From an uncultured Acidobacteriota bacterium (GTDB lineage: Bacteria; Acidobacteriota; Vicinamibacteria; Vicinamibacterales; UBA2999), in NCBI GenBank assembly GCA_902826065.1, contig CADEDM010000002.1, positions 2,829-66,828 on the forward strand: DNA of 64,000 nucleotides. The letters run 5' to 3'. This document shows positions 1-64,000 of this stretch, piece after piece. The notes under the pieces were generated by a model, which was given only the letters and a program-made list of their open reading frames with translations, was not told the origin of the DNA and ran no database searches. How positions within the stretch are numbered: position 1 is the stretch's first letter; each line of letters opens with the position of its first letter. A program made the position numbers and the translations under genes.

Positions 1-1169
1 AACTCCCGTCCCGACCGCAGGCACGAGATGCGCCCGTCACGGATGCGCGTCAAGCCCCCGTCACCCCCGGACCATACGCTTCCGTCGCGGGTGGCGAGCA
101 CCGAGGCGGCCTCCGGAGAGCACAACCCTTCTCTCGTCGATACACTGACGACCGCGCTCTCACTGAGTCGATCGACGCCTTCCGGCGTGGCGACCCAGAT
201 GTTGCCCTCGCGGTCCCCGGTGACGTCTGCGACGAAGTCGCTGGAGAGGCCATCGGCGTAGCCGAAGTGGTCGACGGCGTCGCCCCTGATCCGATACAGG
301 CCGCGATCGGTCGTGCCGACCCACAACGAGTCGTCCCGGTCGACGTACAGGGCACTGATGGCGATGGAGCTGAAGTCGAGCAGGGACGTCCGCACGGCCT
401 CGAGGCGTCCGTCGACCATTCGCTGCAGCCCCAGATCGGGGCCCGCCTTGGCGGTGCCCACCCACAGCGTGCCGTCAGATCCTTCGGCGAGCGCCGTGAT
501 GCCGCCGATGCCCCCGTTGTTCTCGAGGCCGGCCGGCCGGTAGGCGGTGAACGAGTTGTTCGACCAGCGCACGAGCGCGGTGTCGCCGCCAATCCATACG
601 GTGCCGCGGCGGTCTTCGAGCATCGCCTGGAGGGCGCCCAACGGCGGCATGCCGTCGGCGGTTCCGAGGCAGCGCGGCTCGGGTTCCTTCCATTGGCACA
701 GCACGGTCCCGGCGCTGTCGGGGAAGCGCCGGCCGAACCAGAGCGTGCCGTGTCGGTCCTCCAGCATCCTGGCGACGCCACCGGACCCGGTGGCGTGGTT
801 GGTGACGTGATTGCCCTTCACGCGACTCATCCCGCCGAGCGTGGCGACCCACAGACTGCCGTCGCGTGCCGCCAGCAGTTGCATCACTTCAGCCGTCGGC
901 AGCTCCACGTCCTCGCCGGCGGTCCAGGGCACGAACCGCACGCCATCGAACCGCAGCAGGCCCGAGTCGGTGCCCACCCAGAGGTAGCCGTCCGCTGTCT
1001 GGACGAACGTGTAGGGACTGCCTCGGAAGAACCCGTCTCGAGCGCGCCAGGCGGCGTGCGCATACTGCGAGATCGATCGCGACGGGTCGAGCGCCCAGGC
1101 GTGCACCGGCAGGACGCACGACAGCGCGAGGGCGATCGACAGCGTTCTCAGCAGGTGCGGGGCAGGCAC
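1..1169 (-). CDS. Sensor protein with two-component-regulator beta-propeller repeats, N-terminal part (the 3' end runs off the left window edge)
   Basis: Not in the ORF track because it has no stop codon inside the window. Hand translation of the minus frame from GTG at 1169 gives VPAPHLLRTLSIALALSCVLPVHAWALDPSRSISQYAHAAWRARDGFFRGSPYTFVQTADGYLWVGTDSGLLRFDGVRFVPWTAG... and stays open to position 3. The N-terminus looks like a signal peptide. The repeats match the 58239-61292 kinase (DGYLWVGSDGGLQRFDGVRFTPW). An in-frame TAG lies just upstream of the GTG. Confidence 0.75.
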   Translation of the reverse strand, partial: MPAPHLLRTLSIALALSCVLPVHAWALDPSRSISQYAHAAWRARDGFFRGSPYTFVQTADGYLWVGTDSGLLRFDGVRFVPWTAGEDVELPTAEVMQLLAARDGSLWVATLGGMSRVKGNHVTNHATGSGGVARMLEDRHGTLWFGRRFPDSAGTVLCQWKEPEPRCLGTADGMPPLGALQAMLEDRRGTVWIGGDTALVRWSNNSFTAYRPAGLENNGGIGGITALAEGSDGTLWVGTAKAGPDLGLQRMVDGRLEAVRTSLLDFSSIAISALYVDRDDSLWVGTTDRGLYRIRGDAVDHFGYADGLSSDFVADVTGDREGNIWVATPEGVDRLSESAVVSVSTREGLCSPEAASVLATRDGSVWSGGDGGLTRIRDGRISCLRSGRE

Positions 1170-1342
1170 GCCGCCACACTACACCGGCCAGCCTGGATCC
1201 CACCCCGGGATTGCCGCGGGTCGCGTGCTGTAGTTTTCTGCAGGGCGCGAGCCGATCGTCGCGCTGAGTGCCCTCGCGGACGACCGGGTGATCCTCCGCG
1301 TTCATGATGCGGATCGGCGCAAGCGGGGCCGACGCGTCCCGT

Positions 1343-2062
1343 TCAATGCGTGGTCAGGGCCCGCACGCCGAGCCGTGTCGCCATCGTCACGAGATCGGGC
1401 AGCGAGTAGGCACTCATCTTGCGCATCACCTGTCCGCGATGCGCCTTCACCGTGATCTCGCTGATGCCCAGCTCGCCGGCGACCTGCTTGTTCAACAGGC
1501 CCGACACCACCAGCGCCATGACCTCGCGTTCACGGCGGGTCAGCGACGCCAGGCGCGCACGCAGCACGTCGAGCTCGGACGTCTCCTTCAGGACCATGCG
1601 GCTGCGCTCGAGGCCGGTGCGAATCGACGCGATCAGCTCGTCGCCGGCCGCGGGCTTGACGAAGAAGTCGAGCGCGCCGGCCTTCATCGCCTGCACCGAC
1701 GTGGCGACGTCGCGGCACGCCGTGTTGAAGATGACGGGGAGTTCGCCGTGTGCCGCGAGCTGGCGCTGCAATTCGAGGCCGTCGATCTCCGGCATCTCGA
1801 CGTCGAGCACCACACAGGCGGGGCCGGCCGGCTGTGACCGCGCGAGAAAGCTGACGGCTGACGCGTATGTCTCGACGCGCCACCCTTCGGCCTCCGCCAG
1901 GCTGCGCAGGGCCTCGCGTTGCCTGTGGTCGGCGTCGACGACGAAGACCACAGGACTCGCGGCCGGCAGAGACCGTTCGCCCTTGAGCGACGGCGGTGTG
2001 TGCCCACCGGACGGAATCGGGCGGACCGTGGATGGCGCATAGGTTTCAGTATTCATGCGCAC
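1343..2062 (-). CDS. FixJ/NarL-family response regulator (REC + LuxR-type HTH)
   Basis: REC motifs VVFVVDAD, VVLDVEMPEIDG and ALDFFVKP. C-terminal HTH LTRREREVMALVVSGLLNKQVAGELGISEITVKAHRGQVMRKM. The codon at 2062 is GTG, and an in-frame ATG at 2056 is an equally plausible start. Confidence 0.9.
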   Translation of the reverse strand: MRMNTETYAPSTVRPIPSGGHTPPSLKGERSLPAASPVVFVVDADHRQREALRSLAEAEGWRVETYASAVSFLARSQPAGPACVVLDVEMPEIDGLELQRQLAAHGELPVIFNTACRDVATSVQAMKAGALDFFVKPAAGDELIASIRTGLERSRMVLKETSELDVLRARLASLTRREREVMALVVSGLLNKQVAGELGISEITVKAHRGQVMRKMSAYSLPDLVTMATRLGVRALTTH

Positions 2063-2237
2063 ACCCTACCGGGGGCGTGCGCCGCGACACATACCCGAAA
2101 CTGTGGACGTCGACCTGTGATTTTCGACAGGGCGGAGGCTCGTCGTCCGGCTCATCCTTACGCACGACCTCGCTGCCGGGGCCCCGACGAAGGTGCAATG
2201 GACGGATCGCCTTGAAGGGCGCATCGTGGCTGGTGCC

Positions 2238-2483
2238 ATGGACCTCCTCATCGAGATCGTCGGCTGGCTGGGCGCGTCCGCCGTGTTGTCGTCGTACGCG
2301 CTGTTGAGCGCGCGCCGGATGAGCAGCCAATCGAGCGCATATCAACTGCTCAACGTCGTGGGTGCCGTCGGACTGCTGCTCAACGCCGCCTGGAACGGCG
2401 CGGTGCCGTCCGCCGCCGTCAACGTGCTCTGGCTGGGAATCGGCGTCCACGCCCTGTGGCGCGATGCACGCGGGATCGCGTAG
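2238..2483 (+). CDS. Small integral membrane protein (about 81 aa, 2-3 predicted TM helices)
   Basis: Track ORF 2193-2483. I moved the start to ATG 2238 (MDLLIEIVGWLGASAVLSSYALL...). The sequence is hydrophobic and helix-like, with GC3-rich codons. The function call is weak. Confidence 0.55.
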   Translation: MDLLIEIVGWLGASAVLSSYALLSARRMSSQSSAYQLLNVVGAVGLLLNAAWNGAVPSAAVNVLWLGIGVHALWRDARGIA

Positions 2484-2598
2484 GCCTGGCGGCACTGCGC
2501 GGATCAGATGTTCACGAGCAGCGACGATAGCTGGGCGGCGCTGGCCCTGGGAAGCACGTCATCGCACGGGGTGGGAACGAGGGAGTTCTCCAATGCGT

Positions 2599-3978
2599 TC
2601 ACTCCGGCTGGCCGGCGCTACGGAGCGGAAGCGTGACGGCGAAGGTCGTGGCCCCTGGCGCGCTGCGCTCGAGCACCAACGTGCCCCCGTGCGCTTCGGC
2701 GACCCAGCGGGCGATCGGCAAGCCGAGTCCGGCGCCCTGGGAGTCTCCAAAGCGCGCGAACCGTTCGAAGATCCGATCGTGGTGTTCGGCGGCAATGCCA
2801 TCGCCGTCGTTGGTGACGCGCAGCAGGGCGACGTCGGACGTCCGCTCCAGCCGAGCGACCACCTGGCCACCGGTGGCGGCGTGCCGGATGGCATTGTCGA
2901 GAAGGTTGCTCACCATGCGGTGCAGGAGCGCGCTGTCGCCGGCAAGGCCGACCTCGTCGGCGCCGGATGTGACGACCGACACGGCTCGCTGCTCGGCGAG
3001 CACGCGGAGCGAACGCGCGGACTCCGCGAGGAGATCGTCGAGGTTCAGGAACTCCGGGCGCAGCGGGACACCGCGGGCTTCGGCGCGCGACAGCAGGAAC
3101 ATCGCATCGACGAGGCGTGAGAGGCGGTGGGCCTGCTCGCCGATGATGCCGAGTGACTCGCGATACTCCTCGTTGGTTCGGACATCCTGCGACAGCGTGA
3201 CCTGGGTGGCCGTGCGCACCACGGAGACCGGCGTGCGGAGCTCGTGCGACGCGTCGGCCATGAACTGGCGCTGGAAGTTGAGCGCCGCCGCCAGGCGTTC
3301 CAGGAGTTCATTGAAGGACGTCGCCAGGTCCCCCAGTTCGTCGTTGACGGGTGGAGCGCTCAGGCGCTCGGTCGGGTTGCGCTCGTTGATGCCGCGGGCC
3401 TGGACGGCCATGCGCGTCAGCGGGCGAAGTGTTTGACGGGCGATGAACCAGCCCCCGACGGCCGCCACCAGCAGCGCGACCAGGATTCCGAGGGCGGTGG
3501 CACGGACCGTCTCCGCGTGTTGCGCCTGCAGCGCGCCCAACGGTGCGATGACCGCCGCGACATACGCGTGTCCCGCGTGCTCGACGAAATCGCTGAGGAT
3601 GCGGGCGTCGTCGCCCGAGGGCAGCGTCACCGTGTGATTGACGGCCGTGGCGCCGAATGACGGGACCGACTCGGCGGGCATGGGCAGGCCCCACACCCTG
3701 AGGATCGTCCCGTTCGCGCGTCTGAGCACCATCGTGCGATCGGGAACGACGACCTCGATACTGGCCTCTGCCGCGGCAGCCTCGAGCGACAGACCTTCAC
3801 TGAACTCGTTGCGCATCACCCCCTGCAGGGTCGCCATCGAGCGCACCAGGTCGTCGTCGAGCCGGTTCATGGCCAGCTCGAACTGCACGAGCGCACCCAC
3901 GACGCCGCCCGTCGCGAGGACGGCCACGACGACGCTCGTGTACCACAGCGTCAGGCGGGCGCGAATCGGCAGGGTCAT
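2599..3978 (-). CDS. Sensor histidine kinase (TM-HAMP-HisKA-HATPase), CusS/heavy-metal-sensor-like
   Basis: H box FMADASHELRTPVSV, N box NLLDNAIRH, G boxes NDGDGI and GAGLGLPIA. The start is set to ATG 3978 (MTLPIRARLTLWYTSVVVAVL), which overlaps the stop of the upstream regulator by 4 nt (ATGA). The 52 codons upstream in the track ORF are Arg/His-rich. Confidence 0.9.
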   Translation of the reverse strand: MTLPIRARLTLWYTSVVVAVLATGGVVGALVQFELAMNRLDDDLVRSMATLQGVMRNEFSEGLSLEAAAAEASIEVVVPDRTMVLRRANGTILRVWGLPMPAESVPSFGATAVNHTVTLPSGDDARILSDFVEHAGHAYVAAVIAPLGALQAQHAETVRATALGILVALLVAAVGGWFIARQTLRPLTRMAVQARGINERNPTERLSAPPVNDELGDLATSFNELLERLAAALNFQRQFMADASHELRTPVSVVRTATQVTLSQDVRTNEEYRESLGIIGEQAHRLSRLVDAMFLLSRAEARGVPLRPEFLNLDDLLAESARSLRVLAEQRAVSVVTSGADEVGLAGDSALLHRMVSNLLDNAIRHAATGGQVVARLERTSDVALLRVTNDGDGIAAEHHDRIFERFARFGDSQGAGLGLPIARWVAEAHGGTLVLERSAPGATTFAVTLPLRSAGQPE

Positions 3979-4670
3979 CGCGCCGACAGCGCCGATGCGG
4001 GCGCCGTGAACATGTAGCCCTCGCCCCGCCGGGTGGCAATCAACGACGGGCCAGCGGCCGCGTCGATCTTGCGACGCAGCCGTTGAATCATGACGTCGAT
4101 CGTGTTCGACATCGCCTCGAAGGGGGAGTCCCACACGTGCTCTGCGATCGCTGCGCGACCGACCACCTCTCCGGCGTGCAGCACGAGGAACTCGAGCAGC
4201 GCGAACTCCCGCGACGTCAGCCGCAGCGCCTGGCCGTCGCGAAGGACCTGCCGTGCCCGCAGGTCGACGTGCAGGCCCCCGGCGGCCACCGTCGCCGGCG
4301 TCAGGGGCAACCGTCCCCGTCGGATCAGCGCCCGCAGGCGCGCCAAGAGCTCGCCGAAATCGAACGGCTTGGTCAGGTAGTCATCGGCCCCGCTGTCGAG
4401 ACCGGAGATACGCGACTCGACGGCATCCCGGGCGGTCAGCATCAGGATCGGAACATGCGCGCCGCTCTGCCGAATCTCGCGACAGACCTCGAACCCGTCG
4501 GGTCCGGGCATCGTGACGTCCAGCACGATGGCGTCGTAGTCGGTGAGCGAGGCCTGATACAGCGCATCATGGCCGTTCCTCACCACGTCCACCGCGTACG
4601 CCTGCTCGCGAAGTCCCTTCGAGAGCAGTTGGGCGGCCCGAATCTCATCCTCAGCCAGCAGTATCCGCAT
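3975..4670 (-). CDS. OmpR/PhoB-family response regulator (CusR/CopR-like)
   Basis: MRILLAEDE, AIVLDVTMPGPDG, PILMLTARD and DDYLTKPF form the receiver. The winged-helix output contains LTSREFALLEFLVLHAG and IATRRGEGYMF. Confidence 0.93.
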   Translation of the reverse strand: MRILLAEDEIRAAQLLSKGLREQAYAVDVVRNGHDALYQASLTDYDAIVLDVTMPGPDGFEVCREIRQSGAHVPILMLTARDAVESRISGLDSGADDYLTKPFDFGELLARLRALIRRGRLPLTPATVAAGGLHVDLRARQVLRDGQALRLTSREFALLEFLVLHAGEVVGRAAIAEHVWDSPFEAMSNTIDVMIQRLRRKIDAAAGPSLIATRRGEGYMFTAPASALSAR

Positions 4671-4712
4671 CGATCCCTCGGGCTCCGTCCATCGTAGTGG
4701 ATTGAACTGGCC

Positions 4713-5618
4713 CTATGCGTCACCCGTGACGTAACCCGCGAACTCGCCGACACTCCACGCACTCAGCAGCAGCAGCGTCACCGGGGCGGCCACGACGAAA
4801 TCCAGGAGCATCGAGGCCGTCGGCCAGGGCCGGCGCGCCTGCCGAGAGAACAGGAGCAGCGGCAGGAGCGGCGTGCCTGCGGCGAAGCCGATCCGCCTGG
4901 CCAGGCTGACTTCGACGGTCCGCGTGTAGGCGAACAGGCGCCCCCACGCGAAACGCTCCGCGAGCAGGCGCGGCAGGGTCAGCCCATCGCGCACCTGGTT
5001 GACGACCGGTTGATCGGACAGGTAGAGGCGCTCGCCGGCACGCGACAGCGCCCAGTGCACGGTCGTCTCGTGATACTGCTCGAGCCACAGGCTGGTGGTG
5101 AGGTCGAGGGCCGCCCGCTTGTAGCAGACGTTCACGTCAGAGAGATAGGTGCGAAGCCCGGGCTCGAAGGGCCGCCCATACCGAAGAAAGTCGCAGTAGT
5201 AGACGGCCCGGTTGAGCAGCGCGTGCTGACCGTTGTCGACCGCGCCGCCGATGACGGCATACGGCAGCCGCTCGTGCTGCTCGACGAGATGCGTCGACCA
5301 ATCGGGCCGAGGCACGCCTCGGTCTTCGACGAGGGCGATGAGCGCGCCCGTCGCCCGGGCCAGGCCGGCACTCCGGCGGCGATCGATCAGCTCGTGCTGG
5401 CCGGCGTTCGTGTCGGCTGGCCGCCGCGTGCGGACGGCACCCATCGGCAGGAACACCACGCCGGGAAAGTCGTGGGCCAGCCGAGGGATGCCCGTGACCG
5501 TCTCGTCATAGGGCACGATGACCTCGGCGGGCGCCGTTGGACGCTGCGTCGTCAGGGCGTCCAGCGTCCGCCGAAGGGCCGCGCCGCCATCCACGACGGT
5601 GACAACGACCGACAGCAC
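4713..5618 (-). CDS. Family 2 glycosyltransferase with C-terminal membrane segment
   Basis: GTG start. The N-terminus LSVVVTVVDGGAALRRTLDALTTQ is typical of the GT2 fold, with an acidic VED motif (ALVEDRG). The C-terminal stretch is hydrophobic (PLLPLLLFS...VVAAPVTLLLLSAW). Confidence 0.82.
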   Translation of the reverse strand: MLSVVVTVVDGGAALRRTLDALTTQRPTAPAEVIVPYDETVTGIPRLAHDFPGVVFLPMGAVRTRRPADTNAGQHELIDRRRSAGLARATGALIALVEDRGVPRPDWSTHLVEQHERLPYAVIGGAVDNGQHALLNRAVYYCDFLRYGRPFEPGLRTYLSDVNVCYKRAALDLTTSLWLEQYHETTVHWALSRAGERLYLSDQPVVNQVRDGLTLPRLLAERFAWGRLFAYTRTVEVSLARRIGFAAGTPLLPLLLFSRQARRPWPTASMLLDFVVAAPVTLLLLSAWSVGEFAGYVTGDA

Positions 5619-5956
5619 TACGCCGACCCGAGACGATGGCGTGCGACCGCTCGCAACTCGTCGGACGGCGATTGGAATCGCGGGTGTCGGGCAGCCGCAC
5701 CGACGGTCGCGGTGCCGCGCGAGCCTGACAGAGGCGGGGGGCTGGATTCCCCCGCAGTGGGCCGATCAGCGTCTCCGGGGCGCAGGGTGAACACCGCGCC
5801 AGAGCCTAGCGAGTGGTGAATGAACGGCTGATGACAGCGCCGCGGGACGACCGGCTGGCTCCGGCGTCCTCAGACCAGGCATGACGCGTGGTCGTGCCGC
5901 GTCTCGCGTCCGTGCGTCATCGGCCGTTCATCAGACGCGCGCGATCATGCGAGGCG

Positions 5957-7282
5957 ATGCGCGTGGTGTGGAGTCTCGTCGCCGTCACCTGCTGGAGCAC
6001 GGCCTGCGCGTCCACCGGCACGACGGCCGTGACCGACACGGCCGAGAATCTGCGAGCGCGGATCGGCGTGGACAATCGCATCGGGGCCACGGGCCCAGCG
6101 CCAGCAGCCGTCGGTGTGACGCTGAGCGACGGCTTGTCTCGCGACGAAGCGGTGGCGCTTGCGCTCTGGAACAACCCGGGCTTTCAGGCGGCGACTCAGC
6201 AACTGGGATTCGCACGCGCGGATCTCGTCGAGGCCGGCCTGCTGACGAATCCGACCTTGGCGCTGCTCTTTCCGGTCGGCCCCAAGCAACTGGAGGCAAC
6301 GCTGCGATGGCCGGTCGAAGTGCTGTGGGAGCGGCCACGGCGGGTGGCCGCCGCACGCATCGCGCTGGCCGTCGTCGCGCAGAACCTCGTGCAGAGTGGC
6401 CTCGACCTCGCGCTGGCCGTGCGGATTGGCTTCGTCGATCTGACCCTCGTCAGCGATCGCCTCGTGCTGGCGCGTGAATCGGCCGCGGCGCTGGGGCGAA
6501 TCTCGTCACTGAGCGAGACGCGTCTGCGCGCCGGTGATGTGGCCGAACTGGACGCCCGCGCAGCGCGCGTCGATGCGACCCGCAGTGCCCAGGACGCCGA
6601 CCGGCTGATGCAGGACGTCGTCGTTGCGAGAGAGCGCCTGCGCCTGCTGATCGGGCTTGCTGCCGACGACCCTGCCGTGTCGACCCTCGAGCGGACGGCG
6701 GCCCCGTCGCCCTCGTGCGGTCCCGACGGCACCCTGCTCGAACGCGGCCTGGCGGCGCGTCCCGATGTCCGAGCCGCAGAGCTCGCGATCGAGGGTGCCG
6801 CGGCCCGCCTGGGATGGGAGCGACGGCGCATTCTGCAGTTGACCGCCGTCCTCGACGCCAACGGCCAGGGCACGCAGGGCTTCGAGAGCGGGCCGGGCGT
6901 CGACGCCGTGCTCCCGCTCTTCAACCGCAACCAGGGAGGGCGGCTGCGCGGCGAGACCGAGCTGCTGCGCGCGTCGGCCGCGTACGTCGCGGTGCAGCGC
7001 CAGGTGGCATTCGACGTGCGCGAGGCCGCCGCGCAGCTGGCTCAAGCGACGCAATCGAACGCGGTGTGGGCCCGTGACATCGTCGCCCCGCTGGAGGCGA
7101 ACCTTGCCGATGCCGAGGCGTCCTATGTCGCCGGAGACACCTCGTATCTCTTCGTGCTCGAGAACACCCGCCGGCTCATCGACGCGCGGGTCCGGGCGCG
7201 TGAGATCCAGGCGGATGCCGAGCGGGCGACCGCGAGGCTGGAGCGAGCCGTCGGGACGAACTGCCGAGGGAGTGTGCCGTGA
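5957..7282 (+). CDS. czcC: TolC-family outer-membrane efflux protein (CzcC-like)
   Basis: LSRDEAVALALWNNPGFQAATQQLGFARADLVEAGLLTNPTL is a typical OEP/CzcC repeat. The start is set to ATG 5957 (MRVVWSLVAVTCWSTAC, lipoprotein-like). It is the first gene of a three-gene RND operon. Confidence 0.85.
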   Translation: MRVVWSLVAVTCWSTACASTGTTAVTDTAENLRARIGVDNRIGATGPAPAAVGVTLSDGLSRDEAVALALWNNPGFQAATQQLGFARADLVEAGLLTNPTLALLFPVGPKQLEATLRWPVEVLWERPRRVAAARIALAVVAQNLVQSGLDLALAVRIGFVDLTLVSDRLVLARESAAALGRISSLSETRLRAGDVAELDARAARVDATRSAQDADRLMQDVVVARERLRLLIGLAADDPAVSTLERTAAPSPSCGPDGTLLERGLAARPDVRAAELAIEGAAARLGWERRRILQLTAVLDANGQGTQGFESGPGVDAVLPLFNRNQGGRLRGETELLRASAAYVAVQRQVAFDVREAAAQLAQATQSNAVWARDIVAPLEANLADAEASYVAGDTSYLFVLENTRRLIDARVRAREIQADAERATARLERAVGTNCRGSVP

Positions 7283-8457
7283 TGCGCCGAAGATTGACTG
7301 CCTGTCTGGTCGGCCTGCTCCTGACGAGTTGCAGCAGCTCGACACCCGCCCCGTCTTCGGCGGCTCCGGCGGCCAAGGTGTCTGCGGCCGTTCCCGAGTC
7401 TGCCCTGGCGACCGTGGTTCTTTCAGAAGAGGCTCAGCGCCGGCTCGACATCCAGACCGCTCCGGTCGAGCGGCGGACCGTCGCGAGCCACCGCACGCTG
7501 GGAGGCGACGTCGTCCCCGAGGGCGGGGCGGTGACGACCGTGACGGCGCCCTTTGCAGGAACGATTGCGACGGACGCGCCGCCGCCGCGAGTCGGCGCCG
7601 AGGTCGGCGCCGGAGGGACGGTGCTGGCGCTGACCCCTTTTGCGCCGGCTGATCGGGACGTCCGCATCGAAGCGGAGCGCGCAGTGGCCGAAGCGGCCGG
7701 ACGCCACGAGATGACGCAAAAGCGGGTGGCACGTGCGACGCAACTCGTCGCCGACGGCTCTGGAAGCCGTCGCGCCGTCGAAGAGGCCGAAGCGGAGCTG
7801 GTCGTGGCAGGGGCGGCGCTCCAGGCGGCGCGCGACCGCCTGACGCTTGCGGCCAGTGGCGTCACGGCGTCCGGCGCCGTCGTCCTGTCGGCCCCGCATG
7901 CGTCCATCCTGCGCGCCTTGTACGCCGTGCCCGGCCAGGTCGTCGCTGCCGGCACGCCGTTGTTCGATCTGGTGCGCCTCGACACGGTCTGGCTTCGGGT
8001 GCCGGTCTACGCCGGCGACCTCGCCGCGCTGGATGGGCGTGCCGCTGTCGATGTCTGGCCGCTCGGCGCCACCGTGCGCGACACGCCCGTGGCGTCGGCC
8101 AACCCGGTCACGGCACCGCCGGTCGCGGACCCGGTGACCGCGGGTGTCGATCTCTTCTACCGCATCTCCAATGCCGGCCGGTCGCTTCGCCCGGGTCAGC
8201 GTGTCAGCGTGCGCGTGCCGTTGCGGGCGCATGGAGAGCACCTGGTCGTGCCGGTGGCCGCGATCCTGATGGACGCGATGGGCGGCACCTGGGTCTACGA
8301 AGCCAGGCCCGGCGGACAGTTCGTCCGCCAACGTGTCGCCGTCCTCGAGCACGCTGACGAGTTCGCACTGCTGCAGCAGGGGCCGCCGATCGGCACGCGC
8401 GTCGTGACCGTGGGCGCCGCCGAGCTGTTTGGCACTGAGTTCGGTGTCGGGAAGTAG
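7282..8457 (+). CDS. czcB: RND efflux periplasmic adaptor (membrane fusion protein, CzcB/CusB-like)
   Basis: Lipoprotein signal MRRRLTACLVGLLLTSCSSS, followed by a coiled-coil hairpin region and a beta-barrel C-terminus. ATG 7282 overlaps the czcC stop (TGATG). GTG 7279 is an alternative start. Confidence 0.88.
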   Translation: MRRRLTACLVGLLLTSCSSSTPAPSSAAPAAKVSAAVPESALATVVLSEEAQRRLDIQTAPVERRTVASHRTLGGDVVPEGGAVTTVTAPFAGTIATDAPPPRVGAEVGAGGTVLALTPFAPADRDVRIEAERAVAEAAGRHEMTQKRVARATQLVADGSGSRRAVEEAEAELVVAGAALQAARDRLTLAASGVTASGAVVLSAPHASILRALYAVPGQVVAAGTPLFDLVRLDTVWLRVPVYAGDLAALDGRAAVDVWPLGATVRDTPVASANPVTAPPVADPVTAGVDLFYRISNAGRSLRPGQRVSVRVPLRAHGEHLVVPVAAILMDAMGGTWVYEARPGGQFVRQRVAVLEHADEFALLQQGPPIGTRVVTVGAAELFGTEFGVGK

Positions 8458-8475
8458 ACGAGGCGGCCCCCACGC

Positions 8476-11400
8476 ATGCGTACGTTGATCGATACCGCCT
8501 TGCGCCTGCGCGTGCCCGTCGTGGCCCTCGCCATCGTGCTGATGGTCGTGGGGATCCGTGCCGCCGCGAACGCGCCGTTCGACGTGTTCCCGGAGTTCGC
8601 CCCGCCGCTCGTCGAAATCCAGACGGAGGCCCCCGGCGTGTCCAGCGCCGACGTCGAGGCGCTCGTCAGCGTGCCGTTGGAAGCGGCCATGAACGGCGTG
8701 CCGCGACTGGACGTGCTGCGCTCCAAGTCGGTCCTCGGCCTGTCGTCAGTCGTCATGATCTTCGAGCCAGGCACCGACCGCATCGTCGCGCGCCAGCTCG
8801 TGCAGGAGCGTCTGGCTCGTGTCGCGCCGACGCTGCCGGTGGCGGCCCGCCCCCCGGTGATCCTCGCTCCGCTGTCGTCCCTCAGCCGTGTGATGAAGGT
8901 GGGCGTGTCGTCGTCGACCCTGTCGCAGGTCGAGCTGTCGACCCTGGCACGGTGGACGGTGCGGCCGCGCCTCATGGCCATCCCTGGCGTGGCCAACGTC
9001 GCGATCTGGGGCCAACGCGACCGGCAGCTGCAGGTGCTCGTTGACCCCGACCGGCTTCGCGCCAGCGGTGTCACCCTGCAGGAGGTGGTGACCTCAACTC
9101 GAGACGCCGTGTCGGTCACGGCCGGCGGATTTCTCGAGGGGCCCAACCAGCGCCTGGCGGTCTCCCATGCCCCTCTGGTGCGAACCGCCCACGACCTCGG
9201 GCTGATGGCGCTGTCGCCGCGGCCGGCGTTGCCTGGCGCCCCGCCGACGACGTCTGCGGTGCGGCGTCTTCGCGACGTCGCGGATGTCGTGGAGGGCTAC
9301 CCGCCGCCGATTGGTGATGGCGTCATCAACGGCGGGCCCGGTCTGCTGCTGATCGTCGAGAAGCAGCCAGACGGGAACACCCTGCAGGTGACACGGGACG
9401 TCGAGGCGGCGCTGCGGGCCCTGGCGCCGGCCCTCCCAGGCGTCGACGTGGACTCGACGATCTTCCGGCCGGCGACGTTCATCGAGATGTCGCTCGCCAA
9501 CCTGAATACCGCGCTCCTGATCGGCTGCGTCCTGGTCGTGGTCGTCCTCGCGATCTTCTTGTGGGACTGGCGCACCGCGGTGATCAGCCTCACCGCCATT
9601 CCGCTGTCGCTGGTGGCAGCGGCGGTCGTGCTCAGCCGCCTGGGCGGCACGCTGGACACCATGGTCATCGCCGGGCTGATCATCGCGCTCGGCGAAGTGG
9701 TGGACGACGCCATCATCGACGTCGAGAACATCGTCCGGCGGCTGCGGTTGAACCGGGGGAGTGACACGCCGCGATCGGCCTTCCTGGTCGTGCTCGATGC
9801 GTCACTCGAAGTGCGAAGCGCGGTGGTCTACGGCAGCCTGATCGTCGTCCTGGTGTTCTTGCCCGTGTTCTTCCTCGACGGCCTTGCCGGCTCGTTCTTC
9901 CGGCCGCTGGCGTTGGCCTACGTGCTGGCCATCGCCGCGTCCCTGCTGGTGGCGTTGATCGTGACGCCGGCACTCGCGCTGCTGATGCTGCCGGCATCGA
10001 CCCACGCGCACGAGGCGCCGTTCGTCTCGGCACTGAAGCGTTGGTACCGGCGCTGGCTGCCCGGGTTGATTGCCGCCCCCAAGCGCGCCCTGGGCGTGAT
10101 CGGGGTCATGCTCGCCGTCACTGCGGCCGCCTTTCCGTTCCTGGGCGAAGAGTTTCTGCCGCATTTCAAGGAGTACGACTTCCTGATGCACTGGGTGGAG
10201 AAACCCGGGACATCGCTCGATGCGATGCGGCGCATCACGCTGCGCGCCAGCGACGAACTGCGCGCCATCCCTGGCGTCAAGAACTTCGGGGCCCATATCG
10301 GGCGGGCGGAGGTCGCCGACGAAGTGGTTGGCATCAACTTCACCGAGCTGTGGATCAGCCTCGATCCAAACGTCGAGTACGACGAGACCGTCGCGACGGT
10401 GCAGGCCGTGGTGGATGGATACCCGGGCTTGCAGCGCGACCTGCTGACCTACCTCCGCGAGCGCATCAAGGAGGTCCTGACCGGAGCGAGCGCGACCATC
10501 GTGGTCCGCATCTTCGGACCCGACCTCGACGGGTTGCAGCGCAAGGCGGCGGAAGTGGGCAAGGTCGTCGGAAGCGTCAATGGTGCCGTGGACGTCAAGG
10601 TGCAGGCGCTGACCCTCGTGCCGCAGGTCGAGGTGGCGTACGACGCCGCCCGCGCACAAACCGTCGGGCTGGGGCCGTCGGTGGTCCGCGAGACGGTGGC
10701 GACGATGCTGCGCGGGACGAAGGTGGGTGAGGTCTTCGATGCGCAGCAGGTCTTCGACGTCACGGTGTGGGGAACACCGGAGGTGCGTCGTGACGTCTCC
10801 ACGCTCCGACGGCTGCCCATCGAACTGCCGGCCGGCGGCTACGCGCCGCTGTCGTCGGTGGCCGACGTGCGCATCGTGCCGACGCCGAACGAGATCACGC
10901 GCGAAGGCGGCTCGCGACGCATCGACGTGACGTGCAACGTGCGCGGCCGCGACCTCGGCGCCGTCGCGCGCGACATCCAGGCGGCTCTCGCGGCGGTGTC
11001 GTTCGACGCCGGCTATCACCCGGAGATCCTTGGCGAATACGCCGCGCGTGCCGCCTCGCAGCGGCGACTCGTGGCGCTGGGCGCGGTGTCGATGTTGTGC
11101 ATCCTGCTGGTGCTTCACGTCGACTTCGGATCGGCGCGGATGGTGGCGCTGGTGGCGCTGACGATACCGTTCGCCCTGATCGGCGGGGTGGCGAGTGTGT
11201 TCCTGACAGGTGGTGTCCTCTCGCTGGGCTCGCTCGTCGGGTTCGTCACCGTGCTGGGTATCGCGGCGAGAAACGGCATCATGCTCATCAGCCACTACCG
11301 GCATCTCGAGCGCGAGGAAGGCGTCGCGTTTGGTCCGGCACTGGTGATGCGAGGCGCCGAGGAACGGTTGGCTCCGATCCTCATGACCGCGCTCGTGACC

Positions 11401-11610
11401 GCCCTGGCCCTGGTGCCCATCGTGGTGGGCGGCGACCGGTCCGGTCATGAGATCGAGCATCCGATGGCGGTCGTGATCCTGGGCGGACTCGTCACGTCCA
11501 CGATCCTGAACGTGCTGCTCCTCCCCGCGATCTACTTGCGCTACGGCCGCGAGCAGGATCCCTGTCAGGCGATCGGTCAAGGGGACGCCCCTTCAGCGCG
11601 CACCAGGTAG
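8476..11610 (+). CDS. czcA: CusA/CzcA-family heavy-metal RND efflux pump
   Basis: 1044 aa with 12-TM RND topology. Conserved [20 protein letters not shown]. The family-typical N-terminus is [26 protein letters not shown]. Confidence 0.95.
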
Positions 11611-11663
11611 CGCCTTCCACGCGCACGCGTCGGGTCGCGGTAGGATGGCTGCAGGTTCCGCAG

Positions 11664-11855
11664 ATGCCTGTTCGCCCTTGCCCGCTGTGTCAACGGCAAT
11701 CGCCGCGGTGGCTCGAACGGGCCAGCGCGGAGGCGCCCGTGAACTACTACCGCTGTGACGGGTGTGGCTGCGTGTTCGCCATCGACAAGCAGGATGCTGA
11801 CGGGCCTGCCAACATCGTGACGCCGAGCCAGCCGCAGACGCGCTGGGACGGCTGA
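11664..11855 (+). CDS. Small zinc-ribbon protein (63 aa, CxxC...CxxC)
   Basis: The sequence MPVRPCPLCQRQS...YYRCDGCGCVFAIDK has two CxxC pairs about 24 residues apart. It has an ATG start and sits between czcA and the CHASE3 kinase. No homology call is possible by eye. Confidence 0.45.
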   Translation: MPVRPCPLCQRQSPRWLERASAEAPVNYYRCDGCGCVFAIDKQDADGPANIVTPSQPQTRWDG

Positions 11856-11921
11856 GGCTGTCGAGCGAGTCGCTCCGCGCGCACTCGCAGCCAACCGATC
11901 GGTCGCGCCTGCGCCATTGGC

Positions 11922-15388
<3,467 letters not shown>

Positions 15389-15404
<16 letters not shown>

Positions 15405-16240
15405 CCCGCCGGGAGCGGCCGTCCGAGTTCGACATCGAGCTGCAGCTGCTGCTCGATGCCATATTTCTCAAGTATCACTACGATTTCCGTGGCTACGCCC
15501 GCGCGTCGCTGAAGCGGCGGGTGACGGTCGCGTTGACGCGACTGGGCTGCGCGACGGTGTCGCAGCTCCAGGACCGCGTCCTGCGCGACGCGGCGCTCTT
15601 CCAGTCGCTCCTCGATCTGGTCACCGTTCCGGTGAGCGAGATGTTTCGCGACCCGGCGTATTTCCGGGCCATTCGCACCGATCTCGTGCCCGTACTGCGG
15701 ACCTACCCGTCACTGAAGGTGTGGGTGGCCGGGTGCAGCACCGGCGAGGAGGCCTATTCCCTCGCGATCCTGCTGCGCGAAGAAGGCCTGCTCGATCGCG
15801 CCTTGATCTACGCCACCGACATCAATCTCGCCAGCCTGGCGCGCGCCGAAGCCGGTGTCTACGAGGTCGACCGCCTCACGACGTTCACCGACAACCACCG
15901 CCAGTCCGGCGCACCGACGTCGTTGTCGGACTACTACACCGCGGCCTATGGACGGGCCGTGTTCGACCGTTCGCTGCGCGCCAACATCGTGTTCTCCGAC
16001 CACAGCCTGGCGACCGACAGCGTCTTCGCCGAGGTGCAGCTCGTCTCCTGCCGCAACGTGCTCATCTACTTCACCAGCCCGCTGCAGAATCGGGCGCTGG
16101 GCCTGTTCAGGGAGGCGCTCGTGCCTGGCGGCTTCCTCGGCCTCGGTGCCAAGGAGACGCTGCGGTTCTCCGCCCACGGTGACGCGTTCAGCGAGCGCCA
16201 CCGGACCGAGCGCCTCTACCAGAAGCGGATGACGGCATGA
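15389..16240 (+). CDS. cheR: CheR-type protein-glutamate O-methyltransferase
   Basis: The start is set to ATG 15389 (MDAEVARRERPSEFDIELQLLLDAIFLKYHYDFRGY). SAM-binding VWVAGCSTGEEAYSLAILL, plus CRNVLIYF. It overlaps the kinase stop by 16 nt. Confidence 0.9.
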
Positions 16241-16836
16241 GCCGAAGCGGAAGCCACGGCGCCGGCGTCGAGGCCATCGTCGTCGGCGCGTCGGCCGGCG
16301 GGATCGACGCGATGTCGATCGTCCTGCCGGCAATCTCCGAGGCCTTTGCCGGCGCCGTGTTCGCCGTGCTGCATCTTCCGCGTGAGCGGCCGAGCCTCCT
16401 GGTCGAGATCTTCGCGCCCAAGTGTCGGCTCGCCGTCCGGGAAGCCGAGGACAAGGAACCCATCGACGCGCGCACCATCTACTTCGCGCCGCCCGACTAC
16501 CACATGCTCGTGGACCGCGGCCCGGCGCTGGCGTTGTCGGCCGATCCCCCGGTGCACTTCTCGCGGCCGTCGATCGACGTCCTGTTCGAGTCTGCCGCCG
16601 ACGTCTACGGCCCCCGGCTGATGGGCGTCCTGCTGACGGGCGCCAACGAGGACGGCGCGGCCGGTCTCGAGGCGGTGCATCGCGCGGGCGGGGTGACCTG
16701 CGTGGAGGATCCGGCGACCGCGGCGGTGCCATTCATGGCCGCGGCCGCGCTGCGGCGCTGGCCGGGTCACCGCGTGCTGAGTCTGCCGGCGCTCGCGGAC
16801 TGGCTGTCGGCGGTCACGGCCGGCAACCCGGCGTGA
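16237..16836 (+). CDS. cheB: CheB-type protein-glutamate methylesterase, catalytic domain only (no receiver)
   Basis: Catalytic Ser motif VVGASAGG, His in AVLHLP, Asp in PSIDVLFESAA. ATGA overlap with the cheR stop. Confidence 0.9.
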   Translation: MSRSGSHGAGVEAIVVGASAGGIDAMSIVLPAISEAFAGAVFAVLHLPRERPSLLVEIFAPKCRLAVREAEDKEPIDARTIYFAPPDYHMLVDRGPALALSADPPVHFSRPSIDVLFESAADVYGPRLMGVLLTGANEDGAAGLEAVHRAGGVTCVEDPATAAVPFMAAAALRRWPGHRVLSLPALADWLSAVTAGNPA

Positions 16837-16856
16837 CACGGAGTGTGAGGTAAGGG

Positions 16857-17954
16857 ATGGCTGAGCGACTGACGTGCCTCCTCGTCGACGACCTCGAGGC
16901 CAATCTGATGGCGCTCGCGGCGGTGCTGCGCCGCGACGACATCGACATCGTGACCGCCAGGTCTGGACCGGAGGCCCTGGAGGCCCTGCTCGTCCACGAC
17001 GTCGCGCTGGCGTTGATCGACGTCCAGATGCCCGAGATGGACGGCTTCGAGCTGGCCGAGTTGATGCGGGGCAGCGAGCGGACGCGGCGCATTCCCATCA
17101 TCTTCGTGACGGCGGCCAGCCGCGAAGCCTCACGCGCGTTCAAGGGATACAGCGCCGGCGCCGTCGATTTCCTGTACAAGCCGATCGATCCGGTGATCCT
17201 GGAGAGCAAGGCAGCGGTGTTCTTCGAGCTGCACCGCCAGCGGCTGGTGCTGGCGGACGAGTTGCGTCAGCGCAACGAGACACTGCGCCTGAACGAGATG
17301 TTCACGGCCGTGCTCGGGCATGACCTCAGGAACCCGTTGAACGCCATCATGACCAGCGCCTATCTGATGCAGCGGCAGTCCGAGGACCCCGCGATTCGCG
17401 ACGGCGCGGCCCGCATCGTCGGGAGCAGCAAGCGGATGGCGCGGATGATCGAAGACCTCCTGGACCTCTCGCGCGCCAGGCTGGTGGGCGGCATCCCGCT
17501 GCAACGGTCGCCGGCGAACTTCGCCGCCGTCGCGGATCGCGTGATCCAGGAGACGCGGACCACCCATCCCGACCGCACGTTGAGCGTGACGGTGAGCGGC
17601 GAGATGATGGGGGAGTGGGACGTCGACCGCCTGCAGCAGCTGATGTCGAACCTGATTGGCAACGCCGTGCAGCACGGGCATCCGTCTGGTGACATCGCGG
17701 TGTCCGTCGATGGCACGGACAGCGACTACGTCGAGCTGACGGTCGTGAACCCCGGATCGATCGCGGCTGAGGCCCTGCCGTCCATTTTCGAGCCGTTCCA
17801 CGCGAGCCGCAACGAGGGCCTCGGCCTCGGCTTGTTCATCGCGCATCAGATCGCGCAGGCGCATCAGGGCACGATCGCGGCGGACTCGCGCGACGACCAC
17901 ACGGTGTTCCGCGTGCGCCTGCCGCGGCGTCGGACCGAACTGCTGATGCTCTGA
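16857..17954 (+). CDS. Response-regulator/histidine-kinase fusion (REC-HisKA-HATPase)
   Basis: CLLVDDLEANL, ALIDVQMPEMDG and VDFLYKP form the receiver. H box AVLGHDLRNPLNAI, N box NLIGNAVQHG, G2 GLGLGLFIA. RBS-like GAGGTAAGGG lies upstream. Confidence 0.9.
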   Translation: MAERLTCLLVDDLEANLMALAAVLRRDDIDIVTARSGPEALEALLVHDVALALIDVQMPEMDGFELAELMRGSERTRRIPIIFVTAASREASRAFKGYSAGAVDFLYKPIDPVILESKAAVFFELHRQRLVLADELRQRNETLRLNEMFTAVLGHDLRNPLNAIMTSAYLMQRQSEDPAIRDGAARIVGSSKRMARMIEDLLDLSRARLVGGIPLQRSPANFAAVADRVIQETRTTHPDRTLSVTVSGEMMGEWDVDRLQQLMSNLIGNAVQHGHPSGDIAVSVDGTDSDYVELTVVNPGSIAAEALPSIFEPFHASRNEGLGLGLFIAHQIAQAHQGTIAADSRDDHTVFRVRLPRRRTELLML

Positions 17955-18036
17955 GGCCGATGGCCCACGGCAGGGTGTCACCCTTCGTCCCGGGGCGTGC
18001 GCGGGGGAAACGTGTCCCCACGACTCGGCCGCCTCG

Positions 18037-19386
18037 CTAGCGCGATGCCATCAGGTGCCCGGCCACGGCGGCGAAGGCCGGGAGCGTCGCATCGAAGGAC
18101 GGGTTGACGGCGAGCGGCTGCGACGCGAAGCGCGCCACGACCATCTCTGCGGCCGGGTCGACATACACCGTCTGGCCGTGGATACCAATCGCCTGGAACA
18201 CCCCGTGCGGGTTGTTGTGGGCCCACCACTTGTTGCGGTAGCTCCAGCCCGGCCGACTCTTCATGCCGGCTTTGGCGAATTGCGCCCGGTCGCCGTTCTG
18301 CCGGATGTCGTCCACCACGGCTTTGGGGACGATCTGCCGGCCGTCGTAGCGGCCGTCGAGCCGCATCATCTCGCCGAAGCGGGCCATGTCGCGCAGCGTC
18401 AGGTTCAGTCCGGCGCCGGCGAACTCGGCGCTGCTCGAGTCGACGGTGAAGAAGCCGTCGTGCTCCATGCCCAGCCGCGACAGGATCCGCTCGCTGAGCA
18501 GGGCGCTGAGTGACTTGCCGCTGGCCCGCCGCATGATTGCGCCGAGCGTCTCGGTATTCACCGTCTTGTATGCGAACCCGTCGCCGTGTGGCTTCGACTT
18601 CGTGAGCGTCTTCAGGTAGTCGAGGAACGTCTCCGGCCCTTGATAGCCAGGCGGGCGCGCCAGGAAGCCGCCGGCCCGCGAATAGTCCCAGGCCGGCGAC
18701 TTCGGGTCGGCGTAGTTCTCGGTGTAGTCGAGCGCGGTCGTCATGTCGAGCAGCTGCCGCACCGTCGCGTCGGCGAGCGCGGAGCCCTCGAGCTCGGGCA
18801 GATAGCGGGTCACCGTGGCGCGCTCGTCGAGCGTGCCCTCCGCCACCAGCATCGCCGCCACCGTGCCGATGAACGACTTGGTCACCGACATCGCGATGTG
18901 TGGCTGGTCGGCCGTCAAGACGCCGAGATACCGTTCGTAGACGATGCGCCCGCGGTGGAGGATCAGGATCCCATCGGTGTAGTTGGCGTCGAGCGACTCG
19001 GCCCACGTCATCGTCCCGGCCCGCCCGACAGGCTGGAAAACGATGGCGTCGATGTCGGCGCGCGCGGCCAACGGCAATGTCGTCGCCGGCCGGTCGCCCC
19101 TGCTGACGGTGCTGGTCGGCATCAGCTGGCGGATGTGCGAGAACGACCAGCGCGTCTGGGGGAAGCGGAACCAACTGCTGTCGCTGAAGCGAACGAGCTT
19201 GTCGGCAGGCGGCGGCGAGCCGACCATCCAGCCCAAGGTGACCGGGTTGCTGTCGTGCCCGCTGAGGAACGCGGGCGGCGCGGCCGTTTGCGCGCTGAAC
19301 GGCGGCGCGATGAGGCCGCCGGTGACCAGAAATAGAGCGGCAGCGACAGGCATCGCCACGCGTCGTAACTGCGTCGGGGGAGTCAT
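18037..19386 (-). CDS. Exported serine hydrolase (beta-lactamase/transpeptidase-like family)
   Basis: Signal peptide (AAALFLVTGGLIAPPFSAQ). SxxK active-site motif in IAMSVTKSFIGT. The size and fold-typical sequence fit the family. Confidence 0.87.
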   Translation of the reverse strand: MTPPTQLRRVAMPVAAALFLVTGGLIAPPFSAQTAAPPAFLSGHDSNPVTLGWMVGSPPPADKLVRFSDSSWFRFPQTRWSFSHIRQLMPTSTVSRGDRPATTLPLAARADIDAIVFQPVGRAGTMTWAESLDANYTDGILILHRGRIVYERYLGVLTADQPHIAMSVTKSFIGTVAAMLVAEGTLDERATVTRYLPELEGSALADATVRQLLDMTTALDYTENYADPKSPAWDYSRAGGFLARPPGYQGPETFLDYLKTLTKSKPHGDGFAYKTVNTETLGAIMRRASGKSLSALLSERILSRLGMEHDGFFTVDSSSAEFAGAGLNLTLRDMARFGEMMRLDGRYDGRQIVPKAVVDDIRQNGDRAQFAKAGMKSRPGWSYRNKWWAHNNPHGVFQAIGIHGQTVYVDPAAEMVVARFASQPLAVNPSFDATLPAFAAVAGHLMASR

Positions 19387-19433
19387 TGGCGGCGAAGAAT
19401 ACCATGCCGCGCGCCCCGATCCTGCGCGGCCGC

Positions 19434-19468
19434 GAGGGCCTCCGCCTTGATTGCTGAGGCGGTCCCTC
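19434..19468 (-). terminator. GC-rich stem-loop downstream of the M20 peptidase gene
   Basis: GAGGGCCTCCGCC-ttgattgct-GAGGCGGTCCCTC is an imperfect inverted repeat. It lies in the 97-bp gap between the M20 stop and the serine hydrolase start. There is no U-tract. Confidence 0.3.
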
Positions 19469-19483
19469 GTTCGACGTCGCGGA

Positions 19484-20893
19484 CTACGGCGTCGTCTTCC
19501 CGCTCGTCAGCAGTCGCGTCAACTTGACCGTGAACTCCTGCGCGTCGAAGAAGCTCTTGACCGGCACGCGCTCGTCGCGCCCGTGCAGGCGCAGGTCGTC
19601 CGGGTCCACCATCAGGCCCGACACGCCGTAGGCCGGAATCCCCGCGCTGCGCCAGGGCACGGCATCGGTCGCGCCGCCCTGCATGATCTGAATCACGGGA
19701 ACCTGTCCCCACATCTCCTGCGTGATGCGCTCGACGGCCTTCAGCACGTCGGGCACCACCGCCGCCGCCGTACGTGGTTCGCGATTCGGCGGATTCGACA
19801 CTTCCAGCTCCGGATCGTCCAGCGCCTTGACGATCATCGCGCGCACGTCGCTGATGCGCGCGTCGGGCATCATGCGGCAGTTGATCCCGGCTTCTGCCGT
19901 TTGCGGCAGCGCGTTCGATGCATGCCCGCCCTTGAGCATCGTCGCGATGCAGGTGGTGCGCAGCATCGAGTTGTAGAGCGGATCCCTGGCCAGCACCGTC
20001 TCCGCCTCGACGTCCCTGGGGTTCTTGATGAGGGCGCGCATCGCCGCCGCGGTCCGCGGCGTCTCGATCTTCGCCGTCTGCTCGAAGTAGGCGCGCGACA
20101 CGTCGTTGAATTCCACCGGGAACTTGAACGCCGAGAGCTTCATCAGGCCGGCGGCCAGCTGGTAGATGGCGTTGTCGGGCCGTGGCAACGACGAATGCCC
20201 GCCGCGGTTCTTCGCCGTGACGGTGAAGCCGCCCGTGACCTTCTGGGTCGCCTCGATGGTGTTCGCCACCGGCTTGCCGTCCCTGAGGAAGCCGAACGCG
20301 CCCTCGTTCAGAACCAGCGACGCGTCGACCAGCTCGCGGTGGGTGCTGAACAGCCAGCGGGCGCCGTTGCAGCAGCCGCCCTCTTCATCGGCGGTGAAGG
20401 CGACGACGATGTCGCGGTCCGGCACGTAGCCGTCCTTCTTCATCTGCACCACGACGGCGGTGAAGATGGCGACCTGCGCCTTGTCGTCGATGACGCCGCG
20501 GCCGTAGAAGTAGCCGTCCTTCTCGAGGAACGTGAACGGGTCGAGGCCCGGCGACCAGTCGGCCTTCAGCGCCTCGACCACATCGAGGTGCGCCAGCAGC
20601 AACAACGGCTTGGGGCCGTTGGCCCCGCCCTTGCCACGGTAGCGGACGACGACGTTGTGCTTGTTCGGCTGGATGCCGCCGAGAAAGATGTCCTGGTCCG
20701 CGAAGCCCGCGTCCCTGAAGCGTCTGGCAACCGCGTTGGCGACCTCGGTCGTCCCGCCGCCGATGTTGACGCTGTTGTACTCGACGATCTCCTTGTACAC
20801 ATCGCGTGCGTACTGCTGCGCGGGAGAGAGCGTCTGGGCGTGCAGAGCACCGGCCGTGACGGCGAGGAACACGAGAGCGAGTGCGGTGTGCAT
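19484..20893 (-). CDS. Exported M20-family metallopeptidase
   Basis: The start is set to ATG 20893 (MHTALALVFLAVTAGALHAQ, signal peptide). Metal-binding motifs LLAHLDVV, GRGVIDDKAQV and FTADEEGG. Confidence 0.88.
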   Translation of the reverse strand: MHTALALVFLAVTAGALHAQTLSPAQQYARDVYKEIVEYNSVNIGGGTTEVANAVARRFRDAGFADQDIFLGGIQPNKHNVVVRYRGKGGANGPKPLLLLAHLDVVEALKADWSPGLDPFTFLEKDGYFYGRGVIDDKAQVAIFTAVVVQMKKDGYVPDRDIVVAFTADEEGGCCNGARWLFSTHRELVDASLVLNEGAFGFLRDGKPVANTIEATQKVTGGFTVTAKNRGGHSSLPRPDNAIYQLAAGLMKLSAFKFPVEFNDVSRAYFEQTAKIETPRTAAAMRALIKNPRDVEAETVLARDPLYNSMLRTTCIATMLKGGHASNALPQTAEAGINCRMMPDARISDVRAMIVKALDDPELEVSNPPNREPRTAAAVVPDVLKAVERITQEMWGQVPVIQIMQGGATDAVPWRSAGIPAYGVSGLMVDPDDLRLHGRDERVPVKSFFDAQEFTVKLTRLLTSGKTTP

Positions 20894-20989
20894 GTGAGGT
20901 CCCTTGACGCCGGCCTGACGCGGCCGGACGCGCCTCATCTTGAGCCGCGAGTCATTCCATGCGCAAGCCTCACGGCCACGTGGCCCTCA

Positions 20990-21014
20990 GATCGTGTGCC
21001 GAGCCAACACGATC
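20990..21014 (-). terminator. Stem-loop overlapping the stop codon of the HD-GYP regulator gene
   Basis: GATCGTGT-gccgagcca-ACACGATC forms a perfect 8-bp stem. Confidence 0.3.
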
Positions 21015-22560
21015 ACTCGGACGAAGGCCGCGGTGCCGGGCTCTGGCGGCCGGACCGGCTGAGCAGGTCACGGACCCGTACCCGCAGCTCATAGAGATCA
21101 ATCGGCTTCGCGATGTAGTCATCGGCGAGCTGCCGGGCGTCGGCCTCGCGGCTGCCCACCTCCATCCCGCTCATGAACATCACGGGGATCGCGGCGGTGG
21201 CGGCGTCGGCCTTCAGCGTGCGGCACACCGTCACGCCATCGGGCTCGGGGATGAGGATGTCGAGCAGCACCAGGTCGAAGCGCTGCGCGGCCGCGGCGGC
21301 AAGCGCCTCGCGTCCCGTGCTGGCCGTCTCGACGTCGTAGCCTTCGCCGGCGAGCAGCCGCTTGAGCAGCTTCACGTTGGCGGCATAGTCGTCGACGACG
21401 AGGATGCGCGTGACCGGCGCCGGCTGCGCGACCGAGGCGGCGATCGGCGCAGCGCCGATGCCGGATCCGTCGTCGAGCATCTGCAGGAATGCGGTGACGA
21501 CCGCGGGGTCGAGATGCGTGCCGGAGAGGGACGCCAGGTGCTCCCGGGTCCGCTCCGCCGTCCACGCCGCCCGGTAGGGGCGATCCGAGCGCAGCGCGTC
21601 CCAGATGTCGACGGCCGCGAAGATCCGCGCGGCGAGCGGGATGGCGTCGCCCGAGAGGCCGCGCGGATAGCCGGTCCCATCCCACTTCTCGTGGTGGCAA
21701 TACGGGATGTCCAGTGCGGGTCGGAGGTACTCGATCGGGGCGAGCAGCTGTTGCGCGAACACCGGGTGCTGCCGCATCACGTCCCACTCGTCGGGGCTGA
21801 GCGCCGCCGGCTTGTGCAGGATCGCATCGGGCACGCCCATCTTCCCGATGTCGTGCAGCAGCGCCCCGCGGCGGATGTGCACGATCTCGGCATCGGCCAC
21901 GCCCATGCGACCGGCCAGGCGGACGGTCAACTCGGTGACGCGACGGCTGTGGCCATCGGTCTCACGGTCGCGCAAGTCGAGGGCGTTCGACCAGCCTTCG
22001 ACGGTGGCCTCGTAGGCGTTGGCGAGCTCGAGCAAGGCCTGCTGTTCACGCTCGCGCACGGCGCGATCGGTCGCGTGTCGGGCGCGGCGCGCCTCGCTCT
22101 CTTTGAGGATCCGGTCGACGACCGGCCCCAGCCTGGCGAGGCGGTCGTTCGACAGGTAGTCGCTGGCGCCGGCCCGCATCGCGTGCACGGCGTGCTCTTC
22201 ACCGCGAGCACTCGACACGACCAGCAGCGGCAGGTCGCACTTCGCGCCGTGCAGGAGCGAGAGTGCCGCCAGCGCCCCGAAATCGGGCGCCACGACGTCG
22301 GCGATGATCAGGTCCCAGTAGTCGTTCGTGAGGCGCGTGCGCAGCGCATCGGCCGACGCGACGGTCGCGAAACGCGGCGCATATCCCCCGGCCCTCAGCT
22401 CACGCGTCAGCTGCGCTTGTATCGTCGACGCCACGCCGACCAGCAGGGCGCGCAACGGGCGGCCCTGCGCCGACTCTGCAGTCGCGGGCGGGCGAGGCTC
22501 GGCGTCAAAAGAATCGCGAACCGTCGCGCTGGCGAACTGCGTCGGACGACCGTCCTTCAT
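21013..22560 (-). CDS. Response regulator with intact HD-GYP domain (REC-like / HD-GYP / REC)
   Basis: HD-GYP motifs HSRRVTELTV, ALLHDIGKMGVPD and HHEKWDGTGYPRGL. The C-terminal receiver is canonical (ILVVDDYAANV, LVLLDILIPEPDG, DDYIAKP). The N-terminal receiver-like domain lacks the acidic pair (LLVGVAS) and the conserved Lys (DYLSND). Confidence 0.9.
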   Translation of the reverse strand: MKDGRPTQFASATVRDSFDAEPRPPATAESAQGRPLRALLVGVASTIQAQLTRELRAGGYAPRFATVASADALRTRLTNDYWDLIIADVVAPDFGALAALSLLHGAKCDLPLLVVSSARGEEHAVHAMRAGASDYLSNDRLARLGPVVDRILKESEARRARHATDRAVREREQQALLELANAYEATVEGWSNALDLRDRETDGHSRRVTELTVRLAGRMGVADAEIVHIRRGALLHDIGKMGVPDAILHKPAALSPDEWDVMRQHPVFAQQLLAPIEYLRPALDIPYCHHEKWDGTGYPRGLSGDAIPLAARIFAAVDIWDALRSDRPYRAAWTAERTREHLASLSGTHLDPAVVTAFLQMLDDGSGIGAAPIAASVAQPAPVTRILVVDDYAANVKLLKRLLAGEGYDVETASTGREALAAAAAQRFDLVLLDILIPEPDGVTVCRTLKADAATAAIPVMFMSGMEVGSREADARQLADDYIAKPIDLYELRVRVRDLLSRSGRQSPAPRPSSE

Positions 22561-22642
22561 TGCACACCTCGAACTTCGCCGGACCCTGCGCCCGGTACAT
22601 CGGCAATCCTCGCCAGCGCTTGAGCGACGGTGGCGATCTCCC

Positions 22643-24568
22643 TCAGGCCAGCGCTTCGCGCACCGTGCTCAACAGAACGTCCACCGGATACGGCTTCTGC
22701 AGTAGTACCGCGCCGGCGGGCAGCACGCCGTGCCGATCGATGGCGTTGCCCGTGTAGCCGGAGAGGAAGATGACCTTGGCTTCGGGCCGGTGCTCCGCAA
22801 TCCAGGCAGCGACGGCGGTGCCGCTGCGGCCGGGCATGATGACGTCCATCAACACCACGTCGACCGGGCCGCGATGCGCGCGGCAGACTTGTTCGGCTTC
22901 GTCGCCGTTCGCGGCCAGCAGCACGGAGTAGCCGTGCATCTCCAGGACTCGCTGTGCCAGGCCACGAAGAGGCGCCTCGTCCTCGACGACCAGGACGGTC
23001 TCGGTCCCGTAAAGCTCCATCGGGATGTCGGGGGTGGCCGGCGCCTCTTCCCCGACGCCCGCCGTGCCCAGCGGCCAGTAGATCCGGAACGTCGTCCCGA
23101 TGCCGACTTCGCTGTAGACCGAGATGTGCCCTTCGCTCTGCTTGACGATGCCGTACACGGTCGCCAGGCCGAGCCCGGTGCCGCGGCCGCGTTCCTTCGT
23201 CGTGAAGAACGGCTCGAAGAGGCGCGCGCGCACGTCCGGCGTCATGCCCGTGCCGGTGTCGCTGACCGACATCAGGACGTAGTGGCCGGGCTTGAGGTCG
23301 AGGTGCAGGCTGGCGTAGGCCTCGTCGAGACGCGCCGGCCCGGTTTCGATCGTGATGGTGCCGCCATTCGGCATGGCATCCCGCGCGTTGATCACGAGAT
23401 TGAGCATGACCTGCTCCAGCTGGCCGGGATCGGCGCGGATCGACGGCAGGCCCGGTGCGAGCGTCAGGTCCATCTGGATGTGCTTCTCGACCGCCCGCCG
23501 CAGCATGTTCGAGCTGCTCGAGAGCAGGTCGTTCAGGTCGACCTGTCGTGGCTGCACCACCTGCCGCCGGCTGAAGGTCAGGAGCTGGCGCGTGAGGGCC
23601 GTGGCGCTGGCGCCGGCGTGGCGGATCTCGTTCAGGTCTTCCAGCGCCTGAGGGTCGTCTGCCAGCCGCGGGGTCAGCACCTCGCAGTAGCCGCTGACGA
23701 TCGTCATCAGGTTGTTGAAGTCGTGCGCGATGCCGGCGGCGAGTCCGCCCACGGCGTCGAGTTTCTGCGCCTGGTGGAACTGCTCCTCGAGGTTCTTCTG
23801 GGCCGTCACGTCCAGCACGACGCCGGCGGCGCGGGCCGGATGACCCTGCTCATCGAACATCGTGCGGCCGAAGCCGGCGAGCCAGTGGACGCTGCCGTCC
23901 GGCCAGGTCGTGCGGTACTCGAGGGGGACGCCATTGGGATTGCGTAGCGCGGCGATGATGTTCGCCGCGACGCGCCCGCGATCGTCGGGATGCACGCACT
24001 CGAGGAACTTCTCGCGGGTGCCGCCGAAACCGCCGGGCGGCAGCCCGTGCAGGCGCTCCATCACGTCCGACCATTGCGTCACGCCGGTGACGGCATCGGC
24101 CTCCCAGAGCCCGACGCCTGCGGCGGTCACGGCGAAGTGCATCCGTTCGCGCGTCTGCTGCAGCTCGGCTTCGGCGTTGCGACGCTGCCGTCGTCCCTCG
24201 GCCTCCCGCAGCTCCCGGTCGATGGCGGGCACCAGGCGCGCGAGGCGCCCTTTCAGCATGAAGTCCACGGCGCCACCCGTCAGCGCCTCGACCGCGGCCT
24301 CTTCGCCGATCGTGCCCGACACGATCATGAGCGGCACGTCGAGCCCGGATCGCCGCAGGACCTGCAGCGCTTCGACCCCGCTGAAGGTCGGCATGTCGAA
24401 GTCCGAGACGATGACGTCCCAGGTGCGACTGAGCAGTGCACCGTGCATGGCCTCCGCCGTGTCCACGCGCACGTGGGTGACGTCGAACTCCCGTTCGAGC
24501 TCGGCGAGAAGGAGCAGGGCATCGTCCTCGCAGTCCTCGACGACCAGGACTCTCAGCGGCCGTTTCAT
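22643..24568 (-). CDS. Hybrid histidine kinase (REC-PAS-HisKA-HATPase-REC)
   Basis: The start is set to ATG 24568 (MKRPLRVLVVEDCEDD), with an ATGA overlap on the upstream kinase stop. H box GIAHDFNNLMTIV, G boxes SDTGTGM and GTGLGLATV. The C-terminal receiver contains VVLMDVIMPGRSG. Confidence 0.9.
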   Translation of the reverse strand: MKRPLRVLVVEDCEDDALLLLAELEREFDVTHVRVDTAEAMHGALLSRTWDVIVSDFDMPTFSGVEALQVLRRSGLDVPLMIVSGTIGEEAAVEALTGGAVDFMLKGRLARLVPAIDRELREAEGRRQRRNAEAELQQTRERMHFAVTAAGVGLWEADAVTGVTQWSDVMERLHGLPPGGFGGTREKFLECVHPDDRGRVAANIIAALRNPNGVPLEYRTTWPDGSVHWLAGFGRTMFDEQGHPARAAGVVLDVTAQKNLEEQFHQAQKLDAVGGLAAGIAHDFNNLMTIVSGYCEVLTPRLADDPQALEDLNEIRHAGASATALTRQLLTFSRRQVVQPRQVDLNDLLSSSSNMLRRAVEKHIQMDLTLAPGLPSIRADPGQLEQVMLNLVINARDAMPNGGTITIETGPARLDEAYASLHLDLKPGHYVLMSVSDTGTGMTPDVRARLFEPFFTTKERGRGTGLGLATVYGIVKQSEGHISVYSEVGIGTTFRIYWPLGTAGVGEEAPATPDIPMELYGTETVLVVEDEAPLRGLAQRVLEMHGYSVLLAANGDEAEQVCRAHRGPVDVVLMDVIMPGRSGTAVAAWIAEHRPEAKVIFLSGYTGNAIDRHGVLPAGAVLLQKPYPVDVLLSTVREALA

Positions 24569-25674
24569 CGCGTGCTCTCTCCCGGGCACGCCGCGGGCGG
24601 CGTGAGTGTGAATCGGAGCGTCGTGCCGTGGCCGGGGCGCCCGTCGATGGCGACGCGGCCGCCGTGCCGCTCGACGATCTGGTGCACGATCGCGAGCCCG
24701 ATGCCGATGCCTGAGAACTCCGCGGCGGGGTGCAGCCGTTGGAACGGCCGAAACAGCTTGCCGGCGTACGCCGGGTCGAAGCCGAGGCCGTGGTCCTGCA
24801 CGACGTACTCGGGGCCGTCGGCCGTGTCATGGACGTCGATGTCGATCGTCGGCACGGCGCCCGCCGCGACGAACTTGCAGGAGTTGTCCAGCACCCGCTC
24901 GAACAGCTTCTGCGTGAGCCCAGGGTCGACGACGGCCTCGACGCCGGTGGGCGCGGTCACCACCGGACGCGTCGGATAGGCGCGCCCGACGGTGGCCGCC
25001 GCCGCCTGGATCTGCGCGGACACGTTCGTCGGCGCCGGGGCGAAGGCCACGCGCGACACTCGCGACAGGTCCAGCAGGCCGTCGATCATCTCCGCCAGCT
25101 TGCGCGCCGCGGCGCGGACGCGCTGCATGTAGTCCGCCGGCTTGCCCTCGAGCGAGGGGCCCAGGGTCTCGGCCAGGGCGCTGCTGAAGCCGTCGATCGC
25201 GCGCAGCGGCGCCCGCAGGTCATGCGAGACGGCATAGACCAGCGCGTCGAGATCGCGGCGCAGGCGGACGACCTCGTGTCCGGCCCTTCGTTCACGACGG
25301 GAGCGGGCGGCGAGCGCCTCGATCGTCGCCGTTGCGACCGCGGCGTCCGCCCCGTCGACGACGGCATCGGCTCCGGCTCGCAAGGCGTCGGCTCGGGCTG
25401 CCCCGTGCTGCGGTGACAGCACCACGACCACCGGGACGGTCTCGCCGCCTGCACGCTGCCGGATCCGGCAACAGGCGTCGGAGGCCTGGTTCGGACCCTC
25501 GCAGGCCTCGATCACGATCGCCTCGGCGTCGTCGATCGCCACGTGGTCGATCTCGCCGGGCCCGACCACCCGCACAGAGGACGGGAGCGCATGCGCGAGG
25601 CCGACGCCTCGACTCGTCGGCGCGCCCGGTGGGTTCAGGCACGGCTCGAGGGCGGGGGACGGCGGCACGGTCAC
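24565..25674 (-). CDS. Cytoplasmic histidine kinase (HisKA-HATPase) with short receiver-like N-terminal remnant
   Basis: H box YAVSHDLRAPLRAIDGFSSAL, N box VLDNSCKF, G boxes DHGLGF and GIGIGLAIV. The start is set to GTG 25674, which forms a GTGA overlap with the upstream gene stop. The track ORF extends 35 codons further into that gene. Confidence 0.82.
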   Translation of the reverse strand: MTVPPSPALEPCLNPPGAPTSRGVGLAHALPSSVRVVGPGEIDHVAIDDAEAIVIEACEGPNQASDACCRIRQRAGGETVPVVVVLSPQHGAARADALRAGADAVVDGADAAVATATIEALAARSRRERRAGHEVVRLRRDLDALVYAVSHDLRAPLRAIDGFSSALAETLGPSLEGKPADYMQRVRAAARKLAEMIDGLLDLSRVSRVAFAPAPTNVSAQIQAAAATVGRAYPTRPVVTAPTGVEAVVDPGLTQKLFERVLDNSCKFVAAGAVPTIDIDVHDTADGPEYVVQDHGLGFDPAYAGKLFRPFQRLHPAAEFSGIGIGLAIVHQIVERHGGRVAIDGRPGHGTTLRFTLTPPAACPGESTR

Positions 25675-26873
25675 GAGCGACCCTCGGCCACCGCGGCCGC
25701 GCCAGCGACCTGACGTGGCGGCAACGGCTCGAACTCGGTCACCTGGGACACCAGCACCTTCACCTGCGTGCGGAGCCACTCGGTCGAGGCCATGCGCATC
25801 ATGCGGGCCAGCATCGCCTCGCTGACTTCCTGCCCACGGGCCATGATCAGGACGCCGTTGGCGGCCTTCAGGTCCTCGTCGAGAATCATGCCGGGGCGCA
25901 GCACGGCACTCGACATCGTGCGCGGCGTCAGCGCGCGCAGGTCCGCGTCGACGTCCGACAGGCAGCGGATGAGTGCGGGATCGACGTCGGCGGGCCGCCG
26001 CACCAGCAGTGCGATGGCGTCGGCGGCAGGCTGCCCATCGGCGGTGGCGGCCTCGAACTCGAGGGCCGCGCGCAGCACCTGACCTCCGAACTTGATCCGG
26101 TCGCGCTGATCGAAGGGCGTCCGCAGGTCCTCCGGGTCGAGCGGCGCCGACTGCCGCGCGATGATCGCCGCCAGTTGCTCGAAGCGCGGAATGTGCCCCA
26201 GGAGCTGCTGGGCCAGCGCCGCGTGATCGGGACCCTCCGCTTCCGCGGGCGCGTCGGTGCCGAGGACGACGCGTCCGAACTGCGACAGCATGGCCGCGAC
26301 CTCGAGCTCCCAGGCGTCCCTGAGGCCGAGCTTACGAATCATGTGCCGCACGCAGCGCCGCATCCGATAGGCGCGCGTCGACACCGTGGGGTTGACGAGC
26401 GTCAGGGTGTCCATGAGCACCCGCACTACGCCGCTCACCGTTTCTTCCAGCAGCTCGCGCTCGGCGACGATGAGCTGGTGCTGGCGCAACGCGGCACCGA
26501 CCGTCTCGACCAGGACCGCCGGCAGGCACGGCTTGGTGAGGAAGCGGAACAGGGCGCCGCAGTTCACGGCGTCGATCGCCGAGGCAACGTCGGCCCCGCC
26601 GGTCAACATCACGCGCACGGTCGCGGGATGGATCGCCTTCACCCGCTCGAGGAAGCGGATGCCGTCGAGGCCCGGCATCTTGTAGTCGGAGACGACGACC
26701 GCGTACGGCCCGTGATGCGTCACGCGCTCCAGCGCCGCGGCCGGATCGCTCATCGTCTCGATCTCGACGCTGCGCCGGTCGGAGTCGTCGCCCGGGCCGT
26801 TCGGCTGGAGGAACCGGCGGTAGGCCTTCAGGAGTTGGTCTTCGTCATCGACCAGCAGAACACGTTCGATCAT
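25671..26873 (-). CDS. Response regulator with degenerate HD-GYP-like output domain
   Basis: The start is set to ATG 26873 (MIERVLLVDDEDQLL). Receiver motifs VVVSDYKMPGLDG and FRFLTKP. The output domain aligns to HD-GYP. The His-Asp positions read STRAYRMRR and AAMLSQFGRVVL, where the neighbouring paralog has HSRRV and ALLHDIGKMGV. Confidence 0.84.
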   Translation of the reverse strand: MIERVLLVDDEDQLLKAYRRFLQPNGPGDDSDRRSVEIETMSDPAAALERVTHHGPYAVVVSDYKMPGLDGIRFLERVKAIHPATVRVMLTGGADVASAIDAVNCGALFRFLTKPCLPAVLVETVGAALRQHQLIVAERELLEETVSGVVRVLMDTLTLVNPTVSTRAYRMRRCVRHMIRKLGLRDAWELEVAAMLSQFGRVVLGTDAPAEAEGPDHAALAQQLLGHIPRFEQLAAIIARQSAPLDPEDLRTPFDQRDRIKFGGQVLRAALEFEAATADGQPAADAIALLVRRPADVDPALIRCLSDVDADLRALTPRTMSSAVLRPGMILDEDLKAANGVLIMARGQEVSEAMLARMMRMASTEWLRTQVKVLVSQVTEFEPLPPRQVAGAAAVAEGRS

Positions 26874-27163
26874 CCCCGATGCCCCTTCGAAACCTGGCCC
26901 TGGGTCCTGTCCGCTGACACTCACTCTTTCGGCAATCACGGCGATTCCCTGTAAAACACCGGCGAATTCAGGCGCGTCGCGCGCGTGTCGGGGCGTGGTC
27001 GAGCTGCCGCGTCATGCAGCGGCAGGCACACCGTGACTGGCGCGACGGCCGTCGAGGGCATGCGACGGGTGCCGTGCTGGTGTATCGCCACGAGTCGCCG
27101 ATAGCACGGGTGACGCAACCGCGCCGCCCCCTTGAACACGGCAGCACTGCACGCGAGGACGAC

Positions 27164-27583
27164 ATGCCAACGCAGCTCATCCTGTTGGTGGAAGACAACC
27201 CTGACGACGAGGAGCTCACGCTCCGGGCTCTGAGGAAGCAGAACATCGCCAACGAGATCGTCGTGGCCCGCGATGGCGCCGAAGCCGTCGACTACCTGAC
27301 AAACGCCGACAAGCCGCTACCCAATCTCGTGCTGCTCGACCTCAACCTGCCCAAGATTGGCGGCCTGCAGGTCCTGCAGCGGCTGCGCAGCGAGGCGCGC
27401 ACGCAGTACCTGCCCGTCGTCCTGCTCACGTCGTCGGACGAAGATCGCGACCTCATCGACGGCTACCGGCTCGGCGCCAACAGCTACGTGCGCAAGCCCG
27501 TGGACTTCAACCAGTTCGTGGAGGCGGTGCGCAGCCTCGGCCTCTACTGGCTGGTGCTCAACCAGGTGCCGCCGCGCCCGTAA
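27164..27583 (+). CDS. Single-domain response regulator (CheY/Rcp1-like)
   Basis: The start is set to ATG 27164 (MPTQLILLVEDNPDDEEL). Further motifs are LVLLDLNLPKIGG, VVLLTSSDE and NSYVRKP. It has no output domain. Confidence 0.9.
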   Translation: MPTQLILLVEDNPDDEELTLRALRKQNIANEIVVARDGAEAVDYLTNADKPLPNLVLLDLNLPKIGGLQVLQRLRSEARTQYLPVVLLTSSDEDRDLIDGYRLGANSYVRKPVDFNQFVEAVRSLGLYWLVLNQVPPRP

Positions 27584-27596
27584 CCCCGAGGTCGAC

Positions 27597-29576
27597 ATGC
27601 GACTCCGACTCGCGCTCGTATTCACGATGGTCCTGCCGGCGGCGCTGGCAGCCCAGTCGGGACCGGGAAGCTCACTGGGCGACCTCAGTCTCGACCAGCT
27701 CGGCACCCTCGAGGTCACGAGTGTGTCGAAACAGCCGGCCGAGGTGTGGCGCACCCCGGCGGCGATCGTGGTGATGACGGCGGAGGACATCCGGCGGACT
27801 GGCGCGACCAGCCTGCCGGAGGTCCTGCGCTACGTCCCCGGCCTGCAGGTGGCGCGACTCGACTCCGGGCACTGGGCCGTCGGCGTCCGCGGGCTGTCCA
27901 GCGCCTTCTCGAAGTCGCTGCTCGTCCTCATCGACGGCCGCAGCGTCTACACGCCGCTCTTCGGCGGAGTGTTCTGGCAGACCCAGGACACGCTGCTCGA
28001 AGACATCGACCGCATCGAGGTCATTCGCGGCCCCGGCGGCACGGTCTGGGGCGCCAACGCCGTCAACGGCGTGATCAACGTGATCACGAAGGACAGCAGG
28101 GACACCACCGGTGCGCTGGCCAGTGTCGGCGGCGGCAACGTGGATCAGGCGCGGGTCGCGGTCCGGTATGGCGGCCAGCGGGGCAACAACCTTCACTATC
28201 GCGTCTACGGCGCCGGCTTCACCAGGGCCGCGCTGTCGGAGGCGCCCGGCAGCCGGTTCGACGACTGGCGCATCGCGCAGGCGGGAGCCCGCGTCGACAC
28301 GTCGTGGCGCCAGGGCTCGCTGACCGTGCAGGGCGATCTGTATCGCGGCGAGGCCGGCGACCGCGTGGCCCTCGGGTCGTTCAATCCGCCGTCACGGCTC
28401 GTGCTGCAGGGCGCGGACCAGATCTGGGGCGGCAACATCCTAGCCCGCTGGCAGCGCCAGACCAGCGACGGCGGCGGGCTCCGTGTCCAGACCTACTACG
28501 ATCGCACCGAACGGCAGGCGCTGCATTTCGGCGAGACGCGCCACGCTCTCGATGTCGACCTGCTGTATCACCGGTCGCTTGGCCGGCGGCACCACGTGTC
28601 GTGGGGCGCCGGCGCACGTCGCAGCCCGACGGAGTTCCGGGCGCTGTATCCGACCCTGACCCTCGATCGCCCGACGCGGGCCTACTGGCTCGCCTCGACC
28701 TTCGCCCAGGACGAGATGGCGGTCGTCGCGGATCGACTGTGGCTCACCGTCGGATCGAAGTTCGAATACAACAACAACTCCGGCATGGAAGTGCAGCCGA
28801 GCGCCCGCCTGCTGTGGCGCCCCAGCGCGACGCAGTCGGTGTGGCTCGCGGCGAGCCGCGCGGTCCGGACGCCGTCGAGCATCGATACCGACCTGCGCCT
28901 GACGGGCTTCGTCCAGCCGAACCCGCCGCTGTACCTCGAGTTGTCGGGCCGGCCGGACTTCGAGGCCGAGACCCTGATCGGATACGAGGCGGGCTACCGC
29001 CGCCTGATCGGATCGCACCTGTACGTCGACGTGACCGGCTTCTACAACGACTACGACGACCTGGCGGGCTTCGGCTCGCTGACGTTCACCGTGGAGCCGC
29101 AGCCGGTGCCACACATCCTCGCCGCCGTGGGCTATGCCAACATCATCGGCGGCACGACCACCGGTGTCGAAGTTTCGCCCGACTGGCGGCCGGCCGACTG
29201 GCTGCAGGTCAAGGCCGCCTACGCCGTGCTCTCGGTCGACATGGAGACGCACGCGGGCTTCACCGACGCGTCGAGCATCGCGTCGTACGAGGGCTCGAGC
29301 CCTCGGCATCAGGGCTCGGTGCGCGTGTCGCTCGCGCTGCCTCACCGCGTCGGCCTCGACCTGACGCACCGCTTCTCGAGCCGGCTGATGTCCGGCCGGG
29401 TTCCCGCCTACCAGACCGCGGACGCCCGCCTGGAGTGGGCATTCTCCGACCGCGTCTCCCTGGCCGTGGGCGGCGCCAACCTGCTGGAAGCACGGCACCT
29501 CGAGTACTTCCGTGACGACGGTCCGGATGTCCAGGTGCCACGCAGCGCCTACGCCTCGCTCACATGGCGACGGTGA
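27597..29576 (+). CDS. TonB-dependent outer-membrane receptor
   Basis: The start is set to ATG 27597 (MRLRLALVFTMVLPAALAAQ, signal peptide). Plug motifs TPAAIVVMTAEDIRRTGATSLPEVLRYVPGLQV and IEVIRGPGGTVWGANAVNGVINVITK, followed by a beta-barrel region. It begins 13 nt after the REC gene. Confidence 0.9.
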   Translation: MRLRLALVFTMVLPAALAAQSGPGSSLGDLSLDQLGTLEVTSVSKQPAEVWRTPAAIVVMTAEDIRRTGATSLPEVLRYVPGLQVARLDSGHWAVGVRGLSSAFSKSLLVLIDGRSVYTPLFGGVFWQTQDTLLEDIDRIEVIRGPGGTVWGANAVNGVINVITKDSRDTTGALASVGGGNVDQARVAVRYGGQRGNNLHYRVYGAGFTRAALSEAPGSRFDDWRIAQAGARVDTSWRQGSLTVQGDLYRGEAGDRVALGSFNPPSRLVLQGADQIWGGNILARWQRQTSDGGGLRVQTYYDRTERQALHFGETRHALDVDLLYHRSLGRRHHVSWGAGARRSPTEFRALYPTLTLDRPTRAYWLASTFAQDEMAVVADRLWLTVGSKFEYNNNSGMEVQPSARLLWRPSATQSVWLAASRAVRTPSSIDTDLRLTGFVQPNPPLYLELSGRPDFEAETLIGYEAGYRRLIGSHLYVDVTGFYNDYDDLAGFGSLTFTVEPQPVPHILAAVGYANIIGGTTTGVEVSPDWRPADWLQVKAAYAVLSVDMETHAGFTDASSIASYEGSSPRHQGSVRVSLALPHRVGLDLTHRFSSRLMSGRVPAYQTADARLEWAFSDRVSLAVGGANLLEARHLEYFRDDGPDVQVPRSAYASLTWRR

Positions 29577-30127
29577 TCGGAAGGCGGACCGCGCGTGCGC
29601 TGGTGGCTGTCGCCATCCTGCAGGGGTTCTGGCCGCTGTCGGCGCACGCGCAGCGTGTGTCGGAGTATCAAGTGAAGGCGGCCTTCCTCCAGAACTTCGC
29701 GAAGTTCGTCGAGTGGCCGGCCACGGGCGAGGGGGGCGAGTTCCACCTGTGCATCCTGGGCGACGATCCGTTCGGCCATTGGATCGACGAGGCCACGTCC
29801 GGCACGCGGGTGAAGAACCGACCGGTCGTGGTGCGGCGCATTCGCCAGGTCGAGGAAGCCGCCGGTTGTCAGACGGTGTTCATCAGCGCCTCGGAGAACA
29901 CGCGGGTACGCGTGGTGCTCGATGGCCTCCGGCCGGCAGCCGTCCTGACCGTCAGTGACGTGCCGCAGTTCGTCGACCGTGGCGGGATGATTGGCTTCAC
30001 CACGACGGCGGGGCGCATTCGCTTCATCGCGAACCCGGCCGTCGCCCGCGCCGCGGGCCTGCAACTCGCGTCGGAGCTGCTGCGCGTCGCCGCCAGCGTC
30101 GTTGGCCAGGCGACTCCCAAGGAGTGA
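29564..30127 (+). CDS. YfiR-family periplasmic protein (DUF4154)
   Basis: A signal peptide followed by EYQVKAAFLQNFAKFVEWP, which I recognise as the YfiR/DUF4154 signature. It overlaps the TonB-receptor stop by 13 nt. Confidence 0.82.
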   Translation: MATVIGRRTARALVAVAILQGFWPLSAHAQRVSEYQVKAAFLQNFAKFVEWPATGEGGEFHLCILGDDPFGHWIDEATSGTRVKNRPVVVRRIRQVEEAAGCQTVFISASENTRVRVVLDGLRPAAVLTVSDVPQFVDRGGMIGFTTTAGRIRFIANPAVARAAGLQLASELLRVAASVVGQATPKE

Positions 30128-30128
30128 C

Positions 30129-31616
30129 GTGGTGTCGCGCCTCGCCCCCCGTTCCGTCCCGCAGATCGCCCGCAAGCTGACGCGGCTCAGCCTGCTGGCC
30201 AGCACGACCGCCTTGTTGCTGGCGGGCCTGATCCTCGTCGTCTACGACGTCAGGACGTTTCGCGAGACGATGCGGCAGCAGCGGTCGATTCAGGCACAGA
30301 TCATCGGCTCGAACACGACGACCGCCCTGATGTTCGAGGACCCGTCCGCCGCCGAGCGGACCCTGAACGCCCTCCGGGCAGCGCCGCGCATCGAGGTCGG
30401 CGCCGTCTACGCCAGTGACGGCCGTCTGTTCGCCTCGTACGTCCGCAACGAGGGGTTGGCAGCGCCCAGCCTGCCCGAGATCCCTCCGGAGACGCCCACG
30501 TGGCACCGTTTCGACGGGCTGACGCACCTGCACGTCGTCCATCGCGTCGACGACGACGGCACGCCGCTCGGCACCGTCTACATCCGGTCCGACCTCGGCG
30601 ATCTGCGGGAGCGGCTGGCCACGCATGGACTGGTCATCACCTTCGTGCTGCTGCTGTCGGTCGTCGCCGCTCAGGTGGTCTCGGCGGTGTCCCGCCGGAG
30701 CATCTCCGAGCCCATCGTGGCCATGGCCGATACCGCCCGCCGGCTCTTCGTCGACGAGGACTACTCAGTACGGGTCACGGCCACGGCGTCCGACGAACTG
30801 GGCGAGCTCATCACGGCGTTCAACGCCATGCTCGCGCGGGTCGAAGATCGCGATCGGTCGTTGCGCGAGAGTCACGAGCTGCTCGAGGAACGGGTGCGCT
30901 CGCGTACCCATGCGCTCGATGAGTCGAACAAGGAGCTCGAGGCCTTCTGCTACTCGGTGTCGCACGACCTCCGCTCGCCGCTGCGCGGCATCGACGGCTT
31001 CAGTGCGGCTCTCCTCGAGGACCTCGGCGACAAGCTCGACGCCACGTCCGTGAGCCATCTGCACCGCATTCGCGCCGCCTCCCAGCGCATGGGCACGCTC
31101 ATCGACGACCTGCTCAGCCTGTCCCGGGTCAGTCGCTCGGAGCTGGCGATGAAGCCGGTGAACCTGTCGGCGCTGGCCGCGACCGTCGTGGCGGAACTGC
31201 GGGCGGGCCATCCCGACCGGGTGGTCGAGGTCGTGATTGCCGACGGGCTCGAGGCCGTCGGCGATGCTCGTCTTCTGCGTCAGGTGCTCGACAACCTGAT
31301 CGGCAACGCCTGGAAGTTCAGCTCCAAGCGGCCGGACGCCCGGATCGAGATCGGCGCACAGCCCGGGGCCGGCGGCCTCGAGTTCTACGTGAAGGACAAC
31401 GGCGCCGGGTTCGATCCGGCCTTCGTCGATCGGCTGTTCGGCGTCTTCCAGCGCCTGCACTCCATGACGGAGTTCCCAGGCACCGGCGTCGGTCTCGCGA
31501 TCGTCGAGCGCGTCATCCGCCGGCATGGCGGCCGGATCCAGGCTGACGCCGCCGTTGGCCACGGCGCCACCTTCCGCTTCACGCTGCCGGCCGTGCCCCA
31601 CGAGCGCGCCGCCTAG
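30129..31616 (+). CDS. Sensor histidine kinase with YfiN-type (CHASE8-like) periplasmic domain, HAMP, HisKA, HATPase
   Basis: GTG start 1 nt after the yfiR-like stop. Between two TM helices lies ALMFEDPSAAERTLNALRAAPRIEVGAVYASDGRLFASY, which resembles the YfiN/DgcN periplasmic domain as I recall it. HAMP ELGELITAFNAMLARVEDRD, H box YSVSHDLRSPLRGIDGFSAAL, G2 GTGVGLAIV. Confidence 0.87.
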   Translation: MVSRLAPRSVPQIARKLTRLSLLASTTALLLAGLILVVYDVRTFRETMRQQRSIQAQIIGSNTTTALMFEDPSAAERTLNALRAAPRIEVGAVYASDGRLFASYVRNEGLAAPSLPEIPPETPTWHRFDGLTHLHVVHRVDDDGTPLGTVYIRSDLGDLRERLATHGLVITFVLLLSVVAAQVVSAVSRRSISEPIVAMADTARRLFVDEDYSVRVTATASDELGELITAFNAMLARVEDRDRSLRESHELLEERVRSRTHALDESNKELEAFCYSVSHDLRSPLRGIDGFSAALLEDLGDKLDATSVSHLHRIRAASQRMGTLIDDLLSLSRVSRSELAMKPVNLSALAATVVAELRAGHPDRVVEVVIADGLEAVGDARLLRQVLDNLIGNAWKFSSKRPDARIEIGAQPGAGGLEFYVKDNGAGFDPAFVDRLFGVFQRLHSMTEFPGTGVGLAIVERVIRRHGGRIQADAAVGHGATFRFTLPAVPHERAA

Positions 31617-31642
31617 CGCGGCGGCTCACGCGCGACCGCCCC

Positions 31643-33004
31643 TCATGCCGGTGGGGACGCCACCGGCGCTGGTCCCTCCAGCACGTCTCGCCGTGGCGAC
31701 GCCGCCACCGCCTGGTCAGTGGCGTCCGCGACGACCTTGGCCGTCGCGAGCGACTGCTGACGGCGGCCGAGCCAGAGGCCCAGCATCGTCCATCCCAGGC
31801 CGAGCGGCACGGCCAGCCCCGCGAGGCCGGCGAGGCCGAAGCCCAGCATCGCCAGGCCGCCTTCGGTCCAGGCGCCGATGACATCGCCGCCCCGGTAGAC
31901 GAACGTGTCCGTGAACGCCTTGGCCTTGTACTTCTCCTCCCGCGTCACCACCGTGAACAGGGTCTCCCGCGCCGGTCGCGTCACCGCCCGCTGGATGGCC
32001 CTGAAGCCGGCATCGAAGAGCACCAGCACCGCGAACGACCCGGCGATCGCCAGACCCAGGAAGCCGAGCGACACGAGCACCGGCAGCATCGCCAGCGCTA
32101 CGGCCACGCCGAGCCGCTTCATCAGGTGGCCGGTCACGACCGCCTGCAGCACCAGCGTGGTCACCTGGGTGATGAGATCGATCTGCGCGAACACGGTCGC
32201 GCGCATGTCGGTGTCGTCGCCCAGGGCCGCCACCATCTGGAGGCGCGTGAAGTAGATGAACGTGGCCGTCACCGTCATCAGCAGCACGTAGATCGAGATG
32301 CCCGAGAGGTAGCCGCTGCGGAAGACGGAACCGATGCCGGCCCACGCGTTGCCGCCGATGACCGCCCGCTCGTCGGCACCGGCGGCACCGGCCTCGAGCC
32401 CGGGCTGCAGCCACGCCACCGTCCACGCCGCGACGATCGCCAGGACCAGGAACGCCGCCGAGACCAGCAACATCGACGCCGTCCCCAGCGGCTTGACGAG
32501 CAGGCTCGCCAGCCACGGGCCGGCGATCGCGCCCAGCGTCCCGCCCACGGCAATCACGCCGAACAGCCGCTTGCTCTGCTCGAGCGTGAAGCGGTCGGCC
32601 ATCAACGCCCAGAACAGCATCGTGCTGAACAGGTTGAAGACGCTGAACCAGACGTAGAAGACGCGGCCGCTGGCCTCGCCCACGGCGCTTGGTGCCAGCG
32701 TCAGCAGCAGGTAGAACGCCACCAGGCTGGCGGCGAAGAACCCGTAGGTGGCCGTGATGAACACCAGCCGCCGGAAGCGGCTCACCAGCCACCCGAACAG
32801 CGGATTCACCGCCAAAGTGACCAGCGCCGTGCCGATGAAGAGCCAGCGGATCGCGTCGAGCCCGCTGCGCATGCCGAGCGCGTCCCGAGCCGGACGCAGC
32901 ACCATCAGCGCCGTCAGCACGAAGAAGAAGTAGAGCGCGGCGGCGGTGAGCGGCGCGACCTCGTCGCGCCGGACGTTGAAGAGGCGTTGCGTGAACGACT
33001 GCAT
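31643..33004 (-). CDS. MFS-fold transporter resembling the ATP:ADP antiporter (TLC/Npt1-like) family
   Basis: About 12 TM segments. The N-terminus LFNVRRDEVAPLTAAALYFFFVLTALMVLRPARDALGM matches the TLC-type N-terminal pattern as I recall it. Substrate unknown. Confidence 0.8.
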   Translation of the reverse strand: MQSFTQRLFNVRRDEVAPLTAAALYFFFVLTALMVLRPARDALGMRSGLDAIRWLFIGTALVTLAVNPLFGWLVSRFRRLVFITATYGFFAASLVAFYLLLTLAPSAVGEASGRVFYVWFSVFNLFSTMLFWALMADRFTLEQSKRLFGVIAVGGTLGAIAGPWLASLLVKPLGTASMLLVSAAFLVLAIVAAWTVAWLQPGLEAGAAGADERAVIGGNAWAGIGSVFRSGYLSGISIYVLLMTVTATFIYFTRLQMVAALGDDTDMRATVFAQIDLITQVTTLVLQAVVTGHLMKRLGVAVALAMLPVLVSLGFLGLAIAGSFAVLVLFDAGFRAIQRAVTRPARETLFTVVTREEKYKAKAFTDTFVYRGGDVIGAWTEGGLAMLGFGLAGLAGLAVPLGLGWTMLGLWLGRRQQSLATAKVVADATDQAVAASPRRDVLEGPAPVASPPA

Positions 33005-33055
33005 GGCGGGCCCTCGATCCGCGACGAGTCTAAGCCGATGCGCGCATTGGGGTTG

Positions 33056-33101
33056 ATACCCGGTTCAGGTTATTGACGGCCCCCCGGCCCCCCGGTAGCC
33101 T
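33056..33101 (+). promoter_or_regulatory. Palindrome ATACCC-N6-GGTTAT fused to a sigma70-like promoter (TTGACG-N17-TAGCCT)
   Basis: The sequence read directly is ATACCCggttcaGGTTATTGACGgccccccggccccccggTAGCCT. It lies 128 nt upstream of the TonB-receptor ATG at 33229. The geometry matches the sites at 41940, 44807, 56716 and 56791. Confidence 0.6.
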
Positions 33102-33228
33102 GCGGGTCCCGTGGCGTGACGATAGGGATTTGGCATGGTTCGCGGCTGGCGCGACGCCCCCTCGAGCACGCCGAAGGGCGACTGAGCGCCATGTCGACGA
33201 AGCAGGGAAAAGGACGAACGAGGTGGTC

Positions 33229-36162
33229 ATGATGACGCAGTTCACTCGAAGACTCGCGGCGGTCGTCGCGTCGAGTCTGATCGCCTGTGTCGCGGCCGTC
33301 CCGGCCGCTGCGCAGACCACGACGACCAACTCCGGGATTCAGGGAGCCGTGGCCGACGACACCGGCAGCGCGCTGCCCGGCGTGACGGTCACGATCACGA
33401 GCCCGGCGTTGCTGGCACCGCAGGAGACGATCACCAGCGACGCCGGACGGTACCGCTTCACCACGCTGCCAGGTGGCGTCTACACGGTGAAGTTCCAGCT
33501 CACCGGGTTCAAGACGGTCGAGCGTGAGAACGTGCAGGTCGCCGCGAACTTCGTCGCCAGCATCGACGCGAAGATGGAGCTGGGCGGCATCGAGGAGACC
33601 ATCACGGTGGTCGGCGAATCGCCGGTCGTCGACACGCGCACGGTCGCCGCCGTCTCGACGATCAAGACCGAGAGCTGGGAGCTGCTGCCGTCATCGCGCA
33701 GCTACGAGGACATGGGCAAGCTGGCGCCCGGCATCCGCGTCAGCGGCATTCCCGACGTCGGCGGCAGCAAGACCGGCGGCGGCCGCGGCTCGCTCATCAA
33801 CTACGGATCGAACCAGGGCGGCAGCACGCTGATGTTCGACGGCGTGAACACCGACGGCGTGGCCGGCTACTACGACGTCGGCGCCATCGAAGAGATGGTC
33901 ATCCGGGCCGCCGGCAACGACCCCGAGATCGCCACGCCGGGCATGACGTTCCAGACCATCGTCAAGTCGGGCGGCAACCAGTTCCATGGCATGGCGTTCG
34001 GGGCCTTCCAGACGCGCAGCATGCAGGGCAACAACGTCACCGATGCCCTGCGGGCCCAGCGCGTCACCGCCGGCAACCCGATGGACCACTACTTCGACGT
34101 CAACGCCTCGCTGGGTGGACGGCTGATCCGCGACAAGCTGTGGTTCTTCACCAGCATCCGCAACAAGGAGTACGTCGACGAGCCGATCGGCTTCGCCCGT
34201 GACCCCGGCCCCGACGGCCTGTGGTGGACCGGCGACGAGCCGGCCGGCCAGGTCAAGAACAGCGAGTCCTCGGGGAAGAAGCCGTCCGGCGTCAAACTGA
34301 AGTACCAGCTGTCGAACACCCAGGCGCTGTCGTACATGCACTTCGCCAACACGAAGTACTTCGACGGCAACGACGCCGACCTGAACCACAACGGCGACTC
34401 GGTGCACCCGCAGGTGCACTGGAACCAGATCTACAACGCGGAATACACGTTGTTCCCGACCCGCAACGGCGTGTTCACGACGTCGTTCGGCAACGCCGGA
34501 TGGCACTCGCGTCACGTGCCCAACGACAGCGTCGGCGCGCGCACGCTGCAGAGCGCCTTCGACACCGTCACCCTGCGCTGGACCGGGCCCGGCTTCGACA
34601 ACAAGTCGGCCGGCGTCGACGAGCCGACGCCCACCGGCAACAAGAGCTACCGCTACCAGTGGGTCGCCAACTACTCGCACTTCGTTCCGCGCCTGCTCGG
34701 CATGGAGCATGACATCAAGACCGGGTTCTACGTCGCGCAGGACGCCTACAATCGCTTCCAGCGCGTGCGCTCCGACGACGAAGGCGGCGCCAACCACGAC
34801 TACCTGGCGGTCTTCGCCAACGGCGTGCCGATCGAAGTCGTCACCTACAACTCGCCGTTCGTCGCCCAGAACAGCGTCGGCCATCAGAGCTGGTTCATCC
34901 GCGACAACTTCCGCGTCGGTGACAAGCTCACGTTCAATGCCGGCATCCGCCTCGAGCGCTACCACGTCTACCTGCCGGAGCAGTCGAAGGAAGCCGGCCA
35001 GTTCTCGCAGGCCGCCAGCTTCGCCTACAAGTCGCTCTACGACTGGCGCGACTGGGCGCCACGCGTCGGGCTGTCCTACGCCATCAACAACAAGACCGTG
35101 GTGAAAGCGGCGTGGGGCCGCTTCAACTTCGCGATCCGTGCCGACACCGCCGGCGTGGTCCGCCCGTTCAACCTGAACGACCACACGCAGCGCCGCTACC
35201 GCTGGAACGACCTCAACGGCGACGGCATCTTCAATGGCACGTTCAATCAGGCCACGGGCGCGGTTGGCGGGGAGTTCGGCAACTTCATCGGCACCGACCC
35301 CGGCACCGGCTCGTCGAGCCAGATCCTGAACCAGGACCTGAAGCAGCCGAAGACCGACGAGTTCACGGTCTTCGTCGAGCGCGAGGTGATGAGCGCGCTG
35401 TCGGCGCGCGTCGGCTACGTCTACAAGACGCAGTTCGACCGCTACCAGGTGGTGAACCTCGACCGGCCGTACGACGCGTTCAACGTGCCGGTGACCGCCC
35501 GCGACCCCGGTCCCGACGGCGTGCTGAACAGCGCCGACGACGGCGCCTCGGTGACGTACTACGACCTGAACCCCGCCAATCGGGGCAAGGAAACCCTGAT
35601 GGCGATCAACCCGGACGGGTTCACCGACCGGTATCACAACATCGACGTCGCCCTGACCAAGCGCCTGTCGCGTGGCTACCAGTACGCGGTGACCTACCTG
35701 GGCACGAAGCGCAACGCCTTCACCGGTGGCGTCTTCCCGATGGACCCCAACGCGGCCACCTTCTTCGCGAAGGACCAGTCGTGGGAGCACACCTTCCGCG
35801 CCAGCGGCAGCGTGTCACTGCCGCTCGGCTTCATGGCCTCGTCGGTCTACGAGATCCAGAGCGGCACGGCCCAGGCGCGTGACGTGCAGTTCCGCACCGG
35901 CCTGCCCACCTTGAGCAGCCTGACGCTGCGGATGGAGCCGGTCGGCTCGGTGCGCCTGCCGGCGGTGAAGCTGCTCAACGTGCGCGCCGCCAAGCGGTTC
36001 TCGCTGCGGGGGCAGAACGTGACCCTCGAGTGGGACCTGTTCAACGCCCTGAACTCGAACTCCGCGACCAACATCACGCGGCGGTCGGGTCCGAACTTCA
36101 ACCGTATCAACGCCATCCTGCCGCCGCGCGTGATGCGGCTGGGTCTGGTCTACTCCTTCTAG
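33229..36162 (+). CDS. TonB-dependent receptor with N-terminal carboxypeptidase-regulatory-like domain
   Basis: The start is set to ATG 33229 (MMTQFTRRLAAVVASSLIACVAAVPAAAQ), preceded by an AGGACGAACGAGG RBS-like stretch. CarboxypepD_reg-like IQGAVADDTGSALPGVTVTITSP...GRYRFTTLPGGVYTVKFQLTGF. It ends in LVYSF (terminal Phe). Confidence 0.9.
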   Translation: MMTQFTRRLAAVVASSLIACVAAVPAAAQTTTTNSGIQGAVADDTGSALPGVTVTITSPALLAPQETITSDAGRYRFTTLPGGVYTVKFQLTGFKTVERENVQVAANFVASIDAKMELGGIEETITVVGESPVVDTRTVAAVSTIKTESWELLPSSRSYEDMGKLAPGIRVSGIPDVGGSKTGGGRGSLINYGSNQGGSTLMFDGVNTDGVAGYYDVGAIEEMVIRAAGNDPEIATPGMTFQTIVKSGGNQFHGMAFGAFQTRSMQGNNVTDALRAQRVTAGNPMDHYFDVNASLGGRLIRDKLWFFTSIRNKEYVDEPIGFARDPGPDGLWWTGDEPAGQVKNSESSGKKPSGVKLKYQLSNTQALSYMHFANTKYFDGNDADLNHNGDSVHPQVHWNQIYNAEYTLFPTRNGVFTTSFGNAGWHSRHVPNDSVGARTLQSAFDTVTLRWTGPGFDNKSAGVDEPTPTGNKSYRYQWVANYSHFVPRLLGMEHDIKTGFYVAQDAYNRFQRVRSDDEGGANHDYLAVFANGVPIEVVTYNSPFVAQNSVGHQSWFIRDNFRVGDKLTFNAGIRLERYHVYLPEQSKEAGQFSQAASFAYKSLYDWRDWAPRVGLSYAINNKTVVKAAWGRFNFAIRADTAGVVRPFNLNDHTQRRYRWNDLNGDGIFNGTFNQATGAVGGEFGNFIGTDPGTGSSSQILNQDLKQPKTDEFTVFVEREVMSALSARVGYVYKTQFDRYQVVNLDRPYDAFNVPVTARDPGPDGVLNSADDGASVTYYDLNPANRGKETLMAINPDGFTDRYHNIDVALTKRLSRGYQYAVTYLGTKRNAFTGGVFPMDPNAATFFAKDQSWEHTFRASGSVSLPLGFMASSVYEIQSGTAQARDVQFRTGLPTLSSLTLRMEPVGSVRLPAVKLLNVRAAKRFSLRGQNVTLEWDLFNALNSNSATNITRRSGPNFNRINAILPPRVMRLGLVYSF

Positions 36163-36188
36163 CCGCGCCGCGGCCGGAGAATCCGCAT

Positions 36189-36224
36189 GAGCCGGCGGTC
36201 GGGGGCGATCCCCTCCGCCGGCTC
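36189..36224 (+). terminator. Strong GC stem-loop between the TonB receptor and the UxuA-like gene (attenuator or terminator candidate)
   Basis: GAGCCGGCGG-tcgggggcgatcccct-CCGCCGGCTC has a perfect 10-bp outer stem plus an inner GGGG/CCCC pairing. There is no U-tract. Confidence 0.4.
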
Positions 36225-36277
36225 GTCGTGCACCATGAGCCCCGCGGCGCGCCCGCGGTCGAGGAAGGAAGAGCGTC

Positions 36278-37594
36278 ATGAAGAAGGTCGAAGAAGCGTT
36301 GGATCAGTCGCGCGAGACGATGGCGGCGGACCTGGAATACCAGGAGTTCCGCCAGCGCTACAAGGGTGAGCTGGAGTACTTCAAGACGCCGGGTCACCGG
36401 TTCTCGCGGCGCACCCTGGGGCGTCTGGCGATGGGCGGCGCAGCGGCGGCCACCGCGCTCGGCAACGTGCGGGCCCTGAATGCCGCGGCCCGCGACGTCC
36501 TGAACGACGGCACCGGCGTCAAGCTCTGCCATCGCCCGATCGGCAACAGCACCAAGCCGTCGGATGACGATCTGCGCTTCATCAAGGAGATCGGCTTCAA
36601 GTGGTGCTACGCCAACGGCCGCGGCGCCGACGGCAGCTTCATGTCGGTGGATGAGCAGAAGGCGGCGAAGAAGCGCTACGCCGACGCCGGCCTGGCACTG
36701 CACAACATCCGCTACATCCTCGGGGGACGCGGCAACTACGCGCTGAACACGCTGCTGCTCGACCTGCCCGGCCGCGCCGAGGCGACCGAACATCTGAAGC
36801 AGTTCATCAAGGCCACGGGGAAGAACGGCGCCGGCTTCGACTACACGGGCTCGCGCCTGATGATCACGGGCGTGTGGGCCAGCGGCGAGGTCGACATCCG
36901 CGCCGGCTCCATGTCGCGCCAGTTCGATCCGGCGTCGCCCGAGGTGCGCGGCAGCGACTTCCTCGGCATGATGGAGAAGGGCGCGAAGCGTCCGGCGCAC
37001 GGCCTCAACACGCTCTACTGGGGCCGCGAGTACAAGTACGACGAGGTGATGACGCACTTCAAGAATCACTTCGTGAAGGACATCGTGCCGGTGCTGGAGG
37101 AAGAAGGCGTGTTCATCGCCTTCCACGGCCCCGATGACCCGCCGGGATTCGAGAGCCTCGGCGGTGTCGCCCGCGTGCTGGCCAACTACCAGCGCATCAA
37201 GAACATGTTCGCGGCGGCCAACAGCGACTACGTCGGCATCCAGTTCTGCGCCGGCAGCTGGAACGAGGGCGGCCCGCTCATGGGCAAGGACATCCTCGAG
37301 GCGCTGAAGGAGTTCGCGACGCTGCGCAAGTACCGCGAGATCCACTACCGCAACGTGTCGAGTCCGCCGGTCAACGGACAGCCGAAGTTCAACGAGGTGT
37401 TCGTCGACGCCGGCTACTACGACTACTACAAGATCATGAAGACGGTCGTGGACATCGGCTGGGACGGCCTGGTGCACCTCGATCACGCGCCCGACATGGT
37501 GGGCGCGCCGTACACCTATCCGGCCTACGCCGCGGGCTTCATGCACGGCATGCTGCAGCGCGCGAAGAACTCACCGAAGGGGCTGACCTCGTAG
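36278..37594 (+). CDS. UxuA (mannonate dehydratase)-like TIM-barrel protein with internal twin-arginine signal-like segment
   Basis: GGAAGGAAG RBS followed by ATG. FSRRTLGRLAMGGAAAATALG lies about 42 aa from the N-terminus. C-terminal motifs REIHYRNV and GLVHLDHAPDM are homologous to the 55551-56672 paralog (FNIHLRNI, MLCPDHVPEH). Confidence 0.83.
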   Translation: MKKVEEALDQSRETMAADLEYQEFRQRYKGELEYFKTPGHRFSRRTLGRLAMGGAAAATALGNVRALNAAARDVLNDGTGVKLCHRPIGNSTKPSDDDLRFIKEIGFKWCYANGRGADGSFMSVDEQKAAKKRYADAGLALHNIRYILGGRGNYALNTLLLDLPGRAEATEHLKQFIKATGKNGAGFDYTGSRLMITGVWASGEVDIRAGSMSRQFDPASPEVRGSDFLGMMEKGAKRPAHGLNTLYWGREYKYDEVMTHFKNHFVKDIVPVLEEEGVFIAFHGPDDPPGFESLGGVARVLANYQRIKNMFAAANSDYVGIQFCAGSWNEGGPLMGKDILEALKEFATLRKYREIHYRNVSSPPVNGQPKFNEVFVDAGYYDYYKIMKTVVDIGWDGLVHLDHAPDMVGAPYTYPAYAAGFMHGMLQRAKNSPKGLTS

Positions 37595-37608
37595 CCCCGG
37601 GGCTCCGG

Positions 37609-37633
37609 CCGGCGGCGACTCCACCGCCGCCGG
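37609..37633 (+). terminator. GC stem-loop after the UxuA-like gene
   Basis: CCGGCGGCG-actccac-CGCCGCCGG has a perfect 9-bp stem 15 nt after the stop. Confidence 0.35.
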
Positions 37634-37718
37634 TCGGACACCCCTTCTCGTGGCGGTCCGCCCGCCCGTGTCCGCCCGTGCGTCCTCCGCACGGTCTCTC
37701 GCATCCTGGAGCCGCATC

Positions 37719-39590
37719 ATGGGCAAGCCGCGCTCGCGTCCCGTCAACCGGCGGGATTTCATCACCAAGGGCGCCGCCGCCGGCGTGGCCGCCACCGCGA
37801 TGGCCGGGCTCGGCGCCACGGTGCCGGACGCCGAGGCGCAGACGCCGCGCCAGTGGGACCTCGAGGCCGACGTCGTGGTGATCGGATCAGGCGCCACCGG
37901 CCTGCCGGCGGCCATCCGTGCCCGCGACAAGGGCGCCAGCGTGATCGTCGTCGAGGCCAACTACGACGTCGGCGGGCACGGCATCCTGAGCGGCGGCAGC
38001 CTGCCGCTGGGCGGCGGCACGAGCTGGCAGAAGCAGCACGGCATCGAGGACTCGCCCGACCAGGTGTTCCGCGACCTCACCGACTGGTCGGTGGTGCTGC
38101 CGCACGGCATCGCCGACTACCGCTACAACGACCGCGAGGTGCAGCGCGCCTTCGCCGACAACTGCGCCGCGACCTTCGAGTTCCTGATCGCCAACGGCAT
38201 CGTGGTCCGGCCGCCGGCGTTCGACTCCGGATCGGTGGGCCTGTCGGCGTTGCGGATGTCCGCGCCCGTGCTCGAGGGCGTGAACGTGCCCAGCCCGATG
38301 AGCCCGGGCGGCGGGCGCGGGGCCGCCAACATCCGGCCGCTCGAAGCCAGCGCGCGCGCCAAGGGCGTGCGCTTCCTGCTGAATTACCACATGGATAGGA
38401 TCCATCGTGAGTCGCCCACCGCGGGGCGCGTGCTGGGGCTCGAAGCCAGCTACAAGCCGCGATTCCTGCCCGGCAGCACGACGCGCATGGAGAGCTATCG
38501 CTCGGAGGGCAACATCGACCTGCGCAAGCCGACCGTGAACGTGCGCGCCCGCCGCGCCGTGATCATCGCCAGCGGCGGCAGCTCGAGCAACGTGAACTTC
38601 CGTCGCATCTTCGACCCCCGTCTCACGGAGGAACATCAGGTGGGCGGGGAGCCGTATTCGTTCCAGGACGCCAGCGGTGAGCTCGCGGCGATGTCGATCG
38701 GGGCATCGCTGTGGGGCACGGCGAACGCCTTCGAACGGCGCCGCGTCATCATGAAGCGCAACGTCGTCGGCGCGCAGTACACCTACACGCAGTGGGGGCC
38801 CAACAGCCCGCTGTTCCCGTTCACGCGCGCCCGCGGGCTCAACATCGGCATCCCGGGCTGGCAGCACGTGATCAGCGTCAACCAGGTGGGCAAGCGCTTC
38901 TGCGACGAGACGCACGGCGAGCTGCCCGACGGCACCGGCTACGGCCTGATCGAGAACTACGTGCCCGGCAGCGTGCGCAACACGAAGGCCAAGCCGCACG
39001 CCAACGCCGACGGCGTGAAGCAGGAGACGCCGCTCTACGTGCACGCCGCGCTGGCGATGAACGAAGGCTCGATGCCGCCCGACTACGCCGCCGGCCCCGT
39101 GTGGGTGATTTTCGACGCCGCCGCCGCCGCGCGCCGCAAGTGGAACGTCGAGCCGCCCAACGTCGACCTCGACCAGGGCTATTTCTTCGTCGCCGACACC
39201 CTCGAGGAGCTGGCCCGCCAGGTCACCCGCAACAAGTACCAGAAGGTGCCGATGCCGCCGGCCAACCTCGCGGCCACCGTGGCGCGCTACAACTCGTTCG
39301 TCGACCTCGGCCGCGACGAGGACTTCGACAAGCCGACGCCGCGCTACAAGATCGACACCCCGCCCTTCTACGCTGCCTGGGGCACCCCGGTGTGCCACGA
39401 CACGGTCACCGGCCTGCGCATCAACGGACGGTGTCAGGTGCTCGACCTGCGCGGCCAGGTGATTCCCGGCCTGTATTGCGGCGGCGAGTCGGCCGGCGGC
39501 AGCAACCAGCACGGCTGGGGCCGGTGTTCCTGCCAGGGCTACATCTCCGGTGGCAACGCCGCCGAGGACGTCGCCACGACGAGCCGCTAG
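37719..39590 (+). CDS. Tat-signal FAD-dependent oxidoreductase (fumarate reductase/KstD-like flavoprotein fold)
   Basis: The start is set to ATG 37719 (MGKPRSRPVNRRDFITKGAAAGVAATAMAGLG, a twin-arginine signal). FAD Rossmann DVVVIGSGATGLPAAIRARDKGASVIVVEANYDVGGH. The C-terminal motif is GLYCGGESAGG. Confidence 0.88.
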   Translation: MGKPRSRPVNRRDFITKGAAAGVAATAMAGLGATVPDAEAQTPRQWDLEADVVVIGSGATGLPAAIRARDKGASVIVVEANYDVGGHGILSGGSLPLGGGTSWQKQHGIEDSPDQVFRDLTDWSVVLPHGIADYRYNDREVQRAFADNCAATFEFLIANGIVVRPPAFDSGSVGLSALRMSAPVLEGVNVPSPMSPGGGRGAANIRPLEASARAKGVRFLLNYHMDRIHRESPTAGRVLGLEASYKPRFLPGSTTRMESYRSEGNIDLRKPTVNVRARRAVIIASGGSSSNVNFRRIFDPRLTEEHQVGGEPYSFQDASGELAAMSIGASLWGTANAFERRRVIMKRNVVGAQYTYTQWGPNSPLFPFTRARGLNIGIPGWQHVISVNQVGKRFCDETHGELPDGTGYGLIENYVPGSVRNTKAKPHANADGVKQETPLYVHAALAMNEGSMPPDYAAGPVWVIFDAAAAARRKWNVEPPNVDLDQGYFFVADTLEELARQVTRNKYQKVPMPPANLAATVARYNSFVDLGRDEDFDKPTPRYKIDTPPFYAAWGTPVCHDTVTGLRINGRCQVLDLRGQVIPGLYCGGESAGGSNQHGWGRCSCQGYISGGNAAEDVATTSR

Positions 39591-39592
39591 CC

Positions 39593-40564
39593 GTGGCCGC
39601 GTCCCCGCCCCGGTCGCTCGGCCACGCAGTGACGATCGGCGTGCGTCCGGCCGTGCCGGCGGCCGTCGACGCCGGCGCCGCGCTCACAGTGCGTCTGTTC
39701 GTCGCCTGCCGTTCGGGCTGCGACCTGCGCGGCCGCATCGTGCGCCTGGTGGCCCCCGATGGCGCCGTCACCGTCCACGAGCTGACCGGCCACGTCGACG
39801 GCACCACCGTCACCGACGAGATCTGCGTGCACACGCCGCACGCGGCCGGGGTCTCGACCTGGGGCCTCGTGTTTCCCGGCCATGCGGCCGGCCGTGTGAC
39901 CCACGACGCGGCGGCGGTCGCCATGGACGTCGATGTGCGGCCTCACGACACCAGCGTCGTGGTGTGGGACGTCCCGTCACCCGTGCCGGTGGGCACGCCG
40001 TTCACCGTCAAGGTCGGCGTCCGCTGTGCCACGCTGTGCCGCCTGACCGGGCACGCCGTGGAGGTGCGGGCCGACGGCGTCACCGTGGGCCGCGGCACGC
40101 TGGGCGCGCTGCCGTGGCCCGACACGCGCGGGCTGCACTGGGCCGAGGTGCCGGTGGTCGCCCCTGCGACGCCGGGCCTGGCACATTGGGCCGGCATCTT
40201 CACCGGCGTCAACGCCACACCCGACCATCGTGCCTCGCAGGCGCCGTTCACCTTCAGGGTCGAGCCGCCGCCGGCCCACCGGGTGGCGCTGACCGTGACC
40301 GTCCGGGACACCGGCGCGCCACTCGGGGGCGCCGACGTGCGCGTCGGCGTGTACCGGGCGGTCACGGACGCCGCCGGCCAGGCCGACGTGCCGGTGCCGG
40401 CGGGGTCGTACGATGTCGTGGTGGAGACCGATGGATTCGCCGGTCATCTGCCCGGGCTCGACGTGCACGGCGACGTGTCCGTGACTGTCGCGGCCGTGCG
40501 CACGCCGACCGAGGCCGAGGAGCACGAGGCGCTGGAGCGCTACGAAGCCAGTCAGTGGGGATGA
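39593..40564 (+). CDS. Hypothetical protein: two about 105-aa repeats each with a CxxxC pair, plus a carboxypeptidase-regulatory-like beta-sandwich. No signal peptide.
   Basis: GTG 39593 lies 3 nt after the flavoprotein stop, in the frame of track ORF 38711-40564. Only the part downstream of 39593 looks protein-like. Repeat cores are LTVRLFVACRSGCDLRGRIVRLVAPDGAV and FTVKVGVRCATLCRLTGHAVEVRADGVTV. The C-terminal stretch is TVTVRDTGAPLGGADVRVGVYRAVTDAAGQADVPVPAGSYDVVVETDGF. Confidence 0.62.
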   Translation: MAASPPRSLGHAVTIGVRPAVPAAVDAGAALTVRLFVACRSGCDLRGRIVRLVAPDGAVTVHELTGHVDGTTVTDEICVHTPHAAGVSTWGLVFPGHAAGRVTHDAAAVAMDVDVRPHDTSVVVWDVPSPVPVGTPFTVKVGVRCATLCRLTGHAVEVRADGVTVGRGTLGALPWPDTRGLHWAEVPVVAPATPGLAHWAGIFTGVNATPDHRASQAPFTFRVEPPPAHRVALTVTVRDTGAPLGGADVRVGVYRAVTDAAGQADVPVPAGSYDVVVETDGFAGHLPGLDVHGDVSVTVAAVRTPTEAEEHEALERYEASQWG

Positions 40565-40617
40565 GAGCGAGATCGCCACGCCAGCCAGCCGCGGCGGACC
40601 GGCGTGACGACCTCCTG

Positions 40618-40640
40618 GGCGGACGCTAGCGTCGTCCGCC
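40618..40640. terminator. Stem-loop between convergent genes
   Basis: GGCGGACG-ctagcgt-CGTCCGCC has an 8-bp stem abutting the stop of the 40640-41899 gene. Confidence 0.35.
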
Positions 40641-41899
40641 TAGTACCCGCGCTTCGGGTCGAAGACGGAGTACATCCGTTCGCCGGCCGCGAAGCGCCGC
40701 ATGTTCTCTCGCACCAGCACCCAGCGCAGCTCGTCGTCGCGCTGCACGGCCGGATTGGCGGCCGTGCGGTTGCTCGAGCGCGTGCTGCGCGGGGTCTCGC
40801 GCGACCCGGTGAGCATCAGGTTCGGCGCCTTCCAGAGTGGCGAGTCGGGGGGCAGCGGCATCTCCGACGCCCAGTCCATGCCGGCGCTGCCGACCTGGCC
40901 GCTGCGCAACGCCGCGGCGAGGTCGTCGGGCACGACGATCTCGGCGCGCGAGAAGTTGACCAGCATCGCGCCACGCTTCATCTTCGCCAGCGTGGTGGCG
41001 TTGAACAGCCCGCGCGTGTCGGGCGTGAGCGGCGCCGCGATCACGACGATGTCGGCGCGGCCGATGAGATCGGGCAGCTCGTTGGCCAGGCCGACGTACT
41101 CCACGAACGGCGGGCCTTCGCGGCTCGAGGCGCGGGTGGCCAGCACCGTCATGCCGAACTCGTGCGCGAGGCGGCCCACTTCGGTGCCGGCGCCGCCGAG
41201 GCCCACGATCAGCATGGTGCCGCCCTGCAGCGACTTGGCCGGACGGGTCGGCTTGATTGACCCGAAGGCGCCGGCCTTCGCGTTGCCCCACGCGACCTCG
41301 GCGTTGCGCGCGAGTGCGAAGATGAACCCGAACGCGTTCTCGGACAGCCCGTCGTTCTTCACCTTCTGGCTGTTGGTGAGCAGGATCCTGCCGGTCTTGA
41401 TCTCGGCTGCCGCCGCGCACTGATCGGTGCCGCCCGACGACGAGTGGATCCACTTCAGTTTCGGCGCGGCCTTGAACATGTCGGCGCCGCTCTCGCCGTG
41501 CTCGAGCCCGCACGCGCCGCTGACCAGCACGATGGCGTCGGCGTCGGCCCAGTGCTTCTGGTTCTCGAGGTTGTTCTCGACGCCGACGACGGTGACGCCG
41601 GCGGGCATCGCCGATTGCAGCCACGCCGTACGCTCGGGCCGGTCGACGTTCACGACCACCTTCTTCGGCGGGCTCCAGCCCGGCACCAGGTCCTTCGCCG
41701 AGCGCGCATTCTCGACCAGCGGGAAGCGGTTGATGGCGGTGACCAGGTCGATCGGGCCGACCACCTCGCCCGATGGCGTCGCCACCAGATCCGACGCTGC
41801 CGGTGCCGGGCCGCGCTGCTGCGCGCCGGGTCCGGCCACGGCCAGCGCCCACATCGCCGCCGCGGCGGTCCATCCGTACGCGTGTCCGTGTCTGTTCAT
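40640..41899 (-). CDS. D-2-hydroxyacid-dehydrogenase-fold protein with signal-peptide-like N-terminus and no catalytic His
   Basis: NAD-binding IVGLGGAGTEVG and the LVNFSRAE arginine are conserved. The canonical TPHIG motif is replaced by LTGSRET (compare the paralog at 49988-50971). The N-terminus is MNRHGHAYGWTAAAAMWALAVAGPGAQQ. Confidence 0.8.
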   Translation of the reverse strand: MNRHGHAYGWTAAAAMWALAVAGPGAQQRGPAPAASDLVATPSGEVVGPIDLVTAINRFPLVENARSAKDLVPGWSPPKKVVVNVDRPERTAWLQSAMPAGVTVVGVENNLENQKHWADADAIVLVSGACGLEHGESGADMFKAAPKLKWIHSSSGGTDQCAAAAEIKTGRILLTNSQKVKNDGLSENAFGFIFALARNAEVAWGNAKAGAFGSIKPTRPAKSLQGGTMLIVGLGGAGTEVGRLAHEFGMTVLATRASSREGPPFVEYVGLANELPDLIGRADIVVIAAPLTPDTRGLFNATTLAKMKRGAMLVNFSRAEIVVPDDLAAALRSGQVGSAGMDWASEMPLPPDSPLWKAPNLMLTGSRETPRSTRSSNRTAANPAVQRDDELRWVLVRENMRRFAAGERMYSVFDPKRGY

Positions 41900-41939
41900 G
41901 TCGCGGCCCTCGTGCCGGGCATCGGTCCGGCTCGCGCCG

Positions 41940-41985
41940 ATGATAGGAGGACGCGCTGCCCGGAAGAATACCCGGATGAGGGTAC
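41940..41985 (-). promoter_or_regulatory. Palindrome ATACCC-N6-GGGTAC plus -10 TATCAT (minus-strand promoter for 40640-41899)
   Basis: The minus strand reads GTACCCtcatccGGGTAT-N22-TATCAT. The 19-mer AATACCCGGATGAGGGTAC matches AATACCCTGATGTGGGTAT at 44834 in 16 of 19 positions. Confidence 0.6.
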
Positions 41986-41999
41986 GGCCGCGCCGGCCG

Positions 42000-42686
42000 T
42001 CAGTCCCCGGCGTCGACCCAGGTCACGCCCAGGGCGTCGAGCTTGCCGCGCAGGCCGTACAGGTCCAACCCGAGCTCGCCGGCGCGCAGGCGCTCGCGCG
42101 TCGCGCTCTCCTTGCCCTGCCGAGCGGTGGCCGCGGCGAGCACCGCGGCGGCGTCCTCACGGCGCACTACCGCGACCCCGTCCGCGTCGCCCACCAATAC
42201 GTCGCCCGGGCGAATCCGCGCGCCGGCGCACACCACCTCGACGTTCACCGAGCCAGGCGTCGCCTTCACAGTGCCCTGCGCGTGCACCGCCTTCGACCAG
42301 ACGGGGAAGTCCATCGACGCGAGCTCGGTCACGTCGCGGACGCCGGCGTCGATCACGAGGCCGCGCACACCATGGGCGCGGCACGACTCGGCCAGGAGCT
42401 CGCCGAACATGCCGTCGGTCGACTCGGAGGTCGTGACCACCACGAGCACATCGCCCTCGCGGGCGACGTCGAGGGCGGCGTGGATCATCAGGTTGTCGCC
42501 GGCCTGGCACAGCACCGTGAGCGCGGTGCCGGCGACACGCGCGCCTGGGTAGATGGGCCGCATGTACGGCCGCAACAGGCCGATGCGGCCCTGCGCCTCG
42601 TGCACGGTGGCGACGCCGAACACGCCGAGGGCATCGGCGAGCGCGCGATCGGTGCGGGGCGGATTCCTGACGATCACGTGGCTCAC
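42000..42686 (-). CDS. RraA-family class II aldolase (4-carboxy-4-hydroxy-2-oxoadipate / HMG aldolase, GalC/LigK-like)
   Basis: GTG 42686 starts VSHVIVRNPP and forms a GTGA overlap with the upstream gene stop. RraA-like GDVLVVVTTSESTDGMFGELLAESCRAHGVRGLVIDAGVRD. The remaining 222 codons of track ORF 42000-43352 overlap the PIG-L gene out of frame. Confidence 0.86.
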   Translation of the reverse strand: MSHVIVRNPPRTDRALADALGVFGVATVHEAQGRIGLLRPYMRPIYPGARVAGTALTVLCQAGDNLMIHAALDVAREGDVLVVVTTSESTDGMFGELLAESCRAHGVRGLVIDAGVRDVTELASMDFPVWSKAVHAQGTVKATPGSVNVEVVCAGARIRPGDVLVGDADGVAVVRREDAAAVLAAATARQGKESATRERLRAGELGLDLYGLRGKLDALGVTWVDAGD

Positions 42687-43405
42687 AGCAGCCCCTCGAC
42701 GACCAGTGGATAGACGCGCTCGAACGCCTCGGCGACGCGGATGCCCTTCCGTCCGCCGTTGCGCACGGCCTGGCTGCCACGCCGCTTGCCGAGGTCGCTG
42801 TAGTAGTCCACCAGATGGCCCTGCGCCTGCATCGATCGCATCGCCTCGAGCTTGCGCTCCCACACCGGCGTCACGTCGAGCAGCACCTGCGGCACGAAAC
42901 CGCACTGCTCCGGCTGGTGCGGCTCGAACAGGAACACCGGCGGCGCGCCCAGCACCGGTCCCGGCGCCGGATGGCCCATGGCCTGGGCGTAGACGCGCGC
43001 CTGCAGCGTCACGGTGTGCGCCACTGGATGGTCGAAGTTGTACGGGTCGAGGCGCGAGTGGGTGAGGATGCAGGCCGGCTGCAGCGTCTTCAGCTCTTCG
43101 ACCATGGCGTCGATGGTCGCATCGGTCGGTCGCAGCGGGTAGTCGCCGGAGTCGAAGAACCTGACGTCCGCGCCGAGAATCCCGGCTGCCCGCGTCGACT
43201 CGGCGCGCCGGATCTCCTTGACGCGCGCGGTCGTCATGTCCGGCTCCGCCCACGCGCCCTGGCTCTCGCCGCGCTCGCCGAACGACAGGCACAGGATGCG
43301 GACGCGATAGCCGGCCGCGGCATAGAGCGCGATGGCCCCGCCGGCCCGCCACACGAAATCGGCGGCGTGGGCGCTCACCACCACGATGGACTGGCCGTCG
43401 CTCAT
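42683..43405 (-). CDS. PIG-L/LmbE-family protein, GalB-like (putative 4-oxalomesaconate hydratase)
   Basis: IVVVSAHAADFVWRAGGAIALY is a PIG-L-type N-terminal metal motif variant. It is translationally coupled to the RraA-like aldolase, as galB-galC are in the Pseudomonas putida gallate cluster (recalled knowledge). Confidence 0.8.
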   Translation of the reverse strand: MSDGQSIVVVSAHAADFVWRAGGAIALYAAAGYRVRILCLSFGERGESQGAWAEPDMTTARVKEIRRAESTRAAGILGADVRFFDSGDYPLRPTDATIDAMVEELKTLQPACILTHSRLDPYNFDHPVAHTVTLQARVYAQAMGHPAPGPVLGAPPVFLFEPHQPEQCGFVPQVLLDVTPVWERKLEAMRSMQAQGHLVDYYSDLGKRRGSQAVRNGGRKGIRVAEAFERVYPLVVEGLL

Positions 43406-43445
43406 GCCGTCTCTCCGGGTCGGGGGCCGCAGCTGCGGCCGCCGT

Positions 43446-44762
43446 TCACTGTACCCGCGCGGCAGGCGCGACGGTCATCGACCGCAGGTCGCGGCCACGC
43501 GTCTCGGGCAGCAGCGAGGCGAAGAGCACCACGACCACGTAGGCGCTGATGGCGCAGATGCCCATCGCCACCCCCAGCGGTACGGTGGCGCTGAGGAAGC
43601 CGACCAGCGACGGGAAGATCGAGCCGATTGCCCGGCCGGAGTTGCCGGTGAAGCCCTGCGCGGTGCCGCGGATGCGGGTGGGGAAGAGCTCTGCCAGGAA
43701 CGCGCCGGTGCCGGCGGCCGTGCCCGACTGCAGCGTGCCCAGGACGAACCCGAGCAGGAACGTCGCCGCCGACGTGATCGGCGCCAGCGTATAGACCGCC
43801 ACCGCGGCAGCCTGCAGGCACGCGCAGGTGATGAACGTCCGCCGCCGTCCGATGCGGTCGGCGAGGAAGCCGTTGACGAACGCGCCGCAGAACGACCCGA
43901 GGATGTTCACGGCCAGGTAGCCACCGACGTTCAGCACCGACAGGCCGAGCGACATCTTCAGGTAGGCCGGCAGCCACGTGATCATCACGTAGTTGCCGCC
44001 GTAGATGCCGGTCGTGAGCATCGAGGCCTTGAACGTCGTGCCGAAGTGGCCGTCGCGGAAGATGTCGAGCAGCGAGGCGTGCCCGTCGGTCTTCGCCCGC
44101 TCCCGCGCCTCGAGGTAGATCGGCGCTTCCTTCACGTTGCGGCGAATCCACAGCACCGCCAGCGACGGCAGGAAGCCCGTGAAGAAGAACACGCGCCAGG
44201 CGTATTCCGGCGGCAGGTAGCTGAAGAGGACGGTCGAGAGCAGCACGGCGATGCCGTAGCCCACCGCCCAGCCCGCCTGGATGGCACCGACGACGCGGCC
44301 ACGCAGCCGCGGGTTGATGACCTCGCTGATCAGCACGGCGCCCACCGCCCATTCGCCGCCGAACCCGAGCCCCTGCAGGCTGCGGGTGAAGAGGAGCTGC
44401 TCGAACGAGTTGGTCAGGCCCGACAGGAACGTGAACGTCGAGAACCAGATGATGGTGATCTGCAGCACGCGCACCCGGCCGATGCGGTCCGAGAGCATGC
44501 CGGCCAACCAGCCCCCCAGCGCCGACATGATCAGCACCGCGGTGCCCAATATCCCCGCCTGACCGGTCGACATGTGCCACAGGGCGATCAGCGTCGGGAT
44601 CGTCAGCGCGTACATCTGCGTGTCGAGGGCATCGAGCGCCCAGCCGCTGAAGCACGCGAAGAAGGTGCGGCGCTCGTCGCGCGACAGTTCGCCGTACCAG
44701 CTGAAGGCGCCGGTTCGCTCGGTGGGCCGGGTGGCGGCCGCTGAGGCAACAGACTGATCCAT
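43446..44762 (-). CDS. MFS transporter (metabolite/aromatic-acid:H+ symporter type)
   Basis: The start is set to ATG 44762 (MDQSVASAAATRPTERTGAFSWYGELSRDERRTFFACFSGWALDALD). MFS signature MLSDRIGRVRVL. 12 TM segments. Confidence 0.9.
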   Translation of the reverse strand: MDQSVASAAATRPTERTGAFSWYGELSRDERRTFFACFSGWALDALDTQMYALTIPTLIALWHMSTGQAGILGTAVLIMSALGGWLAGMLSDRIGRVRVLQITIIWFSTFTFLSGLTNSFEQLLFTRSLQGLGFGGEWAVGAVLISEVINPRLRGRVVGAIQAGWAVGYGIAVLLSTVLFSYLPPEYAWRVFFFTGFLPSLAVLWIRRNVKEAPIYLEARERAKTDGHASLLDIFRDGHFGTTFKASMLTTGIYGGNYVMITWLPAYLKMSLGLSVLNVGGYLAVNILGSFCGAFVNGFLADRIGRRRTFITCACLQAAAVAVYTLAPITSAATFLLGFVLGTLQSGTAAGTGAFLAELFPTRIRGTAQGFTGNSGRAIGSIFPSLVGFLSATVPLGVAMGICAISAYVVVVLFASLLPETRGRDLRSMTVAPAARVQ

Positions 44763-44806
44763 CGGGAACTCCCACCGCCCGACCCTGCTGCGCCGGAGCG
44801 GGGGCG

Positions 44807-44852
44807 ATGATAGCGACCGGTCGGGGACCGGCAAATACCCTGATGTGGGTAT
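44807..44852 (-). promoter_or_regulatory. Perfect palindrome ATACCC-tgatgt-GGGTAT plus TTGCCG-N16-TATCAT promoter (MFS-galB-galC operon)
   Basis: The minus strand reads ATACCCacatcaGGGTAT-TTGCCG-gtccccgaccggtcgc-TATCAT. It sits in the 143-bp divergent region shared with the LysR gene. Confidence 0.65.
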
Positions 44853-44885
44853 GCGCGACGGCGGTCCGCACGGGCGTGCGGTCGC

Positions 44886-44891
44886 TACAAT
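44886..44891 (+). promoter_or_regulatory. -10-like TACAAT for the LysR gene
   Basis: TACAAT lies 15 nt upstream of ATG 44906. The -35 is weak. The implied leader is very short. Confidence 0.35.
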
Positions 44892-44905
44892 GGCCGGCGC
44901 CGACG

Positions 44906-45841
44906 ATGATCGACGGACTGCGTCAGGTGCGTGCGTTTCTCGCCGTGGCGCGGCTGCGCAGCTTCGTGCGCGCCGCGAGCGAACTGCACGTGTCGCAGCC
45001 GGCGCTCACCGTCCAGGTCCAGCAGCTCGAACGCACCCTGGGCGTCAAGCTGCTCGAGCGCAACAACCGCAGTGTCGCGCTCACCCGCGCCGGCGAAGAC
45101 ATGCTGCTGCCGCTCGAGCGGCTGCTCATGGACGCCGAGGCCATCCTGGGCCGCGGCCACGACCTCCTGCACCTCCGCCGCGGCATCCTGGCCATCGCCG
45201 CCGTGCCCACAGTGGCCGCGGCGATCCTGCCGCCGGTGCTGCGCGAGTTTCGCGAGGCGTATCCGGCCATCACGGTGCGGGTGCGCGACGATGTCGCGGC
45301 GAACTTCCAGGACCTCGTGCGCTCGGGCGACGTCGACGTGGGCATCGGCGGCCACCTGCCGCACGATCACACCATCGCCACCGAGGATCTGTTCGCCGAT
45401 CCCATCTGTGTCTTCGCGCCGCACGGCCATCCGCTGGCGCGCAAGCGCCGTGTCACCCTGCGCGACGTCGTCGGGCACGACGTCATCATGCCGAGCCGCC
45501 TGCTGAGCGTGCGGGCCACGCTGGAGCAGGGCCTGCAGGAACAGGGCCTGTCGATTCGACCGGCGCACGAGACCAGTCACTTCTCGACCGCGGTCGCGAT
45601 GGTGAATGCCGGCCTGGGCGTGTCGATCCTGCCGTATATCGCTTACGCCTGTTACCGCTCGACCCAGGTGCGCTGCCTGCCGCTCCACGACCCGCCGCTC
45701 GAACGTCGCATGGTGATTGCTGCGCCCGAAGGCCGGCAGCCGTCGCCGGCGGTCGAGAAGTTCAAGGAGATCCTGCGGCGGCGCACGGCCGAATACACCG
45801 CCACGCTCTCGGCGGTGATGGTCACGCGGCATGCCGGCTAG
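44906..45841 (+). CDS. LysR-family transcriptional regulator
   Basis: The start is set to ATG 44906 (MIDGLRQVRAFLAVARLRSFVRAASELHVSQPALTVQVQQLERTLGVKLLERNNRSVALTRAG). It is divergent from the MFS operon. Confidence 0.9.
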   Translation: MIDGLRQVRAFLAVARLRSFVRAASELHVSQPALTVQVQQLERTLGVKLLERNNRSVALTRAGEDMLLPLERLLMDAEAILGRGHDLLHLRRGILAIAAVPTVAAAILPPVLREFREAYPAITVRVRDDVAANFQDLVRSGDVDVGIGGHLPHDHTIATEDLFADPICVFAPHGHPLARKRRVTLRDVVGHDVIMPSRLLSVRATLEQGLQEQGLSIRPAHETSHFSTAVAMVNAGLGVSILPYIAYACYRSTQVRCLPLHDPPLERRMVIAAPEGRQPSPAVEKFKEILRRRTAEYTATLSAVMVTRHAG

Positions 45842-45859
45842 AGGTCCGGCCGGGGGCGG

Positions 45860-47128
45860 TCAGTGACGGCCGTCGGGCGTCTCGCGGCGTCCGCACACCC
45901 CCTGCGCGATCAGGGCGCCGATCTCGTCGCCGGAGTAGCCGGCCTCCGCGAGGATCTCGGCGGTGTGCTCGCCGAGCCCCGGGGGCGACGCGAGGGCGCG
46001 GTGGGGCGTGCGCGACAACTCGAGCGGCGGCCGCGGCACCGTGACCGGACCCGCGACGCCGGCGAGATGCACCTCCTCGAGCAGCCGCTGCGCCTGTACC
46101 TGCGGGTCGTTCAGGACCTGCGTGGCGGTCTGGATCGGTGCGGCCGGCACCTGGTGCGCGTCGAACACCGCCTTCCAGTGGCACGCCGGCTCGGTGGTCA
46201 GCACCGCGCGAATCTCGTCGTCGAGCGCGGCCCGATGCTGGACGCGCAGCACGTTGGTGACGTAGCTCGGCGACGACGCCCACTCCGGATGGCCGAGGGC
46301 GGTCGCGAAGCGCTTGAAGATGCGGTCGTTCGAGACGCCGATCATCATCGGGCCGTCGCCGGTCTCGAAGGCGCCATAGGGATAGAACGACGCCCCGCTC
46401 GCTCCGAAGGACGGATAGCGGCTGCCCTGCGGCACCGGGTCCTCGTTCGTGAACTGCGCGCCGAGCAGGTTGTGGAACATCAGCATGACGCCGGCTTCGA
46501 GCAGCGACGTGCTGACCCGCTGACCTTCGCCCGACTGCGCCCGCTCGACCAGGGCCGCCAGCACGCCCACCGTCAGCCACAGCCCGGCGCTGCCGTCGAT
46601 GATCGGCACGCCCGAGCGCACCGGCGGCGACGACGGGCCGGTGCCGGTGACGCTCATGATGCCGCTGCGGCCCTGCAGCAGGGCTTCGTAGCCGGGCCGC
46701 TTCGCATCGGGCCCGCGATGCCCGAAAGCCGACAGCGACGCGTAGACCAGCCGCGGATTGGCGGCGCGCAGCGTCGCTTCGTCGAGGCCGAGGGCGGCGA
46801 GCTTCTCGCCCCGCATGTTCTCGACGATCACGTCGCACGACGACGCCAGCCGCAGCACCACGTCGCGGCCGGCCGGCGTCGTGATGTCGACGGCGATCGA
46901 CCGCTTGCCGCGATTGAGCGGCACGAACGCCGAGCCCCACTCGCCGAGGTGCGGGCCCATGTGACGCGAGTCGTCGCCGCCGTCGACGCGCTCGATCTTG
47001 ATCACGTCCGCGCCGAGGTGGCCGAGGATGAGCGTCGCCATCGGGCCGGCGATGATCGTGCTCAGGTCGAGCACACGGATGCCCTGGAGCGGTGACGGTG
47101 CGGAGCCGGACGAATCGGAGCGGTCCAT
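45860..47128 (-). CDS. Family III CoA-transferase (CaiB/BaiF type)
   Basis: LQGIRVLDLSTIIAGPMATLILGHLGADVIKIER is the family-typical N-terminus. 422 aa. Confidence 0.9.
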   Translation of the reverse strand: MDRSDSSGSAPSPLQGIRVLDLSTIIAGPMATLILGHLGADVIKIERVDGGDDSRHMGPHLGEWGSAFVPLNRGKRSIAVDITTPAGRDVVLRLASSCDVIVENMRGEKLAALGLDEATLRAANPRLVYASLSAFGHRGPDAKRPGYEALLQGRSGIMSVTGTGPSSPPVRSGVPIIDGSAGLWLTVGVLAALVERAQSGEGQRVSTSLLEAGVMLMFHNLLGAQFTNEDPVPQGSRYPSFGASGASFYPYGAFETGDGPMMIGVSNDRIFKRFATALGHPEWASSPSYVTNVLRVQHRAALDDEIRAVLTTEPACHWKAVFDAHQVPAAPIQTATQVLNDPQVQAQRLLEEVHLAGVAGPVTVPRPPLELSRTPHRALASPPGLGEHTAEILAEAGYSGDEIGALIAQGVCGRRETPDGRH

Positions 47129-47160
47129 CGGTGCGGGGCATTACACGGCAGCGCCGCGCG

Positions 47161-47285
47161 CCTTGTAAATTCGCAAGTTCGTATCACTGCATTCCGAACT
47201 CGCAATCGGCGACGCGCGCGCGGCCCGCCGATGACGCCGTTCCGTTTGCCGGAACACTCCGATTGCATCTTTCGAATTTACAAAG
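47161..47285. repeat. AT-rich imperfect inverted repeat (about 37-bp arms) carrying TTGTAAATTCG at both ends
   Basis: The left arm is CCTTGTAAATTCGCAAGTTCGTATCACTGCATTCCGA. The reverse complement of the right arm is CTTTGTAAATTCGAAAGATGCAATCGGAGTGTTCCGG, with about 26 of 37 positions identical. The exact 11-mers are at 47163-47173 (+) and 47273-47283 (-). Confidence 0.6.
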
Positions 47286-47363
47286 CATCGGCGCGGCCTC
47301 TAGTCTCCGCCCGGGTGCGGCCGCCGGTAATGGGCGCGGCGTCGCGGCCGGACCACGAACGAC

Positions 47364-48173
47364 ATGAGCGGCCAGCAGATCATCGGCTTCGAGGGCGTCG
47401 GCCGCTCGTTCGTGCACCGCGACCGCGAGCTGGTGGCGACGCGCGACATCACGGTCTCGATCCACGAGGGCGAGATCGTCACGATCGTCGGCCCGTCGGG
47501 GTGCGGTAAGACGACGATGCTCAACCTGGTGGCCGGCCTCATGGCCCCGAGCCGAGGCACCGTCACCTACCGCGGCGAGCGGGTCGCCGCGCTCAACGGC
47601 CGCACCGGCTACATGACGCAGAGCGACCACCTGCTGCCGTGGCGCGACGTCGCCAGCAACATCGCCGTGCCGCTCGAGATCCGCGGCGTGCCGAAGGCCG
47701 AGCGTCAGCGGCGGGTCGAAGCGCTGATGGACCTCGTCGGCCTGGCGCACTTCGAGACGAGCTATCCGGCGGCGCTGTCGGGCGGGATGCGCAAGCGAAC
47801 GGCCCTGGCCCGGCTGCTTGCCTACGACCCCGAGACGCTGCTGCTCGACGAGCCGTTCGCCGCGCTCGACGCCCAGCTGCGGCTGCGGATGCAGACCGAG
47901 CTCGTGAGACTGAGCCGGCGGCTGAACAAGACCGTGCTCTTCGTGACCCATGACCTCGACGAGGCCGTCGCTCTCGGCGACCGCTGCCTCGTGTTCTCGC
48001 CCCGGCCCGGCACCATCGTGCGCGACGTGACGATACCGCTGCCGCGCGATCGCGACATGGTCGCCCTGCGCCAGGACCCCGAGTACCGCCGCCTGTGCGG
48101 CGAGCTGTGGGAGCAGGTGGCGCCGGCGCTCGACGCCACGGCCAGCGAGTTCCCGGAGCCGCTGCCGTCATGA
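47364..48173 (+). CDS. ABC transporter ATP-binding protein (NitT/TauT family)
   Basis: Walker A GPSGCGKTT, signature LSGGMRKR, Walker B LLLDEPFAALD. Confidence 0.92.
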   Translation: MSGQQIIGFEGVGRSFVHRDRELVATRDITVSIHEGEIVTIVGPSGCGKTTMLNLVAGLMAPSRGTVTYRGERVAALNGRTGYMTQSDHLLPWRDVASNIAVPLEIRGVPKAERQRRVEALMDLVGLAHFETSYPAALSGGMRKRTALARLLAYDPETLLLDEPFAALDAQLRLRMQTELVRLSRRLNKTVLFVTHDLDEAVALGDRCLVFSPRPGTIVRDVTIPLPRDRDMVALRQDPEYRRLCGELWEQVAPALDATASEFPEPLPS

Positions 48174-48937
48174 AGCTGTTCCTGGGGCGCGCGTTGCTGA
48201 TCGTCGCCGTGCTCGTGGTGTGGGACGTCAGCGCCCGCACCGTGACCGACGAGTTCTTCATCAGCCGGCCGGAGCTCGTGGCGGTGAAGTTCCTGGAGCT
48301 CGTCACCAGCGGCCGCTTGTTCTATCACGGCTGGATCACCGTGCTCGAGACGGTGGCCGGCTTTCTCACCGGCGCGGCCGCCGGCATCCTGGTGGGCCTG
48401 CTGCTCGGCCGCAACGAAGGCCTCGCGCGCCTCGTCGATCCGCTGCTCACGGCCGTCAACAGCCTGCCGAAGGTGGCGCTGGCGCCGCTCTTCATCATGT
48501 GGTTCGGCATCGACCTGGGGATGAAGATCATCCTCACCGCCACCATCGTCTTCTTCCTGGTCTTCGCCAACACCTACAACGGCGTGCGCAGCGTCGACGT
48601 GCAGCTGCTCGAGATCCTGCGGCTGATGGGCGCCCGCGAGCGCGATCTCATCGCCAAGGTGATCGTGCCGTCGGCGCTGCAGTGGGTGTTCGCGGGCCTG
48701 CAGCTCTCCGTGCCCTACGCGCTGATCGGGGCGGTCATCGGCGAGATCATGGCGGCCAACCGCGGCCTCGGGTTCCTGCTGCAGGACGCCGCCGGGCAGC
48801 TCGACACCGGCGGTGTGTTCGCGGCGCTCTTCGCCATCGTGCTGCTCGCACTGCTGTTGCAAGCAGTCGTCCGCGGGACCGAACGCTGGCTGACGCCATG
48901 GAAGGTGGACGGCGAACGGCGTGAGGCGGCGGCGTGA
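48170..48937 (+). CDS. ABC transporter permease (NitT/TauT family)
   Basis: The start is set to ATG 48170 (MKLFLGRALLIVAVLVVW), with an ATGA overlap on the ATPase stop. It contains an EAA-like loop region and 6 TM segments. Confidence 0.9.
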   Translation: MKLFLGRALLIVAVLVVWDVSARTVTDEFFISRPELVAVKFLELVTSGRLFYHGWITVLETVAGFLTGAAAGILVGLLLGRNEGLARLVDPLLTAVNSLPKVALAPLFIMWFGIDLGMKIILTATIVFFLVFANTYNGVRSVDVQLLEILRLMGARERDLIAKVIVPSALQWVFAGLQLSVPYALIGAVIGEIMAANRGLGFLLQDAAGQLDTGGVFAALFAIVLLALLLQAVVRGTERWLTPWKVDGERREAAA

Positions 48938-50004
48938 AGGGGACGCCCGCGTGGATGAAGGCGGCCGCCGCCGTGGCCGTTGCCGTCGCGGCGGCAACCG
49001 CCGTGTGGCTGGGCGCGCGTCAACGGGATGCCACCGACGCGTCGGTGCCCACGCTCGAGGCCGTGCGCGTGGGCCTGCCGACCGAGGGCTTTTTCTACGT
49101 GCCGCTGTACCTGGCCATGGACGCCGGCCTGATGGCCGCCGAGGGCCTGGCGCCCGAACTCATCCAGTTCCGCGGCGGCGGCGCGTCGATCGCCGGCCTG
49201 GCCAGCCGCAGCGTCGAGTTCTGCATCTGCGCCATCCACAACGCGATCAACGCCACCGCCAAGGGCACTGACATCACGCTGGTGGGCACGGTCACGGGCC
49301 AGTACGCCAGCAACATCGTGATCCGGGAGGACGTGGCGGAGCGGCTCCACATCACCCCGGAGACGCCGATCGCCGACCGCCTGACGGCATTGCGCGGCCT
49401 GCGCATCGGCGCGACCGGCGTCGGCGGCGGCACCGACTTCCTGCTGCGCTATCTCGCGCGCAAGGCCGGCCTGTCGGCCGAGAGCGACTTCACGGTGCTG
49501 TTCCTGGGGAGCGGCGGCGCCGTGCTGTCGGCCTTCGCCCAGCGCCGCATCGACGCCTTCGTCTACTCGTCGCCCACGTCCGACATCGGGCTGCTGCGCT
49601 ACCGCGGCGTGCTGCTGCTCGACATGTCGCGCGGCCAGTTCGAGGACCTGCGCGGCTACCCGTCGATGGCGTTGAGCGCCCGCCGCTCGTGGCTGGAACC
49701 GCACCACGATCAGGCGTTGCGGTTCGTGCGCGCGCTGGCGAGGGCCAACCGCATGATTCACGATGAGCCCGACAAGGCCCAGCAGATCCTGCGCCGGCGC
49801 TTCGCGTCCCTGCCGCAGGACGTCTACGATGCGGCGTGGCGGGCCAACGTGGCGGCGTATCCCGAGACGCCGGTCGTGTTCGAGCAGAACGTGCAGCGCG
49901 CGCTCACGTTCCTGGCGGCGGTCCAGAACCAGCCGATTCCCGGCGCGGCGCGCGACTACTTCGACAACACCTACGCCGACGCCGCCGTCAGCGCGATCCG
50001 CTGA
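48934..50004 (+). CDS. ABC substrate-binding protein (NMT1/THI5-SsuA-like)
   Basis: GTG start forming a GTGA overlap with the permease stop. An N-terminal anchor or signal (AAAAVAVAVAAATAVWLG) is followed by an SBP-like body. Ligand unknown. Confidence 0.82.
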   Translation: MKGTPAWMKAAAAVAVAVAAATAVWLGARQRDATDASVPTLEAVRVGLPTEGFFYVPLYLAMDAGLMAAEGLAPELIQFRGGGASIAGLASRSVEFCICAIHNAINATAKGTDITLVGTVTGQYASNIVIREDVAERLHITPETPIADRLTALRGLRIGATGVGGGTDFLLRYLARKAGLSAESDFTVLFLGSGGAVLSAFAQRRIDAFVYSSPTSDIGLLRYRGVLLLDMSRGQFEDLRGYPSMALSARRSWLEPHHDQALRFVRALARANRMIHDEPDKAQQILRRRFASLPQDVYDAAWRANVAAYPETPVVFEQNVQRALTFLAAVQNQPIPGAARDYFDNTYADAAVSAIR

Positions 50005-50971
50005 TCGGGGCCGCGGGCTCGCCGTCGAGGACCCGGATCGGCGCGCCGTCGAGCCAGGCGCGCAGGTTGTCGACAGTTTCGCCGTAGAACTGGCGCAGCG
50101 TCGCCTCGGTCACGAAGCCGATGTGCGGCGTGGCCAGCACCGAGTCCATCGTTCGAAAGGGATGGTCCGCCGGCAGGGGCTCGCGCTCGAAGACGTCGAG
50201 GGCCGCGCCGGCGAGGCGCCCGGCGCGCAGGGCGGCGATCAGCGCCGCTTCGTCCACCAGCGGCCCTCGGGCGGTATTCACCAGCACCGCGGACGGCTTC
50301 ATGGCTGCCAGTTCCGCGGCGCCGACGATACCGCGCGTGCGGTCACCCAGCACGAGATGGATGGTGAGCACGTCGGCGGCGGCGAAGAACTCGGCCTTCG
50401 GCAACAGCCGCACGCCGTGCGCCGTGGCGGCCTCGACGGTGAGGTTCTGGCTCCACGCCACGACGTCCATCCCGAAGGCCTGGCCGACACGGGCCACGTG
50501 CGCGCCGATCCGGCCCAGGCCCAGCACGGCCAGCGTGCGCCCGTGCAGGTCGGCGCCCACCTCGGTCTGCCAGCCGCCCGAGCGCAGCGACGCCGCCTGC
50601 GAGGGAATGCGGCGCAACAGCGCCAGGATGAGGCCCCAGGTCAGCACCGGGGCGCCCAGCGACGGCGACCCCGTGCCGCAGACCGTGATGCCCAGCTCGC
50701 GCGCCGCCGCCAGGTCGATCGAGGCGTTGCGCATCGTGGTCGAGGCGATGAGGCGCAGGCGCGGCAGCCGCTCGAGGATGGCGCGGGGCAGCGGCGTGCG
50801 CTCGCGGACGACGCAGACGGCGTCGAAGGGCAGGAGACGGGCGACCACGTCGTCGGCGTCGGCGACGTGGTCGTGGAACGTGGTCAGACTGGCCCGGCCC
50901 TCGAGTGGCGACCAGTCGGCCAGGCGCCTCGCGGCGTCCTGGTAGTCGTCGAGGATCGCGACGCGGATCAC
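49988..50971 (-). CDS. D-isomer-specific 2-hydroxyacid dehydrogenase (canonical)
   Basis: VLGLGRIGAHVARV (NAD binding), LVNTARG, DVFEREP and TPHIG are all present. GTG start with a GTGA overlap on the M28 stop. The 3' end overlaps the convergent SBP gene by 17 nt. Confidence 0.9.
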   Translation of the reverse strand: MIRVAILDDYQDAARRLADWSPLEGRASLTTFHDHVADADDVVARLLPFDAVCVVRERTPLPRAILERLPRLRLIASTTMRNASIDLAAARELGITVCGTGSPSLGAPVLTWGLILALLRRIPSQAASLRSGGWQTEVGADLHGRTLAVLGLGRIGAHVARVGQAFGMDVVAWSQNLTVEAATAHGVRLLPKAEFFAAADVLTIHLVLGDRTRGIVGAAELAAMKPSAVLVNTARGPLVDEAALIAALRAGRLAGAALDVFEREPLPADHPFRTMDSVLATPHIGFVTEATLRQFYGETVDNLRAWLDGAPIRVLDGEPAAPISGSR

Positions 50972-52533
50972 TGCGGGTTCGCGGCCGTCCCCGGCGCCGG
51001 CGCCGCCACGATGTCCTTGCGATCCAGCGTGTTGGTCTCGTCGATCATCTTGGCGTAGGCGCGCGTCAGCTGCTCGAGCGAGGCCGCCGGCACGGCGTCG
51101 GGCGTGTCGAGATCCGAGTGGTAGAAGTCGCTCGACACGATCGACATGATCGACGGCGCGTCACGCCACACCTGGCCCATGTCGCCGCTGGCCGCCGGCT
51201 CCATGCGATGCATGATCGACACGCCGAAGGTCTCGTAGGCCTTGAGCGACAGGGCCGCCAGCTTCGGGCTGCCGTGCACGAACCACCGGCGTGGCTGGAT
51301 GCCGTTGGTCGGCCGCATCTCGCCCTCCCAGATCGAGAGCGCCAGCGGCGACGCGTGCTCGGCGTTGATCATCAGCGCGGTCTTGGCCAGGACCGTGTCC
51401 TTGTTGTCGTGCATCCAGCGTACGCCGAGCGACCCGGCGTGGTGTCCCGACGTCGTGACGAACTTGATCGTGCGCCGGCGCTGCGCCTGGGGCACCTTGG
51501 CGAAGTGCTCGGCCAGGGCCATCATCACCGCCACGCCCGAGGCGTTGTCGGACGCGGCCTGGAAGTAGCCGTCGTGGTGCGAGAACACGATGATGTCCTC
51601 GTCGGTCGTGCCCGGCAGCTCGCCCCAGACGTTCGAGTCCTTGAGCCCGGGGCGGGTCTCGGTGGCGAGCATCATCTTCAGGCGCACCGGCCCGCCCTTC
51701 TCGATCATCTCGCGGATGGCCTTGCCGTCCTCGTTGCCGATGGTCATGTGCGGGATGCTCGCCCCGTTGGCGCCGGCCTGGAACACCCAGTTGCCGAAGT
51801 ACGACATGTTCACGAGGATGGCGGCGGCGCCCTTCTCCTGCGCGCGCAGGATGGCGCCGTTCCAGATCGCCGAGTGATCGCTGACGCGGGGCGTCATGAT
51901 GCTCTCGATCAGCACCGCCTTGCCCTTGACGTTGCGGCCGATGAAGTCGGCCTCGGTGCCCAGGCCGACCCAGGCCACCTCGAGATCGAGGCCACCGGGC
52001 GGCGTCGCGGCCGAGCCCACGGTCGGCCACACGCTCGCCGGCGTCACGGTCTTGCCGCCGCCGGTGACCGAGAGGCTCCAGTCCTTCGCGAACCACTGCG
52101 GCGGCAGGTCGAACGGCTGCTTGCGCACGTTCTTCAGGCCCAGCTTGGTGAACGTGGTCTCGACCCAGTCTTCGGTCATGTGGTCGTACTGGGTGCCGGC
52201 GATGCGGCCCCACCACTTGTTGCCGTCGGCCTTGCTCTTGAGCGAGATGGCGACGACGTCCTTCAGGTACGGCTTGATGCGCTCGCCCTGAATGTCGGCG
52301 TAGGCCTGTTCCGATGCCGCCAGCGGGAAGCGCACGAAGTGGCTGTCGTCGAGCGGGAAGCTGTGCGCGCGTGGGCCGGAGCGGCCGCGCGGCCAGGTGT
52401 AGGGCTGACGTCGCTGGCCGGGCTGCGCCTGCGCTTCCTGGCCGTCGACGTCGCGGGTGGCGAGCAGCGCCGAGGCGACACCGAGCGCCGTGATCGCCAC
52501 GAAGATGCTGCGCCGAATGCTGGTTCTCATCAC
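50968..52533 (-). CDS. Exported M28-family metallopeptidase with PA domain
   Basis: Signal peptide RRSIFVAITALGVASALLA. Zinc-site region FSHHDGYF...ASDNASGVAVMMALAEHF. The codon at 52533 is GTG, and ATG at 52530 is the likelier start. Confidence 0.87.
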   Translation of the reverse strand: MMRTSIRRSIFVAITALGVASALLATRDVDGQEAQAQPGQRRQPYTWPRGRSGPRAHSFPLDDSHFVRFPLAASEQAYADIQGERIKPYLKDVVAISLKSKADGNKWWGRIAGTQYDHMTEDWVETTFTKLGLKNVRKQPFDLPPQWFAKDWSLSVTGGGKTVTPASVWPTVGSAATPPGGLDLEVAWVGLGTEADFIGRNVKGKAVLIESIMTPRVSDHSAIWNGAILRAQEKGAAAILVNMSYFGNWVFQAGANGASIPHMTIGNEDGKAIREMIEKGGPVRLKMMLATETRPGLKDSNVWGELPGTTDEDIIVFSHHDGYFQAASDNASGVAVMMALAEHFAKVPQAQRRRTIKFVTTSGHHAGSLGVRWMHDNKDTVLAKTALMINAEHASPLALSIWEGEMRPTNGIQPRRWFVHGSPKLAALSLKAYETFGVSIMHRMEPAASGDMGQVWRDAPSIMSIVSSDFYHSDLDTPDAVPAASLEQLTRAYAKMIDETNTLDRKDIVAAPAPGTAANPQ

Positions 52534-52547
52534 GACCTCCTGCGCTT

Positions 52548-52585
52548 GCGCGCGATGCCCCGGAGCCTAGGGGCGCATCGCGCGC
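52548..52585. repeat. GC-rich hairpin or palindrome in a divergent promoter region
   Basis: GCGCGCGATGCCCC-ggagccta-GGGG(CG)CATCGCGCGC has a 14-bp stem with a 2-nt bulge. It lies immediately 5' of the third TTGTAAATTCG copy. Confidence 0.5.
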
Positions 52586-52610
52586 TTGTAAATTCGATTC
52601 TTCCGAACAC
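52586..52610 (+). promoter_or_regulatory. Third copy of TTGTAAATTCG followed by TTCCGAACAC
   Basis: The exact 11-mer is at 52586-52596. The TTCCGAAC box at 52601-52608 also occurs at 47192-47199. The site is 99 nt upstream of the enoyl-CoA hydratase ATG. Confidence 0.5.
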
Positions 52611-52684
52611 TGTCTTTCCACAATGCGAATGCGCGCGACGGGCGCGCGCGGATACGATCACCGCGTCATCTCCGGGAGCAGGCC

Positions 52685-53461
52685 ATGTCGAACGTGACGT
52701 TCCGCGACGTGTCGCTCACGCGTGAGGCCCACGTCGCCCGCGTCGAGCTGCACCGCCCGCCTCACAACTTCTTCGACGCCGATCTGCTCGCGGATCTGGC
52801 GGCGGCGTTCGCCGCCTGCGACGACGAGCGCGACTGTCGCGCCATCGTGCTCTGCGCCGAAGGCCGCTCGTTCTGCGCCGGCACCGACTTCGCCAGCGCC
52901 GGCGCCGGCGACGATGGCACGCGTGCCGCCCGCATCTACGCCGAGGCGCGCACGCTCTTCGCCGTGCGCACGCCGGTCGTCGCCGCCGTGCAGGGCGCCG
53001 CCATCGGCGGCGGCTTCGGGCTGGCGCTCGCCGCCGACTTCCGCATCGCCGCGCCGGAAGCGCGCTTCAGCGCCAACTTCGTGAAGATCGGCATCCATCC
53101 CGGCTTCGCCCTGACGCACACGCTGCCGCGCCTGATCGGCCCGCAGCGCGCGAGCCTGCTGCTCTACACCGGCCGTCGCCTCACCGGCGACGAAGCCCTG
53201 GCGTGGGGCCTGGTCGACCAGGTCGTCCCGCTCGACGCCCTGCGCATCGCCGCCACGGCGCTCGCCACCGAGATCGCCGAGGCCGCCCCGCTCGCCGTCG
53301 CCGCCACCCGCGCCACCATGCGGCGCACGCTGGGCCCCGCCGTCGCCCGGGCGCTCGCGCGCGAGCTGGCCGAGCAGACGCGCCTGCGCCGCACCGCCGA
53401 CCATCGCGAAGGTGTGCGCGCCGCGAGTGAACGCCGGCCGGCACATTTCATCAGCGAGTGA
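52685..53461 (+). CDS. Enoyl-CoA hydratase/isomerase (crotonase) family protein
   Basis: CAEGRSFCAGTDF and AAVQGAAIGGGFGLALAADFRIA form the oxyanion-hole motifs. 258 aa. Confidence 0.9.
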   Translation: MSNVTFRDVSLTREAHVARVELHRPPHNFFDADLLADLAAAFAACDDERDCRAIVLCAEGRSFCAGTDFASAGAGDDGTRAARIYAEARTLFAVRTPVVAAVQGAAIGGGFGLALAADFRIAAPEARFSANFVKIGIHPGFALTHTLPRLIGPQRASLLLYTGRRLTGDEALAWGLVDQVVPLDALRIAATALATEIAEAAPLAVAATRATMRRTLGPAVARALARELAEQTRLRRTADHREGVRAASERRPAHFISE

Positions 53462-55547
53462 CCGGATCGGGCAGCCGGAACGCCAGGTACTCGCCCGAGT
53501 AAGCGCCGCCGCTGACGGCCACGACCAGGTACTGGCGCCCGCCCGCCATGTAGGTCATCGGTGTGCCGCTCTGAGGCGCCGGCATCAGCACGGCGCCCAC
53601 TTCCTTGCCGGTGGCCTTGTCATAGGCCCGCAGCATCGCGCCGCGTCCCCGGCCCGGGGCGGTGGTGGTCAGCGGATCCCCCGCGACGACCAGGGTCTTG
53701 GTCACCAGCGCCCCGACGGCGCCCGACTGGCCGGTGCGCGGAATCGTGACGCCCTTCAACGCCGGATGCAGGCGCACGGCATCCGGCGTCTCGCCATGCG
53801 GCACCTGCCAGCGGAACTCGCCGGTGTCGAGGTCGATCGCGGTGAGGCGGCCATACGGCGGCTTCAGCAGCGGCAGGCCACGCGGCCGGAAGTCGACGTC
53901 GATGAGCCGATCCGATCCGCCGAACTCGCTCACGGCCTTCGACGGCGCGGCTTCGGCGCCGGCGTCCTCGCCTGGCCCGCCAATGTAGCGGACCCCCGTC
54001 ACCGCGTTGCCTGACACGTAGCGCAGGTCCGAGAACTCCTGGCTGGGCGACGGCATCAGGCCATATGGCACGAACGAGGTGTAGGACGGGACGATCAGCG
54101 TGTGCGTGTCCGGGTCGTACGAGCCCCCGGGCCAGTTGGTGCCGCCGGTGGAACGGAACGCGTGGATCGGCCCTTCGGCCCGGCTGACGACCGCCGGCGT
54201 GAAGATCGGGCCGAGGCGGAACTTCTTCGCGATGGTCTCCGCCTCGCCTCGGAGCTCGGGCGTGAAGTCGATGAAGTGCTTCGCCTCCACGCCCTGGATG
54301 TCGTACGGCAGTGGACGCGTCGGGAACGGCTGCGTCGGCGCATACCACTCGCCGGGCACGTCGCCCGCAGGCACCGGGCGCTCCTCGATCGGCCACACCG
54401 GCGCGCCGGTCGCGCGGTCGAACACGTAGACCATCGCCTGCTTGCCCATCACGGCGACGGCCTTCACGTCGCGCCCGCCGACACGGATGTCGGCGAGGAT
54501 TGGCGCGGTGGCGACGTCCATGTTCCAGATGGGATGGTGCACGAGCTGGTAGTGCCAGCGCCGTTGGCCCGTCTTCAAGTCGACCGCGACCAGGCTCTCG
54601 GCGTAGAGGTTGTTGCCGGGCCGATGGCCGCCGTAGAAATCGGAGGTCGGCGTCTCCACGGGCAGGTAGGCGAGCCCGAGCGCCTCGTCGACCGCCATCT
54701 GGTTCCAGACGCCGGTGTTGCCGGTCGTACGCGCCGAATCCTGCAGCCAGGTCTCGTGACCGGCCTCCCCTGGCCGTGGAATCGTGTGGAACATCCACAG
54801 CCGGCGGCCGGTGCGGGCGTCGATGGCCTGCACGATGCCCTTGGTGTTGTTGGCGCGCCTCGGGGTGTGGCCCTCCCGGAACGCCGAACCGATGAGCACG
54901 ATGTCGCCGGCCACCGACGGCGTGGCATGCAGGCCGATCTCGCCGGTCTCCAACGGAATCTGCTGGTTGTCGCCGGCGACGACGCCGTCCTTGAGATCGA
55001 CCACGCCGTCGCGGCCGAACCCGGTGATGCGCGCGCCCGTGTCGGGGTCGAGGGCGACGAGCTGGTAGCCCGTCGTGACGTAGAAGATGCGGCTCTGGCG
55101 CCCGTCGCTCCAGTACGCGACACCGCGGCCCGAGAGCTGGCGCGGCGACGCGGCGGCGCGAGCGCCCTCACGTTCCGACGAGACCCATCGCACCTCGCCG
55201 GTGGCGGCGTCCAGCGCCACCACCGATCGCCGGGTGCCGGCGGTCGTGTAGAGCACGCCGCCCACCATCAACGGCGTGCCCTCGAGCTTGAACTCGGGAC
55301 GCGGGCCGAAGTTGTCGGTCTTGACCCGCCACGCCACCTCCAGCCGGGCGAAGTTGCCGGCGTCGATCTGGGCGAGGGGCGAGTAGTGATGATTGCGGTT
55401 GTCGCCCGCGTACGAACGCCATTCGACGCCGTCGGCGACGGAGGCGGGCGGCACCCCGGCGCCACCGCCGCGGCCCGACGTGGCCGTGACGGCGACGGCT
55501 GCGCCCAGGCCGAGCACCAGGACCAGCGACGTGGGGACGTGCCGCAT
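53451..55547 (-). CDS. Exported PQQ-dependent dehydrogenase (quinoprotein glucose/quinate dehydrogenase family beta-propeller)
   Basis: A signal peptide precedes WRSYAGDNRNHHYSPLAQIDAGNFARLEVAWRV and GTPLMVGGVLYTTAGTRRSVVALDAATGEVRW. It has an eight-blade-like repeat pattern and is 698 aa. Confidence 0.88.
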   Translation of the reverse strand: MRHVPTSLVLVLGLGAAVAVTATSGRGGGAGVPPASVADGVEWRSYAGDNRNHHYSPLAQIDAGNFARLEVAWRVKTDNFGPRPEFKLEGTPLMVGGVLYTTAGTRRSVVALDAATGEVRWVSSEREGARAAASPRQLSGRGVAYWSDGRQSRIFYVTTGYQLVALDPDTGARITGFGRDGVVDLKDGVVAGDNQQIPLETGEIGLHATPSVAGDIVLIGSAFREGHTPRRANNTKGIVQAIDARTGRRLWMFHTIPRPGEAGHETWLQDSARTTGNTGVWNQMAVDEALGLAYLPVETPTSDFYGGHRPGNNLYAESLVAVDLKTGQRRWHYQLVHHPIWNMDVATAPILADIRVGGRDVKAVAVMGKQAMVYVFDRATGAPVWPIEERPVPAGDVPGEWYAPTQPFPTRPLPYDIQGVEAKHFIDFTPELRGEAETIAKKFRLGPIFTPAVVSRAEGPIHAFRSTGGTNWPGGSYDPDTHTLIVPSYTSFVPYGLMPSPSQEFSDLRYVSGNAVTGVRYIGGPGEDAGAEAAPSKAVSEFGGSDRLIDVDFRPRGLPLLKPPYGRLTAIDLDTGEFRWQVPHGETPDAVRLHPALKGVTIPRTGQSGAVGALVTKTLVVAGDPLTTTAPGRGRGAMLRAYDKATGKEVGAVLMPAPQSGTPMTYMAGGRQYLVVAVSGGAYSGEYLAFRLPDPVTR

Positions 55548-55550
55548 CGC

Positions 55551-56672
55551 CTACCCGACCTCGGCGTTCACGGCCTGCACCATCGCCTTGATGTAGCCGT
55601 AGGCGAAGGCGAACGCCTGGTTCCTGGCCGCCGGATCGGCGTGCTCGGGCACGTGGTCGGGACACAGCATGTACGGGTAGCCGACGTCGCGCAGGGTGCG
55701 CACCACCTCGTAGAAGTCCATGTCGCCGTTGTCGGGATAGACCTCCATGAAGTGGTCCCAGCCGCCCTTGATGTTGCGCAGATGGATGTTGAAGATCTGC
55801 TTCCGCCCGCCGACGTAGCGGATGATCGGGTGGATCTCGGTCTTCGGGTCCTTGAGGCCTTCCGCGGTCGACCCCAGGCACAGGTTGAAGCCGTGGTACG
55901 GGCTGTCGTACAGCTCGGCGAAGCGCTTGATGCCGGCGAAGACATCGGGGCTGTTCCAGCGCGTGATGCCGCGGTAGCCGGCGTGGGTCGGCGGGTCGGC
56001 GATGTGATTGCCGAGCTGTACCTTGTACTCCGCCGCGACGGGCAGGATGCGATCGAGCAGATACGTGATGCGCTCGTACACCGTGTCGGCCGTGACGACG
56101 CCGGCCTTGGTGAGCGCCGGGTTGCGCTTCATCGCCTCCGGGTAGTCCCACGTGTTGTACGTCGCGTTGCCGCGCTTCGCGTCGGTCGTGCGCCCGGTCC
56201 GCAGCATGCCGAGAATCGTCGTGTTGTAGTTGAGCAGGCGGACGCCGGTCTTGCCGGCCACCTGGATCATCTGCTGCACGATCTCGATGTCGCGGTCGCG
56301 CTGCGGGCTCTGGCCGAGCATGATGGCGGGGAACCGCGTCGACTCGATGCCCTGCGAGTGCCACAGATGGTAGGCCTCGAGCTTGATGCCGTACTTCTCG
56401 CAGTCGTCGCGCTTCTTCAGCGAGTCATCGAGGTCCCAGCCCTTGCCCTCGACGAAGTGCGGCTCGTCGCCATCGAGGTTGAAGACGCCGTGGCGGGCCT
56501 TGAACTCGAGGTTCTCGCGCGTCGTGCCGCCCGACTGACAGCCGACGTGCATCGCGGCCCTGGCGGGCTTCGCGGTCGGCGCCGGCGGGCGCTGCGCCGC
56601 GAGCGGAACCGCTGACAGCACTGCGCCGGTGGTGCCCGTCGCCAGCGTCCTGCCGAACTCGCGTCGTCTCAT
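55551..56672 (-). CDS. UxuA (mannonate dehydratase)-like TIM-barrel protein with twin-arginine signal
   Basis: The start is set to ATG 56672 (MRRREFGRTLATGTTGAVLSAVPLAAQ). UxuA-like FNIHLRNIKGGWDHFMEVYPDNGDMDFYEVVRTLRDVGYPYMLCPDHVPEH. Its stop lies 3 nt before the PQQ gene start. Confidence 0.85.
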   Translation of the reverse strand: MRRREFGRTLATGTTGAVLSAVPLAAQRPPAPTAKPARAAMHVGCQSGGTTRENLEFKARHGVFNLDGDEPHFVEGKGWDLDDSLKKRDDCEKYGIKLEAYHLWHSQGIESTRFPAIMLGQSPQRDRDIEIVQQMIQVAGKTGVRLLNYNTTILGMLRTGRTTDAKRGNATYNTWDYPEAMKRNPALTKAGVVTADTVYERITYLLDRILPVAAEYKVQLGNHIADPPTHAGYRGITRWNSPDVFAGIKRFAELYDSPYHGFNLCLGSTAEGLKDPKTEIHPIIRYVGGRKQIFNIHLRNIKGGWDHFMEVYPDNGDMDFYEVVRTLRDVGYPYMLCPDHVPEHADPAARNQAFAFAYGYIKAMVQAVNAEVG

Positions 56673-56715
56673 GGTGACCTGCCTGTCCGCGCAGAAAGCG
56701 CGCATCGAGGCCGTC

Positions 56716-56761
56716 ACATTCCGTCGCGCGCTGCCGGCCGTCAATACCCTCGAGTGGGTAG
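56716..56761 (-). promoter_or_regulatory. Palindrome ATACCC-tcgagt-GGGTAG with TTGACG-N17-GAATGT on the minus strand
   Basis: The minus strand reads CTACCCactcgaGGGTATTGACG-N17-GAATGT. It lies upstream of the UxuA-like/PQQ operon. The spacing from half-site to -10 is the same 22 nt as at the other four sites. Confidence 0.55.
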
Positions 56762-56790
56762 ATGGCGATCGGCGCCGTGGCTGGCCGCGC

Positions 56791-56841
56791 CGTCAATACC
56801 CTGCACGGGTTATTGACGACTCCTGCACCTGCTCTTAGTGT
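56791..56841 (+). promoter_or_regulatory. 28-bp palindrome CGTCAATACCC-tgcac-GGGTTATTGACG with TTGACG-N17-TAGTGT promoter
   Basis: Read directly from the sequence. It contains ATACCCtgcacgGGTTATTGACG, the same core as the 33056 site, and lies 111 nt upstream of the cupin ATG. Confidence 0.6.
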
Positions 56842-56951
56842 TCACGCCAATGGCGCGTACTCCGGCGAAGCGTCACGAACCTCGCCGCGACCCGTGCCGC
56901 ACGGCGCCAGAGCCCGCTCCTCACGTGCTCGCGCTACCGAGGAGAACGAAC

Positions 56952-57557
56952 ATGTTGAGATACGGGATCGCAGTCGTGCTGGCCACCAGCGTCGTGGTCC
57001 TCGTGGCCGCCGCACAGCAAGACGTGCAGCCGACCTGCCGCAACTGCCCGGCGACCTACATCGGCAAGGACGAGTTGAACGCCTACATCACCAGGGCGCG
57101 CACCCACGACATCGTCGACCAGCAGGTGCGGGCCCTCGACATCGGCAAGATCAACGCCGCGGTGGGTATCGTCCACCGGGAGAAGCTCGATGCCCAGGCG
57201 CCCGACTCGGTGGCCGAGCACGACCTCGTCGGCGAGGTGTACTACATCATCGACGGCTCGGGCTCGCTGATGACGGGTGTCGATCTGGTCAACAAGAAGC
57301 GCCGGTCGGCAGACGCGGAGAACGTCCGCATGCTCAACGGCCCCGGCAACGGCGCGGCGTCGATCCGGAACGGGACGACGCACCAGTTGAAGGCCGGCGA
57401 CGTCATCGTCATCCCGGCCGGTACGGGTCACGTCTTCACCAAGATCGATGACCACATCACCTACCTGATGGTCCGGCTCGATCCGGACAAGGTGACGCCG
57501 CTCAAGAACGAGTCGGATTCGCGCGCCGACCTGGCGCGCACGATCACCAGGCCCTAG
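56952..57557 (+). CDS. Exported cupin-domain protein
   Basis: The start is set to ATG 56952 after a GAGGAG RBS (MLRYGIAVVLATSVVVLVAAAQQ, signal peptide). The cupin core is GEVYYIIDGSG...GDVIVIPAGTGHVFTKIDDHITYLMVRLD. Confidence 0.75.
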   Translation: MLRYGIAVVLATSVVVLVAAAQQDVQPTCRNCPATYIGKDELNAYITRARTHDIVDQQVRALDIGKINAAVGIVHREKLDAQAPDSVAEHDLVGEVYYIIDGSGSLMTGVDLVNKKRRSADAENVRMLNGPGNGAASIRNGTTHQLKAGDVIVIPAGTGHVFTKIDDHITYLMVRLDPDKVTPLKNESDSRADLARTITRP

Positions 57558-57566
57558 CGGCCTCGG

Positions 57567-57591
57567 GGACGGCGGGCCAGGCCCGCCGTCC
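57567..57591. terminator. Perfect 12-bp GC palindrome between convergent genes (bidirectional terminator candidate)
   Basis: GGACGGCGGGCC-a-GGCCCGCCGTCC lies in the 40-bp gap between the cupin stop and the NarL-type regulator stop. Confidence 0.55.
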
Positions 57592-57597
57592 GTCCAC

Positions 57598-58233
57598 CTA
57601 CTGCAGGTGAATGATGCCGCGGCGCAGCGCCACGGTCACGGCCGCACTGCGGTCGTTCACCTTCAGCTTCGTGAGGATGTTGCGCACGTGCACGTGGGCG
57701 GTCTCCTCGCTGATGCCCAGCGCCGCGCCCACTTCCTTGTTGCGCATGCCCTGCGCCACCAGCGCCATCACCTGGACCTCGCGAGGCGTCAGCGTCGGCC
57801 CGCTGGCCCTGGCCGCCAGCTGCGCCGCGACCTCCGGCCGCACCGGGTGGCCTCCGGCATGGACTTCACGCACGACGCGGACCAGGTCGTCCGACAGCAT
57901 GTCCTTCAGCAGGTAGGTCGTCGCGCCGGCCTCGATCGCCCGGAAGATGTCCTCGTCGCCCTGATACATCGTCAGCACGACGATACGGGCCGCCGGGTCG
58001 AGTTTGTGAATCTCGCGGATGGCCTCGACGCCGTTCATCGATCCGAGCTGCAGGTCCATCAGCGTGATGTCCGGCCGCAGGTTGCGATACTGCTCGATGG
58101 CGGTCTCGCCGGACGAGGCGACGCCGACGACCTCCATGTCGGCCTGCCGGCCGATGATGAGCGAGATGCCGTCGCGAACGATGCGGTGATCGTCGACGCA
58201 GAGGACGCGGATGGTCTGGGGACGTGGAGGCAT
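57598..58233 (-). CDS. NarL/FixJ-family response regulator
   Basis: IRVLCVDDHRIVRDG and ITLMDLQLGSMNG form the receiver. The HTH is LTPREVQVMALVAQGMRNKEVGAALGISEETAHVHVRNILTKL. Confidence 0.92.
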   Translation of the reverse strand: MPPRPQTIRVLCVDDHRIVRDGISLIIGRQADMEVVGVASSGETAIEQYRNLRPDITLMDLQLGSMNGVEAIREIHKLDPAARIVVLTMYQGDEDIFRAIEAGATTYLLKDMLSDDLVRVVREVHAGGHPVRPEVAAQLAARASGPTLTPREVQVMALVAQGMRNKEVGAALGISEETAHVHVRNILTKLKVNDRSAAVTVALRRGIIHLQ

Positions 58234-58238
58234 GAGCT

Positions 58239-61200
58239 TCAGGCGGCGACGGGCACGCTGGCGCGGATGTGGGTGCCCTGGTTGGGGTGACTGGTGATGA
58301 CGAGCGAGGCGCCGATTTCCTCGGCGCGCTCGCGCATGCTGATGAGGCCGTAGTGGTCGGCGGAGGTCTCCACCGCCACGTGATGGTCGAAGCCGCAGCC
58401 GTCGTCGGAGACCTGCAGCGTGATGTCGGCCTGGGTGTAGGAGAGATCGACGCGGATGGTGCCAGGCCGGGCGTGCCTGACGGCGTTGTTGATGGCTTCC
58501 TGCCCGATGCGCAGCAACTCGCCTTCGACCGTGCTCGAGCAGGGCCGCGGGTCGCCGTCGACCTCGAACTCGAAGCGAATCCCCTGATCGGCGGTGGCGT
58601 GTTCGCCCACGGTGCGAAGCGCCGTCATCAGGTCACCGCGACGCAGGCGTTGGGAGCGCAGTTCGAAGATCGCATGCCTGGCCTCGCGGATGTATTCCTC
58701 GACCTGCTTGCGCATCCGGACGAAGCTGCGGCGCATCCCGGGCGCATTCACTTCGACGTCGGCGGCGATGGCGTCGAACTGCAGCGCGACCCCCACGAGG
58801 CCCTGGAGCAGCGTGTCGTGCAGTTCGCGGCTGAGGCGGACCCGTTCGCCGAGCAGCAGCGCGAACTGGCGGCGGATCTGGCGTAGACGGAGCTGCCAGA
58901 CGGCCCACACGCTCAGCGCCAGCATGATGACCACACCCGTCGTGAACCAGGTGGTCTGGTAGAACATCGGGGCGATGGCAAAGGCGAAGGTGGCGTCACG
59001 ATCGAGCCACGAGCCGTCGGCCGCGCTCGCCTGGACGCGGAACGCAAAGTTGCGCGGCGGCAGGTTGGTGTAGAAGGCCGTGCGGCGCGTGCCGGCTTCG
59101 ACCCAGTCCGCGTCGAACCCGTCGAGCCGATAGCGGAAACGCGTGCGCTGCGGCGAGCTCAGGTTCAGCTCCGAGTAGCCAATCTCCAGTCGCGTGGTAC
59201 GGGCGGGCAGCGTCAACCCCATCACCGGCTCGAACGGCGTCTCGTCCGCGCGCACGAACTCGATGGCCATGGGCCGCCGGGTCGGCGCCTCGCGGAGCGC
59301 GCGGGGGTTGACGATGCTGAGGCCGCGCGACGTCACGAACCAGAGCCGCCCGTCGCCGGCGCGGACGACGCGACGATTGTTGTTGTAGGCGTGGGGAAGG
59401 CCCGCCAGGCCGTCCGACCGGTCATACGAGGTGTAGGGAATGTCCGCCGCCCGGCCGTCGGCGACGGCGTCGTAGTCGTCGCGTGACATCCGGAGCAGGC
59501 CGAAGCCGGTGCCGATCCACAGCGTGTGGACGTCGTCTTCGGTGACCGCCGTGAGGTCGCTGACGGGAAAGCCGTGATCGGAACGCACGGTGACGAACCG
59601 GCCGCCGGCGAACTTGCTGAGTCCGCCGATCGCGGCCAGCCACAGGGCGCCCTCGTCGTCCTCGAAGATCTGCCGCACGGTGCCGGCGCCCAGGCCATCC
59701 GCCGGACCGTAGAACGTGAATGCGCCGGTGCGATCGCGGATGGCGACCCGGCCGTCGGCCAGGGCGGCCCAGAGACGGCCACCCCGATCGGTGTGCAGCA
59801 CCTTGATGCGGGCGCCGCCCAGCGCTGGCGGCAAAGCGATGGGCGTGAGCGCGCCTCGACTCCACCGCAGGAGGCGTTCGGCCTGGTCGTAGATCCAGAC
59901 CCCCCCCGCCAAGTCCGAGGCGATCAAGTCGACGACATGCATGCGCGGTATCGGCAGCGGCACCGGAGTGGTCGTTCCGGCCGCCATTCGCGCGAAGTAC
60001 CGATCGGTCGCGATCCAGATCGCGCCGCGCTCATCGGCGTACATCGTCCTGAGCCTGGCGCCGGCGAGGGACACGCGGGTCGGGGCGGACTCGTCGCCGC
60101 CGGACACGTAGCGCATCAGGCTCTCGTCGGTGGCGACCCACACGCTCCGGTCGGGGGTGATCTCGATGCCCGCCACCAGTCCTTGATCGGTGAGCTGGCT
60201 GACGCGGCGTGGCGTGAGGCGATTGAGACCCTCGGTGGTGCCGGCCCAGATGTTGCCGTCGCGGTCTTCGAGCAGGGCCCCGACGCCGTCGCTCAGCAGG
60301 CCCGTGAGCGAGCTGGCGCGATCCGTCTGGAACCCTCCGGCTGGTCGCGGACGCACCCTCCACAGGCCTTGACCGATGGTCCCGATCCACAGGTTCTGCT
60401 GGCGATCCACGAGCAGCCGGTAGCCCCGACCCCGTTCGGCGAGCTCGAAGCGCGCCGGCGCGACGCCGCCGACGGCGTGATAGCCCGCGGTCCAGTCGTT
60501 GACGAGCACGCGGCCGGTCGGGTCCTCGACGAACGACCGCGGAAAACCGCCCACGATGGCCGGGACCCGGCCCGACGCGTCTTCGGTGAAGCTGCGTTGG
60601 AACCGGCCGACGAGGCCGGCCTCGGTCGGCTCTTCGGTGTCGGCATCGATGGTCTCGATGCGGGTGAAGATCGTGCCGCGCGGCTCGCGGCGCAGGATGC
60701 CGGTGGCCGTGCCGACGAAGAAGCGGCCGGCGCGATCGACGAACGTGCTGTAGACCGCGGCTTCCGGCAGGCCGGCGTCAGCGCCGACGTGATGCCAGCG
60801 GCCGTCGCGGAAGCTGAAGAGGCCCTTTTCGCCGCCGGCCCAGATGGTGCCGTCGAGGTCCTCGGAGATGGTCATGAATGCGGCGCCGGGCACACCGTCG
60901 TCGGCGCTGTAGGTGCGCGTCTGCTCGGCGAGGATGCGCGCGATGCCGCCGGTGTTGCCGTAGCCCACCCACACGCTGCCGTCGGTGGCGACGAACAGGG
61001 CCCGCACCGGCTTGCGGCCGGCGTCGGCCGTGGGAGCGGAGCGCCACGGTGTGAACCGCACGCCGTCGAAGCGCTGCAGCCCGCCGTCGGACCCCACCCA
61101 GAGATAGCCGTCGTGGTCCTGCGCCAGCGCCCACACGTTACCGGGCGGCAGGCCCTCGCGCTGACTCCAGGAGGTGATCGTGTAGTCGGTGAGGACGTTC

Positions 61201-61292
61201 CGGAGATCGGCGGCGGTCGACCGCCGCGGCGCACCTGCAGCGAGACCGCAGCCGAGGGCGACGATCGCCAGCAGGGCCTTCGAGTTGTGCAC
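58239..61292 (-). CDS. Sensor histidine kinase with periplasmic beta-propeller repeats + Y_Y_Y-like region, TM, HisKA_3, HATPase
   Basis: The start is set to GTG 61292 (VHNSKALLAIVALGCGLAAG). The 108 upstream codons of the track ORF are Arg/Pro-rich. Propeller repeats include DGYLWVGSDGGLQRFDG and GALWLAAIGGLSKFAGGRF. H box LSRELHDTLLQGLVGV, with EAINNAVRHARPG and VSDDGCGF. Confidence 0.87.
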   Translation of the reverse strand: MHNSKALLAIVALGCGLAAGAPRRSTAADLRNVLTDYTITSWSQREGLPPGNVWALAQDHDGYLWVGSDGGLQRFDGVRFTPWRSAPTADAGRKPVRALFVATDGSVWVGYGNTGGIARILAEQTRTYSADDGVPGAAFMTISEDLDGTIWAGGEKGLFSFRDGRWHHVGADAGLPEAAVYSTFVDRAGRFFVGTATGILRREPRGTIFTRIETIDADTEEPTEAGLVGRFQRSFTEDASGRVPAIVGGFPRSFVEDPTGRVLVNDWTAGYHAVGGVAPARFELAERGRGYRLLVDRQQNLWIGTIGQGLWRVRPRPAGGFQTDRASSLTGLLSDGVGALLEDRDGNIWAGTTEGLNRLTPRRVSQLTDQGLVAGIEITPDRSVWVATDESLMRYVSGGDESAPTRVSLAGARLRTMYADERGAIWIATDRYFARMAAGTTTPVPLPIPRMHVVDLIASDLAGGVWIYDQAERLLRWSRGALTPIALPPALGGARIKVLHTDRGGRLWAALADGRVAIRDRTGAFTFYGPADGLGAGTVRQIFEDDEGALWLAAIGGLSKFAGGRFVTVRSDHGFPVSDLTAVTEDDVHTLWIGTGFGLLRMSRDDYDAVADGRAADIPYTSYDRSDGLAGLPHAYNNNRRVVRAGDGRLWFVTSRGLSIVNPRALREAPTRRPMAIEFVRADETPFEPVMGLTLPARTTRLEIGYSELNLSSPQRTRFRYRLDGFDADWVEAGTRRTAFYTNLPPRNFAFRVQASAADGSWLDRDATFAFAIAPMFYQTTWFTTGVVIMLALSVWAVWQLRLRQIRRQFALLLGERVRLSRELHDTLLQGLVGVALQFDAIAADVEVNAPGMRRSFVRMRKQVEEYIREARHAIFELRSQRLRRGDLMTALRTVGEHATADQGIRFEFEVDGDPRPCSSTVEGELLRIGQEAINNAVRHARPGTIRVDLSYTQADITLQVSDDGCGFDHHVAVETSADHYGLISMRERAEEIGASLVITSHPNQGTHIRASVPVAA

Positions 61293-61534
61293 AACCGTTC
61301 CGTCGAACGCGGGCACGGTATACCGCAGACCTGTCGCTGTCAATCGAGCTCGGTCGTGATTCCGTTTCAGGGAATGTCGCTGCAGCGTCGATAATGCGAC
61401 GCGAACCACGGCGCCCGGCTGCCGGAGGGGTGCGCTGCTGCGGCGATAGAATGAACGGCCCTTGAACGACGCCGGCGCACCGGGGCGGCACGGGCCGCGC
61501 GCGGCGGCCGTTCGCGCGGCCTGAGGGACCTCAC

Positions 61535-62827
61535 ATGAATCGTCGCGACTTCCTGAAGGCCGCGGGCACGAACAGCGCGGCGTTGGCCATCTCCGGGTCT
61601 GGCGCCGTCGGCGCAACCGGCCGCGGCCAGGCGCCCGCGATCCGGACCACCGCCGGCACCGGCATCACGGCCGATGTCGCCGTGATCGGCGCCGGCGTCT
61701 TCGGCGGCTGGACGGCGCTCTGTCTCCGCGAGATGGGGCATTCCGTCGTCCTCATCGACCAATACGGCCCCGGAAATTCGAAGTCGAGTTCGGGGGGTGA
61801 GGTGCGCGGCATGCGCGCGGCCTACGGCGACCGGGAGTACTACACGCGGTGGGCCATTGCGGCGATGGAGCAGTGGAAGATTCGCGAAGCCGAGTTCGGC
61901 ACGAAGCTCTACTTCGAGTCCGGCGTGCTGGGCGTGAGCCGCACCCAGCCGGCGCAGACGGTGCGCAGCATCTTCGACCGGCTGAAGTTCCCCTACGAGG
62001 TCCTCACGCGCGAGGAACTGACGAAGCGCTGGCCGCAGATCGCCACCGAGGACTCGGCGGAGGTCGTCGGCTTCTACCAGCCGCGCGGCGGCACGCTCAA
62101 GGCGCACGCGTCGTGCGTGGCCGTCGCCAGCGCGTTCCAGAAGAAGGGCGGCCGCTTCGTGCTCGCGAAGGCCTCGCTCGCGCCCACGTCGCAGGGCCGC
62201 CTGCAGCGCGTGCGCCTCTCGTCGGGCGAGACGGTCAGCGCCGGCACGTTCATTTTCGCGGCCGGTCCGTGGCTGTTGACGATGTTTCCGGAGCTGCTCG
62301 ACAGGAAGCTGCGGGTCGCCAAGAGCGGCCACGGCATGGTGGGCGTGCCGCCGGAGCTGAGTCGCGACTATTCGTATCCGGTGCTGCCGAACACCAACGC
62401 GATGCTGCCGAACGTCGACGGGCTGGGCCTCGCGGTCATGATGACGGTGGGCACGACCCCCGTGGATCCCGACACGCACGATCGGGTGCCCACGCCGGAG
62501 GCCAAGGCGGAGGTGCTGGCGCGCACGGCGCAATGGTTCCCCGCGTTGAAGGGCCAGCCGTTCATCAACGCCCACGTCTGCCAGCTCGATAGCACCGTGG
62601 ATGCCAACTTCATCGTCGACCGGCACCCCGGGTTCGACGACGTCTGGATCGCCGGCGGCGGGTCCGATCACGGATTCAAGTTCGGCCCGGTCACCGGCGA
62701 CTACGTGGCACACCGTGTCGTCGGGCGCGACACGCAGCCCGAGCTGGCGCCGATCTTCAGGATCAAGTCACAGACGTTCGACGTCACGGCCAGCCGCAAC
62801 CCGGCCGTGCCCGCCCTGATCGAGTAG
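61535..62827 (+). CDS. Tat-signal FAD-dependent oxidoreductase (DAO / sarcosine-oxidase-like family)
   Basis: MNRRDFLKAAGTNSAALAISG is a twin-arginine signal. The FAD Rossmann motif is DVAVIGAGVFGGWTALCLREMGHSVVLIDQ. GAGGGA RBS. Confidence 0.87.
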   Translation: MNRRDFLKAAGTNSAALAISGSGAVGATGRGQAPAIRTTAGTGITADVAVIGAGVFGGWTALCLREMGHSVVLIDQYGPGNSKSSSGGEVRGMRAAYGDREYYTRWAIAAMEQWKIREAEFGTKLYFESGVLGVSRTQPAQTVRSIFDRLKFPYEVLTREELTKRWPQIATEDSAEVVGFYQPRGGTLKAHASCVAVASAFQKKGGRFVLAKASLAPTSQGRLQRVRLSSGETVSAGTFIFAAGPWLLTMFPELLDRKLRVAKSGHGMVGVPPELSRDYSYPVLPNTNAMLPNVDGLGLAVMMTVGTTPVDPDTHDRVPTPEAKAEVLARTAQWFPALKGQPFINAHVCQLDSTVDANFIVDRHPGFDDVWIAGGGSDHGFKFGPVTGDYVAHRVVGRDTQPELAPIFRIKSQTFDVTASRNPAVPALIE

Positions 62828-62850
62828 ATCAGGGCGGCTTTGCCGACCGC

Positions 62851-64000
62851 TCACTCCGACCGGATCGCCGCCATCGGATCGATGGACGTGGCGCGCCGCG
62901 CCGCGGGAAGACCGGCGAGCACGGCGACGGTCACGGCAAGGATGGACGCGCCGGCATAGATCACCGGCTCCATGACGCCGAGCGGCTCGGGACCGACGCT
63001 GAGCGGCGTGCCCATCACGTCCTGCAGGGTGCGAATCAACACCGCGGCCAGCAGCAGGCCGCCCACGACGCCGGGAATCACGAGCGCGATCGTGTCCGAC
63101 AGCATCAGGGCGAAGACCCGGCGGCGTGTCGATCCCAGCGCCATGCGGACCGCGAACTCCCGCGTGCGCGTGGCCACCATGAACCCGACGACGCCGAGGA
63201 TACCCAGCGCCGCCACGACCAGCACGAGCGCACCTGCCACGCCAACGGCGGTGCCCTCGGCGACGAGATCCTCCTTGCTGATCGCATCGCGCTCCGGTCC
63301 GGTGATGATGCCGGGAAAGGCGACGCCGGGCAGGGCTTCGACGCCGAGGCCGCGGAGCGCGGTTTCGAGCGCCGCCGTCAGTCGCGGCTCGTCGCCCGGC
63401 TCGCCCCGCACGATCAGGTAGGCCGCCGCGCCGTTCGCGGTTGCCGTGGGAACGTCCGGCAGCGGCAGCAGGAGCTGCAGCCGCGTGGTGGTCAGCTGCG
63501 ACGACGCGAAGTCCCCGGTCACGCCGACAACGGTGAATTCCCGCTCTCGACCGTCGTCGAGTGCGACCGACAGACGCTCTCCGATGGGGTCGACGCGTGG
63601 AAAGAGCTGCCGGGCCAGGGCCTGGGAGATGACGGCGACCGCCGCCTCCATCAGGCGGTCGTCGGCCGTGATCGAGCGGCCGCGCAGCAGCCGCGTGCCC
63701 ACGGTCTCGAGGAAGTGCTCGCCGACGCGCGTGACGTGGGCCGTGGCGAACGCCCCCAGATCGCGGCGCGCGACGCGGAATTCCCGATAGTCGAAGTCGA
63801 GAGGCATCCCCTCGGCGACCGCCACTGCGCGCACGCCGGGCGCCTGCCTGAGACCGTCGACGGCCGACCGGATGTTCCCGCTGCCGTCCTGCCTGGCCGA
63901 CACGGGAACGCGCGCACCTGCCAAGCCGTCGATCGCGAATCCGTAGTCGGCCGTCCGCACGCGATCGATCATCACGCCGCTGATGACGAGGAACGGCAGC
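62851..64000 (-). CDS. FtsX-like ABC permease (MacB/ADOP-like), C-terminal part. The 5' end runs off the right window edge.
   Basis: The C-terminal 4-TM FtsX domain is FMVATRTREFAVRMALGSTRRRVFALMLSD...AARRATSIDPMAAIRSE. The frame stays open upstream of the track Met at 63975 (…LPFLVISGVMMIDR). Confidence 0.85.
   Translation of the reverse strand, partial: LPFLVISGVMIDRVRTADYGFAIDGLAGARVPVSARQDGSGNIRSAVDGLRQAPGVRAVAVAEGMPLDFDYREFRVARRDLGAFATAHVTRVGEHFLETVGTRLLRGRSITADDRLMEAAVAVISQALARQLFPRVDPIGERLSVALDDGREREFTVVGVTGDFASSQLTTTRLQLLLPLPDVPTATANGAAAYLIVRGEPGDEPRLTAALETALRGLGVEALPGVAFPGIITGPERDAISKEDLVAEGTAVGVAGALVLVVAALGILGVVGFMVATRTREFAVRMALGSTRRRVFALMLSDTIALVIPGVVGGLLLAAVLIRTLQDVMGTPLSVGPEPLGVMEPVIYAGASILAVTVAVLAGLPAARRATSIDPMAAIRSE

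Follow-up and report, generated by a model that had tools for sequence, protein, structure and literature searches.

Among the response regulators of the NarL/FixJ family, NarL of E. coli offers the closest described counterpart to the locus presented here. NarL sites are composed of two inverted heptamers with 2 bp between them, an arrangement termed 7-2-7 (PMC9314961), and the NarL output domain has been co-crystallised with an engineered high-affinity site, TACCCCTAAAGGGGTA (PMC4549865). One 7-2-7 site centred at −44.5, 32 bp upstream of the −10 element of ogt1052, is enough for activation (PMC9314961). The NarL site of yeaR is located just upstream of the −35 element and centred at −43.5 (PMC10853779). 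In a cryo-EM structure of the activation complex, helix alpha9 of NarL reads bases via K188, V189 and K192, and the alphaCTD is contacted (PMC10853779).

The window analysed in this study, a stretch of 64,000 nucleotides from an uncultured bacterium of the Vicinamibacterales (Acidobacteriota), carries five palindromes, here called boxes, that resemble such sites. A search for ATACCC-N6-GGGTAT with up to two mismatches returned exactly five sites in the window, at 33056, 41968, 44835, 56744 and 56796, and thereby recovered the related sites that an earlier note on this DNA had placed at 41968, 44835 and 56744. Dinucleotide shuffles give an expectation of 0.44 for this dyad in the window, against five observed, and of 0.00 for the exact pattern of the earlier note, which had rightly considered a chance occurrence to be rare. 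In the whole genome (5.65 Mb in 416 contigs, 97%-complete), no site apart from the five boxes of the window matches with one mismatch or fewer. A genome-wide scan with a position weight matrix (PWM) built from the five sites, proposed in the earlier note, separated them clearly from the background, as the weakest box scored 21.0 bits and the next best site of the genome 15.7 bits. With a matrix of the box arms and a threshold of at least 16 bits, the genome again returned these 5 sites only. Since the five boxes stand alone in the genome, the motif appears to mark a strictly local regulon of about 24 kb.

Box 1 (33056..33073, + strand) is a palindrome of the sequence ATACCCGGTTCAGGTTAT, which in a direct reading of 33056-33101 is followed by TGACGG and, at the end, by TAGCCT. 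Box 2 (41968-41985) reads GTACCCTCATCCGGGTAT on the − strand, and box 3 (44835-44852, − strand) is a perfect palindrome. Boxes 4 (56744-56761, − strand) and 5 (56796-56813, + strand) are close neighbours, with centres 52 bp or about 5 helical turns apart (56739-56818). Box 5 is flanked by TTGACG on both sides, which together form a 28-bp palindrome with a −10 partner on the right flank only. All five boxes fit TACCCnn-NN-nnGG(G/T)TA with A/T at the flanks, and heptamer positions 6-7 vary among them. Using TACYYMT as the heptamer consensus for membership, the five boxes can be assigned by sequence to the 7-2-7 operators of the NarL/FixJ family, i.e. inverted heptamers 2 bp apart, and the engineered NarL site fits TACCC-N6-GGGTA exactly. 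As previously described, every box is intergenic and aimed at a gene start, boxes 1 and 5 facing the + strand and boxes 2, 3 and 4 the − strand. A terminator or a repeat element was considered and rejected on account of the short 6-bp arms, the spacers that are not conserved and the fixed distance upstream of genes, and no T-tract or terminator was detected.

The boxes share a fixed position relative to their promoters. The putative promoter of the TonB-receptor operon (33073..33101, + strand) is composed of TTGACG (33073-78), a 17-nt spacer and TAGCCT (33096-33101), and box 1 has a single base in common with it, the first T of the −35 element. The fusion of palindrome and −35 that the earlier note had seen in 33056-33101 is thus present, and the same composite recurs at box 5 (56796..56841, + strand), with TTGACG at 56813-18, a 17-nt spacer and TAGTGT at 56836-41. 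On the − strand, the promoter of box 4 (56716..56761) contains TTGACG (56739-56744), 17 nt and GAATGT (56716-56721), and those of box 2 (41940..41985) and box 3 (44807..44852) have TATCAT 22 nt behind the box, at 41940-41945 and 44807-44812, respectively, the latter as TTGCCG-N16-TATCAT. Considering orientation, the distance from the proximal half-site to the −10-like hexamer is exactly 22 nt at all five boxes, as had been claimed; the hexamer conforms to TANNNT at four of them and is the poorer GAATGT at box 4. A TTGACG −35 element with 5/6 consensus positions overlaps the box by one base at boxes 1, 4 and 5. As GGGTAT is continued by TG only on the side of the promoter, TTGnnn is better regarded as a −35 element than as a part of the dyad.

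The centre of the 16-bp core is located 31 bp upstream of the predicted −10. In a published convention, distances of 29 and 32 bp to the −10 correspond to a CRP site at −41.5 and a NarL site at −44.5, respectively (PMC9314961). On this scale, and with start sites taken from the predicted −10 hexamers, the boxes would be centred near −43.5, in agreement with the −43 of the earlier note. This predicted position equals that of the NarL site of yeaR and is only 1 bp off the distance in ogt1052 (31 versus 32 bp). The location of the boxes just upstream of or abutting the −35 element thus supports an activator-type geometry, as had been suggested. A consensus scanner called the promoter of box 3 alone. 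The other four fell below its threshold; they match the consensus in 8/12 positions, as does the promoter of the TonB-receptor operon, or possess a poor −35 element, so that each is weak in one element. The failure of four out of five promoters in a consensus scan fits a need for an activator.

The genes faced by the boxes encode mainly functions in uptake and catabolism. Downstream of box 1 lies an operon (33229..40564, + strand) that, according to Pfam, codes for a TonB-dependent receptor with a CarboxypepD_reg domain (33229-36162), a UxuA-like TIM barrel (36278-37594), a FAD_binding_2 flavoprotein (37650-39590) and a small protein with a weak, below-cutoff CarboxypepD_reg match (39593-40564). 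In the opposite direction, a hexamer TAGACT (33028-33033, − strand) is found 23 nt from box 1 and about 24 nt before the ATG (33004) of a divergent MFS transporter gene (31643..33004, − strand). Box 1 may work in both directions and serve this gene as well. Box 2 faces a 2-hydroxyacid-dehydrogenase-like gene (40640-41899, − strand). Box 3 precedes an operon on the − strand (42000..44762) for an MFS transporter (43446-44762), a PIG-L-family protein (42683-43405) and a LigK/GalC-type 4-carboxy-4-hydroxy-2-oxoadipate aldolase (42000-42686), the last of which scores over the NCBIfam equivalog cut-offs. GalB of the gallate/protocatechuate 4,5-cleavage pathway is a PIG-L-fold hydratase, and we take the box 3 operon to resemble the lower part of this pathway. 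By analogy, this likeness suggests that the substrate of the regulon yields 4-oxalomesaconate. Box 4 faces a Tat-signal UxuA-like gene (55551-56672, − strand) and a PQQ dehydrogenase gene (53451-55547, − strand), and box 5 a gene for an exported cupin-like protein (56850 or 56952 to 57557, + strand; Pfam match below the gathering cutoff).

The gene of a candidate regulator is found some 0.8 kb away from boxes 4 and 5. The gene at 57598..58233 (− strand) specifies a NarL/VraR-type response regulator with a receiver domain and a GerE/LuxR helix-turn-helix (Pfam Response_reg 1.2e-26, GerE 8.7e-20), whose best PDB matches are VraR and NarL. Read from the sequence, its receiver has an acidic pocket (D14, D15) together with D60, T88 and K110. 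Its recognition helix is ETAHVHVRN, with H180, V181 and R184. We presume that it aligns with the NarL helix STVKVHVKH, in keeping with the HMMER coordinates; on this mapping, Val189 of NarL is kept, Lys192 is replaced by Arg and Lys188 by His. The gene forms an operon with that of a sensor kinase (58239..61400, − strand, true start near 61300-61400), in which the kinase comes first and the regulator second with a 5-nt gap between them. The kinase consists of periplasmic Reg_prop beta-propeller repeats and a Y_Y_Y domain, one transmembrane segment, HisKA_3 and HATPase. From the sequence, the boxes would thus have a matching REC+GerE regulator with its HisKA_3 kinase encoded nearby. In the window of this genome, no box was found upstream of the kinase-regulator operon itself.

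The boxes and relatives of the regulator also occur together in other genomes. We collected 80 loci with regulator relatives from one-genome-per-species contigs, mostly metagenome-assembled genomes of Vicinamibacterales or other Acidobacteriota selected for their similarity to the regulator; with one further locus from the same genus (L022), the set comprised 81 loci and 1.38 Mb. In nearly all of them, a kinase gene is located immediately upstream of the regulator gene. A box-arm PWM trained on the five window sites only found 30 matches of at least 14 bits in these 1.38 Mb, versus 1 for the reversed PWM used as control, and 18 versus 0 at a threshold of at least 16 bits. Allowing up to one mismatch to the consensus, 15 matches were obtained in the 80 loci, versus 0 in the control. 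The background was estimated in the whole genomes of 40 relatives (about 195 Mb), with 38 matches versus 27 in the control. Together these counts correspond to a roughly 50-fold enrichment of boxes near regulator relatives, although several matches are orthologous copies and the independent events are therefore fewer than the matches. A box lies within 10 kb in 22/81 loci; the matches are mostly situated directly before the kinase gene or directly behind the regulator gene. The promoter spacing recurs as well: out of the 30 foreign boxes, 10 have TANNNT at exactly 22 nt, any other distance between 10 and 37 nt being represented at most twice, and further ones have the near-matches TACAAC, TAGAAA, TAGAAC and CACAAT at 22 nt. 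Where an ORF could be called, the genes below the foreign boxes encode mostly exported proteins, which by a look at their N-terminal sequences include CarboxypepD_reg TonB receptors, PQQ dehydrogenases, haem-c and cupin-like proteins. Consistent with recognition by this type of helix, a box occurs in 22/50 loci in which the regulator carries V-H where NarL has V189-H190, and in 0/30 loci with other helices (Fisher p = 4e-6 with loci taken as independent and kinship ignored). Hence, as judged from sequence comparison, the box and the regulator orthologs are found together.

In some relatives of the regulator that are 64-67% identical (L039, L046, L050, L051 and L056), the helix reads T(H)GYIKS instead of xVHVKN, and TACCC-N6-GGGTA does not occur nearby. 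Presumably this subfamily reads a different operator; a palindrome scan and an alignment upstream of the receptor genes in these loci gave no convincing dyad of the same spacing. Another group of boxes (L040 2085, L045 6926, L068 6990, L053 6980 and L049 6977) is located about 100 bp upstream of the kinase gene and has no −10 at the 22-nt distance; two of them, those in L040 and L045, have TACAAT at about 39 nt. Such boxes may permit autoregulation of the kinase-regulator pair from a more distal position.

The closest relative, G041, has a regulator 86% identical to the one described here and a rearranged cluster (L027). Boxes are kept there before the genes for the dehydrogenase-like, cupin-like and UxuA-like proteins, the MFS operon and the receptor, and the ortholog of box 2 precedes TTGACG-N17-TAGTGT. 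Two extra boxes in G041 (L119 4007 and L115 1501; one of them perfect, ATACCCAGGTTAGGGTAT) are found before two more TonB-receptor paralogs with −10-like hexamers 21-23 nt away, and the regulon is larger in that genome. In the scan of the 40 genomes, the promoter geometry was encountered at the matches of G008 and G001 only, where GGGTAT-N22-TAGGAT stands before a gene 5 kb from a regulator-kinase pair with 57% identity. A match in G022 lies before a receptor gene and has TAGCCT at 24 instead of 22 nt; the contig ends there. Identical matches in G003 and G024 were taken as chance, being in or at the end of coding frames.

Together, the uniqueness of the five sites in the genome and their shared spacing support the common regulon of five promoters put forward in the earlier note. 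We consider it probable, at roughly 0.72, that the boxes are the operators of a local two-component regulon which is activated by the adjacent NarL/VraR-type regulator in a class II-like manner. That this protein binds the boxes and acts as an activator, not as a repressor, is inferred, as are the start sites and the signal. In such a regulon, the periplasmic beta-propeller/Y_Y_Y domain of the kinase would sense a compound, and the co-transcribed kinase would phosphorylate the regulator (57598-58233). The phosphorylated dimer would then occupy each box near −43.5 and attract RNA polymerase to promoters with one weak element each, in the manner of NarL at yeaR. Transcription would be switched on for the TonB receptor/UxuA-like/flavoprotein operon by box 1, the dehydrogenase-like gene by box 2, the MFS/PIG-L/LigK-type aldolase operon by box 3, and the Tat-UxuA-like/PQQ-dehydrogenase operon and the exported cupin-like protein by boxes 4 and 5.

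The same regulator could instead act as a repressor that blocks the −35 element until a signal removes it. The overlap of the box with a −35 of 5/6 consensus positions at boxes 1, 4 and 5 would allow this, and NarL is known to repress some promoters, for example frdA (PMC4549865). However, the 22-nt spacing is exact both here and in other genomes, as a contact with polymerase needs and simple blocking does not, and the promoters have weak −10 or −35 elements. Moreover, repression sites of NarL are situated near +1, whereas sites at −43.5 and −44.5 activate (PMC9314961, PMC4549865, PMC10853779). The precise and conserved distance, together with the weakness of the promoter elements, speaks for activation, and we regard repression as unlikely, even if it is the least unlikely of the alternatives. 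Somewhat less probable is recognition of the boxes by a DNA-binding protein encoded elsewhere, such as a NarL-family paralog. The genome encodes about eight NarL-type regulators and the assignment to the adjacent one is sequence-based, but the paralogs are at most 50% identical to it, and the box accompanies orthologs of the adjacent protein, and does so only where these carry the V-H helix.

The two candidates named in the earlier note fared less well. The adjacent LysR-type protein (44906..45841, + strand), divergent from box 3, would have to bind all five boxes and control the cluster. Box 3 in the divergent LysR/MFS intergenic region is a classic LysR layout, the ATAC...GTAT ends of the box resemble LysR boxes, and in G041, the one close relative sharing the whole cluster, a 77% identical LysR stands beside the orthologous box. 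Nevertheless, the lysR gene adjoins only one box out of five, and the box is ATAC-N10-GTAT (T-N14-A) rather than the T-N11-A of LysR-type sites. An ortholog is absent from all 18 same-genus genomes searched, among which G008 and G001 still have a box with the 22-nt geometry, and a homolog occurs in 0/81 regulator loci, which hold 30 boxes. LysR as the common regulator is thus improbable, slightly more so than a paralog from elsewhere. As for CRP/FNR-type class II activators, their case was built on the 5-N6-5 spacing of the half-sites, which equals that of CRP sites, and on a position close to class II. Taking TGTGA-N6-TCACA or TTGAT-N4-ATCAA centred at −41.5 as the criteria for this class, the half-sites TACCC/GGGTA are unlike TGTGA or TTGAT, and the centre is 31 bp from the predicted −10 versus 29 bp for a class II CRP site (PMC9314961). 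Furthermore, a six-frame search of the 97%-complete genome yielded 0 matches to PF13545 and PF00325; among the control genomes, PF13545 was found in 14/14 and PF00325 in 9/14. We therefore give a CRP/FNR-type protein next to no chance, far less than any other alternative.

Box 3 has a second neighbour to consider. On the − strand its distance to TATCAT is 22 nt; on the + strand TACAAT, situated before lysR, is 33 nt away (44853-44905). In G041 the corresponding distance is 43 nt (L117 1519-1620). The difference amounts to one helical turn and hints at an additional effect of box 3 on the lysR promoter, exerted from a class I-like position. The LysR protein may thus be a downstream or second-tier member of the regulon.

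Returning to the two-component regulon activated by the NarL/VraR-type regulator, the combination of box, NarL-like regulator and beta-propeller/Y_Y_Y kinase could represent a recurrent module of the Vicinamibacterales, similar to a polysaccharide utilisation locus (PUL). It would induce TonB-dependent receptors and exported oxidative enzymes (PQQ dehydrogenases, Tat-exported UxuA-like TIM barrels, flavoproteins and cupin-like proteins) in response to a periplasmic substrate and would here be coupled to a LigK/GalC-type lower aromatic pathway. We offer this broader reading tentatively, with a chance that we place just under even. If true, the PUL-like module would provide a predicted regulon and a signalling route for a periplasmic catabolic pathway not described before, in a soil lineage that is dominant but uncultured.

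For the Vicinamibacterales, whose gene regulation is almost entirely undescribed, the present analysis adds a precisely delimited predicted regulon, in which one candidate two-component system is assigned five operators and about six transcription units. This regulon would tie the TonB receptor, the Tat-exported enzymes and the operon of the 4-carboxy-4-hydroxy-2-oxoadipate aldolase to one signal. In metagenome-assembled genomes of related organisms, the box can serve as a genomic marker of genes for uptake and catabolism that are regulated together, and it may guide the search for the inducing substrate.

The predicted system combines features of several described ones. With E. coli NarL/NarP it shares the TACCC...GGGTA core in inverted heptamers 2 bp apart and a REC+GerE regulator with a HisKA_3 kinase, with NarL, on the presumed alignment, also the V-H-V-(K/R) core of the recognition helix, and the single dimer site predicted just upstream of each putative −35 element resembles those of NarL at yeaR and ogt1052. 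In contrast to NarL, the presumed counterpart of K188 is His here and heptamer positions 6-7 are not conserved. The sensors NarX/NarQ are replaced by a periplasmic beta-propeller/Y_Y_Y kinase, and the predicted regulon covers a TonB receptor and periplasmic or catabolic enzymes instead of nitrate respiration. It is strictly local, in contrast to the about 100 genes under the control of NarL. Activators of the LuxR/TraR type belong to the same helix-turn-helix superfamily and likewise use a dyad overlapping or abutting the −35 element for class II-type activation, which is predicted for the present boxes. They are ligand-gated and have no receiver domain, and their lux and tra boxes, centred near −42.5 and 18-20 bp long, have other sequences. 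The LysR-type boxes of BenM/CatM, ATAC-N7-GTAT at a site near −65, have the ATAC/GTAT ends in common with ours, one of which lies in a divergent lysR intergenic region. Our boxes differ in having a spacing of N10 and in abutting the −35, and they do not accompany LysR from genome to genome. Hybrid two-component systems of Bacteroides, which serve polysaccharide utilisation loci through a fused AraC-type output domain, have a similar periplasmic sensor of Reg_prop beta-propeller and Y_Y_Y and lie adjacent to genes for TonB-dependent receptors and enzymes. The present system, from the phylum Acidobacteriota, divides kinase and regulator between two proteins and has a NarL-type helix-turn-helix as its output. 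Thus, the enterobacterial NarL box and its −43.5 geometry would be reused in a distant phylum together with a glycan-sensor-like kinase. On the evidence of the sequence comparison, the design is most likely one already known in kind, namely a NarL-family 7-2-7 activator site at −43.5.
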